Below are positions 1 through 64,000 of a stretch of DNA of 64,000 bases, one piece after another; position 1 is the stretch's first letter; each line of letters opens with the position of its first letter. This stretch comes from an uncultured beta proteobacterium (lineage in GTDB: Bacteria > Pseudomonadota > Gammaproteobacteria > Burkholderiales > Casimicrobiaceae), in assembly GCA_963734055.1 (NCBI GenBank), contig CAVTFQ010000005.1, positions 152,940-216,939 of the forward strand, given 5' to 3'. The notes under the pieces were generated by a model. The model saw only the letters and a list, made by a program, of their open reading frames with translations. It did not search any database and had not been told where the DNA came from. A program made the translations under genes and the position numbers.

Positions 1-29
1 CTGGCGCATGAACGGAAGCGGCCGCGGTT

Positions 30-950
30 CTACTTGCGATATCTCTGTATTGTCGCCTGAATCTCGGCGATCGCGCGCTCGATCTCGTCGTCGGACAGAT
101 CGCGCTGCGCGCCCTTGCGATCGGTCAAGGTCAGCGTCCGGTCGATCTGCGTCTGGAATTCGCCCAGGCCGAGCGTCTCGGTGATCGTCGTCGACGGTTC
201 GTCGGTGAGCGTCTCCGGGCCCCACCGCACGATGATCGCGGAGAGGTTGTCGCCGTCGGGACCGCCGCGGGCCTCGGCTTCGCGCATCATCTGCGGCGCG
301 GTCTTCAGGATCGGCGTCGACGTGAGCCACGTCGCGATCTCCTCGCGCGTGACCACGCTCCACAGGCCGTCCGTGCAGATCACCAGGATGTCGCCGTTGC
401 GAAGCGGCGTCCGCTTGCCGAGATCGATGACCGGATCGACGAGCCCACCCAGGCAGCTGAAGATCTTGTTGCGGTCGGGGTGCTCGGCCACCTCGCCGGC
501 CCCGATGATGCCCTGGTCGACGAGGTACTGCACCTTCGAGTGGTCCTTGGTCGAGCCGATGAGCCCGCCCTGCCGGAAGAGGTAGAGCCGCGAATCGCCG
601 ACGTGCGCCCAGTACGCGTGCCCCGCCTGCACGATGCAGCCGACGCAGGTCGTGCGCGGCGTCTCGAGCATCGAGAACTGGTTCGCGTAGCTGCCCAGCG
701 CCGCGTGCGCGCGCAGGAGCGAGTCCTGCAGGAACTTGAGCGGGTTCTTGAGGATCGGCTTCGCCTCCTGCTGGAAGCGCTCGATGAACAGCCGCACGGC
801 GATCTGCGCGGCGATCTCGCCCCCCGCGTGGCCGCCCATCCCGTCGGCGACGACGAGCAGCAGCGTGTCGCGGCTGTAGGTGTAGGCGATCCGGTCCTGG
901 TTGACCTTGCGCGAGCCCTTCCGGGACTCCTGGAAGATCGTGAAGCGCAT
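30..950 (-). CDS. PP2C-family Ser/Thr protein phosphatase
   Basis: 306-aa ORF with PP2C metal-binding motifs LLVVADGMGGHAGGEIAA and VICTDGLW. It follows the kinase gene on the same strand after a 27-nt gap. Confidence 0.85.
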   Translation of the reverse strand: MRFTIFQESRKGSRKVNQDRIAYTYSRDTLLLVVADGMGGHAGGEIAAQIAVRLFIERFQQEAKPILKNPLKFLQDSLLRAHAALGSYANQFSMLETPRTTCVGCIVQAGHAYWAHVGDSRLYLFRQGGLIGSTKDHSKVQYLVDQGIIGAGEVAEHPDRNKIFSCLGGLVDPVIDLGKRTPLRNGDILVICTDGLWSVVTREEIATWLTSTPILKTAPQMMREAEARGGPDGDNLSAIIVRWGPETLTDEPSTTITETLGLGEFQTQIDRTLTLTDRKGAQRDLSDDEIERAIAEIQATIQRYRK

Positions 951-977
951 CGAAGAACGCGGTAGGGCGCGACGCGG

Positions 978-1916
978 TCAGGCGCCGATCTCGCTGAAGA
1001 GCTTGCGCTTCAGGCTGCCGAAGAACGTGGGCTTCCGTTTCTTGGGCGGAATGTCGCGAATCGCCTTCTGCAGCGCGAACACGGACTGCGGCCGCTCGAG
1101 CGGGTCGAGGCGCAGGCACCAGTCGATCACCTCCAGCACGTTGTCCGAGTATTGCCCGGCCCAGATCTTCTTTGCCGAGACCAGGTGGTCCTCGGAAAGG
1201 CGCGCATCGGCCGCCTGCGGGGCAAACGCGGCGAGGCATGCGAACATGCTCGCGCCGACGCCGTAGACGTCCGTCCACGGGCCGAGGCGGTCCGGTTCGC
1301 GGTACTGCTCGGGCGCTGCGAAGCCCGGCGTGTACATGGGGGCGAGCTTCGGCCGGTTGGTCGTGAGCGTCTGCCGCGCCGCGCCGAAGTCGAGCAGCAC
1401 CGGGCTGCCGTCGGTGCGCAGGTAGATGTTCGCGGGCTTGATGTCGAGGTGAAGCAGTTTGTGCGTGTGCACTTCCCGCAGCCCGTTCAGGAGGTGCATG
1501 AACACGTGGCGGACGAGGCGCTCGGACATCTGGTCCTGCCGCATCTGGATCTGCTGCTGCAGCGTGCGCCCGCGCTCGTAGCGCATCACCATGTACACCG
1601 TCTCGTTCGCGCGGAAGAAATTCAGCACGCGGACGACGTTCGGATGGTTGATCTTCGCGAGCGCGCGCCCTTCCTCGAAGAAGCACTTCATCCCGTAGCG
1701 GAACGAGGTCAGGTTCTCGGCGGAGGACGCCCGCACGATGTCGCCCTCGGTGCGCAGCACGAGCGACGAGGGCAGGTACTCCTTGATCGCGACGGGCGCG
1801 CCCGTCTCGTCGAACGCGCGGTAGACGATCGAGAACCCGCCACGGCTGATCTGCCGGTCGATCCGGTAGTTCAGCAGCTGGTAGCCCCCGGTGAGGGCCT
1901 GGTTCGTGACAGCCAT
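978..1916 (-). CDS. Ser/Thr protein kinase (Hanks type)
   Basis: Gly-loop SRGGFSIVYRA, VAIKEY lysine, catalytic loop HLDIKPANI, DFGAAR, and activation segment TPGFAAPEQ. Start set at ATG 1916 (MAVTNQ...) rather than the ORF-track start at 2054, because the upstream 46 residues look non-coding. Confidence 0.85.
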   Translation of the reverse strand: MAVTNQALTGGYQLLNYRIDRQISRGGFSIVYRAFDETGAPVAIKEYLPSSLVLRTEGDIVRASSAENLTSFRYGMKCFFEEGRALAKINHPNVVRVLNFFRANETVYMVMRYERGRTLQQQIQMRQDQMSERLVRHVFMHLLNGLREVHTHKLLHLDIKPANIYLRTDGSPVLLDFGAARQTLTTNRPKLAPMYTPGFAAPEQYREPDRLGPWTDVYGVGASMFACLAAFAPQAADARLSEDHLVSAKKIWAGQYSDNVLEVIDWCLRLDPLERPQSVFALQKAIRDIPPKKRKPTFFGSLKRKLFSEIGA

Positions 1917-2074
1917 GGGCGAAGATCTCAGGGAGTATCCGTCAACGCCGCCCGCAATTCGTGTGCCAGCGCGGCCGCGCTTGCTTGCGCGAGAGGGGGA
2001 TAACGCATACATTCTGGGAGCCCGAAAGTCAAAGTATAGCCAGAAAACGTGCATAAAGCTGCGTAAAACAGCCC

Positions 2075-2941
2075 ATGATCCTCAGCATGACCGGGTTCGC
2101 GGCGGTTGCCGCTGAACTGCCCGGCGCCTCCCTGACGGTCGACCTGCGCAGCGTCAATCATCGCTACCTCGACCTCTCGATCCGGCTTCCCGACGAGTTG
2201 CGGGGGCAGGAAGCGGCGCTGCGCGAGCGAATCGCCGCGGAACTCAAACGGGGCAAGGTCGAATGCCGGATTTCGCTCGCGCGGACGACCCCCGGCGCCG
2301 CGACGATCGCCGTCGCGCAGGAGCGGGTCGAGCAGGTCGCGAGGGCCGCAGCCGACGTTCTGCGGCATGCGCCGGGTGCCGCGCCGCTCGGCGTCGCCGA
2401 GATCCTGCGCTGGCCGGGCGTGCTCACCGAGCCGACCGTCGCCCCCGAAGCGCTGGCCACGCTCGTGCAGGAGCTGCTCGCGCGGGCGCTGACCGAGCTG
2501 GCCGCATCGCGCGCCCGCGAAGGCGCAAAGCTTGCGGCGGCGCTCGAGGAACGCTGCGCGGCGATCGAGATGCAGGTCGCTCGTGTGACGCCGCGCATCC
2601 CGGCGCTGCACGCCGCCTATCTCGAGAAGCTCGGGGCCCGCCTGCGCGAGGCCGGGCTCGACCCGGACCAGGAGCGATTGAAGCAGGAGCTCGCGCTGTT
2701 CGCGACCAAGATCGACGTCGCCGAGGAGGTACAGCGCCTAGCGACCCACGTCGCGGAGGTGCGGAGGGTGCTGGCGGCGGGCGGCAGTGCCGGCAAGCGC
2801 CTCGACTTCCTGATGCAGGAGCTGCATCGCGAAGCGAACACGCTCGGCTCGAAGTCGGTCGATGCGGAGCTCTCGCAGGCGTCGCTCGAGCTCAAGGTGC
2901 TGATCGAGCAGATGCGGGAACAGGTCCAGAACGTCGAATAA
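2075..2941 (+). CDS. yicC: YicC-family stress-induced protein
   Basis: 288 aa with N-terminal MILSMTGFA and C-terminal HREANTLGSKS...IEQMREQVQNVE, typical of the YicC N/C domains. Lies upstream of gmk-rpoZ-spoT. Confidence 0.8.
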   Translation: MILSMTGFAAVAAELPGASLTVDLRSVNHRYLDLSIRLPDELRGQEAALRERIAAELKRGKVECRISLARTTPGAATIAVAQERVEQVARAAADVLRHAPGAAPLGVAEILRWPGVLTEPTVAPEALATLVQELLARALTELAASRAREGAKLAAALEERCAAIEMQVARVTPRIPALHAAYLEKLGARLREAGLDPDQERLKQELALFATKIDVAEEVQRLATHVAEVRRVLAAGGSAGKRLDFLMQELHREANTLGSKSVDAELSQASLELKVLIEQMREQVQNVE

Positions 2942-2992
2942 GCAGGGTCAGACTCGACTTGTCCGGAAACCCGAGGCGACGACGTGCGTGAA

Positions 2993-3015
2993 AAAGTAGG
3001 GTCTGACCCTACTTT
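2993..3015. repeat. REP-like 23-nt perfect palindrome AAAGTAGGGTC-T-GACCCTACTTT
   Basis: 11-bp arms around a single central nucleotide, in the yicC-gmk spacer. An identical copy lies at 40559-40581, and a related half-site GCAGGGTCAGAC at 2942-2953. Confidence 0.7.
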
Positions 3016-3038
3016 GAATTGACCCCTGCCGAGATCCC

Positions 3039-3689
3039 ATGCCGCCTAGCGTCGCCGCCACCAAGGCCCCCCCCGCCTCCGGCTGCCTGTTCGTGCTCGC
3101 GGCGCCTTCCGGAGGCGGCAAGACCAGCCTCGTCGCCGCGCTCCTCGAGCGGGAACCCGGGATACGGCTTTCGGTGTCCTATACGACGCGGCCGCCGCGT
3201 CCCGGCGAGGCCGACGGCGTCCACTACCGCTTCGTCGACGAGGCGCGGTTCATGGCGCTTAAGGCGCGCGGCGAATTCCTCGAGCACGCGCACGTCCACG
3301 GCAACTGGTACGCGACGTCGGCGACGTGGCTCCAGGAGCAGATCGCCTCCGGGCACGACGTGCTCCTCGAGATCGACTGGCAGGGCGCGGCGCAGGTGCA
3401 CAAGCTGATCCCGGAAGCCGTGCTGATCTTCATCCTGCCGCCGTCGCTCGCGTCGCTGCGCGAACGGCTCGAAAAGCGCGGCCAGGACAGCCCCGAGGTG
3501 ATCGCGCGCCGGCTCGAGGCGGCGCGCGAAGAGATGCGCCACTACGGCGACTTTAACTATGTTATTATGAATCAGGACTTTGCGAGGGCCGTCGACGATC
3601 TGTCCGCGATCGTCCGGGCGGCCCGCCTGACAGCACCGCGGCAGGGCGTGCGGCACGCGGCCCTGATCGAGCGGCTGCTCGAACCCTGA
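3039..3689 (+). CDS. gmk: guanylate kinase
   Basis: P-loop [32 protein letters not shown], and the conserved gmk-rpoZ-spoT order. Confidence 0.9.
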
Positions 3690-3700
3690 CGAGGAATTCC

Positions 3701-3907
3701 ATGGCCCGCATCACGATCGAAGATTGTCTCGACAAGATCCCCAACCGCTTCGAGCTCACGCTCGCGGCGACGAACCGCGCGCGGCAGATCAGCGCCGGCT
3801 CGGCGCCGCTCCTCGACGCGGACCGCGACAAGCCGACCGTCATCGCGCTGCGCGAAATCGCGGCGGGCAAGGTCGGCATCGAGATGCTGCTGAAGGCGCA
3901 GAGCTGA
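3701..3907 (+). CDS. rpoZ: DNA-directed RNA polymerase subunit omega
   Basis: 68 aa, [30 protein letters not shown]. Confidence 0.9.
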
Positions 3908-3934
3908 CGCAGCGCATCATGGCGGCCACGAGGT

Positions 3935-6076
3935 ATGTCGGAGATCGCCGAATTCACCCGACACCTCGGCAATTACCTGCCGACGCCTGACATCGCGCTC
4001 GTCGAGCGCGCGTTCCAGTTCTCCGACTCGGCCCACCGCGGCCAGTTCCGCAAGTCCGGCGAGCCCTACATCACGCATCCGCTCGCGGTGGCGAGCATCC
4101 TGTCGCAGTGGCGTCTCGACGCGCAGGGGCTCGCCGCCGCCCTCCTCCACGACGTGATGGAGGACACGGCGATCACCAAGGCGGAGATCGAGTCGTCGTT
4201 CGGCAAGCCGGTAGCCGACATGGTCGACGGCCTCTCCAAGCTCGACCAGATCGAGTTCACCTCGCGCGAGGACGCGCAGGCGGAGAGCTTCCGCAAGATG
4301 CTGCTCGCGATGGCGCAGGACGTCCGCGTCATCCTGATCAAGCTCGCCGACCGGCTGCACAACATGCGGACGCTGGACGCGATGGCGCCGGTCCACCGCA
4401 AGCGGGTGGCACGCGAGACGCTCGACATCTACGCCCCGATCGCGAACCGGCTCGGGTTGAACGCCCTCTACCTCGAGCTGCAGGATCTCGCGTTCAAGCA
4501 CCTGAACGCGATGCGCTACCGGATCCTGGCGAGCGCGATCAAGGCGGCACGCGGCAACCGGCGCGAGGTGATGAACCGGATCCTCGACGTGATCCGCGAG
4601 GGCTACACGAAGGCCGGCATCACGGCCGTCGTGACCGGCCGCGAGAAGACGATCTACTCGGTCTACAAGAAGATGCGCGAGAAGCGCTACACGTTCTCGC
4701 AGGTGTTCGACATTTACGGCGTGCGCGTGCTCGTGCCCGACAAGACCGCGTGCTACGCGGCGCTCGGCGTGCTGCACGGCCTCTACAAGCCGATCCCGGG
4801 CAAGTTCAAGGACTACGTCGCGATCCCGAAGGCCAACGGCTACCAGTCGCTGCACACGACGCTGTTCGGTCCGTTCGGCACGCCGCTCGAGGCGCAGATC
4901 CGCACCCACGACATGCACCGGATCGCGGAAGCCGGCGTCGCCGCGCACTGGCTCTACAAGTCGGGCGGAGCGCTCGACCTGGCGGAGGCGCAGCGCGAGA
5001 CGCACCGCTGGCTGCAGAGCCTGCTCGAGATCCAGTCCGAGTCGCGCGACTCGAAGGAATTCCTCGAGAACATCAAGGGCGACCTCTTCCCCGACGAGGT
5101 CTACGTGTTCACGCCGAAGGGCAAGATCATGGCGCTGCCGCGCGGCGCCACCGCGGTCGACTTCGCGTACGCGGTGCACACCGACATCGGCCACCACTGC
5201 GTCGCCGCGCGGATCAACTACGAGCTCCTGCCTCTGCGCACCGAGCTCAAGAACGGCGACCACGTCGAGATCCTGACCTCGCCGACGGCGCGACCCAATC
5301 CGTCATGGCTGTCGTTCGTGGCCACCGGCAAGGCACGCTCGCGGATCCGCCACTTTCTGAAGGGACTCCAGCAGAAGGAGTCCGCCGCGCTCGGCGAGCG
5401 GCTGCTCGCGCAGGCGCTCGCCGCGCTCAAGGTCGCGCCGGAAGCGATCACCTGGGACCGGTGGGATGCGCTCCAGAAGGAATACGGCGCGAAGAGCCAG
5501 CTCGAGCTCCTGGCCGACATCGGCCTCGGCAAGCGCCTCTCGTTCGTCGTCGCGCAGGCGCTCACGCGCACGGCGGGGAAGACTACCGAACCGGGCGCGG
5601 AGCCGTCGGCGCCCCTCGGCGTCAAGCCCTCCGCGCTGACGCTGCGCGGCGTCGAGGGCGTCGCAATCCAGTACGCGCGCTGCTGCCGCCCCATCCCAGG
5701 CGACGCCGTCGTCGGCCAGTTCCGCAAGAGCCAGGGCCTGCTCGTGCACACGCGCGAGTGCGTCACGCTGCGCAAGCAGCGGCCGGATCCCGAGCAGCTG
5801 ATCGACGTCGAGTGGGCGCCCGACGTCCAGGGCGAGTTCGACGCGGGCGTTCGGCTCCTCGTCTCCGACCGCCGCGGGCTCCTGGCCGACATCGCGCTCG
5901 CGATCGCGGACGCGGGCGCCAACATCGACAACGTTTCGATGGAGAAGCCGGACGGTGCCGGCCTGATCGCGATGTTCTTCAGCGTTCAGGTCAAAGATCG
6001 CCGCCAGCTCGCGCACGTGATGCGCGCGATCAAGCGGGTACCCGAGGTCCGCCGCATCCACCGCGCGCGGACGTAG
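3935..6076 (+). CDS. spoT: bifunctional (p)ppGpp synthetase/hydrolase, RelA/SpoT family
   Basis: 713 aa with HD hydrolase motif HRGQFRKSGEPYITHPLAVA and synthetase motif KDYVAIPKANGYQSLHT. A TGS-like segment (VFTPKGKIMALPRGATAVDFAYAVH) and a C-terminal ACT-like region are also present. Confidence 0.9.
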   Translation: MSEIAEFTRHLGNYLPTPDIALVERAFQFSDSAHRGQFRKSGEPYITHPLAVASILSQWRLDAQGLAAALLHDVMEDTAITKAEIESSFGKPVADMVDGLSKLDQIEFTSREDAQAESFRKMLLAMAQDVRVILIKLADRLHNMRTLDAMAPVHRKRVARETLDIYAPIANRLGLNALYLELQDLAFKHLNAMRYRILASAIKAARGNRREVMNRILDVIREGYTKAGITAVVTGREKTIYSVYKKMREKRYTFSQVFDIYGVRVLVPDKTACYAALGVLHGLYKPIPGKFKDYVAIPKANGYQSLHTTLFGPFGTPLEAQIRTHDMHRIAEAGVAAHWLYKSGGALDLAEAQRETHRWLQSLLEIQSESRDSKEFLENIKGDLFPDEVYVFTPKGKIMALPRGATAVDFAYAVHTDIGHHCVAARINYELLPLRTELKNGDHVEILTSPTARPNPSWLSFVATGKARSRIRHFLKGLQQKESAALGERLLAQALAALKVAPEAITWDRWDALQKEYGAKSQLELLADIGLGKRLSFVVAQALTRTAGKTTEPGAEPSAPLGVKPSALTLRGVEGVAIQYARCCRPIPGDAVVGQFRKSQGLLVHTRECVTLRKQRPDPEQLIDVEWAPDVQGEFDAGVRLLVSDRRGLLADIALAIADAGANIDNVSMEKPDGAGLIAMFFSVQVKDRRQLAHVMRAIKRVPEVRRIHRART

Positions 6077-6390
6077 CTCCCCGTTCCGGATCGACGTCGA
6101 ATCCTGCCCGGTCACCGAGCGAGCCGCTTCGAGTTGATCCCTCGCGATCTCTCCGTTCGCATCACCGACGGCTGACCTTGCGCGACCCGATGGGTCGCAA
6201 ACCGTCGGCGAGCCCGATGCCGGCATGCAGCACCGACGGCGACTGAAAGCCGGCTCGCTCGGGCCCATCTCGCGCCCCCATGCTTGGCATGCCCCTTGCT
6301 TAATAGGCCCGTCGAGGGGCGTGAGCCATGCATTCGGCTTTCGGGCCCCGCCCCAGAAGTCATTGACCAACAACCAAAAGGACTTTGACC

Positions 6391-6918
6391 ATGCGTAATC
6401 GTACCCTGCTGGGCGCGGCGGTCGCCGCTGCGCTGGCGGTCTCGCACGGCACCGCGCAAGCGGCGACGGCGGGTCCCGCCAATTTCAATGTCACCGCGAC
6501 GGTCGCCAACTTCTGCACGATCTCGGCTGCGAACGTTCCGTTCGGCAGCGTGAGCGCCGGCGCCGCCGCCACGAACACCGCGAACAGCGTGACGCTCACG
6601 TGCAACAAGGGAGCGACGGTGTCCTCGGTCGCGCTCAACAACGGCTCGAACCCCGCCGGTACGCAAAAGCGGATGACGAACGGTACCGACACCCTGAACT
6701 ACAACATCGACGTTCCGACGGGGGCCGCGTTCAACACGTGTCCCGCGGCGGGCGCCGGCCCCGAGTGGAACGCGACGAACACCATCGTGGCGACGTCGTT
6801 GTTCACGGCGACCGGAGGACCGAAGCTCATCAACCTCTGCGCTTCGATCCCCGCGGGCCAGTATCCGTCGGCAGGTGCCTATTCGGATACGGTTCAGGTC
6901 ACCGCGACGTACAACTGA
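6391..6918 (+). CDS. SCPU-domain (Csu-type) fimbrial subunit, copy 1
   Basis: Signal peptide ...SHGTAQA, FNVTATV..FCTIS pattern and C-terminal YSDTVQVTATYN. ATG 6391 is preceded by AAGGA 8 nt upstream; the ORF-track start at 6385 is a TTG. Confidence 0.8.
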   Translation: MRNRTLLGAAVAAALAVSHGTAQAATAGPANFNVTATVANFCTISAANVPFGSVSAGAAATNTANSVTLTCNKGATVSSVALNNGSNPAGTQKRMTNGTDTLNYNIDVPTGAAFNTCPAAGAGPEWNATNTIVATSLFTATGGPKLINLCASIPAGQYPSAGAYSDTVQVTATYN

Positions 6919-6995
6919 CCTCGCCCGCGCAGCGAACCCGAGCCTCTGCGGCCTGACGAACGCCGGGGCCCGCGGATCGCACTGCGGCCCTCACC

Positions 6996-7562
6996 ATGAA
7001 CGGCGGATCGGCGCCGGCCTCGACTCTCGTCGCGGCCGTGCGGACACCTACGCGCATCGTCGCGACGGCGCTCGCCGCCGCGCTTGCCTGCGGCGCGGCG
7101 GAAGCGGCGTCGACCGGGCCGTCGAACTTCAGCGTAGCGGTCTCCCTCGCGAACCGCTGCACGATCTCGGCCACGAACGTGGCGTTCGGCACGATCAGCG
7201 CCGGCGTCGCCTACTCGAACACCTCGGGCAGCGTCCGGCTCACCTGCAACAAGGGGGTGAGCGTGCCGTCGGTCGCGCTCAACAACGGCCAGAACGCCGT
7301 CGGTACCCAGAAGCGGATGCGGCGCGGCGCGGAGCGCCTGCCCTACAATATCGACGTGCCGACGGGCACGACGTTCAACACGTGTCCCGCGCCCGGCGCG
7401 GGTCCCGAGTGGAACGCGGCGAACACGATTGCCGCGACCTCGCTGTTCGCGACGACGGGCGGGACCAAGAACATCACCCTGTGCGTGTCCATCCCTGCGG
7501 GCCAATATCCGCTCGCGGGCAACTACAGGGACACGGTTCGGGTCACGGCGACCTACAACTGA
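6996..7562 (+). CDS. SCPU-domain (Csu-type) fimbrial subunit, copy 2 (paralogue of copy 1)
   Basis: Mature region aligns to copy 1 at roughly 60-65% identity by eye (…NKG.SV.SVALNNG.N..GTQKRM…YNIDVPTG..FNTCPA.GAGPEWNA.NTI.ATSLF…). The start codon is uncertain; an in-frame GTG at 7038 is possible. Confidence 0.75.
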   Translation: MNGGSAPASTLVAAVRTPTRIVATALAAALACGAAEAASTGPSNFSVAVSLANRCTISATNVAFGTISAGVAYSNTSGSVRLTCNKGVSVPSVALNNGQNAVGTQKRMRRGAERLPYNIDVPTGTTFNTCPAPGAGPEWNAANTIAATSLFATTGGTKNITLCVSIPAGQYPLAGNYRDTVRVTATYN

Positions 7563-7581
7563 GGGGCGGTCGGAGGGCAGG

Positions 7582-8304
7582 ATGACGGCGGGTCTTCGTG
7601 CACTGGCCGCGACGGCGCTGCTCGCGTTGTCGCTCGACGTCCTCGCGGCGACGTTCGGCCTCACGCCGATGCGCGTCGAGCTCTCGGCCGCGTCGCCGAC
7701 CGCGATCGTCACCGTCAACAACGCGGGCGACGCCCCGGTCACCGTCCAGGTCCAGTCCTACACGTGGTCGCAGCCCGAGGGCAAGGACGTCTACGACGAG
7801 ACGCGCGGCTTCATCGTGAGCCCGCCCATCTTCACGATCGCGCCCGGCGCGAGCCAGATCGTGCGTGTCGCCCTGCGCGGGCAGCCGCCCGCCGACGTCG
7901 AGGCCGCCTACCGGCTCATCTTCCGCGAAGTGCCGCCGGCCGAGGAGACCGCCGGCGAGCGAACGCTGTTCCGGATCGCGCTCAACATGAACATTCCCCT
8001 GTTCGTGGCGCCGACCGGCGTCGCGTTGTCGCCCAGGCCCGCCTTCGGCGTCGAGACCGGCTTCGACAAGTCGTGGCGGCTGCGCATCGCCAACGGCGGC
8101 AACGGCAATCTCCGGCTGGCGCCGCTCACCGTGCGGCAGGGCGAGGACCAGCTCGCCCACGAGGACGTGTTCGTCGTCCTCCCCGGGGCGACGCGCTACA
8201 TCGCGCTGCCGAAGGAGCGGGTGAAGGCGGGAATACCCTTGCGCGTGGAAGCGCAGAGCAATGGCGGCCGCATCGACCTCGCCCTGCCCGCGGCCAGTCC
8301 CTGA
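7582..8304 (+). CDS. fimbrial (PapD-like/CsuC-like) periplasmic chaperone
   Basis: Signal peptide MTAGLRALAATALLALSLDVLAA, then LTPMRVEL... and the AYRLIFREVP motif. GGAGGG lies 5-10 nt upstream of ATG 7582. Confidence 0.8.
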   Translation: MTAGLRALAATALLALSLDVLAATFGLTPMRVELSAASPTAIVTVNNAGDAPVTVQVQSYTWSQPEGKDVYDETRGFIVSPPIFTIAPGASQIVRVALRGQPPADVEAAYRLIFREVPPAEETAGERTLFRIALNMNIPLFVAPTGVALSPRPAFGVETGFDKSWRLRIANGGNGNLRLAPLTVRQGEDQLAHEDVFVVLPGATRYIALPKERVKAGIPLRVEAQSNGGRIDLALPAASP

Positions 8305-10762
8305 GGGCGCGCGACGTGCGCTCGCCGCGGTCCTGCTGGCGATGGCGTTCCCGGGGGCGGCGTCCGCTGCGGCTGACATCGCGCCGAGCCGCGGGGAAGC
8401 TCCGTCGCAGATTGCGCTCGCCGAGGCGATCGCGGTCCTGTCGATTGCGGTCAACGGCGCCTCGGAGCCCGGGGTCGCGTATGTCGTGCTCGACCCGAAG
8501 GGATTGATGGTCGACACCGGGACCCTGACGCGGCTGCAGCTCGCGTGGCGAGATTCCGACGCGGTCCCGCTCGAGGGCCGGGCATACGTGCCGTTGCGCG
8601 CATTGCGCGGCGTGCGCGCCACCGTCGACGACGTGGCGCAGCGGATCGACTTCGACATCGACCCGGATCTTCTCCCGGCTTCACGGGTGCGGTTCGGACT
8701 CCCGCCGCCAGAGCTGCCTCGGAGCCCCGCGTGGGGCGGATTCTTCAACTACTCCGTCTTCGGCCAGAGCGCGACGGGCGGCAATTTCGCCACCAGCTTC
8801 GGCGATTCGATTTCGGGCGCATTCGAGGCGGTCGCCTTCGGGCCGGCGGGCACGCTCGGCGCGACGTTCATCGCCAATTCGGCGTCCGCCGTCGATGCCG
8901 GCGCCGAGAACGTGGTGTTGCTCGACGCCGGCTGGCGTTGGGACGACCCGGCAAAGCTCACGACGCTGATCGTAGGGGATGCGATCACGGCGCCCGGCTG
9001 GTGGGGCCGCGCCGTGCGGTTCGGCGGCGTCCAGTACAGCTCCAATTTCTCGCTGCAGCCCGGATACGTCACCTATCCGCTGCTGACGGTGTCCGGCATT
9101 TCGTCGGTGCCGACCGCGGCCGAGATCTACGCCAACAACATGCGGATGGGAAGCCAGGCCATCCCGCCGGGACCGTTCTCGATCACCAACGTCCCCGCGC
9201 TCACCGGCGCGGGGGAGCTGCAGGTCGTCATCACCAACGCGTTCGGGCAGCAGCAGGTGATCACGCAGCCGTTCTACGTGACGAGCCAGCTCCTGAAGCC
9301 CGGCCTGAGCGAGTTCTCGTTCAGCGCCGGCGCCGAGCGCTTCAATTACGGCTTGAAGACGGGTGACTATCAAGGCTTCGTGGGTTCGGCGTTCTACCGC
9401 TACGGCGTGAACGATCGGTTGACCGTCCAGGCGCGCGCGGAAGGTGACGACCACGTGCGGGGCGCGGGCGTCGGCGCCGACTACGTCGTCGGATACCTCG
9501 GCGTGCTGAGCGCGGGCGTCGCGGCGAGCAGCACGAGCGGCGGCGTCGCGGGCGCGACCGGATCGGGACAGCGCTATCTGGTCGGCTTCAGCCGCCAGGC
9601 GTACCTCGCGAGCTTCGCGATCCAGTCGACGTGGGCGACTCCCCGGTACCGCGAGATCGGCGACACGACACTCCAGGAATCACAGCTCACGCGCGCGACG
9701 TTCAACTTCGCGCTGCCCGGCCAGGCCGGCTCGCTCGCCTTGGCCTGGAGCGGACAGCGCTTTCGCGACACGGCGCCGCCGGACCCGGTCGGCGTCTCGC
9801 GCAGCGGCTCGCTCAACATCTACACGGCGACGTACGCCGTGGGGCTCGGCCGCTTCGGCTATCTCACGCTTTCCGCGTCGAAGGCGCAGGGACTCTCGAA
9901 CCAGTCGCAGCTGCTCGCGCTCTACACGCTGCCGTTCGGAACGACGAGCACCGGCCCTGCCGACACGACGATCACGCTCGGCGCGGAGCGGACCCACGGC
10001 GACGGTCAGTCGAACACCTACGGGACGTTCGACCTGCAGCATCCGCTTCCGGTCGGCACCGGATGGGGCTACTACGCGCATGCGCAGACGGACGACAACT
10101 ACACGGCCGGCGTCTCCTACTACGGCAATCACGCCCGATACGCGGCCGACGCCTCCTATGCCAACGGCGTGAGCGCCGTACGCGGCGCGATCGCCGGCGG
10201 CATCGGCACGGTCGGCGGCCACGCGTTCCTCGCTCCCCCGATCGACCAGAGCTTCGCGCTCGTGACGGTCGGCGACATCGCCGGGGCGCGCGTGCTGCAG
10301 GAGAACAACGACGTCGGCCGCACCGGTGCCGACGGCACGCTGATGCTTCCGCGACTGCCGTCGTACACTCCGGTGAACATCGCGATCGATCCGGCCACCG
10401 TCCCGCTCGACGCGACCGTCGGGCAGACCGTGCAGAGGGTGGTACTGCTGAATCGGACGGGCGTCGTCGTCAGCTTCGATTCGCGCCGCGAACGCAGTGC
10501 GCTCTTGCGCCTCGTGCTGCCCGACGGGACGCCGCTGCCGGCGGGCGCGGTCGCGCGCGTCGCGGGCAGGGCCGAACCGTATCCGGTCGCGATGGGGGGC
10601 GAGGTCTATCTCGCCAACCTGTCGGATCGCCAGGACGTCGAGATCACCTATCGCGGCCGGACGTGCCGCGTTGCCGTCGAACTGCCGAAGGATGCGGCGC
10701 CCGTTGCCGATCTCGGTCCGTTCGTCTGCGCGCTGCACGCAGCCGCCGGAGAACAACCATGA
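8261..10762 (+). CDS. fimbrial outer-membrane usher (CsuD-like)
   Basis: 833 aa with a signal peptide ...AMAFPGAASA, sitting between the chaperone and a further SCPU subunit. Overlaps the chaperone 3' end. Size and position are typical of ushers. Confidence 0.7.
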   Translation: MAAASTSPCPRPVPEGARRALAAVLLAMAFPGAASAAADIAPSRGEAPSQIALAEAIAVLSIAVNGASEPGVAYVVLDPKGLMVDTGTLTRLQLAWRDSDAVPLEGRAYVPLRALRGVRATVDDVAQRIDFDIDPDLLPASRVRFGLPPPELPRSPAWGGFFNYSVFGQSATGGNFATSFGDSISGAFEAVAFGPAGTLGATFIANSASAVDAGAENVVLLDAGWRWDDPAKLTTLIVGDAITAPGWWGRAVRFGGVQYSSNFSLQPGYVTYPLLTVSGISSVPTAAEIYANNMRMGSQAIPPGPFSITNVPALTGAGELQVVITNAFGQQQVITQPFYVTSQLLKPGLSEFSFSAGAERFNYGLKTGDYQGFVGSAFYRYGVNDRLTVQARAEGDDHVRGAGVGADYVVGYLGVLSAGVAASSTSGGVAGATGSGQRYLVGFSRQAYLASFAIQSTWATPRYREIGDTTLQESQLTRATFNFALPGQAGSLALAWSGQRFRDTAPPDPVGVSRSGSLNIYTATYAVGLGRFGYLTLSASKAQGLSNQSQLLALYTLPFGTTSTGPADTTITLGAERTHGDGQSNTYGTFDLQHPLPVGTGWGYYAHAQTDDNYTAGVSYYGNHARYAADASYANGVSAVRGAIAGGIGTVGGHAFLAPPIDQSFALVTVGDIAGARVLQENNDVGRTGADGTLMLPRLPSYTPVNIAIDPATVPLDATVGQTVQRVVLLNRTGVVVSFDSRRERSALLRLVLPDGTPLPAGAVARVAGRAEPYPVAMGGEVYLANLSDRQDVEITYRGRTCRVAVELPKDAAPVADLGPFVCALHAAAGEQP

Positions 10763-11271
10763 CCCTGCCGGTCGCGCGCCGCGCGCGAAGGCTGCTTGCC
10801 AGCGTTCTCGTCTCGTGGGCCGCGTCCGCCGGCGCAGCCCACACGTGCACCGTCGGCGTCGGCAACCTGACCTTCGGCACGTATACCGGAGCGCAGACGA
10901 CCTCGTCGTCGACCATGACCGTGACCTGCACGATGACGAGCAACGGCTCCGACACGGTGAACTTCACCGCCACGCTGTCGACGGGGTCCGGCAGCTACAC
11001 GCAGCGCCAATTGACCAACGTCGGCTCGCCCGCCGACACGCTGCCGTACAACCTGTACCTGGACACCGTTCCCGCGATCCTCAACACGAACGTCTGGGGC
11101 GACGGCTCGGGCGGGACCGTCGTGGCGACCGGCTCGATGAAGATCCAGTGGGTCATCCGCCCGACCGATTCGGTCTCCTTCACGGTCGCGGGTGCGATCC
11201 CCGCGCTCGGCGTGCTGCCGCCCGGGGGAGCCTACCAGGACCTCATTGCCGGAACGGTCACCTACAATTGA
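10759..11271 (+). CDS. SCPU-domain fimbrial subunit (distal or tip-type)
   Basis: ATGA overlap with the usher stop. Signal peptide ...WAASAGAA, then CTVGVGNLTFGTY and a C-terminal ...GTVTYN. Confidence 0.75.
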   Translation: MTLPVARRARRLLASVLVSWAASAGAAHTCTVGVGNLTFGTYTGAQTTSSSTMTVTCTMTSNGSDTVNFTATLSTGSGSYTQRQLTNVGSPADTLPYNLYLDTVPAILNTNVWGDGSGGTVVATGSMKIQWVIRPTDSVSFTVAGAIPALGVLPPGGAYQDLIAGTVTYN

Positions 11272-11316
11272 GCGCGGCAGCGGTGTCCCGCTCCTCACGA
11301 ATCGTCTCGGCCGCGT

Positions 11317-12519
11317 TCACCACGACGGCTCGCGCTCGGGCGTCGCCGTGATCTTGTGAATCGTCAGGTCGGCGCCATTGAACTCTTCCTCGGGATCGAG
11401 GCGCAATCCCGTCACGGCCTTCAGGCCGCCATAGACGATCGCGGCGCCCGTCACGGCGACGAGCAGTCCGAGCAGGGTGCCGGCGACCTGAGCGCCGAAC
11501 GCGACGCCGCCCATGCCTCCCAGCGCTGACGCACCGAAGATCCCGGCGGCGATCCCGCCCCACGCGCCGCAGACACCGTGCAGCGGCCACACGCCGAGCA
11601 CGTCGTCGATGCGCCAGCGGTTCTGCGTCAGCGTAAACATCATCACGAACAGGGCGCCCGCGACGGCCCCCGTGGCGAGCGCGCCGAGCGGATGCATGAC
11701 GTCGGAGCCGGCGCAAATCGCGACCAGCCCGGCGAGCGGCCCGTTGTGGACGAACCCGGGATCGTTGCGGCCGGCGACGAGCGCCGCGATCGTTCCGCCG
11801 GCCATCGCGAGCAGCGAGTTGACGGCGACGAGCCCCGAAATCTTGTCGATCGTCTGCGCGCTCATCACGTTGAAGCCGAACCAGCCGACTGACAGGGCCC
11901 ACGCGCCCAAGGCGAGGAACGGAATCGACGACGGCGGGTGCGCGGCGAGCCCGCCCTCCTTCGTGTAGCGGCCGCGCCGGGCGCCGAGGAGCAGTACGGC
12001 CACGAGCCCGATCCAGCCGCCGACCGCGTGGACGACGACGCTGCCCGCGAAATCGTGGAACTCCGCGCCAAACGCGCTCTTGAGCCATCCCTGCACGCCG
12101 AAGTGTCCGTTCCACGCGATCCCCTCGAAGAACGGGTAGACGAATCCGACGAGGAGGAAAGTCGCCGCAAGCTGCGGATTGAATCGGGCGCGCTCGGCGA
12201 TGCCGCCGGAAACGATGGCCGGGATCGCCGCCGCAAACGTGAGCAGGAAGAAGAAGCGGACGAGCTCGTAGCCGTTCCTCTGCGCGAGCGCGGGGGCACC
12301 GGCGAAGAAGCTCGTTCCGTACGCGAGCGCGTAGCCGATGAAGAAGTAGGCGACCGTCGAGACCGCGAAATCGGCGAGAATCTTCACCAGCGCGTTGACC
12401 TGGTTCTTCTTGCGCACGGTGCCAAGCTCGAGGAACGCAAATCCGGCGTGCATCGCGAGCACCATCACGGCGCCCAGCAGGATGAACAGCGTGTCGCTCG
12501 CGGCTTTCAGGTTCTCCAT
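11317..12519 (-). CDS. amtB: ammonium transporter (Amt family)
   Basis: 400 aa; MHAGFAFLELGTVRKKN, HAVGGWIGLVAVLLLGAR and VWPLHGVCGAWGGIA. Confidence 0.9.
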   Translation of the reverse strand: MENLKAASDTLFILLGAVMVLAMHAGFAFLELGTVRKKNQVNALVKILADFAVSTVAYFFIGYALAYGTSFFAGAPALAQRNGYELVRFFFLLTFAAAIPAIVSGGIAERARFNPQLAATFLLVGFVYPFFEGIAWNGHFGVQGWLKSAFGAEFHDFAGSVVVHAVGGWIGLVAVLLLGARRGRYTKEGGLAAHPPSSIPFLALGAWALSVGWFGFNVMSAQTIDKISGLVAVNSLLAMAGGTIAALVAGRNDPGFVHNGPLAGLVAICAGSDVMHPLGALATGAVAGALFVMMFTLTQNRWRIDDVLGVWPLHGVCGAWGGIAAGIFGASALGGMGGVAFGAQVAGTLLGLLVAVTGAAIVYGGLKAVTGLRLDPEEEFNGADLTIHKITATPEREPSW

Positions 12520-12615
12520 GGAGTCTCCCTTGCCGTGGCGGGCATGCGGAAGTCGCGGCCCGACCTCGGTGTCTCGTACGTGATCAGGGGCCCGTCGGAG
12601 AGTGCCGCCGCACCA

Positions 12616-14319
12616 TCAGCGCGGGGGCTCGGCCGGCGCGGCGTACCACTTCGCCTTCGGCACGACCTTCTCGCGAGCCGGGTCGCCGAAGTAATGCGGC
12701 GACATGATCTGCACGCCGTGCTCGTTGAACACGTCCACCACGTTCGCGTGAAGCGCGGACAGCACCTCGGCGCGCGGCCGCGGGTCGCTCGGGATCGCCT
12801 GGCATACGAGTCGGTATTCGATGTAGAAATCCGAGAGCGCCGTCTGGAACACGCGCGGCGCGGGGTCGGCGAGCACCCCCTCCGTCCGCTGCGCCGCCTC
12901 GACCAGCATGGCGTGCACCTGGCGCCACGGCGCGTCGTATCCGATCGTCACCGAGGTGTCGAGCACGAAGCCCGCGCCCTTGACTGCGCGCGAGTAGTTC
13001 CGGGTCACCGCCGCGAGGATGAACGAGTTGGGCAGCGTCAGTTCCTCGCCGAGGCCGGTGCGTATGCGCGAGGTGAACATCCCCATCTCGACGACGGTGC
13101 CCTCGTGGTCGCCGATGCGGATGTACTCGCCGGGACGGAAGGTCCTCGTGTACATGAGGATGAGCCCGCTCGCCGCCTGGCCGACGATGCCCGACGCCCC
13201 GACCGACACCATGAGGCCGATCAGCACCGAGAGCCCCTTGAACGCGTCGGTGTCCGAGCCCGGGATGTACGGATACGCCATCACGAGCGCGAACACCCAG
13301 ACGGCCATCGTCACGAGCCGGCGCGTCGGCCGCGCCGAATCGGCGTCGATCCAGTCCACCTGCACCTGCCCCGACTGGACCCCGTCGAAGAATCGCCTGA
13401 GGATGCCGATGACGCTGCGGGCGATGATGAAGACTACGGCCACGATGACGAGGTCCGGAATGGCCGAGGCGGTCGCGACGAGAGCGCCGGTCACGCTTTC
13501 GATCAGGTACGTGTTGAGCTGCTCGCCCCAGGGACGGGTGAACGGAAAGAGGCTCAGGAGGAAGCCTATCCACTCGTAGGTGACGAGCAGCACGAAGCCC
13601 CAGTACCCGGCGCGGAGCAGGGAGCGGACAACGCGGATCGTGCGCTCGCGGTGCAGGAGCTCGGCGCCACCGATCCGGACGTGCTCGGCCGTGTTCTCGG
13701 CGACTCGCACCATCCGGCTCGTGACGACCCGCGCGATCAGCGCGAGCAGCCAGAGGGCCGCCGCATAGACGAGCGTGGCACCCCCGGCCCACATCCCCGC
13801 CCGGATCATCCGCTCGCCGCTGCGCGCTTCGCGGGTTTCGTCAACCGCCAGCTCGAGCGCCTTCGCGGCGTCGCGCACGACCGCTTCCGGGGTCTGATCG
13901 AGCAGCGGGTCGGCGTCGCCTTCGGTGACGATGAAGGCAAGCGCGCCGTCGATCTTGACCACGCTGCCTTGGGGAATGGGCTCGACCGTGACCTTCCCCT
14001 CGCCGCCCCGGTCGAGCAGTCCGCCGATTCTCTCGCGCGCCGCGGCCGCGCGCTGTGCCGGCGTCGCGCCCAGGAAGCTCGCCCGGAACGTGATGACCGG
14101 CCGGTTGAAGACGACGAGCGTGCCCGGCTGGACGTGCGACGCCGGGTGAAGGGGTCGGGCCGGGTCCTTGGCCGACTCGCTCTTCGCCGTGAGGGCGGCC
14201 GGAGCCGGCGCAGGGTCGGCGGCGCTCGCGGCGCCGGCGATCAGCGCAACGAGGAGGATCGCCGTGGCGCACGCCGCGCGTGCGCGCGCGCCCGTGGCGT
14301 GGATCCGCGTCGCTCCCAT
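12616..14319 (-). CDS. mechanosensitive ion channel (MscS family) with a large N-terminal periplasmic region
   Basis: 567 aa with a signal peptide and multiple TM segments. The MscS beta-domain motif is IRIGDHEGTVVEMGMFTSRIRT. Confidence 0.75.
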   Translation of the reverse strand: MGATRIHATGARARAACATAILLVALIAGAASAADPAPAPAALTAKSESAKDPARPLHPASHVQPGTLVVFNRPVITFRASFLGATPAQRAAAARERIGGLLDRGGEGKVTVEPIPQGSVVKIDGALAFIVTEGDADPLLDQTPEAVVRDAAKALELAVDETREARSGERMIRAGMWAGGATLVYAAALWLLALIARVVTSRMVRVAENTAEHVRIGGAELLHRERTIRVVRSLLRAGYWGFVLLVTYEWIGFLLSLFPFTRPWGEQLNTYLIESVTGALVATASAIPDLVIVAVVFIIARSVIGILRRFFDGVQSGQVQVDWIDADSARPTRRLVTMAVWVFALVMAYPYIPGSDTDAFKGLSVLIGLMVSVGASGIVGQAASGLILMYTRTFRPGEYIRIGDHEGTVVEMGMFTSRIRTGLGEELTLPNSFILAAVTRNYSRAVKGAGFVLDTSVTIGYDAPWRQVHAMLVEAAQRTEGVLADPAPRVFQTALSDFYIEYRLVCQAIPSDPRPRAEVLSALHANVVDVFNEHGVQIMSPHYFGDPAREKVVPKAKWYAAPAEPPR

Positions 14320-14362
14320 CTCGATCGCCGGGCGGCGTCTTGCGGCCGCGCTTCGGCGGGTG

Positions 14363-14680
14363 TCAGGCCGGGTGCTTCGCGAACACCTGCGCGAGCTCGC
14401 CCGCCTGGTACATCTCGCGGAGGATGTCGCAGCCGCCGACGAACTCGCCGTTCACGTAGAGCTGCGGAATCGTCGGCCAGTTCGCGTAGTCCTTGATGCC
14501 CTGCCGGACCTCGGGATCCGCGAGGACGTCGACCGCGAGGTAGTCGGTGACGCCACTGCGCTTCAGGATCTCGACGACCGTCGCGGAAAATCCACACTGC
14601 GGGAATTGCGGCGTGCCTTTCATGTAAAGCACGACGTGGTTCGACTTGACCTGGTCGCGGATCGTGTCCTGGATGCTCAT
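14363..14680 (-). CDS. grxD: monothiol glutaredoxin (Grx4 family)
   Basis: 105 aa with the CGFS active site ([17 protein letters not shown]). Confidence 0.9.
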
Positions 14681-14739
14681 TGCGTGCTCCGTGGGGAGTG
14701 CCCAGGCCGGAGTTTACCGCACCCGGCAGCAGGTCGTCC

Positions 14740-15615
14740 CTACTCCTTCACCGCGCCGGTCAGGCCGGACACGTAGTACTCGACGAAGAACGAATAGAGG
14801 ACGGCGACCGGGACCGAGCCGAGCAGCGCGCCGGCCATGAGCGAGCCCCAGTGGTACACGTCGCCCTCGACGAGCTCGGTGACGACGGCGACCGGCACGG
14901 TCTTCACTTCGGAAGACGAGATGAAGGTAAGGGCATAGATGAACTCGTTCCAGGACAGCGTGAACGCGAAGATGCCGGCCGAAATCAGTCCCGGTACGGC
15001 GAGCGGCAGCACGATCTTCACGAGGATCTGCAACCTCGACGCGCCGTCGATCAGCGCGCACTCCTCGAGCTCGTAGGGGATCGACTTGAAGTAACCCATC
15101 AGGAGCCACGTGGCGAACGGCACGAGGAACGTCGGATACGTGAGAATCAGCGCGAGCCTCGTGTCGAACAGGTGGAGCTTGTAGACGATGGTTGCGAGCG
15201 GGATGAACAGGATCGACGGCGGCACGAGATAGGCGAGGAAGATGCTCATTCCCACGTAACGCGCTCCGCGATAGCGCAACCGCTCGATCGCGTAGGCCGC
15301 GAGGACCGCGGCGATGAGCGAGAGGAACGTCGAAACCACCGCGACCAGCATCGTGTTCCACAGCCAGTCGGGGTACGACGTCTCGAACAGCAGCTTCTTC
15401 ACGTGGGCGAGCGTCGGGTTCCTGACCCAGAACGGATTGCCCTCGCGCGAGAGCAGCTCCTCGTCCGGCTTGAACGCGGTGACCGCCATCCAGTAGAAGG
15501 GAAACAGCAGCACGAGCAGGAACGCGCCCAGCGGCGCATAGATCGTGACGAGCCGGCGCGGCAGCGATACGAGGTACGCCGTTCCCTGCGTGTCGACCTG
15601 CTCGCCCGCCTTCAT
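14740..15615 (-). CDS. carbohydrate-type ABC transporter permease (MalG/UgpE-like)
   Basis: 291 aa with EAA loop ELEECALIDGASRLQILVKIVLP. ATGA overlap with the upstream permease. The ORF-track ORF 14740..16407 is an over-extension. Confidence 0.85.
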   Translation of the reverse strand: MKAGEQVDTQGTAYLVSLPRRLVTIYAPLGAFLLVLLFPFYWMAVTAFKPDEELLSREGNPFWVRNPTLAHVKKLLFETSYPDWLWNTMLVAVVSTFLSLIAAVLAAYAIERLRYRGARYVGMSIFLAYLVPPSILFIPLATIVYKLHLFDTRLALILTYPTFLVPFATWLLMGYFKSIPYELEECALIDGASRLQILVKIVLPLAVPGLISAGIFAFTLSWNEFIYALTFISSSEVKTVPVAVVTELVEGDVYHWGSLMAGALLGSVPVAVLYSFFVEYYVSGLTGAVKE

Positions 15616-16538
15616 CGGTCCGCGCCTCCCTGCTGCCAGGCGCGCCGCTGCAGCCCGAAGTACGAGACGAGGATCGCCGCGAGCAGGAACGGCACCATCG
15701 CGGTCGCGATTGCAGCGCCCTCCCCCAGATTGCCGCCCGGAATCGCCCGCTGGAAGGAGAGCGTCGCCATCAGGTGCGTCGCGTTGAGCGGGCCGCCGCG
15801 GGTGAGCACGTAGATGAGCTGGAAGTCGGTGAAGGTCATCAGCACGGAGAACGTCATCACCACGGCGATGATCGGCGTCAGCAGCGGCAATGTCACGTAG
15901 CGGAACTGCTGCCAGCTCGAGGCGCCGTCGAGACTCGCGGCCTCGTAATACGACGGCGAGATCGTCTGCAGACCCGCGAGCAGCGTGATCGCGACGAAGG
16001 GAACGCCGCGCCAGATGTTGGCCGCGATCGTCGCGAAGCGGGCGTGCCAGGGCTCGCCCAGGAAATCGATGTATTCGTGAATGAGCCCCAGTCTCACGAG
16101 CGCCCAGCTCAGGATCGAGAACTGGCTGTCGTAGATCCACCAGAACGCGATCGCGGAGAGGGCGGTCGGCACGATGAACGGCAGGAGCACGATTGCCCGG
16201 AAGAACGCCTTCCACGGCAGGTGCTTGTTCAGGAGCAGCGCGAGCCAGAGTCCCAGTCCGAACTTGATGACGCTCGCGACGACCGTGTAGAAGATCGTGT
16301 TGAAGAGCACGAGGCGCGTGACGTCGTCGCCCCAGAGGAAGCGGAAATTGTCGAGGCCGATCCACTCGCCGACGCGCCCGATCTTGGTGTCGGTGAAGCC
16401 GAGCCACGTCCCGAGCCCGAGCGGGTAGGTCAGGAAGAGCAGCAGCAGCGCGACGGCCGGCACCATGAAGAGGGCGCCCAGCACGTTCCGGTTGTCGAGT
16501 GCGCGGGCGAGCGCGCCTTGGCGATGCGCCATCCGCAT
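15612..16538 (-). CDS. carbohydrate-type ABC transporter permease (MalF/UgpA-like)
   Basis: EAA loop YYEAASLDGASSWQQFRYVTLP. Start is at ATG 16538 or 16532. Confidence 0.85.
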   Translation of the reverse strand: MRMAHRQGALARALDNRNVLGALFMVPAVALLLLFLTYPLGLGTWLGFTDTKIGRVGEWIGLDNFRFLWGDDVTRLVLFNTIFYTVVASVIKFGLGLWLALLLNKHLPWKAFFRAIVLLPFIVPTALSAIAFWWIYDSQFSILSWALVRLGLIHEYIDFLGEPWHARFATIAANIWRGVPFVAITLLAGLQTISPSYYEAASLDGASSWQQFRYVTLPLLTPIIAVVMTFSVLMTFTDFQLIYVLTRGGPLNATHLMATLSFQRAIPGGNLGEGAAIATAMVPFLLAAILVSYFGLQRRAWQQGGADR

Positions 16539-16662
16539 CTCTATCCGTTGATGCGGCAGTGTCCGGCCGCGCAGGTCATGGCGGCACACGAAAACCGCGC
16601 GTTAAGCGGCGGCGCCGCCGCCGCTTCAACGCGTGGAGGTAGGGCGTCGGCAAACGCCGACG

Positions 16663-17985
16663 TCATACCTTGTAATAGCGCTCGGCCCGCTTCTGCGCCC
16701 GCTCCGCCGCCTCCTTCGGCGTCTTCGACCCCGAGGCCGCCTCGGCCACCATGTTGACGACGATGAAATCCGCGAGCGCGCCTGCCGATGCGTAACCCAT
16801 CTTGCCCGCGTATCCGGACGGAATCATGTTGACCATCGAGTTGCGGTAGGGCGTGTGCTTCGGATCGGACGTCCAGATCGGGTTCTTTTCGTAATAACGC
16901 AGCGCCGGCGTGACGTAGCCGATCGACGCCTCCACCCACGGGTTCATCTGCTCGGGCTCCATCATGAAGCGCAGGAACTCCTTGGCCGCCTTCGGGTACT
17001 TCGTGTACTTGAAGATCATCTGGTTGAAGAACAGCTGGAACTCGGTCGGCCGTCCCACGGGACCGATCGGCATGTTGGCGTGGTTGATGTCGGCCGCCAT
17101 CTCCTTGATCTTCGGGTCGGTGGAGTTCTTCGCCGCGTAGTAGATCGAGATGCCGTTGTTCGTCAGGAACAGCTGGCCGTCGAGGAATGCCTTGTTGTTG
17201 TTGGGGTCGAGCCACGAGAGCGTGCCGGGCACGAACGTCCCGTAGAGCTCCTTCGCGTATTCGAGCGCTTTCAATGTCTCGGGGCTGTCGATGACGACCT
17301 GGTTCTTCTCGTTGACGAGCTTGCCGCCGAACGACCAGACGAGCCACTGGCACCACGTATTGCCGTCGCCGGTCGCGTTGCCGAGCGCAAAGCCCGGCGG
17401 CGTCCCTTTTTCCTTGAGCGCCTTGCACAACTTGAGGAAGCCGTCGGTGTCCTTGGGAAACGCGTCGAACCCGGCGGCCTTGACGGCGCTCTCGCGGTAG
17501 ACCATGCAGACGCCGGCGACGCCGAGAGGCACCCCGATCCATTTCTTCCCGTCCGGCTTGAGATACGGATCGCAGACCGGATACCAGCCACCGAGCTTGG
17601 CGCCGAGATAATTGCAGACGTCGGTGACGTCGACGAGCTTCTCCGGGTACAGGTTGGCATCGTCGTTGGTCGACAGGATGATGTCGGGCCCGGCACCCGT
17701 GTTCGCCGCCACCGCCGCCTTCGGCCGCACGTCCTCCCAGCCTTCGTTGTCGACGCGTACCTCGATTCCGTACTTGTCCTGGAACGCCTTGACATTGACC
17801 ATGTAGCGGTCGATGTCGCCCTGGACAAAGCGGCTCCAGCGCAGCACGCGCAGCTTCGCGCCCTTCTCGGGCGTGTTGCTCCACTGCGCGTTCGCATTCT
17901 TGATCCAGATGAACGGACCGACCGCGGCACCGGCGGCAACCGCCGCCGTCGATTGCAGGAACTTCCGACGCTTGAACGTGCTCAT
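16663..17985 (-). CDS. ABC transporter extracellular solute-binding protein (family 1) with a Tat-type signal
   Basis: MSTFKRRKFLQSTAAVAAGAAVG..., 440 aa. The start is preceded by GGAGGAGGAG. Confidence 0.85.
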   Translation of the reverse strand: MSTFKRRKFLQSTAAVAAGAAVGPFIWIKNANAQWSNTPEKGAKLRVLRWSRFVQGDIDRYMVNVKAFQDKYGIEVRVDNEGWEDVRPKAAVAANTGAGPDIILSTNDDANLYPEKLVDVTDVCNYLGAKLGGWYPVCDPYLKPDGKKWIGVPLGVAGVCMVYRESAVKAAGFDAFPKDTDGFLKLCKALKEKGTPPGFALGNATGDGNTWCQWLVWSFGGKLVNEKNQVVIDSPETLKALEYAKELYGTFVPGTLSWLDPNNNKAFLDGQLFLTNNGISIYYAAKNSTDPKIKEMAADINHANMPIGPVGRPTEFQLFFNQMIFKYTKYPKAAKEFLRFMMEPEQMNPWVEASIGYVTPALRYYEKNPIWTSDPKHTPYRNSMVNMIPSGYAGKMGYASAGALADFIVVNMVAEAASGSKTPKEAAERAQKRAERYYKV

Positions 17986-18041
17986 GCTCTCCTCCTCCGG
18001 TGGTGGGCCTCGTTCGCTTGCCGTGCCCGATTGGACTCTGG

Positions 18042-19103
18042 TCAGGCGGCGAGCCGCTGACCGCTCGCCGCATCGAAGACGTGCGCCCGGGCGAGATCGG
18101 GCGCGAGATGGATCCGATCGCCGGGACGGCAATCGGTGCGGTCCTTGATCGTCGCCGTGACGTCGCGGCCGTTGAAGCGACAGTAGAGCTGCGTGTCCGC
18201 CCCGGTCGGCTCGACGACGACGACCTCGACCGGCAGGCCCGCCTCCCCGAGAGAGCAGTGCTCGGGGCGGATCCCGTAGAGCACCTCGCGGCCCTCGTCC
18301 GCACGCAGACCCGCGGGCAGCGGCAGCACGGCCGCCGCGCCGAATTCGACGCGTCCGTCGCGCACGACGATGCCCGGCAGGATGTTCATCGCGGGGGAGC
18401 CGATGAAGCCCGCAACGAATGTGTTCGCCGGTCGGTCGTACAGCCCGAGAGGATCGCCCGACTGCTCGACGATGCCGTCGCGCATCACGACGATCCGGTC
18501 GGCCATCGTCATCGCCTCGATCTGATCGTGCGTCACGTAGATCGACGTCGTCCTGAGCCGCTGGTGGAGCTCCTTGATCTCGGTGCGCATCTGCACGCGG
18601 AGCTTCGCGTCCAGGTTCGACAGCGGTTCGTCGAACAGGAATACCTGGGGGTCGCGGACGATCGCGCGCCCCATCGCGACCCGCTGCCGCTGGCCGCCCG
18701 AGAGCTGCCGCGGATAGCGGTCGAGATACGGCGCGAGCCCGAGGATGTCGGCTGCCTTCGAAAGGCGCGCTTCGACCTCCGCCCTCGGCATCTTGGCCAA
18801 CGTCAGCGCGAACGACATGTTGGCGCGCACCGTCATGTGCGGATAGAGAGCGTAGTTCTGGAACACCATCGCGATGTCGCGCTCCTTCGGCGGGACGCGA
18901 TTCACCACCTTCGACCCGATCGCGATCTCCCCCTCGGAGATCTCCTCGAGCCCGGCGATCATCCGCAAGAGCGTCGACTTGCCGCAACCGGATGGGCCGA
19001 CGAGCACGCAGAACTCCTGGTCGGCGATGGCGATGTCGACGCCCCGGATCACGTGCGTCGAACCGAAGTGCTTGTGCACTGCACGGATGGTCACCGCGGC
19101 CAT
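18042..19103 (-). CDS. ABC transporter ATP-binding protein (MalK/UgpC-like)
   Basis: Walker A GPSGCGKST, signature LSGGQRQRVAMGRA, Walker B FLFDEPLSNLD, and a C-terminal TOBE-like domain. Confidence 0.9.
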   Translation of the reverse strand: MAAVTIRAVHKHFGSTHVIRGVDIAIADQEFCVLVGPSGCGKSTLLRMIAGLEEISEGEIAIGSKVVNRVPPKERDIAMVFQNYALYPHMTVRANMSFALTLAKMPRAEVEARLSKAADILGLAPYLDRYPRQLSGGQRQRVAMGRAIVRDPQVFLFDEPLSNLDAKLRVQMRTEIKELHQRLRTTSIYVTHDQIEAMTMADRIVVMRDGIVEQSGDPLGLYDRPANTFVAGFIGSPAMNILPGIVVRDGRVEFGAAAVLPLPAGLRADEGREVLYGIRPEHCSLGEAGLPVEVVVVEPTGADTQLYCRFNGRDVTATIKDRTDCRPGDRIHLAPDLARAHVFDAASGQRLAA

Positions 19104-19182
19104 GGCCTTTGGCTCCCGCTAGGCGTCAATCGCCAACACTTTGTATCCACGACGAATGCGCCGGTCGCGTGCATTCTTCGTC

Positions 19183-19265
19183 GTCCCCGCGGACGCGGGG
19201 ACCCCGCGACGTGGACTGTTGCCTGCAATGACCCAAAGTCGCTGGATTCCCGCGTTCGCGGGAAT
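19183..19265. repeat. pair of GC-rich REP-like hairpins
   Basis: GTCCCCGCG-GA-CGCGGGGAC (19183-19202, overlapping a second dyad CGCGGGG-A-CCCCGCG) and ATTCCCGCG-TT-CGCGGGAAT (19246-19265), in a convergent-free intergenic gap. Confidence 0.6.
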
Positions 19266-19318
19266 GACGACTGCACAGGATTCATCCATCATGGAAACAA
19301 CGTCTTGAATGTCCGCAG

Positions 19319-20284
19319 CTAGGGCTTTCGCGTGCCGGCGACGACGACGTAGTCGGGACGGCCCGTCTTCAGCCAGGTGACGATATTCTGCGCCGCCTTG
19401 CGCCTGAGCTCGCGCTCCGCCTCGACCGAATAGAACGCCGCGTGCGGCGTCAGGATCACGCGCGGATGCCCGAGCAGGCGAGAACCCTCCGGCACGGGCT
19501 CGACCGGCAGCACGTCGAGCGCGAGGCCCGCGAGCGTGCCGCGCTCGAGCGCCGCGAGAGCGGCGTCGACGTCGACCACGGCGCCACGCGCCGTGTTCAC
19601 GAGATAGCCGCCGGGCTTCATCCCGGCGAGGACCCCGGCGTCGATCATCCCGCGCGTCTCGGCGGTCAGCGGCACGTGGAGCGAGACGACGTCGCTTCGC
19701 GCGAAAACCTCGGCCAGCGTGCCGCGCGCGACGTACGCCGGAAAATCGCCGTCGATGATGTACGGGTCGCAGGCGATCACGCGCCCGAACACGTTGCGCG
19801 CCACGTGCGCCATCCGCTTGCCGATCCGCCCCAGCCCGACGATGCCGAGCGTCATGTCGGCGGCCCGGCGGAGCTCCCCCGAGGACAGGTAGTGCCAGCG
19901 CCCGGCGTGGATATCGCGGTGGTACGCGACGACGTTGCGCACGAGAGCGAGCGCGAGCGCCAGCGCGTGCGTCGCCACTTCGCCGACGCCGTAGTCGGGC
20001 GAGTTGGCGACCCACACGCCGTGCCGCGCGCAGGCATCGGTGTCCACCGTGTCGAAGCCCGCGCCGATCCGGCTCACGATGCCGAGCGAGGGCAGCGAGG
20101 CGACGACGCGCTCGGAAATCGGCGCGTACTGGAGCAGGATCGCCGCGCAGTCGCGCGCGGCCGCGATGACGTCGTCCTCGGTCCGGCACTGCGCCGTCGC
20201 GAGCTCCGCGCCGGCGGTCGCGAAGACCGCCCGCTCGAGCTCGAGGTCGGGGAACTCGTAGTCGGAGAACAGGACTCGGGACAT
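19319..20284 (-). CDS. D-isomer-specific 2-hydroxyacid dehydrogenase family protein (CtBP-like)
   Basis: 321 aa with NAD motif GIVGLGRIGKRMA and catalytic-region motifs LVNTARG and ILTPHAAF. Start is at ATG 20284. Confidence 0.8.
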   Translation of the reverse strand: MSRVLFSDYEFPDLELERAVFATAGAELATAQCRTEDDVIAAARDCAAILLQYAPISERVVASLPSLGIVSRIGAGFDTVDTDACARHGVWVANSPDYGVGEVATHALALALALVRNVVAYHRDIHAGRWHYLSSGELRRAADMTLGIVGLGRIGKRMAHVARNVFGRVIACDPYIIDGDFPAYVARGTLAEVFARSDVVSLHVPLTAETRGMIDAGVLAGMKPGGYLVNTARGAVVDVDAALAALERGTLAGLALDVLPVEPVPEGSRLLGHPRVILTPHAAFYSVEAERELRRKAAQNIVTWLKTGRPDYVVVAGTRKP

Positions 20285-20433
20285 GAAGCGGGACCGCGGA
20301 GCCTTCGGACTTCGCGCCGCGCAAAGGTACGTGCCGCGCGGGAATTGGTCAAGCGGCCTGACCGGTTGGGGCGCCCGGCTCGCGACAGCGGCTATAATCG
20401 GCCGCCGCGACGCGCCCGCTTCTCCTTCCTTCG

Positions 20434-21468
20434 ATGACCCCTCTCCTCCCCACGACCGTCGCCGGCAGTCTGCCCAAGCCGTCCTGGCTCGCCGAGCCCG
20501 GCGTGCTCTGGGCGCCATGGCGGCTCGAGGGCGACGCCCTGATCGAGGCGCAGCGCGACGCGGTCCGGCTCGTCGTCCGCGACCAGGAGCGCGCGGGCAT
20601 CGACATCGTCTCCGACGGCGAGCAGACGCGGCGCCACTTCGTCACGTCGTTCATCGAGGGGCTCGACGGCGTCGACTTTCAGCACAAGCGGACCGTCCGA
20701 ATCCGCAATCGCTACGACGCCGCCGTCCCGGTGGTGACGGGTCCGGTTGCCCGCCGGCGCCCGGTGTTCGTCGACTCGGCCGCGTTTCTCCGGTCGACGA
20801 CGTCGCACCGGGTGAAATTCACGCTGCCCGGGCCGATGACGATGGTGGACACGCTCTTCGACGCCCACTACCGCAGCCGCGAGAAGCTCGCGTGGGCCTT
20901 CGCCGAGATCCTGAACGACGAGGCGCGCGCGATCGCCGACGCGGGCGTCGAGGTGATCCAGTTCGACGAGCCCGCGTTCAACGTGTATTTCGACGAAGTC
21001 CGCGACTGGGGAATCGCGGCGCTCGAGCGCGCGGCGCGCGGGCTCCGCTGCACGACTGCGGTCCACATCTGCTACGGCTACGGGATCAAGGCGAACGTCG
21101 AGTGGAAGAAGACGCTTGGCTCCGAGTGGCGGCAGTACGAGCAGACGTTCCCCCTCCTCGCCCGCTCGGCGATCGGGCAGGTCTCGCTCGAGTGCGCGAA
21201 TTCGCGCGTGCCGATCGACCTCCTCGGCCTGCTCGAGGGGAAGGACGTCCTCGTCGGCGCCATCGACGTGGCCACGGATCGGGTCGAGACACCCGAAGAG
21301 GTAGCCGCGACGATCCGGTCGGCGCTCCGCCACGTTCCCGCCGCCCGGCTCCATCCGTGCACCAATTGCGGGATGGTGCCGCTCTCCCGCGACGTCGCCC
21401 GGGCCAAGCTCGAAGCGCTCGGCGCCGGCGCCCTGCGGGTCCGGACGGAGCTCGCGACGGCCACCTGA
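20434..21468 (+). CDS. cobalamin-independent methionine synthase-like (MetE C-terminal-domain family) methyltransferase
   Basis: 344 aa; TTVAGSLPKPSWL, DGEQTRRHF, and Zn-ligand regions HICYGY and PCTNCGM. Confidence 0.75.
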   Translation: MTPLLPTTVAGSLPKPSWLAEPGVLWAPWRLEGDALIEAQRDAVRLVVRDQERAGIDIVSDGEQTRRHFVTSFIEGLDGVDFQHKRTVRIRNRYDAAVPVVTGPVARRRPVFVDSAAFLRSTTSHRVKFTLPGPMTMVDTLFDAHYRSREKLAWAFAEILNDEARAIADAGVEVIQFDEPAFNVYFDEVRDWGIAALERAARGLRCTTAVHICYGYGIKANVEWKKTLGSEWRQYEQTFPLLARSAIGQVSLECANSRVPIDLLGLLEGKDVLVGAIDVATDRVETPEEVAATIRSALRHVPAARLHPCTNCGMVPLSRDVARAKLEALGAGALRVRTELATAT

Positions 21469-21694
21469 CCCCGGCCGGCCGGCCGGACTGGCCCCGGGAG
21501 CCCCCAGCCCGCCCTGCCACAATCCGCTGGCGCTCGCGCCGATTCCCCTGTATCCTCCCGCCCGTGTTTTAGTTTCAAGGCAGCACGTCCGCTCACGCGA
21601 CCGCGTTGCAGCCGTTGCCGTACTTCCCTTGAGATCGAAACATGGGCCGGGACACCGACCCGACAACTATTCTTTTTCTTGAGGAATTGCAGAA

Positions 21695-21898
21695 ATGGCA
21701 ACTGGAACGGTCAAGTGGTTCAACGACGCCAAGGGTTTCGGCTTCATTACGCCTGACGGCGGTGGGGAAGACCTGTTTGCGCACTTCTCGGCGATCAACA
21801 TGCCGGGGTTCAAGACGCTGAAGGAAGGCCAGAAGGTCAGCTTCGAAGTGACGCAGGGCCCGAAGGGGAAGCAGGCGAGCAACATCCAGTCGGTATAG
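21695..21898 (+). CDS. cspA: cold-shock protein (CspA family)
   Basis: 67 aa, [31 protein letters not shown], with RNP1/RNP2 motifs. Confidence 0.9.
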
Positions 21899-21932
21899 CA
21901 ACGCAGTCCGCGGCGCTGCCGCGTAAAGAAAA

Positions 21933-21957
21933 GGCCGGGCGATGCCCGGCCTTTTTT
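21933..21957 (+). terminator. rho-independent terminator, probably bidirectional
   Basis: Stem GGCCGGGC / GCCCGGCC with loop GAT, followed by TTTTTT and preceded by AAAGAAAA. Lies between convergent cspA and the PEP-CTERM gene. Confidence 0.8.
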
Positions 21958-21973
21958 GCTTGGTGGCGCAGCC

Positions 21974-22666
21974 TTACGTTCGCTGCGTCCGTTCCCCCTT
22001 GCGCCGCGAGCCGCGAGCCCAGGCTGCCGCCGCAATCCCGAGCAGGGCGAGCGACGCCGGCTCCGGCACGGATCGGTGCACTGGTGGCGACGAAGTCCAC
22101 ACCATCCCGGTGCTTCCCGCGCAGCCGGGGCCGTCCGCCTTCGGGAACTTGTCGCAGACGTCCGCCGCGAAGTAGTTGCCGTTCGAAGCGGCGGTCGCGA
22201 TGAAGCTCGCCTCGGTGAGCCCGGCCGTCGTGATGACGAATTCCAGCGGACCCGCGTACGGCGCGCTGCCCCCCGTTCCGCACGCGGTGTCGCACTTGAT
22301 CCCGTATTGCCAGCTGCCCGAGCCGTCGGCGTGAATCGGAGGCGCGGTCGGATCGACGATGAAGCCGGCGGTGATGAACGTCACCGCCAGCGCCGGATTC
22401 CCGGCCAGGTTGAACATCAGCGCGTCGAAGCTGTTGGCCGGGTTCGATGCCGTCTTCACGAATCCGACGCCCGCCGCCAGATTCACCAGGACGTCGATGC
22501 CCGACCCGGTGTCGGTCAGCGTGACCGTTCCGAACGGACCGGTTCCGCAGCATCCCGAGTTGTCGAGCGTGAAGATCGTGGTAGCCGAAGCGGACGTGCC
22601 GGCGAGGCACGCCGCGCCGAATATCGCCACGGTCAAGGTTCTGCGAATCGTTCTCAGCATTGCCAT
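21974..22666 (-). CDS. PEP-CTERM sorting-domain secreted protein
   Basis: Signal peptide, then a C-terminal VPEPASLALLGIAAAAWARGSRRK (PEP motif + TM + basic tail). Confidence 0.8.
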   Translation of the reverse strand: MAMLRTIRRTLTVAIFGAACLAGTSASATTIFTLDNSGCCGTGPFGTVTLTDTGSGIDVLVNLAAGVGFVKTASNPANSFDALMFNLAGNPALAVTFITAGFIVDPTAPPIHADGSGSWQYGIKCDTACGTGGSAPYAGPLEFVITTAGLTEASFIATAASNGNYFAADVCDKFPKADGPGCAGSTGMVWTSSPPVHRSVPEPASLALLGIAAAAWARGSRRKGERTQRT

Positions 22667-22988
22667 GAGTTCTCGTCTACAAGTCGTTGTGGGGAGTTCG
22701 TCGTCCTCTATAGAGCAATATCCCGGCCATAAGCTCTATGCCGTTGTCATGGAAGGGAAGTCTCGCCGGATGGAACTCCCGAGAGGTCGCGACTGTAAGC
22801 GCGCTCGACAATGGCTCCGGCGGCTGTGCGCGACAGGCCGCGGTCGACAACGTGTCGCGACTCAGCGTCGGTAGCGGTAAGCGCCGGTGGCGCATGCGAT
22901 GCGTTGCGACATCGAGCAACTCCGCACGAGTGACGAAGGAGCGCGGATGAGAATCGGCGTCGCCGACGCAATGAATCGCTTGGGTTGG

Positions 22989-23317
22989 CTAGCGGGGATT
23001 CTCGGCGCGGAGCTTGCCCATCAGCATGAAGCCGCCGAGCGCGATCGTCTGCTTCGGATTCTGGCGGCAGTAATCGTCCATCCCCGGAAAAGCGCAGCGT
23101 CGTCCATCATCTTCGGGAAGTCGACGTCCGCTTCCTGAGCGAGGCCGGACAGGTATCCGAGCAGCCATGCTTCGGCAATCTTCGCGTCGCGCGGACGCTG
23201 CTTGGACCAGGTTTCGCAGCTCACCGCCCCCCGCGAGGCGACGAGATGGGCATCGGCAAGAGAAGCCATCGGGAGAAGTCCCGCGAGCAACGCGGTCGAC
23301 ACGATCGATCGGGTCAT
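22989..23317 (-). pseudogene. small secreted protein apparently interrupted by a frameshift
   Basis: Frame 1 (23021-23317) gives a signal peptide plus ...CETWSKQRPRDAKIAEAWLLGYLSGLAQEADVDFPKMMDDAALFRG. A second frame continues plausibly as MDDYCRQNPKQTIALGGFMLMGKLRAENPR to the stop at 22989. The switch occurs at the C4/G4 run at 23082-23085. Confidence 0.45.
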
Positions 23318-23464
23318 CCTCACTTTCCTCCGATGCTGCGCCGGAGCACCCCGACGGGTCGGACTTCCGGCACGGCTGCCACTCTAGCAAATTGCGGCGG
23401 CCGGGCTCCATGTGAATTGATGGGCGCAACGGCAGCATTCGTCGACCTGGACTAGAATTCCACC

Positions 23465-24949
23465 ATGAAAACGACTGCGATGGCCTTACCGCGCGCTGCG
23501 CTGCCGCTCCTGCTCGTGTGCGTCTTCGCGCTCGGCGCCTGCGCGACGCGCCCGGTGAATCCGCGAATCGACCATTTCGAGCCGGGCGAGCCGTACGCCG
23601 TCCAGCGCTCCGCCCAAACCGCGGCGCAGGGCGATAACCTCGTCATCCTCGCCTTCTCGGGCGGCGGCACCCGTGCCGCGGCGTTCTCCTACGGGGTGCT
23701 GGAGGCGCTGCGCAACACCGACGCCGTCAAGCCGGACGGGCAGCGGGTCCGGCTGCTCGACCAGGTCGACGTCATCACCGGCATCTCCGGCGGCAGCTTC
23801 ACGGCGCTCGCGTACGGCCTTTACGGCGAGAAGCTCTTCGACGAGTACGAAAAGCGCTTTCTCAAGCGCAACGTGCAGGGCGAGCTCGTCAGCCGGACGC
23901 TGAACCCCGCGAATTGGGGCGCGCTGTCGTCGACCGGTTGGGGTCGCTCCGAGCTTGCCGCGAACCTCTACGACGAGATCCTGTTCAACGGCGCGACGTT
24001 CTCGGACCTCGCGCGTCCCGGGGCGCCGTTGATCGTGGTCGGCGCCACCGATCTCTCGACCGGCGCGCGCCTCATGTTCAACCGCCAGAACTTCGACGTC
24101 CTGTGCTCCGACCTCGGGTCGTTCCGGCTGGCGCGAGCCGCGGCGGCGTCGTCCGCGGTGCCGGTGGTGCTCTCGCCCTTGACGATCAACAACTACGGCG
24201 GAACGTGCGGTTTCGAGGAACCCTCCTGGGTCGCGAAGTACTTCGACGTACCCGACCCGCCGCGCCCTGCCGCGCGCACGATCACGCGCCTGAAGGAGCT
24301 CCGCGAATTTGCCGAAAGCAAGGACCAGCCCTATCTGCACCTGGTCGATGGCGGCATCTCCGACAACCTCGGCTTGCGCAGCGTGATCGACGTCGTCGTG
24401 ACGTTCGAGGCGCTGCACGAGGCCGGCCAGCCGACGCCGCTCGACCGCGTGCGGCACATCATCGTCATCGTCGTCAATTCGCTCTCCATACCCGCCACCG
24501 ACTGGGACAGACGGGAGGACGCACCCGGCACCCTCCAGGTTCTGGTCAAGGCGGCCGGCGTACCGATCGACCGGTATTCGGGCGAGTCGGTCGAGCTCCT
24601 GAAGGACATCTCGACGCGCTGGCGCGTGCTGCGCGAGATGCGCGACTCGGTCGTGTTCGTGAAACCCGGGGGCGAGGCCGCCAGGTACGTGAACAACGCG
24701 CCCAATGCCGACATTTATCCGATCGACGTGTCCTTCCCCGCGCTCAAGGACCCGGCCGAGCGCGAGTACCTGAACCAGCTCCCGACGTCGTTCGTGCTGC
24801 CCGACGAGGCCGTCGATCGCCTGCGCGCCGCGGCGGCGAAGATCATCGCCGAATCGCCGGAATTGAATCGCCTGGCGCGCGACGCCGGCATACGCTTCGT
24901 TCCGCACTCCGGCGCGAGCGCGCCAACGGAGACTTCGCCCGCGAAGTAG
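23465..24949 (+). CDS. patatin-like phospholipase, lipoprotein
   Basis: Lipobox FALGAC, oxyanion AFSGGGTRAAAF, nucleophile GISGGS, and Asp dyad HLVDGGISDNLG. Confidence 0.8.
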   Translation: MKTTAMALPRAALPLLLVCVFALGACATRPVNPRIDHFEPGEPYAVQRSAQTAAQGDNLVILAFSGGGTRAAAFSYGVLEALRNTDAVKPDGQRVRLLDQVDVITGISGGSFTALAYGLYGEKLFDEYEKRFLKRNVQGELVSRTLNPANWGALSSTGWGRSELAANLYDEILFNGATFSDLARPGAPLIVVGATDLSTGARLMFNRQNFDVLCSDLGSFRLARAAAASSAVPVVLSPLTINNYGGTCGFEEPSWVAKYFDVPDPPRPAARTITRLKELREFAESKDQPYLHLVDGGISDNLGLRSVIDVVVTFEALHEAGQPTPLDRVRHIIVIVVNSLSIPATDWDRREDAPGTLQVLVKAAGVPIDRYSGESVELLKDISTRWRVLREMRDSVVFVKPGGEAARYVNNAPNADIYPIDVSFPALKDPAEREYLNQLPTSFVLPDEAVDRLRAAAAKIIAESPELNRLARDAGIRFVPHSGASAPTETSPAK

Positions 24950-24964
24950 TCGGTACGGCCGCGG

Positions 24965-25060
24965 CTAACGGCCCGGCGGCGCTTCCGGCCCGACGCCCCA
25001 CGGGGGCGGCGCGATCGTGACGATCCGCGTGAAGAGCTCGCGGAAAGCCTTGCTCGCGGG
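24965..25060 (-). pseudogene. duplicated 3'-terminal fragment of the hemerythrin-like gene (direct repeat of 28816-28911)
   Basis: Encodes ...ASKAFRELFTRIVTIAPPPWGVGPEAPPGR*. Positions 24975-25060 match 28826-28911 at 83/86 nt, and the stop codons align. Confidence 0.7.
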
Positions 25061-25190
25061 AGACAGGACTCCACGGCGCGCAGGAATACGTGCAGAGCAG
25101 CACTCTGAAGTGCGGCGTCGCATTACACTCTGGCCGCAACTGCACGTCTCGCGTTCGGCGCCGCCAACACGCGGACTGATGGAGTCGAAG

Positions 25191-27434
25191 ATGCCGCATC
25201 CATGCACCACGAACCCGCGACGCAGCCTGATTGTGGCGCTATCGCTCGCCTTGTTCGCGAGTTCCAGCCACGCCACCGCTGCCGACGCCCCACCCACTCG
25301 GGCGCCCGGTGCGCCGCCACGCATCGCAGTCGCTCTCTCCGGCGGCGGCGCGCGCGGGATCGCGCACGTCGGTGTACTCAAGGTGCTGGACGAAATGCGC
25401 ATTCCGATCAGTTGCATCACGGGTACCAGCATGGGCTCGATCGTCAGCGGCGCCTTTGCCGTCGGAACATCACCCGCCGAGATCGAGAAGATGGTGCTCG
25501 CCACCAACTGGGATGAAATCTTCCGCGACAATCCTCCTCGGGCAGAAATCGCGACACGCCGCAAGCTCGACGACTACAAGACCTTGTTCGCGCCGGAGTT
25601 CGGGTTGAAGGACGGCGGCCTGGCGCTGCCGAAGGGGATCATTGCAGGGGTCTCGATCGAGGCGTTCCTGCGGGTCGTCGCGGAGCCGGCGAGCGGCATT
25701 CAGGATTTCGACAAGCTGCCGGTCCCGTATCGGGCGGTAGCCACCGACATCGAGACCGGCGAAGCGGTCGTGCTGAGCCACGGCAACGTCGCCGAAGCGA
25801 TGCGCGCCAGCATGTCCGTGCCGGGCGCGATTAGTCCGGTGTCGATGGACGGCCGTCTGCTGGTCGACGGCATGATCGCCAACAACCTGCCGATCGACCA
25901 GGCGCGCAAGCTCTGCGGCGACGTGGTGATCGCCGTCAACATCGGAACGCCCCCGCTGAAGCGCGACGAGATCACGTCCGCGCTCGCCGTGGTCAGCCAA
26001 ATGATGGCCTTCCTTGGCAAGCAGACGGTCGACGAGCAGCTGAAGAGCCTCGGACCGAACGACGTGCTGATCGCGCCCGACCTCGGCGACATCTCGGTCG
26101 CCAAGTACGACCGCGCCAAGGACGCGATCCGCATCGGCGAGGAGGCCACACGGAAGATGGCGGCGTCGCTGTCGCGCTACAGCATCCCGCCCGAGCAGTA
26201 CGCGGCGGTCCGCGCGAAACAGGTCCATGGGAAGGTCGCGCTGGGAACGGTGGACGAAATCCGCTTCGAGGGTTTGAAGCGCACCAATCCCGCGGTGCTG
26301 AGCGGGCTCGTCGAGACGAAGCCCGGCGAGCCCATCGATCAGGAGAAGCTCGGCGCCGACCTGCGCCGCATCTACGGCCGCGGCGACTTCGAGGGCGTCG
26401 ATGCCCAGGTTATCGGGTCGGCCGGCGGGCCGCGCGCGATGGTGATCACCCCCCACGAGAAGGAATGGGGGCCCGATTACCTGCGCTTCGGCCTTGGACT
26501 GGAAAGCGATTTCCAGGGTGACAACGCGTTTAACCTGCTGGTGCAGTACCGCAAGACGTGGCTCAACCGGCTGGGCGGGGAGTGGCTGTCCGAGGCGCAG
26601 ATCGGGCAGGATACCCATCTCTACAGCGAGTTCTACCAGCCGTTGAACGAACGGGGCGTCTGGTACGGGTCGGCGTACGGCCAGGTCGGACAGACGACGC
26701 GCGGCGTGTTCCAGGGCGACGACAAGATCGCCGAGTATCTGATCGGTAGCGCGCGCGGGGGCGTCGACCTCGGCATGACGCTCGGCACGCTCGGCGTCTT
26801 CCGCGTCGGCCCGCAGTGGACGCAGGTTCACGCTCGCGTCGATACCGGTGATCCGGTGCTGCCGTCGGTGCGCGAGCTCACCGCAGGCGTTCGCGTCGCA
26901 TTCAACTTGGACGCACTCGATCACGCCTGGTTTGCTCAAAACGGCTACAACGCGTTCGTCACGTACTACGGCGCGACGAAGGACCTGGGTTCGGCGCTCA
27001 ACTACCAACGCTTCGAAGGCCGGGGTCAATACGCGATGTCGTGGGGCGCGCACACGGTGAATCTGGTCGCGATGGGGGGAACTGATTTTGGCACCAACAT
27101 GCCGGCCTACGAGACGTTCGCGCTCGGCGGTCCCCTGCGGCTGTCGGGCTTTAGGCTGAATCAGTTCTCCGGCCGCGAATATGTGTTCGGTCGCGCGATG
27201 TACTACAACCGCATACTGCCGCTACCGGAAATCCTGGGCGCCGGCGTGTTCGCGGGGGCGTCCGCCGAGGTCGGCAACATCCGGAATCGCGCCGACGGAT
27301 TGCCATCACCGGGCACGCAATACTCGGGATCGTTGTTCCTCGGCGCGAACACCGTCGCGGGCCCCGGGTATCTCGGCGTCGGGTTCGGGAATAACGGCGC
27401 ATTCAGCGTGTATCTGCTCCTCGGCGCGCCGTAG
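25191..27434 (+). CDS. PlpD-like patatin phospholipase with POTRA and Omp85-type beta-barrel (type Vd secretion architecture)
   Basis: Signal peptide ...SSSHATA; patatin motifs LSGGGARG, GTSMGS and LVDGMIANNLP; POTRA-like VDEIRFEGLKRTNPAVL...IYGRGDFEGVDAQV. The C-terminal barrel ends ...AFSVYLLLGAP. GGAG lies 6 nt before ATG 25191, and ATG 25179 is also possible. Confidence 0.8.
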   Translation: MPHPCTTNPRRSLIVALSLALFASSSHATAADAPPTRAPGAPPRIAVALSGGGARGIAHVGVLKVLDEMRIPISCITGTSMGSIVSGAFAVGTSPAEIEKMVLATNWDEIFRDNPPRAEIATRRKLDDYKTLFAPEFGLKDGGLALPKGIIAGVSIEAFLRVVAEPASGIQDFDKLPVPYRAVATDIETGEAVVLSHGNVAEAMRASMSVPGAISPVSMDGRLLVDGMIANNLPIDQARKLCGDVVIAVNIGTPPLKRDEITSALAVVSQMMAFLGKQTVDEQLKSLGPNDVLIAPDLGDISVAKYDRAKDAIRIGEEATRKMAASLSRYSIPPEQYAAVRAKQVHGKVALGTVDEIRFEGLKRTNPAVLSGLVETKPGEPIDQEKLGADLRRIYGRGDFEGVDAQVIGSAGGPRAMVITPHEKEWGPDYLRFGLGLESDFQGDNAFNLLVQYRKTWLNRLGGEWLSEAQIGQDTHLYSEFYQPLNERGVWYGSAYGQVGQTTRGVFQGDDKIAEYLIGSARGGVDLGMTLGTLGVFRVGPQWTQVHARVDTGDPVLPSVRELTAGVRVAFNLDALDHAWFAQNGYNAFVTYYGATKDLGSALNYQRFEGRGQYAMSWGAHTVNLVAMGGTDFGTNMPAYETFALGGPLRLSGFRLNQFSGREYVFGRAMYYNRILPLPEILGAGVFAGASAEVGNIRNRADGLPSPGTQYSGSLFLGANTVAGPGYLGVGFGNNGAFSVYLLLGAP

Positions 27435-27449
27435 ACGAGTGCGCAGCTA

Positions 27450-27717
27450 GGGCCTGTTAACGCTATGGGCGCAAACGCGAACGGGTGGCATGGGGCGCCA
27501 ATCAAGGCGCTCGACGAAGCGCAGACTGGGCGTCTGCGCGAGGAGAGCAACGAAGAGGGGCGGTTCCAGGGCACCCGTTCCCTTCGGGTTGCTGCCGAAA
27601 ACGCCCTTCGCTGCGTTGCGAAGGCTCGCCGGGTGCCCGACCCGCCTACGCCTTCGCGCCTTGCGCTGGGCGTTTTCGGCCGTGCAACGCGTTCGTGTCC
27701 ATAGCGTTAACAGGCCC
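27450..27717. mobile_element. MITE-like element, copy 1 (268 bp)
   Basis: Perfect 19-bp terminal inverted repeats GGGCCTGTTAACGCTATGG, flanked by TA on both sides. The internal ~230 bp is highly similar to the reverse complement of 37137-37403. No coding capacity. Confidence 0.7.
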
Positions 27718-28718
27718 TAATTCGCGGCGACCTGCGGGTTGGGCAGTCCCTCGCGGATCCCCTGCGAGAAGCCCGGGTCACGATCGAGGGCCTTCGCTTT
27801 GGCATTGATGTGACTCTTTGCGCGCAACTCCTCGAACGGCATCCGCGTATCGATCCTTCCGCGCTCATAGAGCATCTGATCGCCGTACCCGTTGGCGAGC
27901 AATCGCCAGTCGAAGCGCGCTGCATTCGCGGCGACGTGCGTGACGTGCGTCCGGATGCTGGTCGTGCAGTTGTCGACCAGCGCGTTGTAGAACTGCGGGG
28001 CCTTGACCAGCGCGTTCATGCTGGCGACGTAATCCATGAGCAGGGCGCGCGCCTGCACCGGCGTCACCTTCAGCCGGTAGAGATAGACGTCCTCGCCGCG
28101 ATAGTTGGTTCGCGCGCGGATGACATCGCGCTCGTCGGCGGCGACATAGATGATTTCGTATTGCCTGAAGAAACCCTTGACGGCCGAGTACTCCTGGCCC
28201 CTGCTCTTCCGGGTCTCGATGGAGATCGCAAGCGGCCGTGAGCCCTCGAAGTCCCAGCTCATGATCGTGTGCGCAATGGCCGGCGAACCCCAGTAAGACA
28301 TGAACAGGTCGAGACCGCGCAGCTTCGAGAGATCGTAGACACGGTCCTCGTAGCGCGGAGTGAAATCGGTTTCGCTTCGATAGTCGAAGTCGCGTACGTT
28401 GTGGAACGTCAACTGGTCGCCGCGGACTTCAGCCCAGGAGAGTTTCTCCACGTCGGGCTGCCAGTCGCGGTCGTTGCTCGGTTTCAGCGTGTTCCACCAG
28501 ACCATGATCGCAAGGAATGCGGCGCCCCAAACGGCCAGCGGCCGCCAGAGCGGGCGTAGCCAAATGAACGCCCCGATGCTGCCGATCACGAACAAGGCAA
28601 TGAAGGCTGCCCGAGGCACGACATCGGCGTCATGGCCGGCATAAAGGAGAGCGAGGACACCCCATGCCGACGCAATCAGCATTACGGTCGTAAGAACAAT
28701 GATAAGCGCACGCTTCAA
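27717..28718 (-). CDS. DUF4105 (Lnb N-terminal domain-like) membrane-anchored protein
   Basis: 333 aa with three N-terminal TM helices, then NDRDWQPDV..., FMSYWGSPAIAHT, and YNALVDNCTT. The family assignment is from memory of DUF4105 signatures. Confidence 0.65.
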   Translation of the reverse strand: MKRALIIVLTTVMLIASAWGVLALLYAGHDADVVPRAAFIALFVIGSIGAFIWLRPLWRPLAVWGAAFLAIMVWWNTLKPSNDRDWQPDVEKLSWAEVRGDQLTFHNVRDFDYRSETDFTPRYEDRVYDLSKLRGLDLFMSYWGSPAIAHTIMSWDFEGSRPLAISIETRKSRGQEYSAVKGFFRQYEIIYVAADERDVIRARTNYRGEDVYLYRLKVTPVQARALLMDYVASMNALVKAPQFYNALVDNCTTSIRTHVTHVAANAARFDWRLLANGYGDQMLYERGRIDTRMPFEELRAKSHINAKAKALDRDPGFSQGIREGLPNPQVAAN

Positions 28719-28815
28719 TCGGGTTCCCGCCGTTCCCCGGCGCCGCGCGACGACGTCGCCGTTGAGGATGAACTTACGCCGGATGATAATCCTTGCGTTG
28801 CACCGGCCTGTCCGG

Positions 28816-29403
28816 TCAGCGCGGTGGCGGCGCTTCCGGCCCGACGCCCCACGGTGGCGGCGCGATCGTGACGATCCGCGTGAAGAGCTCGCGGAATGCC
28901 TTGCTCGCCGGCACGCCGACGACCGGGTCCTCGTTCGACGCGAACGCGGCGTCGATCGCGGCCCAGTCCTCGGTGGTCAGCGCCTCGGCGGCGAGCGGCA
29001 GCACCTCGTCCTCCTCCTTGCGCATGTGCCGCCAGTGGAAGTGCGCGTAGCGCTCGACGCCCTCCGCAAACGGCGCGAAGGCGGTCGGGTCGGTGCGATA
29101 GCGCTCCCACAGCGCCTTCAGTTCGGCGAAGCGTTCGCGGCCGACGACGTGCTCGCGCTCGAGGGCGTCGAGCGTCGGCGCCCACTCGGGCCGCCGCGCC
29201 CGCAGCCGCGCGAACAGGTAGTCGTCCTCCTTCGGATGGTGAAGCTTCTCCGGGAACGCCTCGATGTAGTGGAACATCGCGCCGAAGAGCTTGTGGTCCG
29301 CCGCCATGCGGCCCGCGCCGACCTCGGCGACCAGGTGCCGCAGGCCCTCGACGACCGCCGTGATCGCGCGGTGCTCGTCCTGGATGATCGTGATCGCCTT
29401 CAT
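28816..29403 (-). CDS. hemerythrin-like (HHE cation-binding) domain protein
   Basis: MKAITIIQDEHRAI..., HHPKEDDYLF, and HFHWRHMRKEEDEVLP. GGAGGT lies upstream of ATG 29403. Confidence 0.75.
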   Translation of the reverse strand: MKAITIIQDEHRAITAVVEGLRHLVAEVGAGRMAADHKLFGAMFHYIEAFPEKLHHPKEDDYLFARLRARRPEWAPTLDALEREHVVGRERFAELKALWERYRTDPTAFAPFAEGVERYAHFHWRHMRKEEDEVLPLAAEALTTEDWAAIDAAFASNEDPVVGVPASKAFRELFTRIVTIAPPPWGVGPEAPPPR

Positions 29404-29414
29404 CGGACCTCCCT

Positions 29415-30116
29415 TCACGCCACCGCGACCAGCCGGTGCAGCGTGTCCGGATCGCGCAGCAGCGCTTCGCTGGCCGAGCGATGGACGATACGGCCGCGTT
29501 CGAGCACGACGGCCTGTTTCGTGAGCGACAGCGCGAGCTTCGCATGCTGCTCGACGACGATCACCGCCATGCCGCCGTCGGCGACGAGGCCGCGGATCAC
29601 GCCCATCAGCTCCTGCACGATGATCGGCGCCAAGCCTTCCATCGGCTCGTCGAGCAGCAGCAGCTTCGGATTCACCATCAGCGCGCGCGCGATCGCGAGC
29701 ATCTGCTGCTCGCCGCCCGAGAGCTGGTTGCCGTAGTTCGACCGCCGCTCCTCGAGGCGCGGAAATATCGCGTAGATGCGCTTCACGCCGAAGCGTCCCG
29801 GCCGCGCGACGGCGGTGAGATGCTCCTCGACGGTCAGCGACGGGAACATGTAGCGCTCCTGCGGGACCCAGCCCAGCCCGGCCCGGCTCCGCCGGTGCGT
29901 CGGGAGGCCGGCCAGATCCGATCCGCGCCAGCGCAGCGAGCCGCCGCGAAGCCGCGTCAGGCCCATCAGCGTCACGAGCAGCGTCGTCTTGCCGACGCCG
30001 TTGCGGCCGAGGAGCGCCAGGCTGCCTCCTTCCTCCACCGCGAGCGAGACGTCCTCGAGCACCACGCCGTCGCCGTAGCCCGCGGTGACGGAGTCGAGCG
30101 CCAAGAGCTCAGCCAT
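29415..30116 (-). CDS. livF: branched-chain-amino-acid-type ABC transporter ATP-binding protein
   Basis: Walker A GRNGVGKTT, signature LSGGEQQMLAIARA, Walker B LLLLDEP. Confidence 0.85.
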   Translation of the reverse strand: MAELLALDSVTAGYGDGVVLEDVSLAVEEGGSLALLGRNGVGKTTLLVTLMGLTRLRGGSLRWRGSDLAGLPTHRRSRAGLGWVPQERYMFPSLTVEEHLTAVARPGRFGVKRIYAIFPRLEERRSNYGNQLSGGEQQMLAIARALMVNPKLLLLDEPMEGLAPIIVQELMGVIRGLVADGGMAVIVVEQHAKLALSLTKQAVVLERGRIVHRSASEALLRDPDTLHRLVAVA

Positions 30117-30861
30117 GCTGCGCCTCGCCGAGATACACCTCGCGGACCCGCGGGTCGCCCGCGATTTCGTCCGGCGTTCCTTCGGTCAATACCTTCCCGC
30201 CGACGAGCACCGTGATCCGCTCGGCGAAGCGGAACACGAGCTCCATGTCGTGCTCGATGAAGAGGATCGTCACGTCCTTCGGCAGGCTCGCGATCACGCC
30301 GAAGAGCTCGGCGCTCTCGCCGGCCGGGATGCCGGCCGCCGGCTCGTCGAGCAGCAGGATCCGCGGCTTGGTCGCGAGCGCGAGCGCGATCTCGACCAGC
30401 CGCTGCTTGCCGTACGGCAGGTTCCGGGTCAGCGTGTTGGCCTCACGGCCGAGCCGCAGCCTCTGCAGCAGCGCCAGCGCCTCGTCCGCCTCCTCGCGCT
30501 GCCGCGCCACGGTCCGGTGCCAGATACCGGCGCGGCCCCGGCGCTCGCAGATCGCGAGCGTCGCCGACTCGAGCACCGTGAGGCCCGCGAACAACGTGTT
30601 GATCTGGAACGTGCGCGTCATGCCGCGCTTCACGCGCTGGTGCTGCGCGAGCGCGGTGATCCGCTCGTCGCCCAGGAACACGTCGCCCGCGGTCGGCGAC
30701 AAGGCGCCGGTCAGGAGGTTGATGAGCGTCGTCTTGCCGGCGCCGTTCGGCCCGATCAGCGCGTGCCTTACGCCGTGCGGAAAGGCGAGCGAGACGTCGC
30801 TGTTCGCGCGGAATTCGCCGAACGACTTCGTGAGCCCCGACGTGCGCAGCGCGGGCGTCAT
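30109..30861 (-). CDS. livG: branched-chain-amino-acid-type ABC transporter ATP-binding protein
   Basis: Walker A GPNGAGKTT, signature LPYGKQRLVEIALA, Walker B ILLLDEPAAG. Confidence 0.85.
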   Translation of the reverse strand: MTPALRTSGLTKSFGEFRANSDVSLAFPHGVRHALIGPNGAGKTTLINLLTGALSPTAGDVFLGDERITALAQHQRVKRGMTRTFQINTLFAGLTVLESATLAICERRGRAGIWHRTVARQREEADEALALLQRLRLGREANTLTRNLPYGKQRLVEIALALATKPRILLLDEPAAGIPAGESAELFGVIASLPKDVTILFIEHDMELVFRFAERITVLVGGKVLTEGTPDEIAGDPRVREVYLGEAQHG

Positions 30862-31871
30862 GTCCTCGACCCACGCCGGCGATCGCGCAGCGCTTCGGCG
30901 GCACCGAGGATCCCTCCGCGCGCGAACAGCACGACGACGACCAGAAGCAGGCCCAGCCAGAACTGCCAGTAGATCGGATTCAGATCGGAGAGGTAATGGT
31001 GCGCGACCATGAAGACTATTGCGCCGACGAGTCCCCCGTAGAGTCGTCCCGCGCCGCCCAGCACCAGCATGATCATCAGATCGGCCGAGCGCGGAAAGCC
31101 GAAGACGTCGAGTCCCACGAACTGCGTCGTCTGCGCGAGCAGTCCCCCGGCGACGCCGGCCATGGCCGCACTGACCGTGTAGATCGCAATCAGCCGCGTC
31201 GCCACCGGCGCGCCGATCGCCGGCATCCGCCGCACGTTCTCGCGAACGCCGCGCAGCGAAAGGCCGAACGGCGAGCTCACGATCCGGCGCACGACGACGA
31301 ACAGCAGGAACAGGATGCCCAGGCTGTAGAGGTAGGCGGTGCTCCCGGCCAGGTCGAACGAGAACCGGCCGAGCACTTTCCCCATCGTCACGCCGGAAAG
31401 GCCGTCCGCGCCGCCGGTGATCGAGGCCAGCTGGTTCGCGCCCTCGAACAGCATGAGGCCGATGCCGAGCGTGACCATCAGCCGCGCGAGGTCCGATCCC
31501 CGAACGACGAGGAAGCTCGTCGCGAAGCCGACGACCGCACCGGCCACGCAGGCGACGACCAGGCCCGAGAACGGCTCGCCCCAGCCGTGAACGGCGAGCA
31601 ATCCGGCGGCATAGGCGCCGATGCCGAAGTACGCCGCGTGCCCGAGCGAGACGATGCCTGCGTAGCCGAGGATCAGGTCGAGCGAGACGGCGAACAACCC
31701 CGTGATCAGGATCTGGCTGCCGAGCACCCGGTGCTGGGGAAAGACGAAGAACGCCGCGAGCGCGGCCAGCCAGAACGCGATCTCCGGCGCGCGCCAGCGG
31801 TCGGTCGGTAGCCTCGGGGCGATCGCCGTGGCGTCCACCGCGGCGACCGTCGGGCTAGGCGCGGCGACCAT
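30858..31871 (-). CDS. livM: branched-chain-amino-acid-type ABC transporter permease
   Basis: 337 aa polytopic protein with LGYAGIVSLGHAAYFGIGAY. Overlaps its neighbours. Confidence 0.85.
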   Translation of the reverse strand: MVAAPSPTVAAVDATAIAPRLPTDRWRAPEIAFWLAALAAFFVFPQHRVLGSQILITGLFAVSLDLILGYAGIVSLGHAAYFGIGAYAAGLLAVHGWGEPFSGLVVACVAGAVVGFATSFLVVRGSDLARLMVTLGIGLMLFEGANQLASITGGADGLSGVTMGKVLGRFSFDLAGSTAYLYSLGILFLLFVVVRRIVSSPFGLSLRGVRENVRRMPAIGAPVATRLIAIYTVSAAMAGVAGGLLAQTTQFVGLDVFGFPRSADLMIMLVLGGAGRLYGGLVGAIVFMVAHHYLSDLNPIYWQFWLGLLLVVVVLFARGGILGAAEALRDRRRGSRT

Positions 31872-32730
31872 AGAGCCCGGCGGGGAACACGATCATCAGC
31901 GTCACCATCAGGAAGTAGATGATGAACGAGCCGATCTGCGGCACGTAGTACTTGCCGGCGACGTCGCAGACCCCGAGGATCATCGCGGCGACGAGGCCGC
32001 CCTTGATCGTCCCTGCGCCGCCGATCGCCACGACCAGGAGGAAGTACACCATGTACTTGAGCGGGAACGTCGGATCCAGTCCGAGCACGTCGACGCCGAG
32101 CCCGCCGCCGAGACCGGCGAGCCCCGAGCCGAGCGCGAACGTCACGCCGAAGACGCGGTTGACGTTGATGCCGAGGCCGGCGGAGGCGATCGCATTGTCG
32201 ACGGAGGCCCGCACCTGCGCGCCGAAGCGCGTGCGCACGAGCAAGAGATGCAGCGCGACCGTGAGCACCGCGACGATCGCGATCAGGAACAGCCGGTAGG
32301 CGCCGAGGTCGAGCCCCAGGACGTGCACCTGCCCGCGCAGGAAATCGGGCAAGTGCACCGGCTGCTGCGAGGGGCCGAAGAAATACGTCGTCGCCGCGAC
32401 CGCCATGAACGCGAGGCCGATCGAGAACATCACCTGGTCGAGATGCGCCGCCTTGTAGAGGCGCTGGTAGAGCGTCCGCTCGAGGACGATGCCGGCCATC
32501 GCCGCGACGACGAACGCGGCGGGCAGCGTCGCGAGGAACGGGACGCCTGCGCGCGCCATCAGCTGCACGCAGACGTACCCGCCGAGCATCGCGAACGCGC
32601 CGTGCGCCAGATTGATGAAATTCATCAGGCCCATCGTCACCGACAGGCCGATGCTGATGATGAACAGCAGGCTGCCGTACGCAATGCCGTCGAACAGCAC
32701 CCCGGCGAGATTCCCGAGCATGGCTCGCAC
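31855..32730 (-). CDS. livH: branched-chain-amino-acid-type ABC transporter permease
   Basis: 291 aa; GLMNFINLAHGAFAMLGGY. Confidence 0.85.
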   Translation of the reverse strand: MRAMLGNLAGVLFDGIAYGSLLFIISIGLSVTMGLMNFINLAHGAFAMLGGYVCVQLMARAGVPFLATLPAAFVVAAMAGIVLERTLYQRLYKAAHLDQVMFSIGLAFMAVAATTYFFGPSQQPVHLPDFLRGQVHVLGLDLGAYRLFLIAIVAVLTVALHLLLVRTRFGAQVRASVDNAIASAGLGINVNRVFGVTFALGSGLAGLGGGLGVDVLGLDPTFPLKYMVYFLLVVAIGGAGTIKGGLVAAMILGVCDVAGKYYVPQIGSFIIYFLMVTLMIVFPAGLYGRRA

Positions 32731-32827
32731 ACCTGGACCCGTCCCGAAGCGGGCGGCGACCGACGGGCCGCCCCTAGGTCGCCGCGCCCCCTTGGGGGAG
32801 GCGCGCGAGCGCGCTTCGGGGGGAGCC

Positions 32828-34015
32828 CTAGTTGCCGGGGTCCTTTACGTTCTCGACCTTGTCGAACTCGACGTTCCAGGGCTTGCCGTTGACCATCTTG
32901 ACCTCGCGCAGGTAGACGGTCTGGATCGGCTGCCGCGTCGCCGGATCGATCGCGATCGGGCCGCGCGGGCTCATCCACTTCATGCCCTTCATCGCCTCGA
33001 CCAGCTGCTCACCCGTGGCGTTCGGACCGGCCTTCTTCAGCGCCCCGTAGATCAGGTGCATGCCATCGTAGCCGCCGACCGAGTGGAAGTTGGGGCGCAT
33101 CCCAGTGTTCGCCTTCATGAACGCGTCGACGTACGCCTTGTTCTCGGGCGAGTCGTGCGCGGCCGAATAATGGAACGCCGTGATGACGCCGACCGCTGGC
33201 GCGCCCATCGCCTCGAGCAAGTCGTCGTCGGTCACGTCGCCGGTGCCGATCAGCTTGACGCCGGCCTGCTTCAGGCCGCGCTCGTCGAACTGCTTCATCA
33301 GGGCCAGGCCTTCGCCGGACGGGACGAACACGAACAGTGCGTCGGGCTTCGCATCCTTCGCCCGTTGCAGGAACGGCGCGTAGTCGGGATTGCGCAAAGG
33401 CGTGCGGATCGACTCCACGATCTCGCCGCCTCCCGCCTTGAACACCGCGACGAACGTCTTCTCGGCGTCGAGACCCGGGCCATAGTCGGTCACCAGCGTG
33501 ACGACGCGCTTGATCTTGTTCTTGAGCGCCCATTCGGCGATCGGCGCCGTGACCTGCGGCAGCGTGAAGTTCGGACGCACGATGAACGGCGAGCGCGTCG
33601 GGATCATCGCGGTCGCCGCCGCCATCACGATCATCGGGACCTTGGCCTCGGTCGCCACGGGCGCGGCGGCGAGTGCGAGCGGCGTCAGGCCGAAGCCGGC
33701 GAGCACGCTCACCTTGTCCTGCACGACCATCTCCTGCGCGATGCGCTTGGTCGTCTCCGGCGCGAGCCCGGTGTCGTCCTTGACGATCAGTTCGATCTTG
33801 CGGCCGGCGACCGTGTCGCCGTTCTTCGCCATGTACAACCGGCACGCCGCCTCGATCTGCTTGCCGGTCGACGCGAACGGGCCGGTCAGCGGGAGGATGA
33901 GGCCGATCTTGAACGGATCGGCGGCGAGCGCGGGGCCGGCCAGCGCGGATAACGCGGCCGCGGCCACGAGGCCCTGCAGCGCGCGGCGGCGCGAGGTTCG
34001 CGGGGGATGGTGCAT
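32828..34015 (-). CDS. LivK-family (type I) periplasmic substrate-binding protein with a Tat-like signal
   Basis: MHHPPRTSRRRALQGLVAAAALSALAGPALAADPFKIGLILPLTGPFA..., 395 aa. Start set at ATG 34015. Confidence 0.85.
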   Translation of the reverse strand: MHHPPRTSRRRALQGLVAAAALSALAGPALAADPFKIGLILPLTGPFASTGKQIEAACRLYMAKNGDTVAGRKIELIVKDDTGLAPETTKRIAQEMVVQDKVSVLAGFGLTPLALAAAPVATEAKVPMIVMAAATAMIPTRSPFIVRPNFTLPQVTAPIAEWALKNKIKRVVTLVTDYGPGLDAEKTFVAVFKAGGGEIVESIRTPLRNPDYAPFLQRAKDAKPDALFVFVPSGEGLALMKQFDERGLKQAGVKLIGTGDVTDDDLLEAMGAPAVGVITAFHYSAAHDSPENKAYVDAFMKANTGMRPNFHSVGGYDGMHLIYGALKKAGPNATGEQLVEAMKGMKWMSPRGPIAIDPATRQPIQTVYLREVKMVNGKPWNVEFDKVENVKDPGN

Positions 34016-34085
34016 CGACTCCTCCTTGTCAGTGGTTGATTCGAATGTCCGACTCGATGTGCAGTGTACGTCGCCCTGGCCGAGA

Positions 34086-34829
34086 TCAGGCGTTCGCCGG
34101 TTGCCGTGCCGGTACGCCGCGCGCGGGGACCCGCAGCCACGCGAGCATCGCCTGCGCGACCTCGCGCGGGCGCTCCATCGGCGCCATGTGGCCACAGGAT
34201 TCGATCACGGCCAGCGTCGCTCCGGGAATCAGCGCCGCCATCTCCTCGTGCTGCCGCGGCGGGCTCCATGCGTCCTCGCGGCCGCACAGCGCGAGGGTTG
34301 GACAGGCGATTGCACGCAACGTGGCCGTGGCGTCCGGCCGCGCGAGCAGCGCCTCGATCTGCGCCGCGAAATCGTCGGGCGTGCGCCGCTCGAACATGTC
34401 GAGGACGGTGTCGATCAGTGGTGCGTCGTCGAGCCGCGCCGGATGGACCATCGGCCGAACCCATTCCCGCGCCATGGCCCGCGTGCCTTCGGCGCGGGCG
34501 AGCGCGAGCAGAGCGAGCCGCCCCGCCTTCTCGTCCTCCCCGGCAGCACCGGCAGGCCGCTCGCGGAACCCGGTGTCGAAGAGCGCGAGGCGCTGGACGC
34601 GTTCCGGTGCCCGCCGCACGATCTCGAGCGCCACCCGCCCCCCCATCGAATGTCCCGCCAGCGCGAAGGTCGGCGGTGCACCCGCCAGTACGCGCGTCGC
34701 CATCTCGCCGAGGCTGGCCGCGTCGTGATAGGCCGGAATGCGACAGCGGACGAGGTCATCGAGGTCCGGCAGAATCGGTGCCCATGCCGCGGCGTCGCCG
34801 AGCAGCCCCGGCAGCAGCAGGAGGTCCAT
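34086..34829 (-). CDS. alpha/beta-fold hydrolase
   Basis: 247 aa with nucleophile elbow AGHSMGG and C-terminal SCGHMAPMERP (His). ATGA overlap with the ligJ stop. Confidence 0.75.
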   Translation of the reverse strand: MDLLLLPGLLGDAAAWAPILPDLDDLVRCRIPAYHDAASLGEMATRVLAGAPPTFALAGHSMGGRVALEIVRRAPERVQRLALFDTGFRERPAGAAGEDEKAGRLALLALARAEGTRAMAREWVRPMVHPARLDDAPLIDTVLDMFERRTPDDFAAQIEALLARPDATATLRAIACPTLALCGREDAWSPPRQHEEMAALIPGATLAVIESCGHMAPMERPREVAQAMLAWLRVPARGVPARQPANA

Positions 34830-35881
34830 CAGCGCCGCCTCGCCGTCGCATTGACCCCGCGCGCCGACTTCGATCCGAGGCGCCCGAAGACTCGCCTCGC
34901 GTTGTCCTCGAAGATCTTCGCGCGGTCGGCCGCGCTGAGCGCACTCACCTGGTCGACGTAGCGCCGCGTGTCGTCGAAGTGATGACCGGTCTCGGGGTCG
35001 ATGCCACGCACCGCGCCGACCATCTCCGAAGCGAAGAGGATGTTGTCGACCGGAATGACCTTCGTCAGCAGCTCGATGCCCGGTCGATGATAGACGCACG
35101 TGTCGAAGAACACGTTGTTCAGCAGCAGCTCGGGCAGGGGAGGCCGCTTCATGTCCTGCGCGAGGCCGCGATAGCGCCCCCAGTGGTAGGGCACCGCGCC
35201 GCCGCCGTGCGGAATGATGAATTTGAGCGTCGGAAAATCCTTGAACAGGTCGGATGCGAGGAACTGCATGAACGCGGTCGTGTCCGCGTTGATGTAGTGC
35301 GCTCCCGTCGCATGGAAGCACGGGTTGCACGACGTCGACACGTGGACCATCGCCGGCACGTCGAGCTCGACCATCTTCTCGTAAAGCGGGTACCACCAGC
35401 GGTCGGTCAACGGGGGTTCCTTCCAGTGCCCGCCCGACGGATCCGGATTCAGGTTGCAGCCGATGAATCCGAGCTCGTTGACGCAGCGCTCGAGCTCGGG
35501 GATGCACCGCTCGGGCGGCACCCCGGGCGACTGCGGCAGCTGGCAGACGCCGACGAAGTTGTCCGGATAGAGGCCGCAGACGCGCGCCACCAAGTCATTG
35601 CAGAGCTCCGACCACTCGCGGCTCGTCGCCTCGGTGCCGACATGGTGCGCCATGAAGCTCGCCCGCGGCGAGAAGATCGTGAGGTCGGTGCCGCGCTCGC
35701 GCTGCATCTTCAGTTGCGCGTTCTCGAGGCTCGCGCGGATCTCGTCGTCGGCGATGACGAGCTCGGCGCGCTTCGGTCCCTTCGCCGGATCGTCGAGCGC
35801 GGCCACCTGCCGCTTGCGCCACGCCTCGAGCGCGGCCGGCGCGGTCGTGTAATGCCCGTGGCAGTCGATGATCATCGGCAA
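34829..35881 (-). CDS. ligJ: 4-oxalomesaconate hydratase (amidohydrolase-2 family)
   Basis: MPMIIDCHGH..., GCNLNPDP, PPLTDRWWYPLYEKMVELDVPAMVH, IIPHGGGAVPY, and KIFEDNARRVF. Close to my recollection of Sphingobium LigJ. Confidence 0.85.
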   Translation of the reverse strand: MPMIIDCHGHYTTAPAALEAWRKRQVAALDDPAKGPKRAELVIADDEIRASLENAQLKMQRERGTDLTIFSPRASFMAHHVGTEATSREWSELCNDLVARVCGLYPDNFVGVCQLPQSPGVPPERCIPELERCVNELGFIGCNLNPDPSGGHWKEPPLTDRWWYPLYEKMVELDVPAMVHVSTSCNPCFHATGAHYINADTTAFMQFLASDLFKDFPTLKFIIPHGGGAVPYHWGRYRGLAQDMKRPPLPELLLNNVFFDTCVYHRPGIELLTKVIPVDNILFASEMVGAVRGIDPETGHHFDDTRRYVDQVSALSAADRAKIFEDNARRVFGRLGSKSARGVNATARRR

Positions 35882-35888
35882 GCCGCCT

Positions 35889-36752
35889 TCACGCCGCGCG
35901 CGTCTGCGGCACCCGCTCGTTCGCGAGCACCATGAGCCCGGTCGCCGTGTTGGACACCGGGATGTGGTAGTTCGAGTGGACCTTGGTCACGCGCCCCGTG
36001 AGCGCGCCGCGCGCCGCGATCCAGGCCATGAGCTCGGTGCCCTGCGCACCTGCCTCGCGGACGATGTCGAGCGTCGAGTAGCGCGTGAGACGCTCCGGGT
36101 CGTTGACGAGCGCGTCCATGCACATGAGGTCGAACGGCTTGTTGATGAAGCCGGCGCGCTGGCCGTCGAGCTGGTGCGAGAGTCCGCCGGTGCCCATCAC
36201 CAGGATGCGAACGTCCTCGTCCCACGCGTCGAGCGCGCGACCGACCGCCTGTCCCAGCCGGTACGCGCGCCGCGGCGACGGCAGCGGGTGCTGGACATGG
36301 TTCATCGCGATCGGGACGATCCGGACCGGCCAGTCCGCGCCGCCCGGCCACAGCAGTGCCATCGGCAGCGTCAGCGCATGGTCGACGAGCATCTCCTGGC
36401 ACATCGTGATGTCGAACTCGTCGGCAACGAGCGATTCGATGAGGTGCCACGAGAGGGCCGGATCGCCCCTGAACGGCTTCACCGTCGGGATGCCCCAGCC
36501 CTCGTCGGCGTTCCGGTACTCCGCAGCCGCGCCGACGGCGAACGTCGGCAGCTTGTCCAGGAAGAAGTTGAGCCCGTGGTCGTTGTAGAACACGACGACG
36601 ACGTCGGGCTTCACCCGCGCGAGCCACGCGTGCACCGGCGGGTAGCCGTCGAAGAAGGGCTTCCAGTAGGGCTCCTGCTGCAGGTGCTTCGCGATCGCGC
36701 CTCCGATGGCGGGGACGTGCGAGCTCGTGACGGCGCCGATGACGTTGGCCAT
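35889..36752 (-). CDS. LigB-like class III extradiol dioxygenase beta subunit, second paralogue
   Basis: 287 aa; SSHVPAIG, VVFYNDH, PTFAVG, NADEGWG, and GTGGLSHQL. Roughly 40-50% identical by eye to 38352-39194. Confidence 0.75.
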   Translation of the reverse strand: MANVIGAVTSSHVPAIGGAIAKHLQQEPYWKPFFDGYPPVHAWLARVKPDVVVVFYNDHGLNFFLDKLPTFAVGAAAEYRNADEGWGIPTVKPFRGDPALSWHLIESLVADEFDITMCQEMLVDHALTLPMALLWPGGADWPVRIVPIAMNHVQHPLPSPRRAYRLGQAVGRALDAWDEDVRILVMGTGGLSHQLDGQRAGFINKPFDLMCMDALVNDPERLTRYSTLDIVREAGAQGTELMAWIAARGALTGRVTKVHSNYHIPVSNTATGLMVLANERVPQTRAA

Positions 36753-36763
36753 GAGTCGGTCTC

Positions 36764-37117
36764 CTATTTCCCGGCCGCGACCAGCATGGCCTTGAATGCG
36801 TCCTTGGTCATTCCGGTCTGCTGCGCGCCGATGTCCTGGACGTCGAGACCGAGGATGCCCGCGAACTTGGCGAGGTAGTAGATGTTGCCGCCAGCGGCGA
36901 TCAGCTGCAGCACGTTGCGGCTCGCGATCGCCGCCCGTTGCTCGTCGTCGAGCGCGAACTTGCGGCAGTACGCATCCTCGTCGCGCCCGAACTCCGCGCG
37001 GTTGTCCGCCGAGTTGAACGAGTAGCACATCCGGTTCAACGCGTAGCCTTTCCGCGCCAGGTAGCCGTCGAACACCGTCGTGCCCGGAATCCCGTAGTCC
37101 CGCTGCCTGCCGCCCAT
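36764..37117 (-). CDS. LigA-like dioxygenase alpha subunit, second paralogue
   Basis: 117 aa; IPGTTVFDGYLARKGYALNRMCYS and GGNIYYLAKFAGILG, paralleling 39199-39597. Confidence 0.7.
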   Translation of the reverse strand: MGGRQRDYGIPGTTVFDGYLARKGYALNRMCYSFNSADNRAEFGRDEDAYCRKFALDDEQRAAIASRNVLQLIAAGGNIYYLAKFAGILGLDVQDIGAQQTGMTKDAFKAMLVAAGK

Positions 37118-37136
37118 CGCCTTCCCTCTCGATCTA

Positions 37137-37403
37137 GGGCCTGTTCACACTATGTTCGCATGTGCGTTGCACGGCCGAAATGCCCGCTGAGCGAGGCGCG
37201 AAACGAAGCCGGGCCGGCTGCCCGGCGAGGCTTTGCAACGAAGCGCAGGGGCATTTCGGCTGCAACCCGAAGGGAACGGCGTCCCTGGGGCGCCACTCTT
37301 CGTTGCCCTCCTCGCGCAGACGCCCAGTCTGCGCTTCGTCAGGCGCCTCGATTGGCGCCCCGGGCCATCCGTTCGCACATGCGAACATAGTGTGAGCAGG
37401 CCC
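37137..37403. mobile_element. MITE-like element, copy 2 (267 bp, inverted relative to copy 1)
   Basis: ~31-bp TIRs AGGGCCTG(T/C)TCACACTATGTTCGCATGTGCG (1 mismatch), with CTAG at or near both ends. Fills the gap between the ligC stop (37405) and the RBS/start of the LigA-like gene (37117). Confidence 0.7.
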
Positions 37404-37404
37404 T

Positions 37405-39597
<2,193 letters not shown>

Positions 39598-39606
39598 GGT
39601 CGAGCC

Positions 39607-40479
39607 CTAGCTCCAGTAGAGACGCATCGGGTTGTCGACGAGCAGCCTGCGCTGAAGCTCCGGCGTCGTGGCGATCTTCGGCACGAAGTCGACGAGCTTG
39701 CCGTCGTCGGGCATGTGCGTCTTCATGTTCGGGTGCGGCCAGTCGGTGCCCCAGAGCACGCGATCCGGAAAGGTGTCGACGAGTCGCTTCGCGAACGGCA
39801 CGACGTCATCGTATCCCGGCGGCCCCGATTTCGACAGCCGCTCGGGGCAGCTCACCTTCGACCAGATGTTCGGATGCTCCGCCAGCAGGCGCACGAAGCG
39901 CTCGAACTCGGGACCATCGGCCGGCTGCCCGACGTCGGGCCGGCCCATGTGGTCGACGACGACGGTGGTCGGCAGGCTCGTGAAGAATTCCCGGAGCTCG
40001 GGCAGGTCCTGCGCCTCGAAGTAGACGACGACGTGCCAGCCGAGCGGCGCGATCCTCCGCGCGATGTCCGCGAGCACCTCGCGCGGCGTGAAGTCGACGA
40101 GCCGCCGGACGAAGTTGAAGCGCGTCCCGCGGACTCCGGCCGCGTGCAGCGCATGGAGCTCGTCGTCGGTCACGTCGCGGCCGACCGAAGCGACGCCGCG
40201 CGCGCGATCTCCCGAGTTGACCAGCGCGTCGACGAGCGCCCGGTTGTCGTTGCCGTGGCAGGTCGCCTGGACGACGACGTTGCGCTCGAAGCCCAGGAAA
40301 TCGCGCAGCGCGAAGAGCTTCTCCTTCGGCGCATCGCAGGGGGTGTACTTGCGCTCGGGCGCGAACGGGAAGATAGCGGCGGGGCCGAATACGTGGCAGT
40401 GCGCGTCGACGGCGCCTCGCGGCACGGCGTACGCCGGCTTCGACGGCGCGGGATCGAAAGGCAGGTAGTCGGCGTCCAC
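39607..40479 (-). CDS. ligI: 2-pyrone-4,6-dicarboxylate hydrolase (amidohydrolase-2)
   Basis: 290 aa; GAVDAHCHVFGP, VVQATCHG, VVVDHMGRPD, VLWGTDWPHPN, and LLVDNPMRLYWS. GTG start at 40479. Confidence 0.85.
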   Translation of the reverse strand: MDADYLPFDPAPSKPAYAVPRGAVDAHCHVFGPAAIFPFAPERKYTPCDAPKEKLFALRDFLGFERNVVVQATCHGNDNRALVDALVNSGDRARGVASVGRDVTDDELHALHAAGVRGTRFNFVRRLVDFTPREVLADIARRIAPLGWHVVVYFEAQDLPELREFFTSLPTTVVVDHMGRPDVGQPADGPEFERFVRLLAEHPNIWSKVSCPERLSKSGPPGYDDVVPFAKRLVDTFPDRVLWGTDWPHPNMKTHMPDDGKLVDFVPKIATTPELQRRLLVDNPMRLYWS

Positions 40480-40486
40480 GGTCCGG

Positions 40487-40581
40487 AAAAGTAGGGTCAG
40501 AAAGTAGGGTCAGACCCGATTTTCGAAGACGGCTTGCCGGGCTCGGTCTTCTGCGCCGAAAGTAGGGTCTGACCCTACTTT
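40487..40581. repeat. REP cluster: two direct half-sites, a hairpin, and the 23-nt perfect palindrome
   Basis: AAAAGTAGGGTCAG (40487-40500), AAAGTAGGGTCAGACCC (40501-40517), hairpin GAAGAC-N15-GTCTTC (40525-40551), and AAAGTAGGGTCTGACCCTACTTT (40559-40581, identical to 2993-3015). It occupies nearly the whole ligK-ligI spacer. Confidence 0.7.
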
Positions 40582-41274
40582 TCAGTCGACGTACTTGAGG
40601 CCGGCCTTCGCGAGCGCGTCGCGCATGCCGTAGAGGTCGAGGCCCAACTCGCCCGCCGCGAGGCGCTTGCGGTTCGCGTCTTCTTTCTGCTCCCGAGCCT
40701 CTGCGGCCTCGGCGACCGCGGCGACCCGAAGGCGTGGCACGACGACCACGCCGTCGTCGTCGGCGACGATTGCATCACCCGGCTCGACCAGCATGCCGGC
40801 GCAAACCACCGGCACGTTCACGGATCCGAGCGTCGATTTCACGGTGCCGCGGGCGCATACGGCACGCGACCAGACGGGAAATTTCATCGACGAGAGGGTC
40901 GCGACGTCGCGCACGCCGGCGTCGATCACGAGGCCGCGCGCACCGCGCGCCCGGTACGACGTCGCGAGCAGGTCGCCGAACATCCCGTCGTCGTTGTCGG
41001 TCGTGAGGCCCACGACGACGACGTCGCCGGGCCGGATCATCTCGGCCACGACGTGCAGCATCCAGTTGTCGCCGGGTTGCGCGAGCACGGTGACGGCGGT
41101 TCCGCATGCCGCGGCTCCGGGATAGATGGGCCGCAGGTAGGACTTGAGGAGGCCGGTGCGACCCTGCGCCTCGTGCACGGTGGCGGCGCCGTAGCGCCCG
41201 AGCCGCTCGACCGCCGCCGCGTCGGCGCGCTCGATGCTGCGCACCGCGACCCCCGTCTTCCCGTATTCGCCCAT
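40582..41274 (-). CDS. ligK: 4-carboxy-4-hydroxy-2-oxoadipate aldolase / oxaloacetate decarboxylase (RraA-like)
   Basis: [35 protein letters not shown], and [28 protein letters not shown] 41274 has GGGAG 5-6 nt upstream; the ORF-track start at 41286 is a GTG. Confidence 0.85.
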
Positions 41275-41352
41275 TGTCGCTCCCACGAGCCCAAGCCAGG
41301 ATCCGCCTCGGCGTCGTGGAACCAGTGTGCGCCACGACGGCCATGATTGAAA

Positions 41353-41394
41353 AGCGCTATTGCTGCACTAGCAGATATGCCGGGGCGGCATGCA
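41353..41394. promoter_or_regulatory. candidate LysR-type operator box upstream of ligK
   Basis: AGCGCTATTGCTGCACTAGCAGATATGCCGGGGCGGCATG is near-identical to 42163-42202. It contains a T-N11-A frame with the dyad GCT(G/A)-N3-TAGC. Confidence 0.45.
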
Positions 41395-41412
41395 TGCCTG
41401 GCCACGCCCCGT

Positions 41413-42096
41413 TCACGCCTCTTCCATCCCGTTCCGCCGCTTCGCCGCCGCCGCGGCGGGCGATGCCATCAAGGCGAGCATCGCGCGTGTCCGCTCGCGT
41501 TGCGCCGACGTTGCAGCGATGCCGGCCGAGAATGTGGTGACAAGCTGGATCGGCGGCGGAAGCGGTCCCACCACGTCGATGCCCTCGAGGTGCATGAGCT
41601 CGGAAAGCTGCTGGAACCCGAGCTCGACCTTCCCTTGGGCCACCAGCGTGCCGACCGGCACGCCCGGCGGCGCCGGCACGAGGCGCGATTTCACGGCGCC
41701 GGCGATGCCCCAGCGCTCGAACAGATTCGCGAGATACGCGCCGCTCGGCCCGGTCGAATAGCTGACGGTGCTCGCGGCGAGCACGGCGCGCCGGACCGCG
41801 TCCTCCGAGCCGATCTCGGGCCGCGGGGCGCCCGCTCGAACCGCCATCGAAACGCCGGACCGGACGAGGTCGACCCGGCTTCCGGCCACGATCCTGCCTT
41901 CCCCAATCAGCTGGTCGATCACGTCGGCCGCGAGCACGACCGCATCGAAGGCTTCGCCCGCGCGCACGCGTCTCGCCGCGTCGACGCCGCCGACCGCCTC
42001 GAGCACGACGTCGTGCGGCGAGCCGAACGCTGCGACGAGCTCGGCCAGCACCTGCCGGGTGGCCATCGACGAAACAATCCTGATCGGGGAAGTCAT
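41413..42096 (-). CDS. periplasmic-binding-protein-fold (ModA-like, type 2) protein without an obvious signal peptide
   Basis: 227 aa; [21 protein letters not shown]..., YSTGPSGAY. Start set at ATG 42096. Confidence 0.6.
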
Positions 42097-42162
42097 CGGA
42101 GATCGATCCACCGGCGCGATGCGCTCGGCGCCAAGTCTGCGCCGCCGCCGGGGCATCGCAAC

Positions 42163-42204
42163 AGCGCCATTGCTACACTAGCAGTTATGCCGCATCGGCA
42201 TGAC
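42163..42204. promoter_or_regulatory. candidate LysR-type operator box in the divergent promoter region
   Basis: AGCGCCATTGCTACACTAGCAGTTATGCCGCATCGGCATG with the dyad GCTA-CAC-TAGC inside T-N11-A. Lies between the divergently transcribed 41413-42096 gene and the LysR gene. Confidence 0.5.
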
Positions 42205-42224
42205 CGTTTGCCGCGAACTTCGCG

Positions 42225-43139
42225 ATGGACCTGAAGCAGCTCGAATACTTCGTCAACGTCGTCGACCTCGGCGGATTCAGCCGAGCGGCGCGGCTCCTCG
42301 GCGTCGCGCAGCCGGCGATCAGCCGGCAGGTCAGGAGCCTCGAGGTCGAGCTCCGCCAGAACCTCCTCGTCCGCAACGGTCGCGGCGCCGCTCCGACGGA
42401 AGCCGGCAAGCGCCTGCTCGCGCACGCCCGCGGCATCCTGCAGCAGGTCGAGCGCGCGCGCGCCGAGGTCGACGAGATCAAGGGAGCGCCCGTCGGCCAC
42501 GTCGTCGTCGGGTTGCCTCCCACGCTCGCGCGGCTGCTCACGGCGCCCATCGTCCGGGAGTTCCGGCGGCGCTTCCCGCGCGCGACGCTGTCGATCGTCG
42601 AAGGCCTCTCGTCGTCGATGCACGAGTGGCTGCAGGTCGGACGCATCGACGTCGGCCTTCTCTACAACCCGGCGCCCTCGCCCGCCGTCGATGCTCGCCC
42701 GCTGCTCGAGGAGCCGTTGTGCTTCGTGGCGCGACGCGAGAAATCCGCCCGGGTCCGCGCGATGCCGCTCGCCGACCTGCCGCGCCATCCGCTCATCATC
42801 CCGAGCCGGCCGAACGCGATCCGGATGCTGGTCGAGACGCGACTCGCGGCGATCGGCCAGAAGCCGCAGGTCGCGCTCGAGATCGACGCCGTCTCCGCGA
42901 TCCTCGAGCTCGTCGCCGAAGGCCACGGCTTCGCGGTGCTCTCGGCGCGCGCGCTCGACGGCGCCGGCGTGGCCCGCAAGCTCGTCGCGCGGCCCATCGT
43001 CCGGCCGCGAATCGCGAGCACGCTGGCAATCGCCACTTCGGCGCAGCGGCCATCGACGCCGCTGCAGCAGGCGAGCGTCGGCCTGATCGAGGAGGTCGCA
43101 GTCCGCGCCGTTGCGCCGGGGCGCCGCCGCCCGGGATAA
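42225..43139 (+). CDS. LysR-family transcriptional regulator (LigR-like by context)
   Basis: HTH MDLKQLEYFVNVVDLGGFSRAARLLGVAQPAISRQVRSLE. 304 aa, divergent from the lig genes. Confidence 0.85.
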   Translation: MDLKQLEYFVNVVDLGGFSRAARLLGVAQPAISRQVRSLEVELRQNLLVRNGRGAAPTEAGKRLLAHARGILQQVERARAEVDEIKGAPVGHVVVGLPPTLARLLTAPIVREFRRRFPRATLSIVEGLSSSMHEWLQVGRIDVGLLYNPAPSPAVDARPLLEEPLCFVARREKSARVRAMPLADLPRHPLIIPSRPNAIRMLVETRLAAIGQKPQVALEIDAVSAILELVAEGHGFAVLSARALDGAGVARKLVARPIVRPRIASTLAIATSAQRPSTPLQQASVGLIEEVAVRAVAPGRRRPG

Positions 43140-43170
43140 TCCCGCCGAGTTCATCGCCTGAGGACCCGTC

Positions 43171-44091
43171 ATGAACGAGACCGCGCACCTCGACGACCGG
43201 CGCCTCGCCGTCATAGGCTTCGGCGAAGCGGGCCGCGTTCTCGCGGCCGGGCTCGCAGCCACGGGACGCTTCGACGTCTCCGCGTACGATATCCTCGTTC
43301 GCGATCCCGCCGGACGCGGACCGATGCTCGCGGCTGCCGCCGAGCGCAGCGTCGCGATGAAGGAATCGCATCGCGACGCCATTGCCGGAGCACGGATCAT
43401 CGTTTCCGCGGTCACCGCGACGTCGTCGACCGACGTCGCGCGCGAGGCCGCGGCATCGCTCGCGGCCGGCCAGATCTTCGCGGACATCAACTCGGTGTCG
43501 CCGGGCACCAAGCGCGCGAACGCGAAGCTGATCGAGGACGCCGGCGGCCATTACGTCGACGTTGCGGTGATGGCCCCGGTACCGCCCTACGGGCTCAAGG
43601 TGCCGATTCTGCTCGGCGGAGCGAAGGCCGCGGAGCTCACGGCCCGCCTCGCGCCCGCCGGCATGAACCTCGAGATCGTCGCCGACGCCGTCGGCACCGC
43701 GTCGGCGATCAAGATGTGCCGCAGCGTGATGATCAAGGGCATCGAAGCGCTGGTCGTCGAGTGCTTGCTGGGCGCCCGCCGCTACGGCGTCGAGGATCGC
43801 GTGCTGGCTTCCCTCGAGGAGACCTTCCCGCAGATGAAGTGGAACGAGCGCGCCGACTACCTCGTGAGCCGCGTCGTCGTGCACGGCCGCCGTCGCGCGG
43901 CCGAGATGCGGGAGGTCGCGGCGACGCTTCGCGAGGCCGGGCTCGAGCCGTTCATGGCGAGCGCGACAGCGCAATGCCAGGATCGCATCGCCGACCTGGC
44001 CGACGCCGAGGATCGCGCGCACGCCGCGGGGAAGGATTTTTCGTGGCGCCGATTCGCCGACGGGCTGGGGGTGCCGGAGACGGTCGCCTAG
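43171..44091 (+). CDS. NAD(P)-binding 6-phosphogluconate-dehydrogenase-like protein (DUF1932-type C-terminus)
   Basis: Rossmann LAVIGFGEAG and IKMCRSVMIKGIEALVVE. 306 aa. Confidence 0.65.
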   Translation: MNETAHLDDRRLAVIGFGEAGRVLAAGLAATGRFDVSAYDILVRDPAGRGPMLAAAAERSVAMKESHRDAIAGARIIVSAVTATSSTDVAREAAASLAAGQIFADINSVSPGTKRANAKLIEDAGGHYVDVAVMAPVPPYGLKVPILLGGAKAAELTARLAPAGMNLEIVADAVGTASAIKMCRSVMIKGIEALVVECLLGARRYGVEDRVLASLEETFPQMKWNERADYLVSRVVVHGRRRAAEMREVAATLREAGLEPFMASATAQCQDRIADLADAEDRAHAAGKDFSWRRFADGLGVPETVA

Positions 44092-44149
44092 GCAGTCTGG
44101 TCCGGACCGCAACGGAGGAGCGGAGCACAGCGCCCGCCGCGCGACGTAA

Positions 44150-47100
44150 TCACACGCCTGACGGTTGCCGGCGATCGAGCGCACGCGCAAGCACCCGGAT
44201 GGCGTGGACCGCCTCGCGGCCCGCGCCATCGCTGATCTGGTGCCGGCAGCTCGTACCGTCGGCCACGATCAGCGTCGCGGAGTCGGCGCCGCGCACGGCA
44301 GGCAAGAGCGAGAGTTCGGCCATCCGCATCGACACGTCGTAGTGGGCGGCCTCGTAGCCGAAGCTCCCCGCCATTCCGCAGCAGCTCGTTTCGACGACGT
44401 CCACGGCGAGCTCGGGGACGAGGCGCAGAACCTCGCGGACCGGCGTGAAGGCGTCGAAGGCTTTCTGGTGGCAGTGGCCGTGGACGAGCGCGCGCTTCTC
44501 GGGGAGCGCGACGAGCGGGAGGCGCAGGCGCCCCGCCCGATGCTCCCGCGCGAGATATTCCTCGATCAGCAAGGCGCGTTCGGACAGCCGGCGGGCCGCC
44601 TCGCCGAGCCCCAGGACCAGGAACTCGTCGCGCAGCGTGAGCAGGCACGACGGCTCGAGGCCGACCACAGAGGCGCCGCGCTCGATGTGCGGCGCCAGCG
44701 CCGCGACCATCCGCCGCGCCTCGCGCCTCGCCTCGTCGAGCATGCCGGCGACGAGGTAGGTTCTTCCGCAGCACAGCGGTCGTGGCGGGTCGGCGTCGTC
44801 TGCGGAAGGCTGTGCGATCGCGACCCGGCGACCCGCGGCTTCCAGCACGGCCACCGCGGCGTGCGCGTTCTCCGGTTCGAAATACTCGCTGAACGTGTCG
44901 ACGAACAGCACGACGTCGGCGGCACCGGCGCTGGCACGATCGCGATGCGTCCGGAAGAACGTGTCGCGGCGAAAGCGCGGCAGCGAGCGGCGGGCTGAGA
45001 GTCCCCACCACGCCTCGGAAAGCCGCGCCGCGCCGGGCAGCGTGTCGCGCAGGTTCGCGATGCCCGGCCATCGCGCCGCCCACGGCGCCCATCGGGGCAG
45101 GTGAGCGATCACGCGATCCTTGAGCGAGACCCCGTGCGCGCGCTGCCACTGATGGTTGAACTCGATCTTCATCTTCGCCATGTCGACGCCCGTGGGGCAG
45201 TCGCGCCGGCAGCCCTTGCAGCTGACGCAGAGGTCGAGCGCCTCGCGCACGGCGTCGGACGCGAACTCGGATCCGAGCTGGCCCGAGAGCGCGAGCCGCA
45301 ACGTGTTCGCGCGGCCCCGCGTCAGGTGGATCTCGTCCCTCGTGACGCGATAGCTCGGGCACATCGTGCCGGCATCGAACTTGCGGCAGTGGCCGTTGTT
45401 GTTGCACATCTCGACGGCCTTGCCGAAACCGTGCGCGGGGTCTCCCCCCGTTCCCGGCGCCGACACGGTGTCGGCTGCCGGATCGTGGTGCACGTTCCAT
45501 TCCGACCAGTCGAGGCCGGTGTCGAGCGCGAGCGGCCGGTAAGCAGGACCGAAGCGGAACAGCGTCGCGTCGTCCATCCGCGTCCCGCGGACGATCTTGC
45601 CGGGATTCATGAGCCCCGTCGGGTCGAACACGTCTTTGATCGCCTCGAACGCGCGCGTGAGCCGCGGTCCGAACTGCCAGGCGACCCATTCGGTGCGCAC
45701 GAGGCCGTCGCCGTGCTCGCCCGAGTACGCGCCCTTGTACTCGCGCACCATCGCGCTCGCCTCCTCGGCGATCGCGCGCATCTTCGCCGCGCCGTCGCGG
45801 CGCATGTCGAGGATCGGCCGCACGTGGAGCGTTCCCACCGATGCGTGCGCGTACCACGTCCCGCGGGTGCCGTGCTTGCGGAACACCGCGCTGAGCCGGT
45901 CGACGTAATCGGCGAGATGCTCGAGCGGCACCGCGCAGTCCTCGATGAACGACACCGGCTTGCCGTCGCCCTTCATGCTCATCATGATGTTGAGTCCCGC
46001 CTTGCGGACCTCCCACAGCGCCTTCTGCGCCCCGGCGTCGGTCAGCTGCACGACGCATCCCGGCAACCCCAGGTCGCCCATCAGCGCGACGAGGTCGCGG
46101 AGCGCCTGCGCCGGCGCGTCGGCCGCATCGCCGATGAACTCCACGAGCAGGATCGCGTCGGGCTCGCCGATCAGCGCGCGCTCGATGACGGGCCCGAAGG
46201 CGGGGTTCCCGCGCGCGAGGTCGATCATCGTCCGGTCGACGAGCTCGACGGCCGAGGGGCCGAGGCGAACGATGTGCCGCGCGGCATCCATGGCCTTGTA
46301 CAGCGTCGGAAAATTGACGACGCCGAGCACGCGGTGCCGGGGCGGCGCCGCAAGACGCAGCGTGAGCGTGCGCGTCCAGGCAAGCGTCCCTTCGCTGCCC
46401 ACCAGCAGATGCGCGAAGTTGACGCTGCCGTCCGCGGTGTAGGGCCGTTCGCTCTGCGGGCAGCAGAGGTCGATGTTGTAGCCGCCGACGCGCCGCACGA
46501 CCTTCGGCACCTGCCGCTCGATCTCGTCGCGCTCCCGCGCCCCGAGCGCCCGCAGCCGTTCCACGAGGTCGCGGATCCGCGGCACCGCGAGATCCATCTC
46601 CCGTTCCGGGCCGAAGCGGGCCTGCGTGCCGTCCGCGAGCGTCGCCTCGATGGCGAGCACGTTGTGGACCATGTTGCCGTAGGCGATCGAGCGCGAGCCG
46701 CACGAGTTGTTGCCGGCCATGCCGCCCAGCGTGCACTGCGCCGAGGTGCTGACATCGACGGGAAACCAGAGGTCGTGCGGCCGCAGCCAGGCGTTGAGCG
46801 CATCGAGCACGATGCCCGGCTCGACGGTCACCGTGCGTTCCTCGCGGTCGAACGCGACGACGCCATTCAGGTGCTTGCTGTGATCGACGACCAGCGCCGC
46901 GCCGACCGTCTGCCCGCACTGCGAGCTCCCGGCACCGCGCGGGAGCAGCGGCACGCCGAGCTCGCGGCAGATGTCGAGCGCCGCGCGGACGTCGTCATCG
47001 GTCCGCGGGACCAGCACGCCGACCGGCTCGACCTGATAGATCGACGCGTCGGTCGAATAGCGGCCGCGCGACGCGCGATCGAACAGCACGTCGCCCTGCA

Positions 47101-47221
47101 CCGCGCCGCGCAGCCGTCGCGCGAGATCGCCGGCGCCGCTACTGGGCTGGTACACGAGCGGGCGGGCGTCCGGGGCGTTCATGGTCGTGGACGGAGCCGC
47201 CGAGTTGGTGCGCGGCCCCAA
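44150..47221 (-). CDS. FAD-binding oxidase fused to an Fe-S/CCG-domain oxidoreductase (YdiJ-like)
   Basis: 1023 aa with FAD_binding_4 region PRGAGSSQCGQ. Cys clusters CNNNGHCRKFDAGTMCPSY and CVSCKGCRRDCP, and C-terminal CCG motifs (CCGRTY, ETSCCGMAGSFG). Size matches E. coli YdiJ as I recall it. Confidence 0.8.
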   Translation of the reverse strand: MGPRTNSAAPSTTMNAPDARPLVYQPSSGAGDLARRLRGAVQGDVLFDRASRGRYSTDASIYQVEPVGVLVPRTDDDVRAALDICRELGVPLLPRGAGSSQCGQTVGAALVVDHSKHLNGVVAFDREERTVTVEPGIVLDALNAWLRPHDLWFPVDVSTSAQCTLGGMAGNNSCGSRSIAYGNMVHNVLAIEATLADGTQARFGPEREMDLAVPRIRDLVERLRALGARERDEIERQVPKVVRRVGGYNIDLCCPQSERPYTADGSVNFAHLLVGSEGTLAWTRTLTLRLAAPPRHRVLGVVNFPTLYKAMDAARHIVRLGPSAVELVDRTMIDLARGNPAFGPVIERALIGEPDAILLVEFIGDAADAPAQALRDLVALMGDLGLPGCVVQLTDAGAQKALWEVRKAGLNIMMSMKGDGKPVSFIEDCAVPLEHLADYVDRLSAVFRKHGTRGTWYAHASVGTLHVRPILDMRRDGAAKMRAIAEEASAMVREYKGAYSGEHGDGLVRTEWVAWQFGPRLTRAFEAIKDVFDPTGLMNPGKIVRGTRMDDATLFRFGPAYRPLALDTGLDWSEWNVHHDPAADTVSAPGTGGDPAHGFGKAVEMCNNNGHCRKFDAGTMCPSYRVTRDEIHLTRGRANTLRLALSGQLGSEFASDAVREALDLCVSCKGCRRDCPTGVDMAKMKIEFNHQWQRAHGVSLKDRVIAHLPRWAPWAARWPGIANLRDTLPGAARLSEAWWGLSARRSLPRFRRDTFFRTHRDRASAGAADVVLFVDTFSEYFEPENAHAAVAVLEAAGRRVAIAQPSADDADPPRPLCCGRTYLVAGMLDEARREARRMVAALAPHIERGASVVGLEPSCLLTLRDEFLVLGLGEAARRLSERALLIEEYLAREHRAGRLRLPLVALPEKRALVHGHCHQKAFDAFTPVREVLRLVPELAVDVVETSCCGMAGSFGYEAAHYDVSMRMAELSLLPAVRGADSATLIVADGTSCRHQISDGAGREAVHAIRVLARALDRRQPSGV

Positions 47222-47287
47222 ACGTGGCTATGATAGCCGCGGCATCGCAAGGACGGTCGGCCCGTCGCCGCGATCCCGGAGGTTTCC

Positions 47288-48505
47288 ATGTTCGAGCTCG
47301 ACGCACACCCGTCCGGGCGTCACTTCCTGCAGATTCCCGGCCCCACCAACGTGCCGGAGCGCGTCCTGCGCGCGATCGACCGGCCGACGATCGACCATCG
47401 CGGTCCGGAGTTCGCGCGACTCACCCAGGAAATCCTCGAAGGCCTGAAGGAGGTCTTCCGGACACGGGGCCCGATCGTGACGTATGCCGCCTCCGGCACC
47501 GGCGCATGGGAGGCTGCGCTCGTCAACACGCTGTCGCCCGGCGACCGCGTGCTGATGTTCGAAACGGGTCACTTCGCGACGCTGTGGCGCGCGATGGCGG
47601 AGCGCCTGGGCCTCGTCGTCGACTTCGTCCCCGGCGACTGGCGCAGCGGCGTCGACCCCGCGCGCGTCGAGGCCAAGCTCGCGGAGGATCGCGGGCATGC
47701 CATCAAGGCAGTGATGGCCGTCCACAACGAGACGTCCACCGGCGTCACGTCGCGCATCGCCCTAGTCCGGCACGCCATCGACCGTGCCGGACATCCGGCA
47801 CTGTTCATGGTCGACACGATCAGCTCGCTCGCGTCGATCGACTATCGGCACGACGAGTGGGGCGTGGACGTCACCGTCGCGGGCTCGCAGAAGGGGCTGA
47901 TGCTGCCGCCCGGCCTGTCTTTCAACGCGGTGAGCGAGAAGGCGCTCGCCGCGGGCAAGCACGCGAAGCTGCCCCGTTCCTACTGGCGCTGGGACGAAAC
48001 GATCGCGATGAACCGTCAAGGCTACTTCCCGTCGACGCCCGCGACCAACCTGCTCTACGGCCTGCACGAAGCGCTCGCGATGCTGCGCGAGGAGGGCCTC
48101 CCGAACGTGCTCGCTCGTCATGCGCGCCACGCGGAAGCCACGCGCCGCGCGGTCCGCGGCTGGGGGCTCGAAGTGCTCTGCCGCGATCCCGCGGAATACA
48201 GCGGGTCGCTGACCGCCGTGCTGTTGCCCGAAGGACACGACGCGGACCTGCTGCGCAAGGAGATCCTCGCGCGCTACGACCTCTCGCTCGGCACGGGGCT
48301 CGGCAAGCTCGCCGGTCGCGTGTTCCGGATCGGCCATCTCGGCTGGTTCAACGACCTCATGCTGTGCGGGACGCTGTGCGGCGTCGAGATGGGGCTCGCC
48401 GTGCGCGAAGTTCCGCACCGCGCAGACGGCGTGCAGGAGGCGCTCGCCTTCCTGCGGCAGGATGGCCAAACGACCACAACGAAGGCGCACAAACGCGCCG
48501 CCTGA
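47288..48505 (+). CDS. class V aminotransferase (serine/alanine-glyoxylate aminotransferase-like)
   Basis: 405 aa; IPGPTNVPERVL and PLP-lysine region AGSQKGLMLPPGLSF. Confidence 0.8.
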   Translation: MFELDAHPSGRHFLQIPGPTNVPERVLRAIDRPTIDHRGPEFARLTQEILEGLKEVFRTRGPIVTYAASGTGAWEAALVNTLSPGDRVLMFETGHFATLWRAMAERLGLVVDFVPGDWRSGVDPARVEAKLAEDRGHAIKAVMAVHNETSTGVTSRIALVRHAIDRAGHPALFMVDTISSLASIDYRHDEWGVDVTVAGSQKGLMLPPGLSFNAVSEKALAAGKHAKLPRSYWRWDETIAMNRQGYFPSTPATNLLYGLHEALAMLREEGLPNVLARHARHAEATRRAVRGWGLEVLCRDPAEYSGSLTAVLLPEGHDADLLRKEILARYDLSLGTGLGKLAGRVFRIGHLGWFNDLMLCGTLCGVEMGLAVREVPHRADGVQEALAFLRQDGQTTTTKAHKRAA

Positions 48506-48552
48506 GCGCGGGCAACTCTCGCCCGCGCTCCCACTGGAGGAGGAAGCTCGCC

Positions 48553-49560
48553 ATGGATAAGCATCGCACCGTCACACGCGCCGCCGCCACGTGCATTTCC
48601 GCGGCCGTCGCCGCGCTCGCACTGCTGCTGACCGCTCCGCCGGCGCTCGCGCAGGTCGAGCTCAAGCTGGGCCACGTCGGCGAGCCCGGCTCGCTCTTCC
48701 AGAAGAGCGCCGACGAGTTCGCGAAGCGCGCCAATGCGAAGCTCGGAGGCAAGGCCAAGGTCGTCACCTACGGCTCGAGCCAGCTCGGCAGCGACGAAGA
48801 GATGATCCAGAAGCTCAAGCTCGGCACGCTCGACATGGCGCTCCCATCGACGGTGATGAGCTCGCAGGTCGATCTCTTCGGGATCTTCGAGATGCCCTAT
48901 CTCGTCAAGGACCGTGCGCACATGCAGCGGATCGAGAAGGAGATCTTCTGGGCGAAGCTCGAGCCCGAGGCCGAGAAGAAGGGGCTCAAGGTGCTCGCGG
49001 TGTGGGAGAACGGCTTCCGTCAGATCACGAACAACAAGCGGCCGATCAAGGTCCCCGCCGACCTCGCCGGGATCAAGCTCCGCGTGCCCGGAGGAAAGTG
49101 GCGCGTGAAGATGTTCCAGGCGTACGGCGCCAACCCGAGTCCGATGAAGTTCTCCGAGGTGTTCACCGCACTGCAGACGGGCGTCATGGATGGCGAGGAG
49201 AATCCGTTCACGCAGATCTACTCGGCGAAGTTCCAGGAGGTGCAGAAATACCTCTCGCTCTCCGGCCACGTCTACACGCCCGCGTACCTGACGGTTGGCA
49301 AGACCAAGTGGGAGTCGCTGCCGCCCGACGTGCGCAAGATCCTCGAGGAGACCGCCAAGGAGACGCAGGCCTACGTCTACCAGGTCGCCGCGGCCGACGA
49401 CGCCGAGCTGCTCGGCAAGCTCAAGCAGGCCGGCATGCAGGTGAACGACGTCGACAAGGGGGCCTTCATCGCCGCGAGCGGACCCATCTACGAGGAGTTC
49501 GGCAAGCAAGTGCCGGGCGCGAAGGAGGCGATCGACCGCGCGGTCGCGCTCGGCAAGTAG
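48553..49560 (+). CDS. dctP: TRAP transporter substrate-binding protein
   Basis: Signal peptide ...APPALAQ, then VELKLGHVGEPGS, and FEMPYLVKD. GGAGGAGGA lies upstream of ATG 48553. Confidence 0.85.
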   Translation: MDKHRTVTRAAATCISAAVAALALLLTAPPALAQVELKLGHVGEPGSLFQKSADEFAKRANAKLGGKAKVVTYGSSQLGSDEEMIQKLKLGTLDMALPSTVMSSQVDLFGIFEMPYLVKDRAHMQRIEKEIFWAKLEPEAEKKGLKVLAVWENGFRQITNNKRPIKVPADLAGIKLRVPGGKWRVKMFQAYGANPSPMKFSEVFTALQTGVMDGEENPFTQIYSAKFQEVQKYLSLSGHVYTPAYLTVGKTKWESLPPDVRKILEETAKETQAYVYQVAAADDAELLGKLKQAGMQVNDVDKGAFIAASGPIYEEFGKQVPGAKEAIDRAVALGK

Positions 49561-49563
49561 GAG

Positions 49564-50070
49564 ATGACTCTCCGGTCGTTCCGCCGAGGATACGAGCGCT
49601 TCCTCGAGTGGATCTGCATCGCGCTGATGGCTGCGCTTGCCGCCGAGGTGACAGCGGGCGTCGTCTTCCGCTACTCGGGCCATTCCCTCGTCTGGTATGA
49701 CGAGGTCGCCACCATCCTCCTCGCCTGGGTGACGTTCCACGGCTCGGCGCTGGCGGTCCTCAGGCACGCGCACATGGGCGTACCCGAGATCGTGAGGATG
49801 CTGCCGGCCGGCCCGCGGGTCACCGTCACCGTCCTCGCGCAGTTGTGCGTGCTGGGCTTCTTCGTGCTGCTCGCCTGGGTGGGCTATTCGATTCTCGAGG
49901 TTCTCGCGACGGACCGGCTCGTTTCGCTGCCGCAGGTCTCGGTGGCTTATGCGAACTCGGTGATCCCGATCAGCGCCGTCCTCATCGTGGTGGGCCAGCT
50001 GCTGGTGTTTCCCGAGGTGCTGCGCGAAGCGCGCGGCGAAGTGATGCGCGCGGAGGAGGAGTCTGCATGA
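49564..50070 (+). CDS. dctQ: TRAP transporter small permease
   Basis: 168 aa with 4 TM segments, between dctP and dctM. ATGA overlap with dctM. Confidence 0.8.
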   Translation: MTLRSFRRGYERFLEWICIALMAALAAEVTAGVVFRYSGHSLVWYDEVATILLAWVTFHGSALAVLRHAHMGVPEIVRMLPAGPRVTVTVLAQLCVLGFFVLLAWVGYSILEVLATDRLVSLPQVSVAYANSVIPISAVLIVVGQLLVFPEVLREARGEVMRAEEESA

Positions 50071-51350
50071 TCGGCTTCCTCGTCCTGGTCTGCGTGGTTG
50101 TGCTCGTGCTGATCAACGTCCCGATCGCCGTGGCGCTTTGCATCGCGTCGGTCGTGGCGATGCTCGCGACCCAGGGTGTCGGGAGCCTGCCCAACGTGCC
50201 GCTCGCGCTCTACCAGGGCGCGACCAGCTTTCCGCTCATCGCTATCCCGTTGTTCATTCTCGCCGCCGCGATCATGAACACCTCGGGGATCTCGCACCGG
50301 CTGATCGACTTCTGCCAGGCGCTCGTCGGCTGGGTGAGGGGCGCGCTCGCCCAGGTGAACGTGCTCAGCCACATGTTCTTTGCGGAGATCTCGGGCTCGG
50401 CGGTCGCCGGCGTGGCCGCCACCGCGTCGATCATCATGCCCGCCATGAAGAAGCGCGGCTACCCGGGCCCCTTCACGGCCGCGGTGACCTCCTCCACGGC
50501 CACGCTCGCGATCATCATCCCGCCGTCGATCCCGATGATCCTGTACGCGGTCATGGCGGGCACTTCAGTGGTGCAGATGTTCGTCGCGGGCATCGTGCCG
50601 GGCCTGCTTGCGGCGTTCGGTTTCATGGGCCTGTGCTACTGGTACGCGGTCAAGTACAACTGGCCGGTGGAGGAGATCTTCCAGTGGGGCAAGCTCTGGC
50701 GCGCCTTCAAGGAGGCGTTCTGGGCGCTCACGCTGCCGATCATCATCCTCGGGGGCATCTTTGGCGGCGTGGTCACGGCGACCGAAGGCGCCGCGCTGGC
50801 CGTCGTCGCGGCTCTGTTCGTGGGCGGCGTGGTCTATCGCGAGCTCGACTGGGCGCGGCTGCGGGCGGCGATCATCGACGGCGCGGTGCAAACCGGTGCC
50901 GTGATGCTGCTGGTCGCCGCCTCGGCCCTGCTCGGCCTCTATCTCACGGAGGTGCAGCTGCCGCAGCGCATCGCGGCAGCGATGCTCTCCATCACGAGCG
51001 AAAAGTGGGCCATCCTCGCGATCCTGAATGTCTTCTTCCTCATCATCGGAATGTTCCTGCACTCGGCGGCCGCCATCGTCCTGGTGGTTCCGATCGTAAT
51101 GCCGGCGGTGGCCGCGGCGGGGATCGATCCGATCCATTTCGGCGTGATCGTGACGCTCAACCTCGCCCTCGGCCAGCAGACGCCGCCCGTGGCGAGCGTC
51201 CTCCTGCTCACCTGCTCGATCGCGAAGGAGAGCGTCTGGGACGTTACCCGCGCGAACGTGCCCTTCATCGGCGTGCTCCTGGCCACACTTCTGCTGATCA
51301 CCTACGTACCCGTCGTCACGCTGGGTCTGGTGGACCTGTTCTACCGCTAG
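50067..51350 (+). CDS. dctM: TRAP transporter large permease
   Basis: 427 aa polytopic protein; IPLFILAAAIMNTSGIS and FAEISGSAVA. Confidence 0.85.
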   Translation: MIGFLVLVCVVVLVLINVPIAVALCIASVVAMLATQGVGSLPNVPLALYQGATSFPLIAIPLFILAAAIMNTSGISHRLIDFCQALVGWVRGALAQVNVLSHMFFAEISGSAVAGVAATASIIMPAMKKRGYPGPFTAAVTSSTATLAIIIPPSIPMILYAVMAGTSVVQMFVAGIVPGLLAAFGFMGLCYWYAVKYNWPVEEIFQWGKLWRAFKEAFWALTLPIIILGGIFGGVVTATEGAALAVVAALFVGGVVYRELDWARLRAAIIDGAVQTGAVMLLVAASALLGLYLTEVQLPQRIAAAMLSITSEKWAILAILNVFFLIIGMFLHSAAAIVLVVPIVMPAVAAAGIDPIHFGVIVTLNLALGQQTPPVASVLLLTCSIAKESVWDVTRANVPFIGVLLATLLLITYVPVVTLGLVDLFYR

Positions 51351-51353
51351 TCG

Positions 51354-52133
51354 ATGGACGAAACCATCCTCGTCGAACGCGACGGACCGATGGCGACCGT
51401 CGTCCTCAACCGCGCCGACAAGCTCAATGCGCTGACCAGGCCGATGTGGCAGGGGCTGGGCGATGCGGTGCTCGCGCTGTCGGCCAACGACGATGTGCGC
51501 TGCATATTGATCCGTGGTGCCGGCGAGAGGGCCTTTTCCCCGGGCAACGACATCGGCGAGTTCGCGACCGACCGCGCGAACAAGGCGCAGGCGATCGAAT
51601 ACGGAGCCGTGATGCACGGAACGGCGCGCGCGCTCGCCGGCTGCCGCCACCCGCTCGTCGCGCAGATCCACGGCCTCTGCGTCGGCGGCGGGCTCGAGAT
51701 CGCGGCGCTTTGCGATCTTCGCATCTGCGGAACGTCGAGCCGGTTCGGCGCGCCGATCAAGAACCTCGGCCTCGTGATGGCCTATGCCGAGATGGCGCCG
51801 CTGGTCGCGCTCGCCGGTCGCGCCGTGACGCTCGAGCTGCTGCTCGAAGGCCGCATCCTCGACGCGGCCGAAGCGAAGGAGAAAGGTCTCGTCACCCGAG
51901 TCGTCGCCGATGAAGACGTCGCGGCCGAGGCGCGCGCGACCGCCGGGCGCATCGCCGACGGCGCGCCGCTCGTCGCCCGCTGGCACAAGAAGTTCGCGCG
52001 GCGGCTCGCCGAACCGCGTCCGCTCACGGCGGCCGAAGAGGACGAGTGCTTCGACTGCTTCGACACCGAGGATTTCCGCACGGGCTACGCGGCGTTCCTC
52101 GCGAAGACCAAGCCCGGGTTCAAGGGCCGATGA
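51354..52133 (+). CDS. enoyl-CoA hydratase/isomerase (crotonase) family protein
   Basis: NRADKLNAL, RGAGERAFSPGNDIGEF, and GLCVGGGLEIA. Confidence 0.8.
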   Translation: MDETILVERDGPMATVVLNRADKLNALTRPMWQGLGDAVLALSANDDVRCILIRGAGERAFSPGNDIGEFATDRANKAQAIEYGAVMHGTARALAGCRHPLVAQIHGLCVGGGLEIAALCDLRICGTSSRFGAPIKNLGLVMAYAEMAPLVALAGRAVTLELLLEGRILDAAEAKEKGLVTRVVADEDVAAEARATAGRIADGAPLVARWHKKFARRLAEPRPLTAAEEDECFDCFDTEDFRTGYAAFLAKTKPGFKGR

Positions 52134-53347
52134 ACGCCACGCATGCCGGACCGCTCGCGGGGATGCGCGTGCTCGAACTCGCGCAGATCATGGCCGGCCC
52201 CACCTGCGGTGCGCTGCTCGCCGACCTGGGCGCCGACGTGGTCAAGGTCGAGAAGCTGCCCGGCGGCGACGACGCGCGCGGCTATCGCGAGCCGCGCGTC
52301 AATGGCGTGTCGGCGCCGTTCCTGATGCTGAATCGGAACAAGCGCGGCCTGGCACTCGATCTCAAGCGGCCCGACGGTCGCGCGATCCTGCTCCGTCTCG
52401 TTCGCAGGGCGGACGTGCTGATCGAGAACTACCGGCGCGGGACGATGGAGAAGCTCGGGCTCGGATACGATGCGCTCGCCGCCGAGAATCCCGCGCTGAT
52501 CTATTGCGCGGTGACCGGCTACGGACGCGACGGCCCGTGGGCGGACAAGGGCGGCTTCGATCTCGTCGCGCAGGCGTTCGCCGGCTTGATGTCCATCACC
52601 GGCGAGCGGGGTCGCGCTCCGGTCAAGACCGGCAACCCCGTCTCCGACATCAACGCCGGCCTCCTCGCGGCCGTGGGCATCCTCGCCGCGTGGGCGCACC
52701 GGCTCTCCACCGGTCGCGGACAGATCGTCGATACCTCGCTCATGGAAGCGGCGCTGCAGCAGACGTACTGGCACGCCGCGACGTATTTCGCGACCGGCGA
52801 ATCGCCGGGACCGCTCGGGTCCGCGCATATCCTCACCGCACCTTACCAGGCCTTCGCCGCGCGCGACGGGTGGATCGTCATCGGCGGCGCGAACCAGGCG
52901 AACTGGGAGCGGATCGCCGAGGTGCTCGGCCATCCGGAGTGGCGCGACGACCCGCGCTTTGCGTCGAACTCGGCCCGGATGGCGAACCTGCCCGCGCTCG
53001 TCGCCGCGATGAGCGAGGTGCTCGCCCGCAAGTCCCGCGCCGAATGGCTCGCGCTCATGGATGCAGCCGGGGTGCCGGCCGGCCCGGTCCACTCGATCGG
53101 CGAGGCGCTCACGCATCCGCAGACGCTCGCGCGCGGAATGGTGGTCGACCTCGATCATCCGGATGCGGGGCCCGTGAAGGCGCTCGGCTGCCCGATCCAC
53201 TTCTCGGAGACGGCTGCGCGCGTCGACCGCCCCGCGCCGCGCCTCGGCGAGCACACGCGGGAAATGCTTCGGGAGTGCGGCTACGCCGACGCCGAGATCG
53301 ACGCCTTCGCGGCGGCCGGCGTCGTCGCGACCGCCGCGGCGGCCTGA
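52130..53347 (+). CDS. family III CoA-transferase (CaiB/BaiF)
   Basis: GMRVLELAQIMAGPTCGALLADLGADVVKVE and GFDLVAQAFAGLMSITG. ATGA overlap with the crotonase gene. Confidence 0.85.
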   Translation: MNATHAGPLAGMRVLELAQIMAGPTCGALLADLGADVVKVEKLPGGDDARGYREPRVNGVSAPFLMLNRNKRGLALDLKRPDGRAILLRLVRRADVLIENYRRGTMEKLGLGYDALAAENPALIYCAVTGYGRDGPWADKGGFDLVAQAFAGLMSITGERGRAPVKTGNPVSDINAGLLAAVGILAAWAHRLSTGRGQIVDTSLMEAALQQTYWHAATYFATGESPGPLGSAHILTAPYQAFAARDGWIVIGGANQANWERIAEVLGHPEWRDDPRFASNSARMANLPALVAAMSEVLARKSRAEWLALMDAAGVPAGPVHSIGEALTHPQTLARGMVVDLDHPDAGPVKALGCPIHFSETAARVDRPAPRLGEHTREMLRECGYADAEIDAFAAAGVVATAAAA

Positions 53348-53378
53348 ACTTCGACGCGCGCGGGCGAAGGCGCGCGCG

Positions 53379-54224
53379 TCACGCGCGAGTCCGTTCGAGG
53401 GATGCGCGGTAGATCGCCGCGTACCTTGCAGGATCCTGGCGAAACGTCGTCAGGCAGCAATCGCAGCAGAAGTAATACGCCGTGCCTTCGAATTGCTCGA
53501 CGTGCTTGGGGGCGGCGATATCGACGGCAATGCCGCAGACCGGATTGATGAATCGCGCTCCCGACGCGGTCTGTCCGATCGCGGCAGAAGCATCCGGCGA
53601 CGGCACCACCGCCTCCGGCTCGGGCGACGCCGCCGCAGCCGCCGACGCGCGACCGCGCAGGACCGCCAGCGCGCCGACGATCGCCACCAGCGCGATCTCC
53701 GCGGGCGCCTTGGCTCCGGCGTCCGGGCCGGCGGGGGCCGTGAGCCGCGCGAGTTGGTCCTCGCCGACGCCGCGCATGCGCATGACCTCGCGCAGCCTTT
53801 GCGCCTTGCGCCGACTCGCGATCATGAGGACATGCGTCGCGCGGCTCTTGAGCGCGCGCTCGAGCGCGTCCTCGTCCCCCTGCCCCTGCGTCGCGACCAG
53901 CACCACAGGAGCCTCGTCCGGATTGTCCGTGAGGCGGATACGGAGGCGCTCGGCCAGGAACCGGGCTTCGTCGGCGGCCGGCGTGTCGCCGAGCACGCAT
54001 AGCGCCGAGCGGCGGCTGTAGGGCTGGATGAAGAGCTCGATCGTGCCGTTGCTCGCGCAGGACATCGTGTGCTGCTCGACGTTCGCTTCGGGCTGGATCC
54101 GGTCGTTGGAGATGCGCACGAGCTTCGGCTCCCCGCTCCGGATCGCGTCCTCGGCGGCCGTCACGACCACGCCTTTCGCGCACCCGCCGCCCCCATCGCG
54201 GGAACCTCCAGGAACCCTGTGCAC
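53379..54224 (-). CDS. XdhC/CoxI-family protein fused to a C-terminal YHS (TRASH-like) metal-binding domain; N-terminus appears truncated
   Basis: Starts within the ...GGGCAKGVVVTAAEDAIRSGEPKLVRI region, which normally lies ~45 aa into XdhC N-domains. Rossmann-like part is ALCVLGDTPAA...VVLVATQG. The C-terminus NPVCGIAVD...GTAYYFCCDCCLTTFRQDPARY is a YHS motif. Confidence 0.65.
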   Translation of the reverse strand: MHRVPGGSRDGGGGCAKGVVVTAAEDAIRSGEPKLVRISNDRIQPEANVEQHTMSCASNGTIELFIQPYSRRSALCVLGDTPAADEARFLAERLRIRLTDNPDEAPVVLVATQGQGDEDALERALKSRATHVLMIASRRKAQRLREVMRMRGVGEDQLARLTAPAGPDAGAKAPAEIALVAIVGALAVLRGRASAAAAASPEPEAVVPSPDASAAIGQTASGARFINPVCGIAVDIAAPKHVEQFEGTAYYFCCDCCLTTFRQDPARYAAIYRASLERTRA

Positions 54225-54416
54225 GGCGACCGCGTGCCGAAAACCTCTCCAGGGCTGCAGATACGACGGGACAAATTATAGGCCGGCAAGATCCCCTGTA
54301 AATGTTTCAGCTCGGCGCGCCGGTTGGCCGATGTGCGGTCTGTCGCGCGGCGCGCTCCTGCGCCTTCACGTGGCGGCGCCATACAACTGCGACAGCAATC
54401 ACTGCGGTCTGCAGAT

Positions 54417-54845
54417 CTATTGTTTCTTCGTCCCTTCGCTCCGACTCCGGTAGTCGTCGTAGGACATGCTGGTGTTGCTCACGCATCGCTCGCGCTCGGT
54501 CTGATCGACGAGCCGGTTGCACTGGTTCCGCTGCCACCCCTGTGCTGACGAGTATGCCTGCTGCCATGTGCATCCTGCGACCGCGGTCATGACGATCGCG
54601 AGCGTAGTCAGCCGCAGCATGCGCGCCGACCGCGTCGGTGCGAGCCAGAAGCTTCCGAAGGCAGCGAAGAACAAGGCTACCGCACACCGATTCAGTCGCG
54701 TGGAATTCCAGAAGGTTGCGGGTTCGGGAAAGAACGCTATGGACTCCATATCGCGTTTCACCTCGGGCGCACGTTCGAGTCTGCGCCGGAAACTGTTTGC
54801 ATCGTGGTGTCGCGCGACAAGGGTTTCGATCCGCTTCTTCTGCAT
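54417..54845 (-). CDS. hypothetical small membrane protein or lipoprotein
   Basis: 142-aa ORF. An internal ATG at 54620 would give a 67-aa lipoprotein (MLRLTTLAIVMTAVAGC...). No recognisable family. Confidence 0.35.
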   Translation of the reverse strand: MQKKRIETLVARHHDANSFRRRLERAPEVKRDMESIAFFPEPATFWNSTRLNRCAVALFFAAFGSFWLAPTRSARMLRLTTLAIVMTAVAGCTWQQAYSSAQGWQRNQCNRLVDQTERERCVSNTSMSYDDYRSRSEGTKKQ

Positions 54846-54896
54846 CTTAATGTGAGCGGCCTACAGTGTCGCAGGATCGAAAGCTTCGATGAACTC

Positions 54897-55196
54897 ATGG
54901 TGTGCGGCAGGTGCAACAAGGCTATCACCATCGAACATCACGGTGGACGTTGGTGCCCCAACTGCGGATCGTTCGCAAGTCCGCCAGACCCCGAGCGGTT
55001 GCCGTCCCGTCAACCAGGGTATCGAGAAACGAGCTCCGGGCACACAACCGACCCCACTGCCTGGGATCGGCGGCCCTGGGGGCATGGTATGCGGGTGGTG
55101 CAATGCGCCGTCCGACATGTCAGATGGCATCTACGACGACGGGGAGTGGATGTGCGGGGCTTGCATTGCGCAATACGCCCACTAGAACGGACCTGA
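54897..55196 (+). CDS. hypothetical CxxC...CxxC zinc-ribbon mini-protein
   Basis: MVCGRCNKAITIEHHGGRWCPNCGS..., but the C-terminal two-thirds is low-complexity. A second MVCGWCN...CGAC module lies in another frame (55084-55185). Confidence 0.25.
   Translation: MVCGRCNKAITIEHHGGRWCPNCGSFASPPDPERLPSRQPGYRETSSGHTTDPTAWDRRPWGHGMRVVQCAVRHVRWHLRRRGVDVRGLHCAIRPLERT
55084..55185 (+). CDS. hypothetical 33-aa zinc-ribbon peptide (or the frameshifted C-terminus of the preceding ORF)
   Basis: MVCGWCNAPSDMSDGIYDDGEWMCGACIAQYAH has two CxxC pairs and starts with the same MVCGxCN as 54897. Confidence 0.2.
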   Translation: MVCGWCNAPSDMSDGIYDDGEWMCGACIAQYAH

Positions 55197-55646
55197 GCTT
55201 CGGCCCCTATCGACATCCCGCGGGACGGCTTATATGTCCTAATCGGAATTCGACCTGACGAACAATGTCCGATCAAGTTGATGCGCCTTTGATGCAGGGA
55301 CCGAGTATCGCCGTTGTGCAAACGCGAAACCCGCCGTTCAGTCCGGGCTCGTCAACTGGCGTATATGGACCCCTCCTCGGTTGCAAGCATTCCGTTCTTT
55401 GGCGATGAGGTACGACTGCTCACGTATATCCGGCCTCCAATTGCCACATCGATTTGACGATGCTCGGCCATGATGGGCTATTCGCGCGCCAGCTCCCCAT
55501 CGCTATCTCGTGCTTCTCGCACATCGCCAGTTTCGGGTTTTGCCGGCGCCGGTTCGACCTGTTCGCCATCGTTCGGCTTGCTTAGCAATCGTGGTGGATG
55601 TGCTCCTGTTGACGACCGTTGATCGGTCCCGGTGTCGAGTATTGCC

Positions 55647-56678
55647 TCAGCTTGTGACCATAGCCGGTTGGTAATCAGTGCCGTTCCTCAACATCGCCCA
55701 AGCGATGCGCGTGGTCTTATTGGCCATCGCTACTACCGCAACGTTGGGGTGGCGACGCGCCGCCAGCCGGGTTGCCCATTGACTGAGTGGGTCGTCCTTG
55801 TCTTTGGAATGGTGGATTACCGAGCGAGCACCGTGAATCAGTAGCGCCCGCAAGTATGCGTCGCCGCGTTTGCTAATTCCCAGCAATCGCTCCTTACCGC
55901 CCGAGCTGTGCTGCCTGGGCGTCAACCCGAACGCCGCGGACATCTGCCGCCCGTTAACAAACTGTTCGCCGTTGCCTACCGACGCCACCAACGCGGTGGC
56001 AATGATCGGTCCCACTCCGCGCAACTGCTGCAGCCGCTTGGCCGTCGGGTCGCTTTGCGCAATCATCGCAATTTCGCGGTCGAGTTCCGCCATCCTCTCA
56101 TCGAGCGTCCGCAGATCGTCCCACAGCCCATTTAGGAGTCGCCGGAACCGCGCACTCAGGCCGTTCTCCGCATCCTCCAACCAACAGGGCAATGCCCGCC
56201 GCAAATGCAATAACTCTTTGGGCGCCACTAACCCGTACTCGGCGACCAGGCCGCGAATCTGGTTGGCCTTGGCCGTGCGTTGCTTGGTCAACTCGGCACG
56301 GATGCGGTGCACCGCTTGAATGTCCTGTTGCGCCACCGTCTTCACCGACACAAACCGCATGTGCGGCCGACTCATGGCTTCACAGATCGCCTCGGCATCG
56401 TTGGCGTCGTTCTTGTTGCTCTTTACATACGGCTTTACAAACTGCGGCGCGACCAACCTCACCTTGAATCCTTGCGCCTGCAGTCCACGAGCCCAGTAAT
56501 GCGCACCACCACACGCCTCCATGCCAATCTCGCAGCCCGGTTCAACCGTCTCGCGCAATACCTTCAGCCAGTTCTCCCGCGAGAGCTTTCGCCGCCACAC
56601 CGCTTTCTCGTTCCGGTCTACGCCGTGCACCTGGAACACGTTCTTTGCCAAATCTACCCCAACGCGAATAAGCTTCAT
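55647..56678 (-). mobile_element. IS110-family transposase/recombinase gene (element ends not defined)
   Basis: 343 aa with DEDD-type N-domain (GVDLAKNVF, GMEACGGAHYW, KNDANDAEAI) and C-terminal SSGGKERLLGISKRGDAYLRALL. AAGGAG precedes ATG 56678. Confidence 0.9.
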
Positions 56679-57022
56679 GACGGACTCCTTCTCCCGGTTG
56701 ACTGGTGGATGACACTTCCAGTCTGGCACCTCGATGCCGTTTAGGTGAGGAGGGGTCCATCCCATTGCTATCGGCCAGAACCAGTCGTAGCGATTTGCTG
56801 CAAGCATCGCTTCTTTCAAAGGCCGCCAACAGTCGTGATGCAACCACCGGGTCCGAAGGTCGAGTCGACGTTGTTGTTGCCGAGCGAGAAACGGGACTGG
56901 GATACGCGCGCCTCACCCTTGGCCGTCTTTGGGCCGGTAGCAGGCCAGCGCGGCGGCGGAGTCACCGAAGGGGCAGTCGGAAAAGCTGGTGTACTCATGC
57001 GGGACCGGTTCCGGACGGCGGC

Positions 57023-59698
57023 CTAGCTAGGAGCGGGAGCGCGGCCGGTCCCGTGGCGGGTCCCGGGCCGCTGGGCCGTGGGAAGGACACCGGACGGGCG
57101 GCGGCTCAGGTAGCGAAGCGCGAGTTCGACGGCCAAGCCGGCGGTCATCGCCGTGCCGTCGCGCTCAAACCGCTCGAAGTCATCGCCTAGCGCGAGGCGG
57201 CCAGCGTCGGCCAGCGCTAGCTCCTGCGACGACAGCAAGGCATCGAGCAACCGCTGGATCCTTGCACCCGCCCGATGCACCGTGCCGAGCAGCGTCGCGC
57301 CGTGGCTGAACTCGCTCTCCCGAAAACACAGCATAGCCACACTTCGCAGGCCTAGGGCCAGTTCCAACATGTCGTCCGACTGTGCATTGGACAGCAGCGA
57401 GGCCCGCAACAGAACCCGCGCCGCCGCGTGGTTCCCCCGGCCGGCCTCGATGTCGCCCAGGCATCGCAGGATCGAGCTCTCGATCATCGCTTCGCCGGCT
57501 TCTCTGGCCAGCCCCAGCGCCCGGCGGAGGTGACCTTCCGCGGTGTCGTCGGCTTCGATCATCGCAAGCACGCCCCGGTACAGCGTCGCTAGGGCCAGGT
57601 TCGGCCGGTGTCCGACCCGCGCGTAGCCGGCGAGCGCGAGTTCGAGGTGTTCGCGCGCGACCGCGGTCTGGCGCCTGGCCAACGCAACCCGGGCGATGCC
57701 GTAATGTGCATTCGCCGTCAGCTTGGCGTCGCGCGCGTCCGAAGCGAGGGATATCAGCCGCGAAAACTGACGTTGGGCGCCATCAAAGTCGCCAAGGACG
57801 TACGACAAGTGGCCGATGTCCGAAACCACCATCGCCTCGGCCGCCGGCATCCCCCGTTCCCTGAAGAGCGCCAGCGCTTCCTCGTAGAACGAAGCCGCCT
57901 GATCGAGGTTGCCGACGTAGGTTGACAGTGCGGCGGCTGCCCACAGTGTGCTCGCGATCGCAGCTGGGTCCGAGCCCGGGCGCCGACCGGCCAGCGCAAG
58001 CAGACAGGCCTGGAGCCCTTCCTGGCGATGCGAGCGACTTATCCAGTACAACCTGAGCGCCGCACAGAAGCGCAGCCCCGCCGCATGCCCATCCAACGAC
58101 TGCGAGGTGTATAGCAACGCTGCGTGGATGTTCTGGTGCTCAGTCTCGATCTCCTGAAACGACAGGCCCCAGTTCGCGGACGAGGCCGCTTGGGCGATGT
58201 GCTGCTTCTCCACCAGGGCCAAGAAGTGGTCGCGATGCTGGCGCCGGGCTTGCGAGGCCCGCTCGACGTCGGCCTCGAGTTGTTCGAGGCCAAATTCCCG
58301 AATCACCTCAAGCATGCCGAAGCGGGTGTGCGCCGCCCGGACGAAGCTCTTCCTGACCAGGCTCTCGATGGTGTCCAGATTGACGCCGAAGACCGCCTGG
58401 GCCGTCCCGTGGGTCCATCCGCCGGCAAATACCGCCAGCTGACAGAATGCCACGCGCTCGGCCGGGTCGAGCAATTCGTAGCTCCAGTGGACGGTCGCGC
58501 GCAGCGTGCGGTGTCGATCCGGCACGTCGTCGACTGAGGCGCTCAGGAAGTACAGGCGGCCCTCGAGCCGCGAAAGCAGGTCCGAAGGACCGAGCACCAC
58601 TGTCTTCGCAGCCGCGAGTTCGAGCGCCAGCGGCACATGTTCGACGCGCCTGCAGACGGCGACGACCGGTTTCGTCTTGTGTATGACAACGCCCGCCGCC
58701 CGCGCTCGGGCGCAGAACAGCGCGATCGCCTCGGACTCGGCAAGAGGCTCGACTGCAAAGCGCCATTCCGAGGTCACGCGCAGCGGCGAGCGGCTCGTCA
58801 CGATGATGACGAGGTTGCTGCATCGCCGGACCAAGTCGCCGACGAAGCCGGCAGCGCCCTGCAGATGCTCGAAGTTGTCGAGCACGAGCGCACATCGCCG
58901 CTGGCCGATGAACTGCACCAGTTCGCCATGTGCCCCGATCACTTTGGAGATCGCCTCGGGCACGAGTTGCGACTCGCCGATCGCCACAAGATCGATCCAC
59001 CACAGACCTTCCGGATAACGCGCTGCCCGGCGCCGCGCCAACTCCATGGCGAGTCGGGTCTTGCCGATACCGCCGGGGCCGGTCAAGGTCACCAAGCGAG
59101 CCCCATCGGTGTCCAAAATCCGATTGAGCGCGGCCAGCTCCCGGACTCGGCCGACAAAGGTCGTGGAGGTCGTCGGCAGGTTGGACCGTCCCAGGCTGGC
59201 GACGGGCGCGAAGGGCTTGGATCCGACCTGGTACAGATGGATCGGTTCGACGATGTCCTTGAGCTGGTGCAGGCCGAGGTCAGTGACATCGCAGCTAACC
59301 AGCTCGCGCGTGCTCCTTGATATCAGGATCTGTCCGCCATGGGCCGCAGCCGCAATGCGTGCCGCGCGATGCACGTCTATCCCTATGTACTCGCCACTCC
59401 ACCGCTCGGCATGGCCCGTGTGCATGCCAATCCTGACCTGGATCGGCTTGTCGTCCAGTTCAGCCTGGATCTGCCTGGCTGCGTCTACAGCGTCGAGCGC
59501 GCTTAAGAAGACGACGAAGAATCCATCGCCCGCGCAATGCACCTCTTGACCGCCTCGACGAACGAGCACCTCGCGCACCAGCTCCTGCGTCCGAATCAGC
59601 TCGTGCTGGCCGTCGCGCCCCTCATCCTGGATCAGCGCGGTCGATCCCTTGACGTCGGTGAACAGGAACGTGAGGGTTCCAGAGGGAAGTCCTGACAC
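57023..59698 (-). CDS. class III nucleotidyl cyclase domain - STAND/AAA NTPase - TPR-repeat protein
   Basis: 891 aa with cyclase motifs TLTFLFTDVKGST, CAGDGFFVVF, IRIGMHTGHAE and IGIDVHRAARIAAAAHGGQILIS. Walker A LTGPGGIGKTRLA, Walker B-like CALVLDNFEH, and ~450 aa of TPR-like helical repeats. GTG start with GGAG 7 nt upstream. Confidence 0.8.
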   Translation of the reverse strand: MSGLPSGTLTFLFTDVKGSTALIQDEGRDGQHELIRTQELVREVLVRRGGQEVHCAGDGFFVVFLSALDAVDAARQIQAELDDKPIQVRIGMHTGHAERWSGEYIGIDVHRAARIAAAAHGGQILISRSTRELVSCDVTDLGLHQLKDIVEPIHLYQVGSKPFAPVASLGRSNLPTTSTTFVGRVRELAALNRILDTDGARLVTLTGPGGIGKTRLAMELARRRAARYPEGLWWIDLVAIGESQLVPEAISKVIGAHGELVQFIGQRRCALVLDNFEHLQGAAGFVGDLVRRCSNLVIIVTSRSPLRVTSEWRFAVEPLAESEAIALFCARARAAGVVIHKTKPVVAVCRRVEHVPLALELAAAKTVVLGPSDLLSRLEGRLYFLSASVDDVPDRHRTLRATVHWSYELLDPAERVAFCQLAVFAGGWTHGTAQAVFGVNLDTIESLVRKSFVRAAHTRFGMLEVIREFGLEQLEADVERASQARRQHRDHFLALVEKQHIAQAASSANWGLSFQEIETEHQNIHAALLYTSQSLDGHAAGLRFCAALRLYWISRSHRQEGLQACLLALAGRRPGSDPAAIASTLWAAAALSTYVGNLDQAASFYEEALALFRERGMPAAEAMVVSDIGHLSYVLGDFDGAQRQFSRLISLASDARDAKLTANAHYGIARVALARRQTAVAREHLELALAGYARVGHRPNLALATLYRGVLAMIEADDTAEGHLRRALGLAREAGEAMIESSILRCLGDIEAGRGNHAAARVLLRASLLSNAQSDDMLELALGLRSVAMLCFRESEFSHGATLLGTVHRAGARIQRLLDALLSSQELALADAGRLALGDDFERFERDGTAMTAGLAVELALRYLSRRPSGVLPTAQRPGTRHGTGRAPAPS

Positions 59699-59782
59699 GG
59701 TTGGACTCCAGGGAGTTGGGGGCGTTCACGCCGCGCAGCGCGCCGGACCGGCGGGCAGTCGGGCACGGTCGCGCCGCCGCAG

Positions 59783-60049
59783 CTAAGCCCCTTGGGAAAG
59801 GCCGATCCAGATCTTCGGCATGTGGCCGCCCTCGTTGTCAAAGTTCCAGATCTGCGTCGACCACGCGTCGAGGTTGCGCAAGATCTCTTCGTTCGATGGT
59901 AGGTTGATGCCGCCAGGCGGAATCGATGCCGGATCGACCTTGATGCCAGCGGCGCCGAGAACGCCAACGGGATCGGCGATCAACTGGTCACGGTATTTTG
60001 CGTCGGTGGCGATTCGATACAGCAGGTCTCGGATCGTGGTCTGTTCCAT
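59783..60049 (-). CDS. 88-aa NHLP/Nif11-like candidate precursor peptide
   Basis: The leader-like helix TIRDLLYRIATDAKYRDQLIADPVGVLGAAGIKVDPASIP is followed by Gly-Gly at residues 46-47 and 74-75, and a C-terminal tail HMPKIWIGLSQGA. AAGGA lies 8 nt upstream of the ATG. Nested between the dehydrogenase and cyclase genes. Confidence 0.6.
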   Translation of the reverse strand: MEQTTIRDLLYRIATDAKYRDQLIADPVGVLGAAGIKVDPASIPPGGINLPSNEEILRNLDAWSTQIWNFDNEGGHMPKIWIGLSQGA

Positions 60050-60098
60050 GTGAACTATCCTTAGCGATCAGAAAGAGGGCGAAGAGACCGATCGGCCG

Positions 60099-61298
60099 CT
60101 AGGACCGGCGATCGACGACGAAGTCTTCGGTCTTGAACTGAAGCCGGTCGTCGTCCGCGTCCGGTATTCCCAATCCGTTGATGCCCACCGCGGCCTCGCG
60201 CAGCGGATCCAAGCCAAGGCGGTCGGCGATATCGCCGTCGTTGATCGCCGACGTGAAGAAGGCGCCCAGGCCAAGGTGCGTGGCCACGATGTACAGGGTC
60301 TGGCTCAGATGGCCTGCATCGAGCAGCACGGCCTTGTAAGCCTTCTTGTGCCCCGGGTACTTCCAGAAGTTGCGGTCGAACCGCGCGACTTGGATCAGCA
60401 AGGCATGGGCATCCGCGAAATATGCTTGGTTGGCCAAGAACAACCGCGCCAATTCGCGCGCCTGCGCAGCGTCCAGCGCCTCCAGCAACACAAGGCCATG
60501 CGAGTCGGCTTCGTAGTGGTACAGCCCCGGACACACAGACTCGACATTGAGAACCAAGACGAAGGCATCAAGCGGATGCATCGCCCCCGCCGAAGGACTA
60601 GTGCGTCTGATCGCGGAGATCTCGTCCGTGATCCGCCGGATTCCCTGGACCCCAAACACCGCGTGGAGCGCGTACTCCAGCGACCTCCGCGGAAGCGCAA
60701 CGTCGGTGCGGAATGCACGCGTGGTGCAACGCAGGCGCAGCCTGGCCAGCCAGTCGTCGCGCAGGTCCGGCATGTCGAGCACGATGCGATCCGGCCCGCG
60801 CGAGCGGTGTGGGAAATGCGTCGGCGGCATTCCCCGCTTCCTGATCATTGCTGTTAGCGACTCGCCGCCCTGTTCGTCGCCGGGCCGCTGTACCGTCGAA
60901 TCGATGCCGCGCCAACGAGTGTGCGCGTGAAAGACCCCTGCCAGGTCGTCCCACCAGGCCGCATCCATCCCGGCCTCCTGCTCGGCGAGCCGAGGCCAGC
61001 CCTCGCTCGGGGGGTCGGACATCAGGACACCCCGGCGCGCGAGTTCGAGCAGCCTGGGACGGATCGACGCGTCTCCGGCGGCGATCTCCTCGAGCGCCGT
61101 CCAGGCGTGCACACTGACGCGAGCCAAGAGCGGAACGTCGTCGGCATCAAAGGCGATTGCCTCGCCGGTGAGCGGGCACAGCAACTCGCAGCGCAACTCG
61201 GTGCGCAGTGACATCTCGCCGCGGAAGAAGCGCTCGAAGTCCAGAACGTATTCGTCCCGGATCCGGAAGGTGCAGTTTCTTCTTCGTCGCAGCCGCAT
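60099..61298 (-). CDS. SagB/ThcOx-type (nitroreductase-fold) dehydrogenase with a ~185-aa N-terminal extension
   Basis: RCTTRAFRTD, RRTSPSAGAMHPLD, CPGLYHYEADSHGLVLL, FWKYPGHKKAYKAVLLDAGHLSQTLYIVATHLGLGAFFTSAINDG. Confidence 0.8.
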   Translation of the reverse strand: MRLRRRRNCTFRIRDEYVLDFERFFRGEMSLRTELRCELLCPLTGEAIAFDADDVPLLARVSVHAWTALEEIAAGDASIRPRLLELARRGVLMSDPPSEGWPRLAEQEAGMDAAWWDDLAGVFHAHTRWRGIDSTVQRPGDEQGGESLTAMIRKRGMPPTHFPHRSRGPDRIVLDMPDLRDDWLARLRLRCTTRAFRTDVALPRRSLEYALHAVFGVQGIRRITDEISAIRRTSPSAGAMHPLDAFVLVLNVESVCPGLYHYEADSHGLVLLEALDAAQARELARLFLANQAYFADAHALLIQVARFDRNFWKYPGHKKAYKAVLLDAGHLSQTLYIVATHLGLGAFFTSAINDGDIADRLGLDPLREAAVGINGLGIPDADDDRLQFKTEDFVVDRRS

Positions 61299-61723
61299 CG
61301 CCGGTCGCCCCTCTGCTTGCTCAATATACTCCTAGCCCTGGTGACAGGGGCTTGCCGGTGCGTGGAATCGGGGTAGGTCCACAACGCCGCAGTATAGCCA
61401 CCGCAATGAACCATCGCGCTGAAGCGCCAACGACCGCTTCCATGCCTCGATTCCGATGCCTTGGGCGGCAGCAAGGGGTCGATCGCTCCATTTCCCCTGA
61501 CCGTAGCGAATGGCTCCTTCCCGCCTATGGAAGTGGTCAGCCAGGCGGCTCCCGTCAACGATAACTGATGGCCTATTCTGTTGAAAAACGTACGCGTCTT
61601 TCCGGCGACGATTTTGGGGGTATCAAACCATCACCTGATCGATTTGCGTGGCTCTGAGAGCGTTCTAGAGGGTCGACTTTTTCGAGGACGCTCAACTCCG
61701 GCACTGCAAACGAGTTTTTCAAC

Positions 61724-61758
61724 GTAAGCGTCAGCCCGAGGCCGTCTTGACGCTCAGA
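61724..61758. repeat. candidate terminal inverted repeat (tnpC-distal end) of the IS66-family element
   Basis: GTAAGCGTCAGCCCGAGG... begins with the GTAAG typical of IS66-family ends and reads inward toward tnpC. The partner end would lie beyond 64000. Confidence 0.35.
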
Positions 61759-61983
61759 GGGTAAGTCTCAGCGTTAATCGAACACTTTTTTGACATTGGT
61801 GTGTCATTGTCGAATCGTTTGCTGCATACCGTGAGCAGCAACACAAAAATAGTACAAACGGGTTTTGTAGAGGGAAATCATGACGCCTCGATCGTTTTTC
61901 GGCGGCTCAATACTCTCTTTGCAAGATCGGGGTGTTCGACTAACGCTGAGACTCAAGTGTTCGGTTAACGCTGAGACTTACCC
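61759..61983. mobile_element. 225-bp MITE with IS66-like ends
   Basis: 29-bp TIRs GGGTAAGTCTCAGCGTTAA(T/C)CGAACACTT (28/29). Direct repeat GCTCAGA (CGCTCAGA if one terminal base is reassigned) lies immediately outside both ends. AT-rich interior without an ORF, and a subterminal repeat TAACGCTGAGACT. Confidence 0.6.
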
Positions 61984-61985
61984 GC

Positions 61986-62579
61986 TCAGACCTTAAAGCG
62001 CCGTAGGCTCTCGTTGACTGCGGCAGGGTCGAAGGCCGCGGGATCGAAGGCGCCGCCGCACCACTCGAGCATGGCGTCGTGCTCTTCGTGGGCGGGGTCC
62101 CGGATCGCCGCGAGGAAGTCTTCGTATCCGGGTGGTCCGCCCACGTCCTCGGGCGGGCAGGCATTAGCTCCGTCCAGGCATTGCGGCAACTGCAGCGCAG
62201 GATCGGCCGGCAGAGTCTTCTCAACGCTGACCCGATGCTCCCAGCCGTCGCCGAAGTCGTAGAGGTAGATGAATGACTTGCGCGCGCCCAGGGCGACGGC
62301 GAGCGTGAACCGATCGTCGCGTTGCACCCGCGGCGGCGTGTCGAAGTCCGGATCGGGCTCGCCGTAGTGGTCGTGGCCGATCACGAACTCGTGCAGGTGT
62401 CCCCCAGCCCAGCCCATCGTCCAGAGCAGCACGGCGTGGAGCTTGTGCAGCTTGATCGACCCCGGTACCAGGACGCGCCGCCAGATCGTCGGGCTGACAT
62501 CGAGCAGCTCGATGCGCAGCTGGTAGATCGGAGCGGCGGTCTTGGTGGCGCGCAGTGGCGCCTTGCGCGCGACGGCCAT
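61986..62579 (-). CDS. plasmid pRiA4b ORF-3-like family protein (passenger ORF of the IS66-family element)
   Basis: IYQLRIELLDVSPTIWRRVLVP and YLYDFGDGWEHRV. ATG 62579 lies 3 nt after the transposase stop. Confidence 0.8.
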   Translation of the reverse strand: MAVARKAPLRATKTAAPIYQLRIELLDVSPTIWRRVLVPGSIKLHKLHAVLLWTMGWAGGHLHEFVIGHDHYGEPDPDFDTPPRVQRDDRFTLAVALGARKSFIYLYDFGDGWEHRVSVEKTLPADPALQLPQCLDGANACPPEDVGGPPGYEDFLAAIRDPAHEEHDAMLEWCGGAFDPAAFDPAAVNESLRRFKV

Positions 62580-62581
62580 CG

Positions 62582-64000
62582 TCAAGCGCAGTGCTGGGCG
62601 GGGATCTCCAGCGTCACCCGCCAGGGGAGCAACTCGCGGACACGGTGGATCGGATGGTCGGCAATCCGCTCGAGCACATGGCGCAGGTACAGGTACGGAT
62701 CGCGGTCGTTGAGTAGCGCCGTGCCGATCAGGCTGTAGATGCAGGCCGCGCGCTCGCCACCCGCGTCCGAGCCGGCAAACAGATAGTTGCGCCGCCCGAG
62801 GACCACCGGCCGGATCGAGCGCTCGGCGCTGTTGTTGTCGATCTCGATGCGACCGTCGTCACGATAGCGGGTGAGCGCGGGCCAGCGTACCAGCGCGTAC
62901 TTGATCGCCCCGGCCAGCTCCGACTTTGCCGACACCGTCTGCAGGGTGGCCGTGAGCCAGGCGTGGAAGGCGTCGAGCAGCGGCCCGGCGCGCTCCTGGC
63001 GGATACGGACCCGCAGCGCGGGGAGATGGCCCCGGAGGTCGCGCTCGATTGCGTACAGCGCACCGATGCGCTGCAACGCCTCGGTGGCGATCGGCGAGCG
63101 CTCCACCACGTAGAGGTCGTAAAACTTGCGTCGCGCGTGCGCCCAGCACGCCGCCTCCACGATCCCCCCAGCGTCGTAGAGCCGGGCGAAGCCACTGTAG
63201 GCGTCGGCCTGCAGGATGCCGCGGAAGTGGCGTAGGTGCGCGTGCGGATGCTCGCTCCTGCGGTCCGGCGAGTAGCGGTACCACACCGCCGGGGGATCAC
63301 GACTGGCCGCCGGCCGATCATCGCGCACGTACGTCCATAATCGCCCGGTCTTGGTCTTGCCACGTCCGGGGTCGAGCACTGGGACCGGGGTGTCGTCGGC
63401 GTGCACCTTCTCCGCCGCGCGTACATAGGTACCGATCGCCTCGACCAGCGGTTCGAGCAACTGGGCCGCGTGGCCGACCCATGCGGCCAGCGTCGCCCGG
63501 TCGAGGTCGACGCCGGAGCGTCGATAGATCCCCTGCTGCCGATACAACGGGCAATGATCGGCATACTTGGCCACGATGATTTGAGCCAGCAGGCCGGGCG
63601 CCGCCATCCCGCGATCGATCGGCCGCGACGGCGCCGGCTCCTGGATCACCCGGGCACAGCGGCCGCAGGAGAGCTTCGGCCGCACATGCCGAATGACTTT
63701 GAAGTAGCCTGGCACCAGGTCCAGCATCTCCGAAACATCCTCGCCCAGCGGGCGCATCGCGCCGCCGCAGTCGGGACACTCGCAGCTCACCGGCGCGTGC
63801 ACCACGGTCTCACGCGGCAGGTGCGCCGGAAACGCGCGCGGCGCGCGGCGGAACGGCAGCACGCGGTTCCGCACCGGAGCTTGCGTCGACTCCTCGGCCG
63901 GCAAGGCTTCCTGCGGTGGCTCCGCCGGCGGCGGTGCCGCCGGTAGATCCCCGAGGGCGAGCTGCAATTGCGCCAGCGCCGCGTCGAGCCGCTCCGAGGA
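62582..64000 (-). mobile_element. IS66-family transposase (TnpC), 5' end beyond the window
   Basis: Zn-finger CECPDCGG...CGRC, CPLYRQ, DDTPVPVL, GRLWTY, LQADAYSGF, CWAHARRKF, and IDNNSAERSIRP. The frame stays open to position 64000. Confidence 0.85.

Follow-up and report, generated by a model that had tools for sequence, protein, structure and literature searches.

A divergent NHLP-related small protein encoded between a SagB-related dehydrogenase and a cyclase-homology/TPR protein is a candidate leader-guided enzyme substrate

On the minus strand of the window (the whole 64,000-nucleotide stretch of DNA analysed here), an open reading frame of 88 codons lies between the genes for a flavin dehydrogenase and a large cyclase-homology protein. 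An earlier reading made from the letters alone (the sequence-only reading) had proposed it as a candidate precursor peptide with two Gly-Gly sites and an atypical tail. The locus raises the question of whether this small protein is the substrate of the neighbouring enzyme and, if so, where and by what kind of chemistry it might be modified. The gene and its ribosome-binding site are placed as follows.

59783..60049, minus strand: gene for the 88-aa NHLP-clan small protein, a candidate precursor, with its stop codon at 59783-59785 (ORF, homologues and HMM matches)
60058..60062, minus strand: Shine-Dalgarno sequence AAGGA, 8 nt 5′ of the ATG (read from the sequence)

Translation of the minus-strand frame at 59783-60049 returns exactly the 88-residue sequence described in the sequence-only reading. 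The gene is real, because it has a Shine-Dalgarno sequence (also kept, as GAAGGATATTTCAC, in L001, its closest genomic relative and our reference for base changes), the codon-position pattern of coding sequence in the host genome (GC of 0.58, 0.43 and 0.74 at positions 1, 2 and 3), a bias towards third-position and synonymous change relative to L001, and 10 metagenomic homologues of its product at 59–91% identity. Third codon positions account for 21 of the 29 base differences from L001, and the codon changes comprise 17 synonymous and 8 non-synonymous; on this comparison the ORF is under purifying selection. Searching the 64-kb window with a profile of the peptide's subfamily revealed no second copy.

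The N-terminal part of the peptide belongs to the NHLP clan, as had been proposed, with sub-threshold but specific matches to three models of the clan: NF038399 (8e-6), TIGR04509 (NHLP-related RiPP peptide; 24.3 bits against a cut-off of 34, E = 2.3e-5) and TIGR03793 (NHLP leader peptide family; 16.7 bits against 50.9, E = 0.005, residues 7-42 only). The TIGR03795 profile did not match it. The TIGR04509 alignment pairs residues 3-60 with profile positions 4-65 of 87, and the subfamily members P0009, P0131 and P0133 likewise score under the cut-off of this model. Nevertheless, a profile made only from sequences of the window's subfamily recovers peptides that pass TIGR04509 at 41–67 bits and adjoin homologous dehydrogenases (L013 at 8e-17, L004 at 6e-13, L018 and L042), and by these profile comparisons the peptide is a divergent relative of TIGR04509. 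NHLP motif 1 (xAWxDxEFKxxLLxx), which is shared with the nitrile hydratase alpha subunit (PMC2887384), can be aligned by eye to RIATDAKYRDQLIAD, inside the HMM-aligned stretch, with Thr in place of the motif Trp. The proposed check for small ORFs beside homologous dehydrogenases found them in 63 of the 81 loci carrying the enzyme (profile search after one iteration) and in three further metagenomic loci. Intermediate relatives at 30–42% identity lie directly downstream of the dehydrogenase with a TPR protein adjoining, and some loci hold multi-copy arrays of the peptide, either near-identical (four copies in L009) or with different tails (four in L034, five in L057).

Alignment of the family and an AF2 model divide the peptide into a conserved domain and a tail.

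59858..60049, minus strand: residues 1-64, conserved helical leader/docking domain (family alignment and AF2)
59786..59857, minus strand: residues 65-88, C-terminal tail and candidate core, TQIWNFDNEGGHMPKIWIGLSQGA (family occupancy and AF2)
59798..59818, minus strand: subfamily-invariant tail motif P78-K-I80-W81-I-G83-L84, PxIWxGL (alignment of 11 sequences)

Residues 1-64, which include NHLP motif 1 (RIATDAKYRDQLIADP) and then G46-G47 in a loop followed by the LPSNEEILRNLD helix, are alignable in ∼100% of 79 family peptides at 1.05–2.6 bits per column; L50 and P51 never vary, and positions 49-56 reach 2.4 bits per column. Residues 65-88, in contrast, have a family-wide occupancy of 0.08–0.40, that is, they are not alignable across the 79 peptides. 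The AF2 model agrees with this division in predicting helices at 3-15, 17-25, 27-33, 53-58 and 60-71 (pLDDT 74–90), a helical domain modelled with confidence as far as residue ∼71 and a tail of low confidence beyond it, pLDDT dropping within residues 65-88 to 59 and then 42. We infer a leader/tail boundary near residues 62-64 because of homology to NHLP motif 2 and because family-wide conservation ends there. The leader string quoted in the sequence-only reading is present, although it spans residues 5-44 and not 4-44. Its expectation of a conserved leader and a variable core holds across the family but not within the peptide's own subfamily, where the tail is conserved to the same degree as the leader and P78, I80, W81, G83 and L84 are invariant in all 11 sequences (the window and 10 homologues).

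Tail classes vary from clade to clade. Tails of the W-hydrophobic-G type recur in L051, L053, P0131 and P0134, and no single residue that might be the target of one chemistry is common to all 79 tails. The 13 C-terminal residues of the window peptide, HMPKIWIGLSQGA, do contain the His, Pro, Lys, Trp and one Ser ascribed to them. The 24-residue tail as a whole has no Cys, one Ser and one Thr, and Cys is absent from the entire peptide. Across the family (n = 79), Cys, Ser and Thr make up 13.6% of the tails as against 11.1% of the leaders, Cys occurs in only 15 of the tails, and the tails are rich in Ile, Val, Leu, Phe and Trp.

The Gly-Gly pairs do stand at residues 46-47 and 74-75 and would leave 41 and 13 residues, as had been stated. 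We rejected both as cleavage sites, for their conservation and for the number of pairs expected by chance. G46-G47 falls within the conserved leader, just ahead of the conserved LPSxEEI helix. Of the 11 aligned subfamily sequences, only the window peptide and 3 homologues have G74-G75, which is also present in L001. A Gly-Gly pair of any kind occurs in only 8 of the 79 family tails. With 9 Gly in 88 residues, 0.91 such dipeptides are expected by chance, the probability of two or more being 0.23, and at about residue 64 (…LDAWS), where conservation stops, there is none.

The gene on the 5′ side of the peptide gene, across a gap of 49 nt, encodes the dehydrogenase.

60099..61298, minus strand: SagB-related FMN dehydrogenase (TIGR04511), 399 aa (profile scores and AF2)
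60717..60731, minus strand: R190-C-T192-T-R194, RxTxR motif of the dehydrogenase (R190, T192 and R194 invariant in the alignment)
60357..60365, minus strand: W312-K313-Y314, Lys-Tyr motif of the dehydrogenase (33-sequence alignment)

This protein scores 316 bits against TIGR04511 (putative peptide maturation dehydrogenase; cut-off 240) and 112.9 bits against TIGR03605 (SagB-type; cut-off 78.4), and its relatives occur in at least 556 of about 186,000 species-representative genomes, many of the carriers being culturable Lysobacter, Oleiagrimonas and Aquimonas strains. A family-specific N-terminal domain of ∼130 residues precedes a nitroreductase fold (AF2 pLDDT 91), for which BmdC, ThcOx and McbC are the best fold matches and also the closest solved relatives by sequence. 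In an alignment of 33 sequences K313 and Y314 do not vary, and the WKY triplet aligns to FWKY of ThcOx/CyaGox. Work by Melby et al. in 2014 reportedly gave a Lys-Tyr motif beside the flavin a catalytic role in azoline dehydrogenases. The RxTxR motif is of a type that binds the flavin phosphate in nitroreductases, and would be FMN-binding here. The N-terminus is predicted to run through strands 2-5, 10-19, 31-40 and 47-50 and helices 52-60, 69-72 and 77-88, an order of secondary structure that would be compatible with the three-stranded sheet and three-helix winged helix of a leader-binding, PqqD-like RiPP recognition element.

The third gene encodes a large partner protein, which is probably a regulator or sensor.

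57023..59698, minus strand: 891-aa partner protein (Pfam and PDB matches)
59201-59686, minus strand: class III cyclase-homology domain, partner residues 5-166 (Pfam Guanylate_cyc; PDB Ma1120, Rv1900c)
59057-59080, minus strand: P-loop/STAND NTPase of the partner, GPGGIGKT (Pfam AAA_16/NB-ARC)
57389-57946, minus strand: TPR region, partner residues about 585-770 (Pfam TPR_12)

Aligned with Ma1120, the partner retains D15 and D58, the metal-binding Asp residues, and the Arg, and has His53 at the substrate Lys position and His110 at the catalytic Asn position. No transmembrane helix was found in its 891 residues. The TIGR04510 profile did not match it at E ≤ 1, true members scoring 707–847 bits, and its likeness to that family is confined to the cyclase domain (28% identity over 190 residues). 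PDB sequence matches to the P-loop region include AfsR, and HaaT, the TPR protein of a cyclophane RiPP system, is a weak NCBIfam match. Across loci, the cyclase output domain of the large partners is interchangeable with a Ser/Thr kinase.

The three genes, all on the minus strand in the order dehydrogenase, peptide, cyclase/STAND-ATPase/TPR protein, form a cassette with the peptide gene in the middle. In L001, L083 and L084 the peptide gene is likewise followed by the gene for this partner, gene order is kept in the window's subfamily, and 69 of the 81 dehydrogenase loci include a large cyclase/TPR partner. All-versus-all clustering of ORFs from these 81 loci showed that, beyond the three cassette genes, shared families reflect local synteny only (isocitrate lyase and a YifB-like gene). 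No YcaO or docking gene clustered with the dehydrogenase in any of the 81. An S9 peptidase beside the Coralloluteibacterium locus was considered as a cassette gene and set aside, not being conserved among them. No C39 peptidase or ABC exporter lies within 8 kb in the window, and no protease or exporter is conserved in L081, L082, L083, L085 and L086 or in the 81-locus clustering.

Cassette genes co-occur across phyla in ordinary chromosomal contexts. In the window itself, the neighbours of the cassette are IS elements and metabolic genes, and the segment is lower in GC and IS-flanked. We also considered whether the gap between the peptide and partner genes holds an attenuator or other RNA element and rejected this, as the intergenic fold is no better than that of shuffled sequence (z = −0.28); there were no Rfam matches in 54–64 kb of the window and no promoter-like sites. 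Six terminator-like consensus matches (shuffles: mean 2.2, sd 1.6) fall mostly within coding sequence.

We favour the reading, at a probability of roughly 60%, that an orphan azoline-oxidase-like flavoenzyme acts on the small protein, guided by its leader, and that the large partner is a signal-transduction protein. We infer the substrate role of the peptide, the site and type of its modification and the role of the partner as follows. The family-specific N-terminal domain of the dehydrogenase would bind conserved residues 1-64, and the enzyme would then oxidise the peptide, with the tail as the most probable site, in a flavin-dependent reaction that removes 2 H or a multiple of this and proceeds without a YcaO cyclodehydratase; the partner would either control the cassette or sense its product. 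Since the cassette has no YcaO enzyme, the modification would not be thiazole or oxazole formation. The suggestion in the sequence-only reading that the chemistry may differ from that of TOMMs is plausible, given that the tail, as that reading said of both cores, is not enriched in Cys, Ser or Thr and that the cassette lacks a cyclodehydratase. Its idea of cross-linking through Trp, His or Lys drew no evidence, H76 not being conserved in the subfamily. As a tentative extension, in which we place limited belief, a SagB-type flavoenzyme working without YcaO would put a new modification in the hydrophobic/aromatic tail and the peptide would be a ligand for the cyclase/kinase-TPR protein. Such a modification might be Cα–Cβ desaturation or another two-electron oxidation at the invariant Ile-Trp-x-Gly, and the modified peptide might serve as an intracellular or auto-signalling ligand, with the co-conserved partner as its receptor.

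Several observations tell against a substrate role. The cassette includes no ring-forming enzyme, hence no obvious substrate for an azoline-type oxidase, and no protease or exporter to account for release of a mature product; AF2 predicts an independently folding N-terminal domain, and subfamily-wide conservation of the tail would fit a small structural or adaptor protein too. The peptide could accordingly be an unmodified folded adaptor or ligand whose hydrophobic tail docks in the TPR domain of the partner or on the dehydrogenase, in which case the cassette would be a three-protein signalling module and the enzyme would act on some other, small molecule. Binding of C-terminal peptides or short hydrophobic ones is common among TPR domains, and the uniformly high conservation along the peptide within the subfamily, the confident helical fold of its N-terminal domain, the TPR partner in 69 of 81 loci with its receptor-like swap of cyclase and Ser/Thr kinase outputs, and the absence of a protease or exporter from the neighbourhoods inspected are all consistent with such a role. 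We nonetheless judge it rather unlikely: the dehydrogenase sits in the peptide-modifying SagB/ThcOx/McbC clade with its Lys-Tyr motif kept, multi-copy arrays with divergent tails, as seen at some loci, are usual among precursor peptides but would be out of the ordinary for a stoichiometric subunit, and the NHLP clan otherwise consists of leader peptides (PMC2887384). If modification occurs, it is improbable that it falls in the conserved part, for instance on the invariant L50-P51-S52, with the tail serving as effector, targeting or receptor-specificity element. One conserved enzyme acting on one conserved site would be chemically parsimonious, and the residues common to all tail classes lie only in 1-64; however, in characterised RiPPs the conserved part serves recognition and modification takes place in the C-terminal core (PMC2887384), and the LPS segment is predicted by AF2 to lie within the folded domain.

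Two further readings carry still less weight. A classical NHLP/TOMM precursor, relieved of its leader at Gly-Gly, heterocyclised by a YcaO enzyme with its gene elsewhere in the genome and oxidised by the SagB-type enzyme, would suit the type of the dehydrogenase, whose closest solved relatives are all azoline oxidases, and a passage of PMC2887384 allows that precursors and enzymes may be encoded far apart. We consider it very unlikely, given a peptide without Cys and with one Ser in its tail, family tails barely above leaders in Cys, Ser and Thr, Gly-Gly pairs that are either unconserved or buried in the conserved domain, no YcaO or docking gene clustering in 81 loci, and the TIGR03793 score so far below its cut-off. 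That the locus is instead an anti-phage defence island, with a STAND NTPase and cyclase effector and a small ORF that is accessory or an artefact, is scarcely credible; the lower-GC, IS-flanked segment, the STAND/TPR architecture of the partner and a marginal PycC match (PADLOC; E = 0.004, 14.6 bits) point that way, but none of the three proteins has a meaningful PADLOC match, the three genes co-occur across phyla in ordinary chromosomal contexts, and the small ORF shows purifying selection. We rejected the defence-system reading, the PADLOC matches being marginal and generic only.

To our knowledge, all characterised SagB-type enzymes require residues that are absent from the peptide partners of this dehydrogenase family. 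Should the peptide be a substrate, its modification has to be of a kind new to the clade. The pairing with a cyclase- or kinase-TPR protein suggests that a peptide may control nucleotide signalling, and an oxidised-tail ligand, if true, would amount to a new RiPP class coupled to second-messenger signalling and spread through soil Proteobacteria, Actinobacteria, Acidobacteria and Myxococcota. Were the peptide an unmodified adaptor, the database annotations "RiPP peptide" and "peptide maturation dehydrogenase" would need correcting. The window's subfamily offers a clean test case: its three genes include a single precursor and a soluble partner, and the 7-residue tail motif is invariant.

The cassette is a known but uncharacterised predicted system, of which the window carries a divergent form. 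TIGR04509, TIGR04510 (putative peptide modification system cyclase) and TIGR04511 constitute a curated bioinformatic prediction already flagged by database curators, and a full-text literature search by these family names, which may have missed recent work, found no experimental study of them. Like that NCBIfam cassette, the window has a TIGR04511 dehydrogenase, an adjoining peptide whose N-terminal 60 residues align to TIGR04509, and an adjoining large protein with a class III cyclase-homology domain first and TPR repeats, again with no cyclodehydratase. It differs in its tail, which is ∼10 residues longer and bears the invariant PxIWxGL where typical TIGR04509 tails consist of G/A/S, three hydrophobic residues, Phe and 2–3 further residues, and in its partner, which has a STAND P-loop NTPase and no transmembrane helix, unlike TIGR04510 (cyclase, one transmembrane helix, TPR body).

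The NHLP and NHLP-Burk TOMM precursors (TIGR03793 and TIGR03795) described by Haft, Basu and Mitchell in 2010 (PMC2887384) resemble the window peptide in having a long leader related to nitrile hydratase alpha and a short C-terminal suffix; NHLP TOMM systems also have a SagB-type dehydrogenase, and their motif 1, xAWxDPEFRDELLAD, compares with RIATDAKYRDQLIAD here. NHLP-Burk clusters likewise lack motif 2 and the Gly-Gly; their suffixes are ∼11 residues long, and they include a gene for a large Ser/Thr kinase (PMC2887384), the kinase family being listed in NCBIfam as TOMM system kinase/cyclase fusion protein (TIGR03903). Unlike NHLP TOMM systems, the window has no cyclodehydratase/docking protein, end-of-leader Gly-Gly, linked ABC exporter or Cys/Ser/Thr-rich core. 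Among azoline oxidases, ThcOx/CyaGox (5LQ4, 8PZ5), McbC (6GOS) and BmdC (7LY4) share the nitroreductase/SagB fold as best matches, and ThcOx also has an extra N-terminal domain ahead of its flavin domain and an FWKY counterpart of WKY. Identity to these enzymes is only 17–24%, however, the N-terminal domain is family-specific and no azoline-forming partner enzyme is present; as the peptide has no Cys, its substrate group cannot be a thiazoline.

A functional analogy may be drawn with the cyclodipeptide oxidase AlbA/AlbB, a nitroreductase-fold flavoenzyme that desaturates Cα–Cβ of Phe, Leu and similar residues in diketopiperazines, the tails of the window's family being rich in Ile, Val, Leu, Phe and Trp. 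Here, however, the peptide bears a leader, there is no AlbB-like gene, and no cyclodipeptide oxidase appeared among the top 50 fold matches of the dehydrogenase. Cluster-situated STAND/TPR regulators and peptide-sensing TPR receptors are known from the MalT/AfsR-type and RRNPP proteins. By analogy with these, the partner sets a P-loop STAND NTPase and TPR repeats beside a biosynthetic gene pair, and unlike the MalT/AfsR-type regulators it has, in place of a DNA-binding domain, a cyclase-homology domain as its output.

The small gene in the middle of the cassette is genuine, since it has a Shine-Dalgarno sequence, a codon-position GC pattern (0.58/0.43/0.74 at positions 1/2/3), ten metagenomic homologues (59–91% identity) and a third-position, synonymous bias relative to L001, its nearest genomic relative, from an uncultured betaproteobacterial MAG. 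The two genes differ at 29 bases, 21 of them third codon positions, and the changed codons are 17 synonymous and 8 non-synonymous. The three cassette genes are co-directional:

57023–59698, minus strand: partner gene, 891 aa, downstream of the peptide gene across an 84-nt gap
59783–60049, minus strand: peptide gene, 88-aa ORF, sequence MEQTTIRDLLYRIATDAKYRDQLIADPVGVLGAAGIKVDPASIPPGGINLPSNEEILRNLDAWSTQIWNFDNEGGHMPKIWIGLSQGA
8 nt 5' of the peptide ATG, minus strand: Shine-Dalgarno AAGGA, read from the sequence
60099–61298, minus strand: dehydrogenase gene, 399 aa, upstream of the peptide gene across a 49-nt gap

The sequence-only reading described this ORF correctly, including Gly-Gly at residues 46–47 and 74–75 with 41 and 13 residues left after them; the leader string that it quoted is present, but starts at residue 5 rather than 4.

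The peptide family has a conserved-leader, variable-tail architecture. When 79 distinct peptides from across the family are aligned (window residue numbering), residues 1–64 are alignable in essentially all members at 1.05–2.6 bits per column, and residues 65–88 have an occupancy of just 0.08–0.40, tails being 14–49 residues long (median 23). The anticipated split in conservation between leader and core thus holds across the family but not in the window's subfamily (11 aligned sequences), where conservation of the tail (2.7–3.0 bits) comes close to that of the leader (3.5–4.0 bits). Pro78, Ile80, Trp81, Gly83 and Leu84 are invariant there, and the only variable patch is residues 69–77, which includes the second Gly-Gly. 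An AlphaFold model built on the 11-sequence alignment has helices to residue 71 (pLDDT 74–90) followed by a low-confidence tail. As had been proposed, the tail is not rich in Cys, Ser or Thr: these make up 13.6% of family tails versus 11.1% of leaders, without enrichment, and 15 of the 79 tails contain a Cys. Many tails end in a short hydrophobic or aromatic run (WVIFCR, IILFKV, EIFFAL, VVVVFTI, HWIGFLGN, FWVGFVGQ).

The proposed cleavage at Gly-Gly is not supported by this comparison. Two such dipeptides are unremarkable, because nine Gly in 88 residues give 0.91 by chance (P(≥2) = 0.23). Gly46-Gly47 occupies a loop of the conserved domain, with the family-wide LPSxEEI(L) helix coming next and a block at residues 49–56 that carries 2.4 bits per column; Gly74-Gly75 is kept in just 4 of 11 subfamily sequences, plus L001, and Gly-Gly occurs in 8 of 79 family tails. 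By-eye alignment suggests that LPSNEEILRNLDA corresponds to NHLP motif 2, and this stretch has no Gly-Gly at its end, around residues 62–64, where conservation stops.

At least 556 species genomes hold a relative of the dehydrogenase, and 80 genomic loci were gathered (locus counts are given over 81). With a search profile built from the window's close subfamily alone, small ORFs adjoin the dehydrogenase in many loci; after one iteration, 63/81 loci had at least one peptide ORF. Three more distant metagenomic relatives (30–42% identity) also lie directly 3' of a dehydrogenase, beside a 780–843-aa TPR protein, so the equivalent small ORF on which the sequence-only reading had staked its proposal does exist at homologous loci. 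Some loci carry several copies, those of L034 and L057 (four or five) having different tails:

L009, 7616–9001: tandem array of four near-identical peptide gene copies
L005, 7493–9096: tandem array of two copies
L034 (Lysobacter soli), 4105–6095: four paralogues with a common GL(D/N)QTxPxLD tail and basic residues at the end
L057 (Aquimonas voraii), five hits: five paralogues whose tail classes differ

Separately, some proteins (P0154, 769 aa; P0162, 236 aa) contain 3–4 tandem repeats of an NHLP-like module, and in P0154 every repeat closes with a motif rich in Cys and Gly (…ELLCANGGPCG). Such proteins are possibly precursors with several cores that belong to another RiPP family.

In an all-versus-all clustering of ORFs from the loci, just one more family proved to be conserved. 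Its members are large proteins (~880 aa), encoded at 69 of 81 loci, and fall into three domain layouts:

TIGR04510, mostly in Xanthomonadales: cyclase domain, a single TM helix, TPR body
Acidobacterial form (L053): Ser/Thr kinase, a single TM helix, TPR body as in TIGR04510
Form lacking a TM helix, in Actinobacteria and the subfamily of the window: cyclase domain, STAND NTPase, TPR

The window partner has a class III cyclase-homology domain, the only part that it shares with the others, a P-loop STAND/NB-ARC-type NTPase and TPR repeats; no transmembrane segment was found in it. Relative to Ma1120, both metal-binding Asp are kept, and His at residues 53 and 110 replaces the substrate-specifying Lys and the transition-state (catalytic) Asn, as also in L083; judged from these residues, catalysis by the domain may be atypical, or its role may be regulatory only. 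The window's order (dehydrogenase, peptide, cyclase/NB-ARC/TPR protein) recurs in L001, L083 and L084. In L001 (7571–10220) the partner gene is broken into two overlapping ORFs (378 and 672 aa), probably by a frameshift from long-read assembly error or in a pseudogene. The L053 partner (7246–10170), with a kinase instead of a cyclase before one TM helix and a TIGR04510-type TPR body, amounts to an output-domain swap; L051 (7216–9615) has an apparent truncated kinase N-terminus by sequence inspection and TM scan only. The peptide tails at these two acidobacterial loci close with HWIGFLGN and FWVGFVGQ, similar to IWIGLS in the window. By analogy, a swappable signalling output on a constant repeat domain looks like receptors or regulators, and we infer that the partner's ligand would be the peptide product.

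We put at about 0.6 the probability that the orphan SagB-type flavoenzyme acts on the small protein under the guidance of its leader; the enzyme would oxidize the leader-bearing peptide in a flavin-dependent reaction, the invariant Ile80-Trp81-x-Gly83 being the obvious candidate site. The dehydrogenase passes the SagB domain model TIGR03605 (113 bits, cut-off 78), and its AF2 model is confident (pLDDT 91). Arg190/Thr192/Arg194 and Lys313-Tyr314 are invariant in 33 family members. Its WKY aligns with FWKY of ThcOx, and we take Lys313-Tyr314 to be the Lys-Tyr motif reportedly required in TOMM dehydrogenases. In the model, residues 1 to ~130 form a family-specific domain (four strands, three helices, one strand, two helices) compatible with leader binding.

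This modification would not be azoline-to-azole conversion, since the cassette lacks a cyclodehydratase and the peptide lacks Cys; no YcaO, protease or transporter gene lies among the genes that neighbour the cassette. A classical TOMM route, its YcaO encoded elsewhere, is very improbable. AlbA, a nitroreductase-fold cyclodipeptide oxidase, performs Cα–Cβ desaturation; similar desaturation of the peptide would be an analogy only. An unmodified adaptor or ligand, its tail docked on the TPR protein, would sit with the receptor-like partner and is a minority possibility; modification inside the conserved LPS segment instead of the tail is unlikely. A defence island is the least credible reading, PADLOC returning nothing meaningful.

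The cassette segment (54300–64000) looks like a horizontally acquired island, since its GC drops to 0.60–0.65 from ~0.70 elsewhere in the window from ~54 kb onwards, GC3 is 0.72–0.85 (0.74–0.81 around the three genes) versus 0.88–0.95, and transposase genes bracket the cassette. Both repeats below fall in the ~690 bp of non-coding DNA 5' of the dehydrogenase gene and may be a MITE-like element or IS end:

55647–56843: IS110-family transposase gene, one flank
61986–63967: PRiA4_ORF3 and IS66 transposase genes, other flank
61753–61787 and 61955–61989: arms of a 35-nt inverted repeat, 91% complementary, 167 nt apart
61932 and 61957: 22-nt direct repeat

In L082 (Coralloluteibacterium thermophilus, 5843–7900), the gene directly 5' of the dehydrogenase gene, in the same orientation, encodes a peptidase of the S9 prolyl-oligopeptidase type; its placement is probably coincidental because clustering of the other loci gave no conserved family for it, but in that lineage the enzyme could serve as a maturation protease.

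This kind of system is already in the NCBIfam/TIGRFAMs catalogue and named by annotation pipelines; a full-text literature search, not exhaustive, found no study of a TIGR04509/04510/04511-type system. NCBIfam curation lists TIGR04509 ("NHLP-related RiPP peptide"), TIGR04510 ("putative peptide modification system cyclase") and TIGR04511 as companions, and bona fide TIGR04509 peptides (41–67 bits) and TIGR04510 proteins (707–847 bits) adjoin homologues of the window dehydrogenase. The window peptide carries NHLP motif 1 (RIATDAKYRDQLIAD) and matches NF038399 (E = 8e-6) and TIGR03793 (E = 0.005) of the NHLP clan, both specifically but sub-threshold, and TIGR04509 over residues 3–60 (E = 2e-5, 24 bits, cut-off 34). 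By profile and fold, the solved structures closest to the dehydrogenase are those of three azoline oxidase entries (ThcOx/CyaGox, BmdC, McbC) and of an uncharacterised Anabaena protein. The locus is a variant of the catalogued cassette: its dehydrogenase passes TIGR04511 ("putative peptide maturation dehydrogenase"; 316 bits, cut-off 240), whereas its peptide falls below the TIGR04509 cut-off and has a longer tail that carries a distinct invariant motif, and the place of TIGR04510 is taken by a soluble cyclase-STAND-TPR protein.
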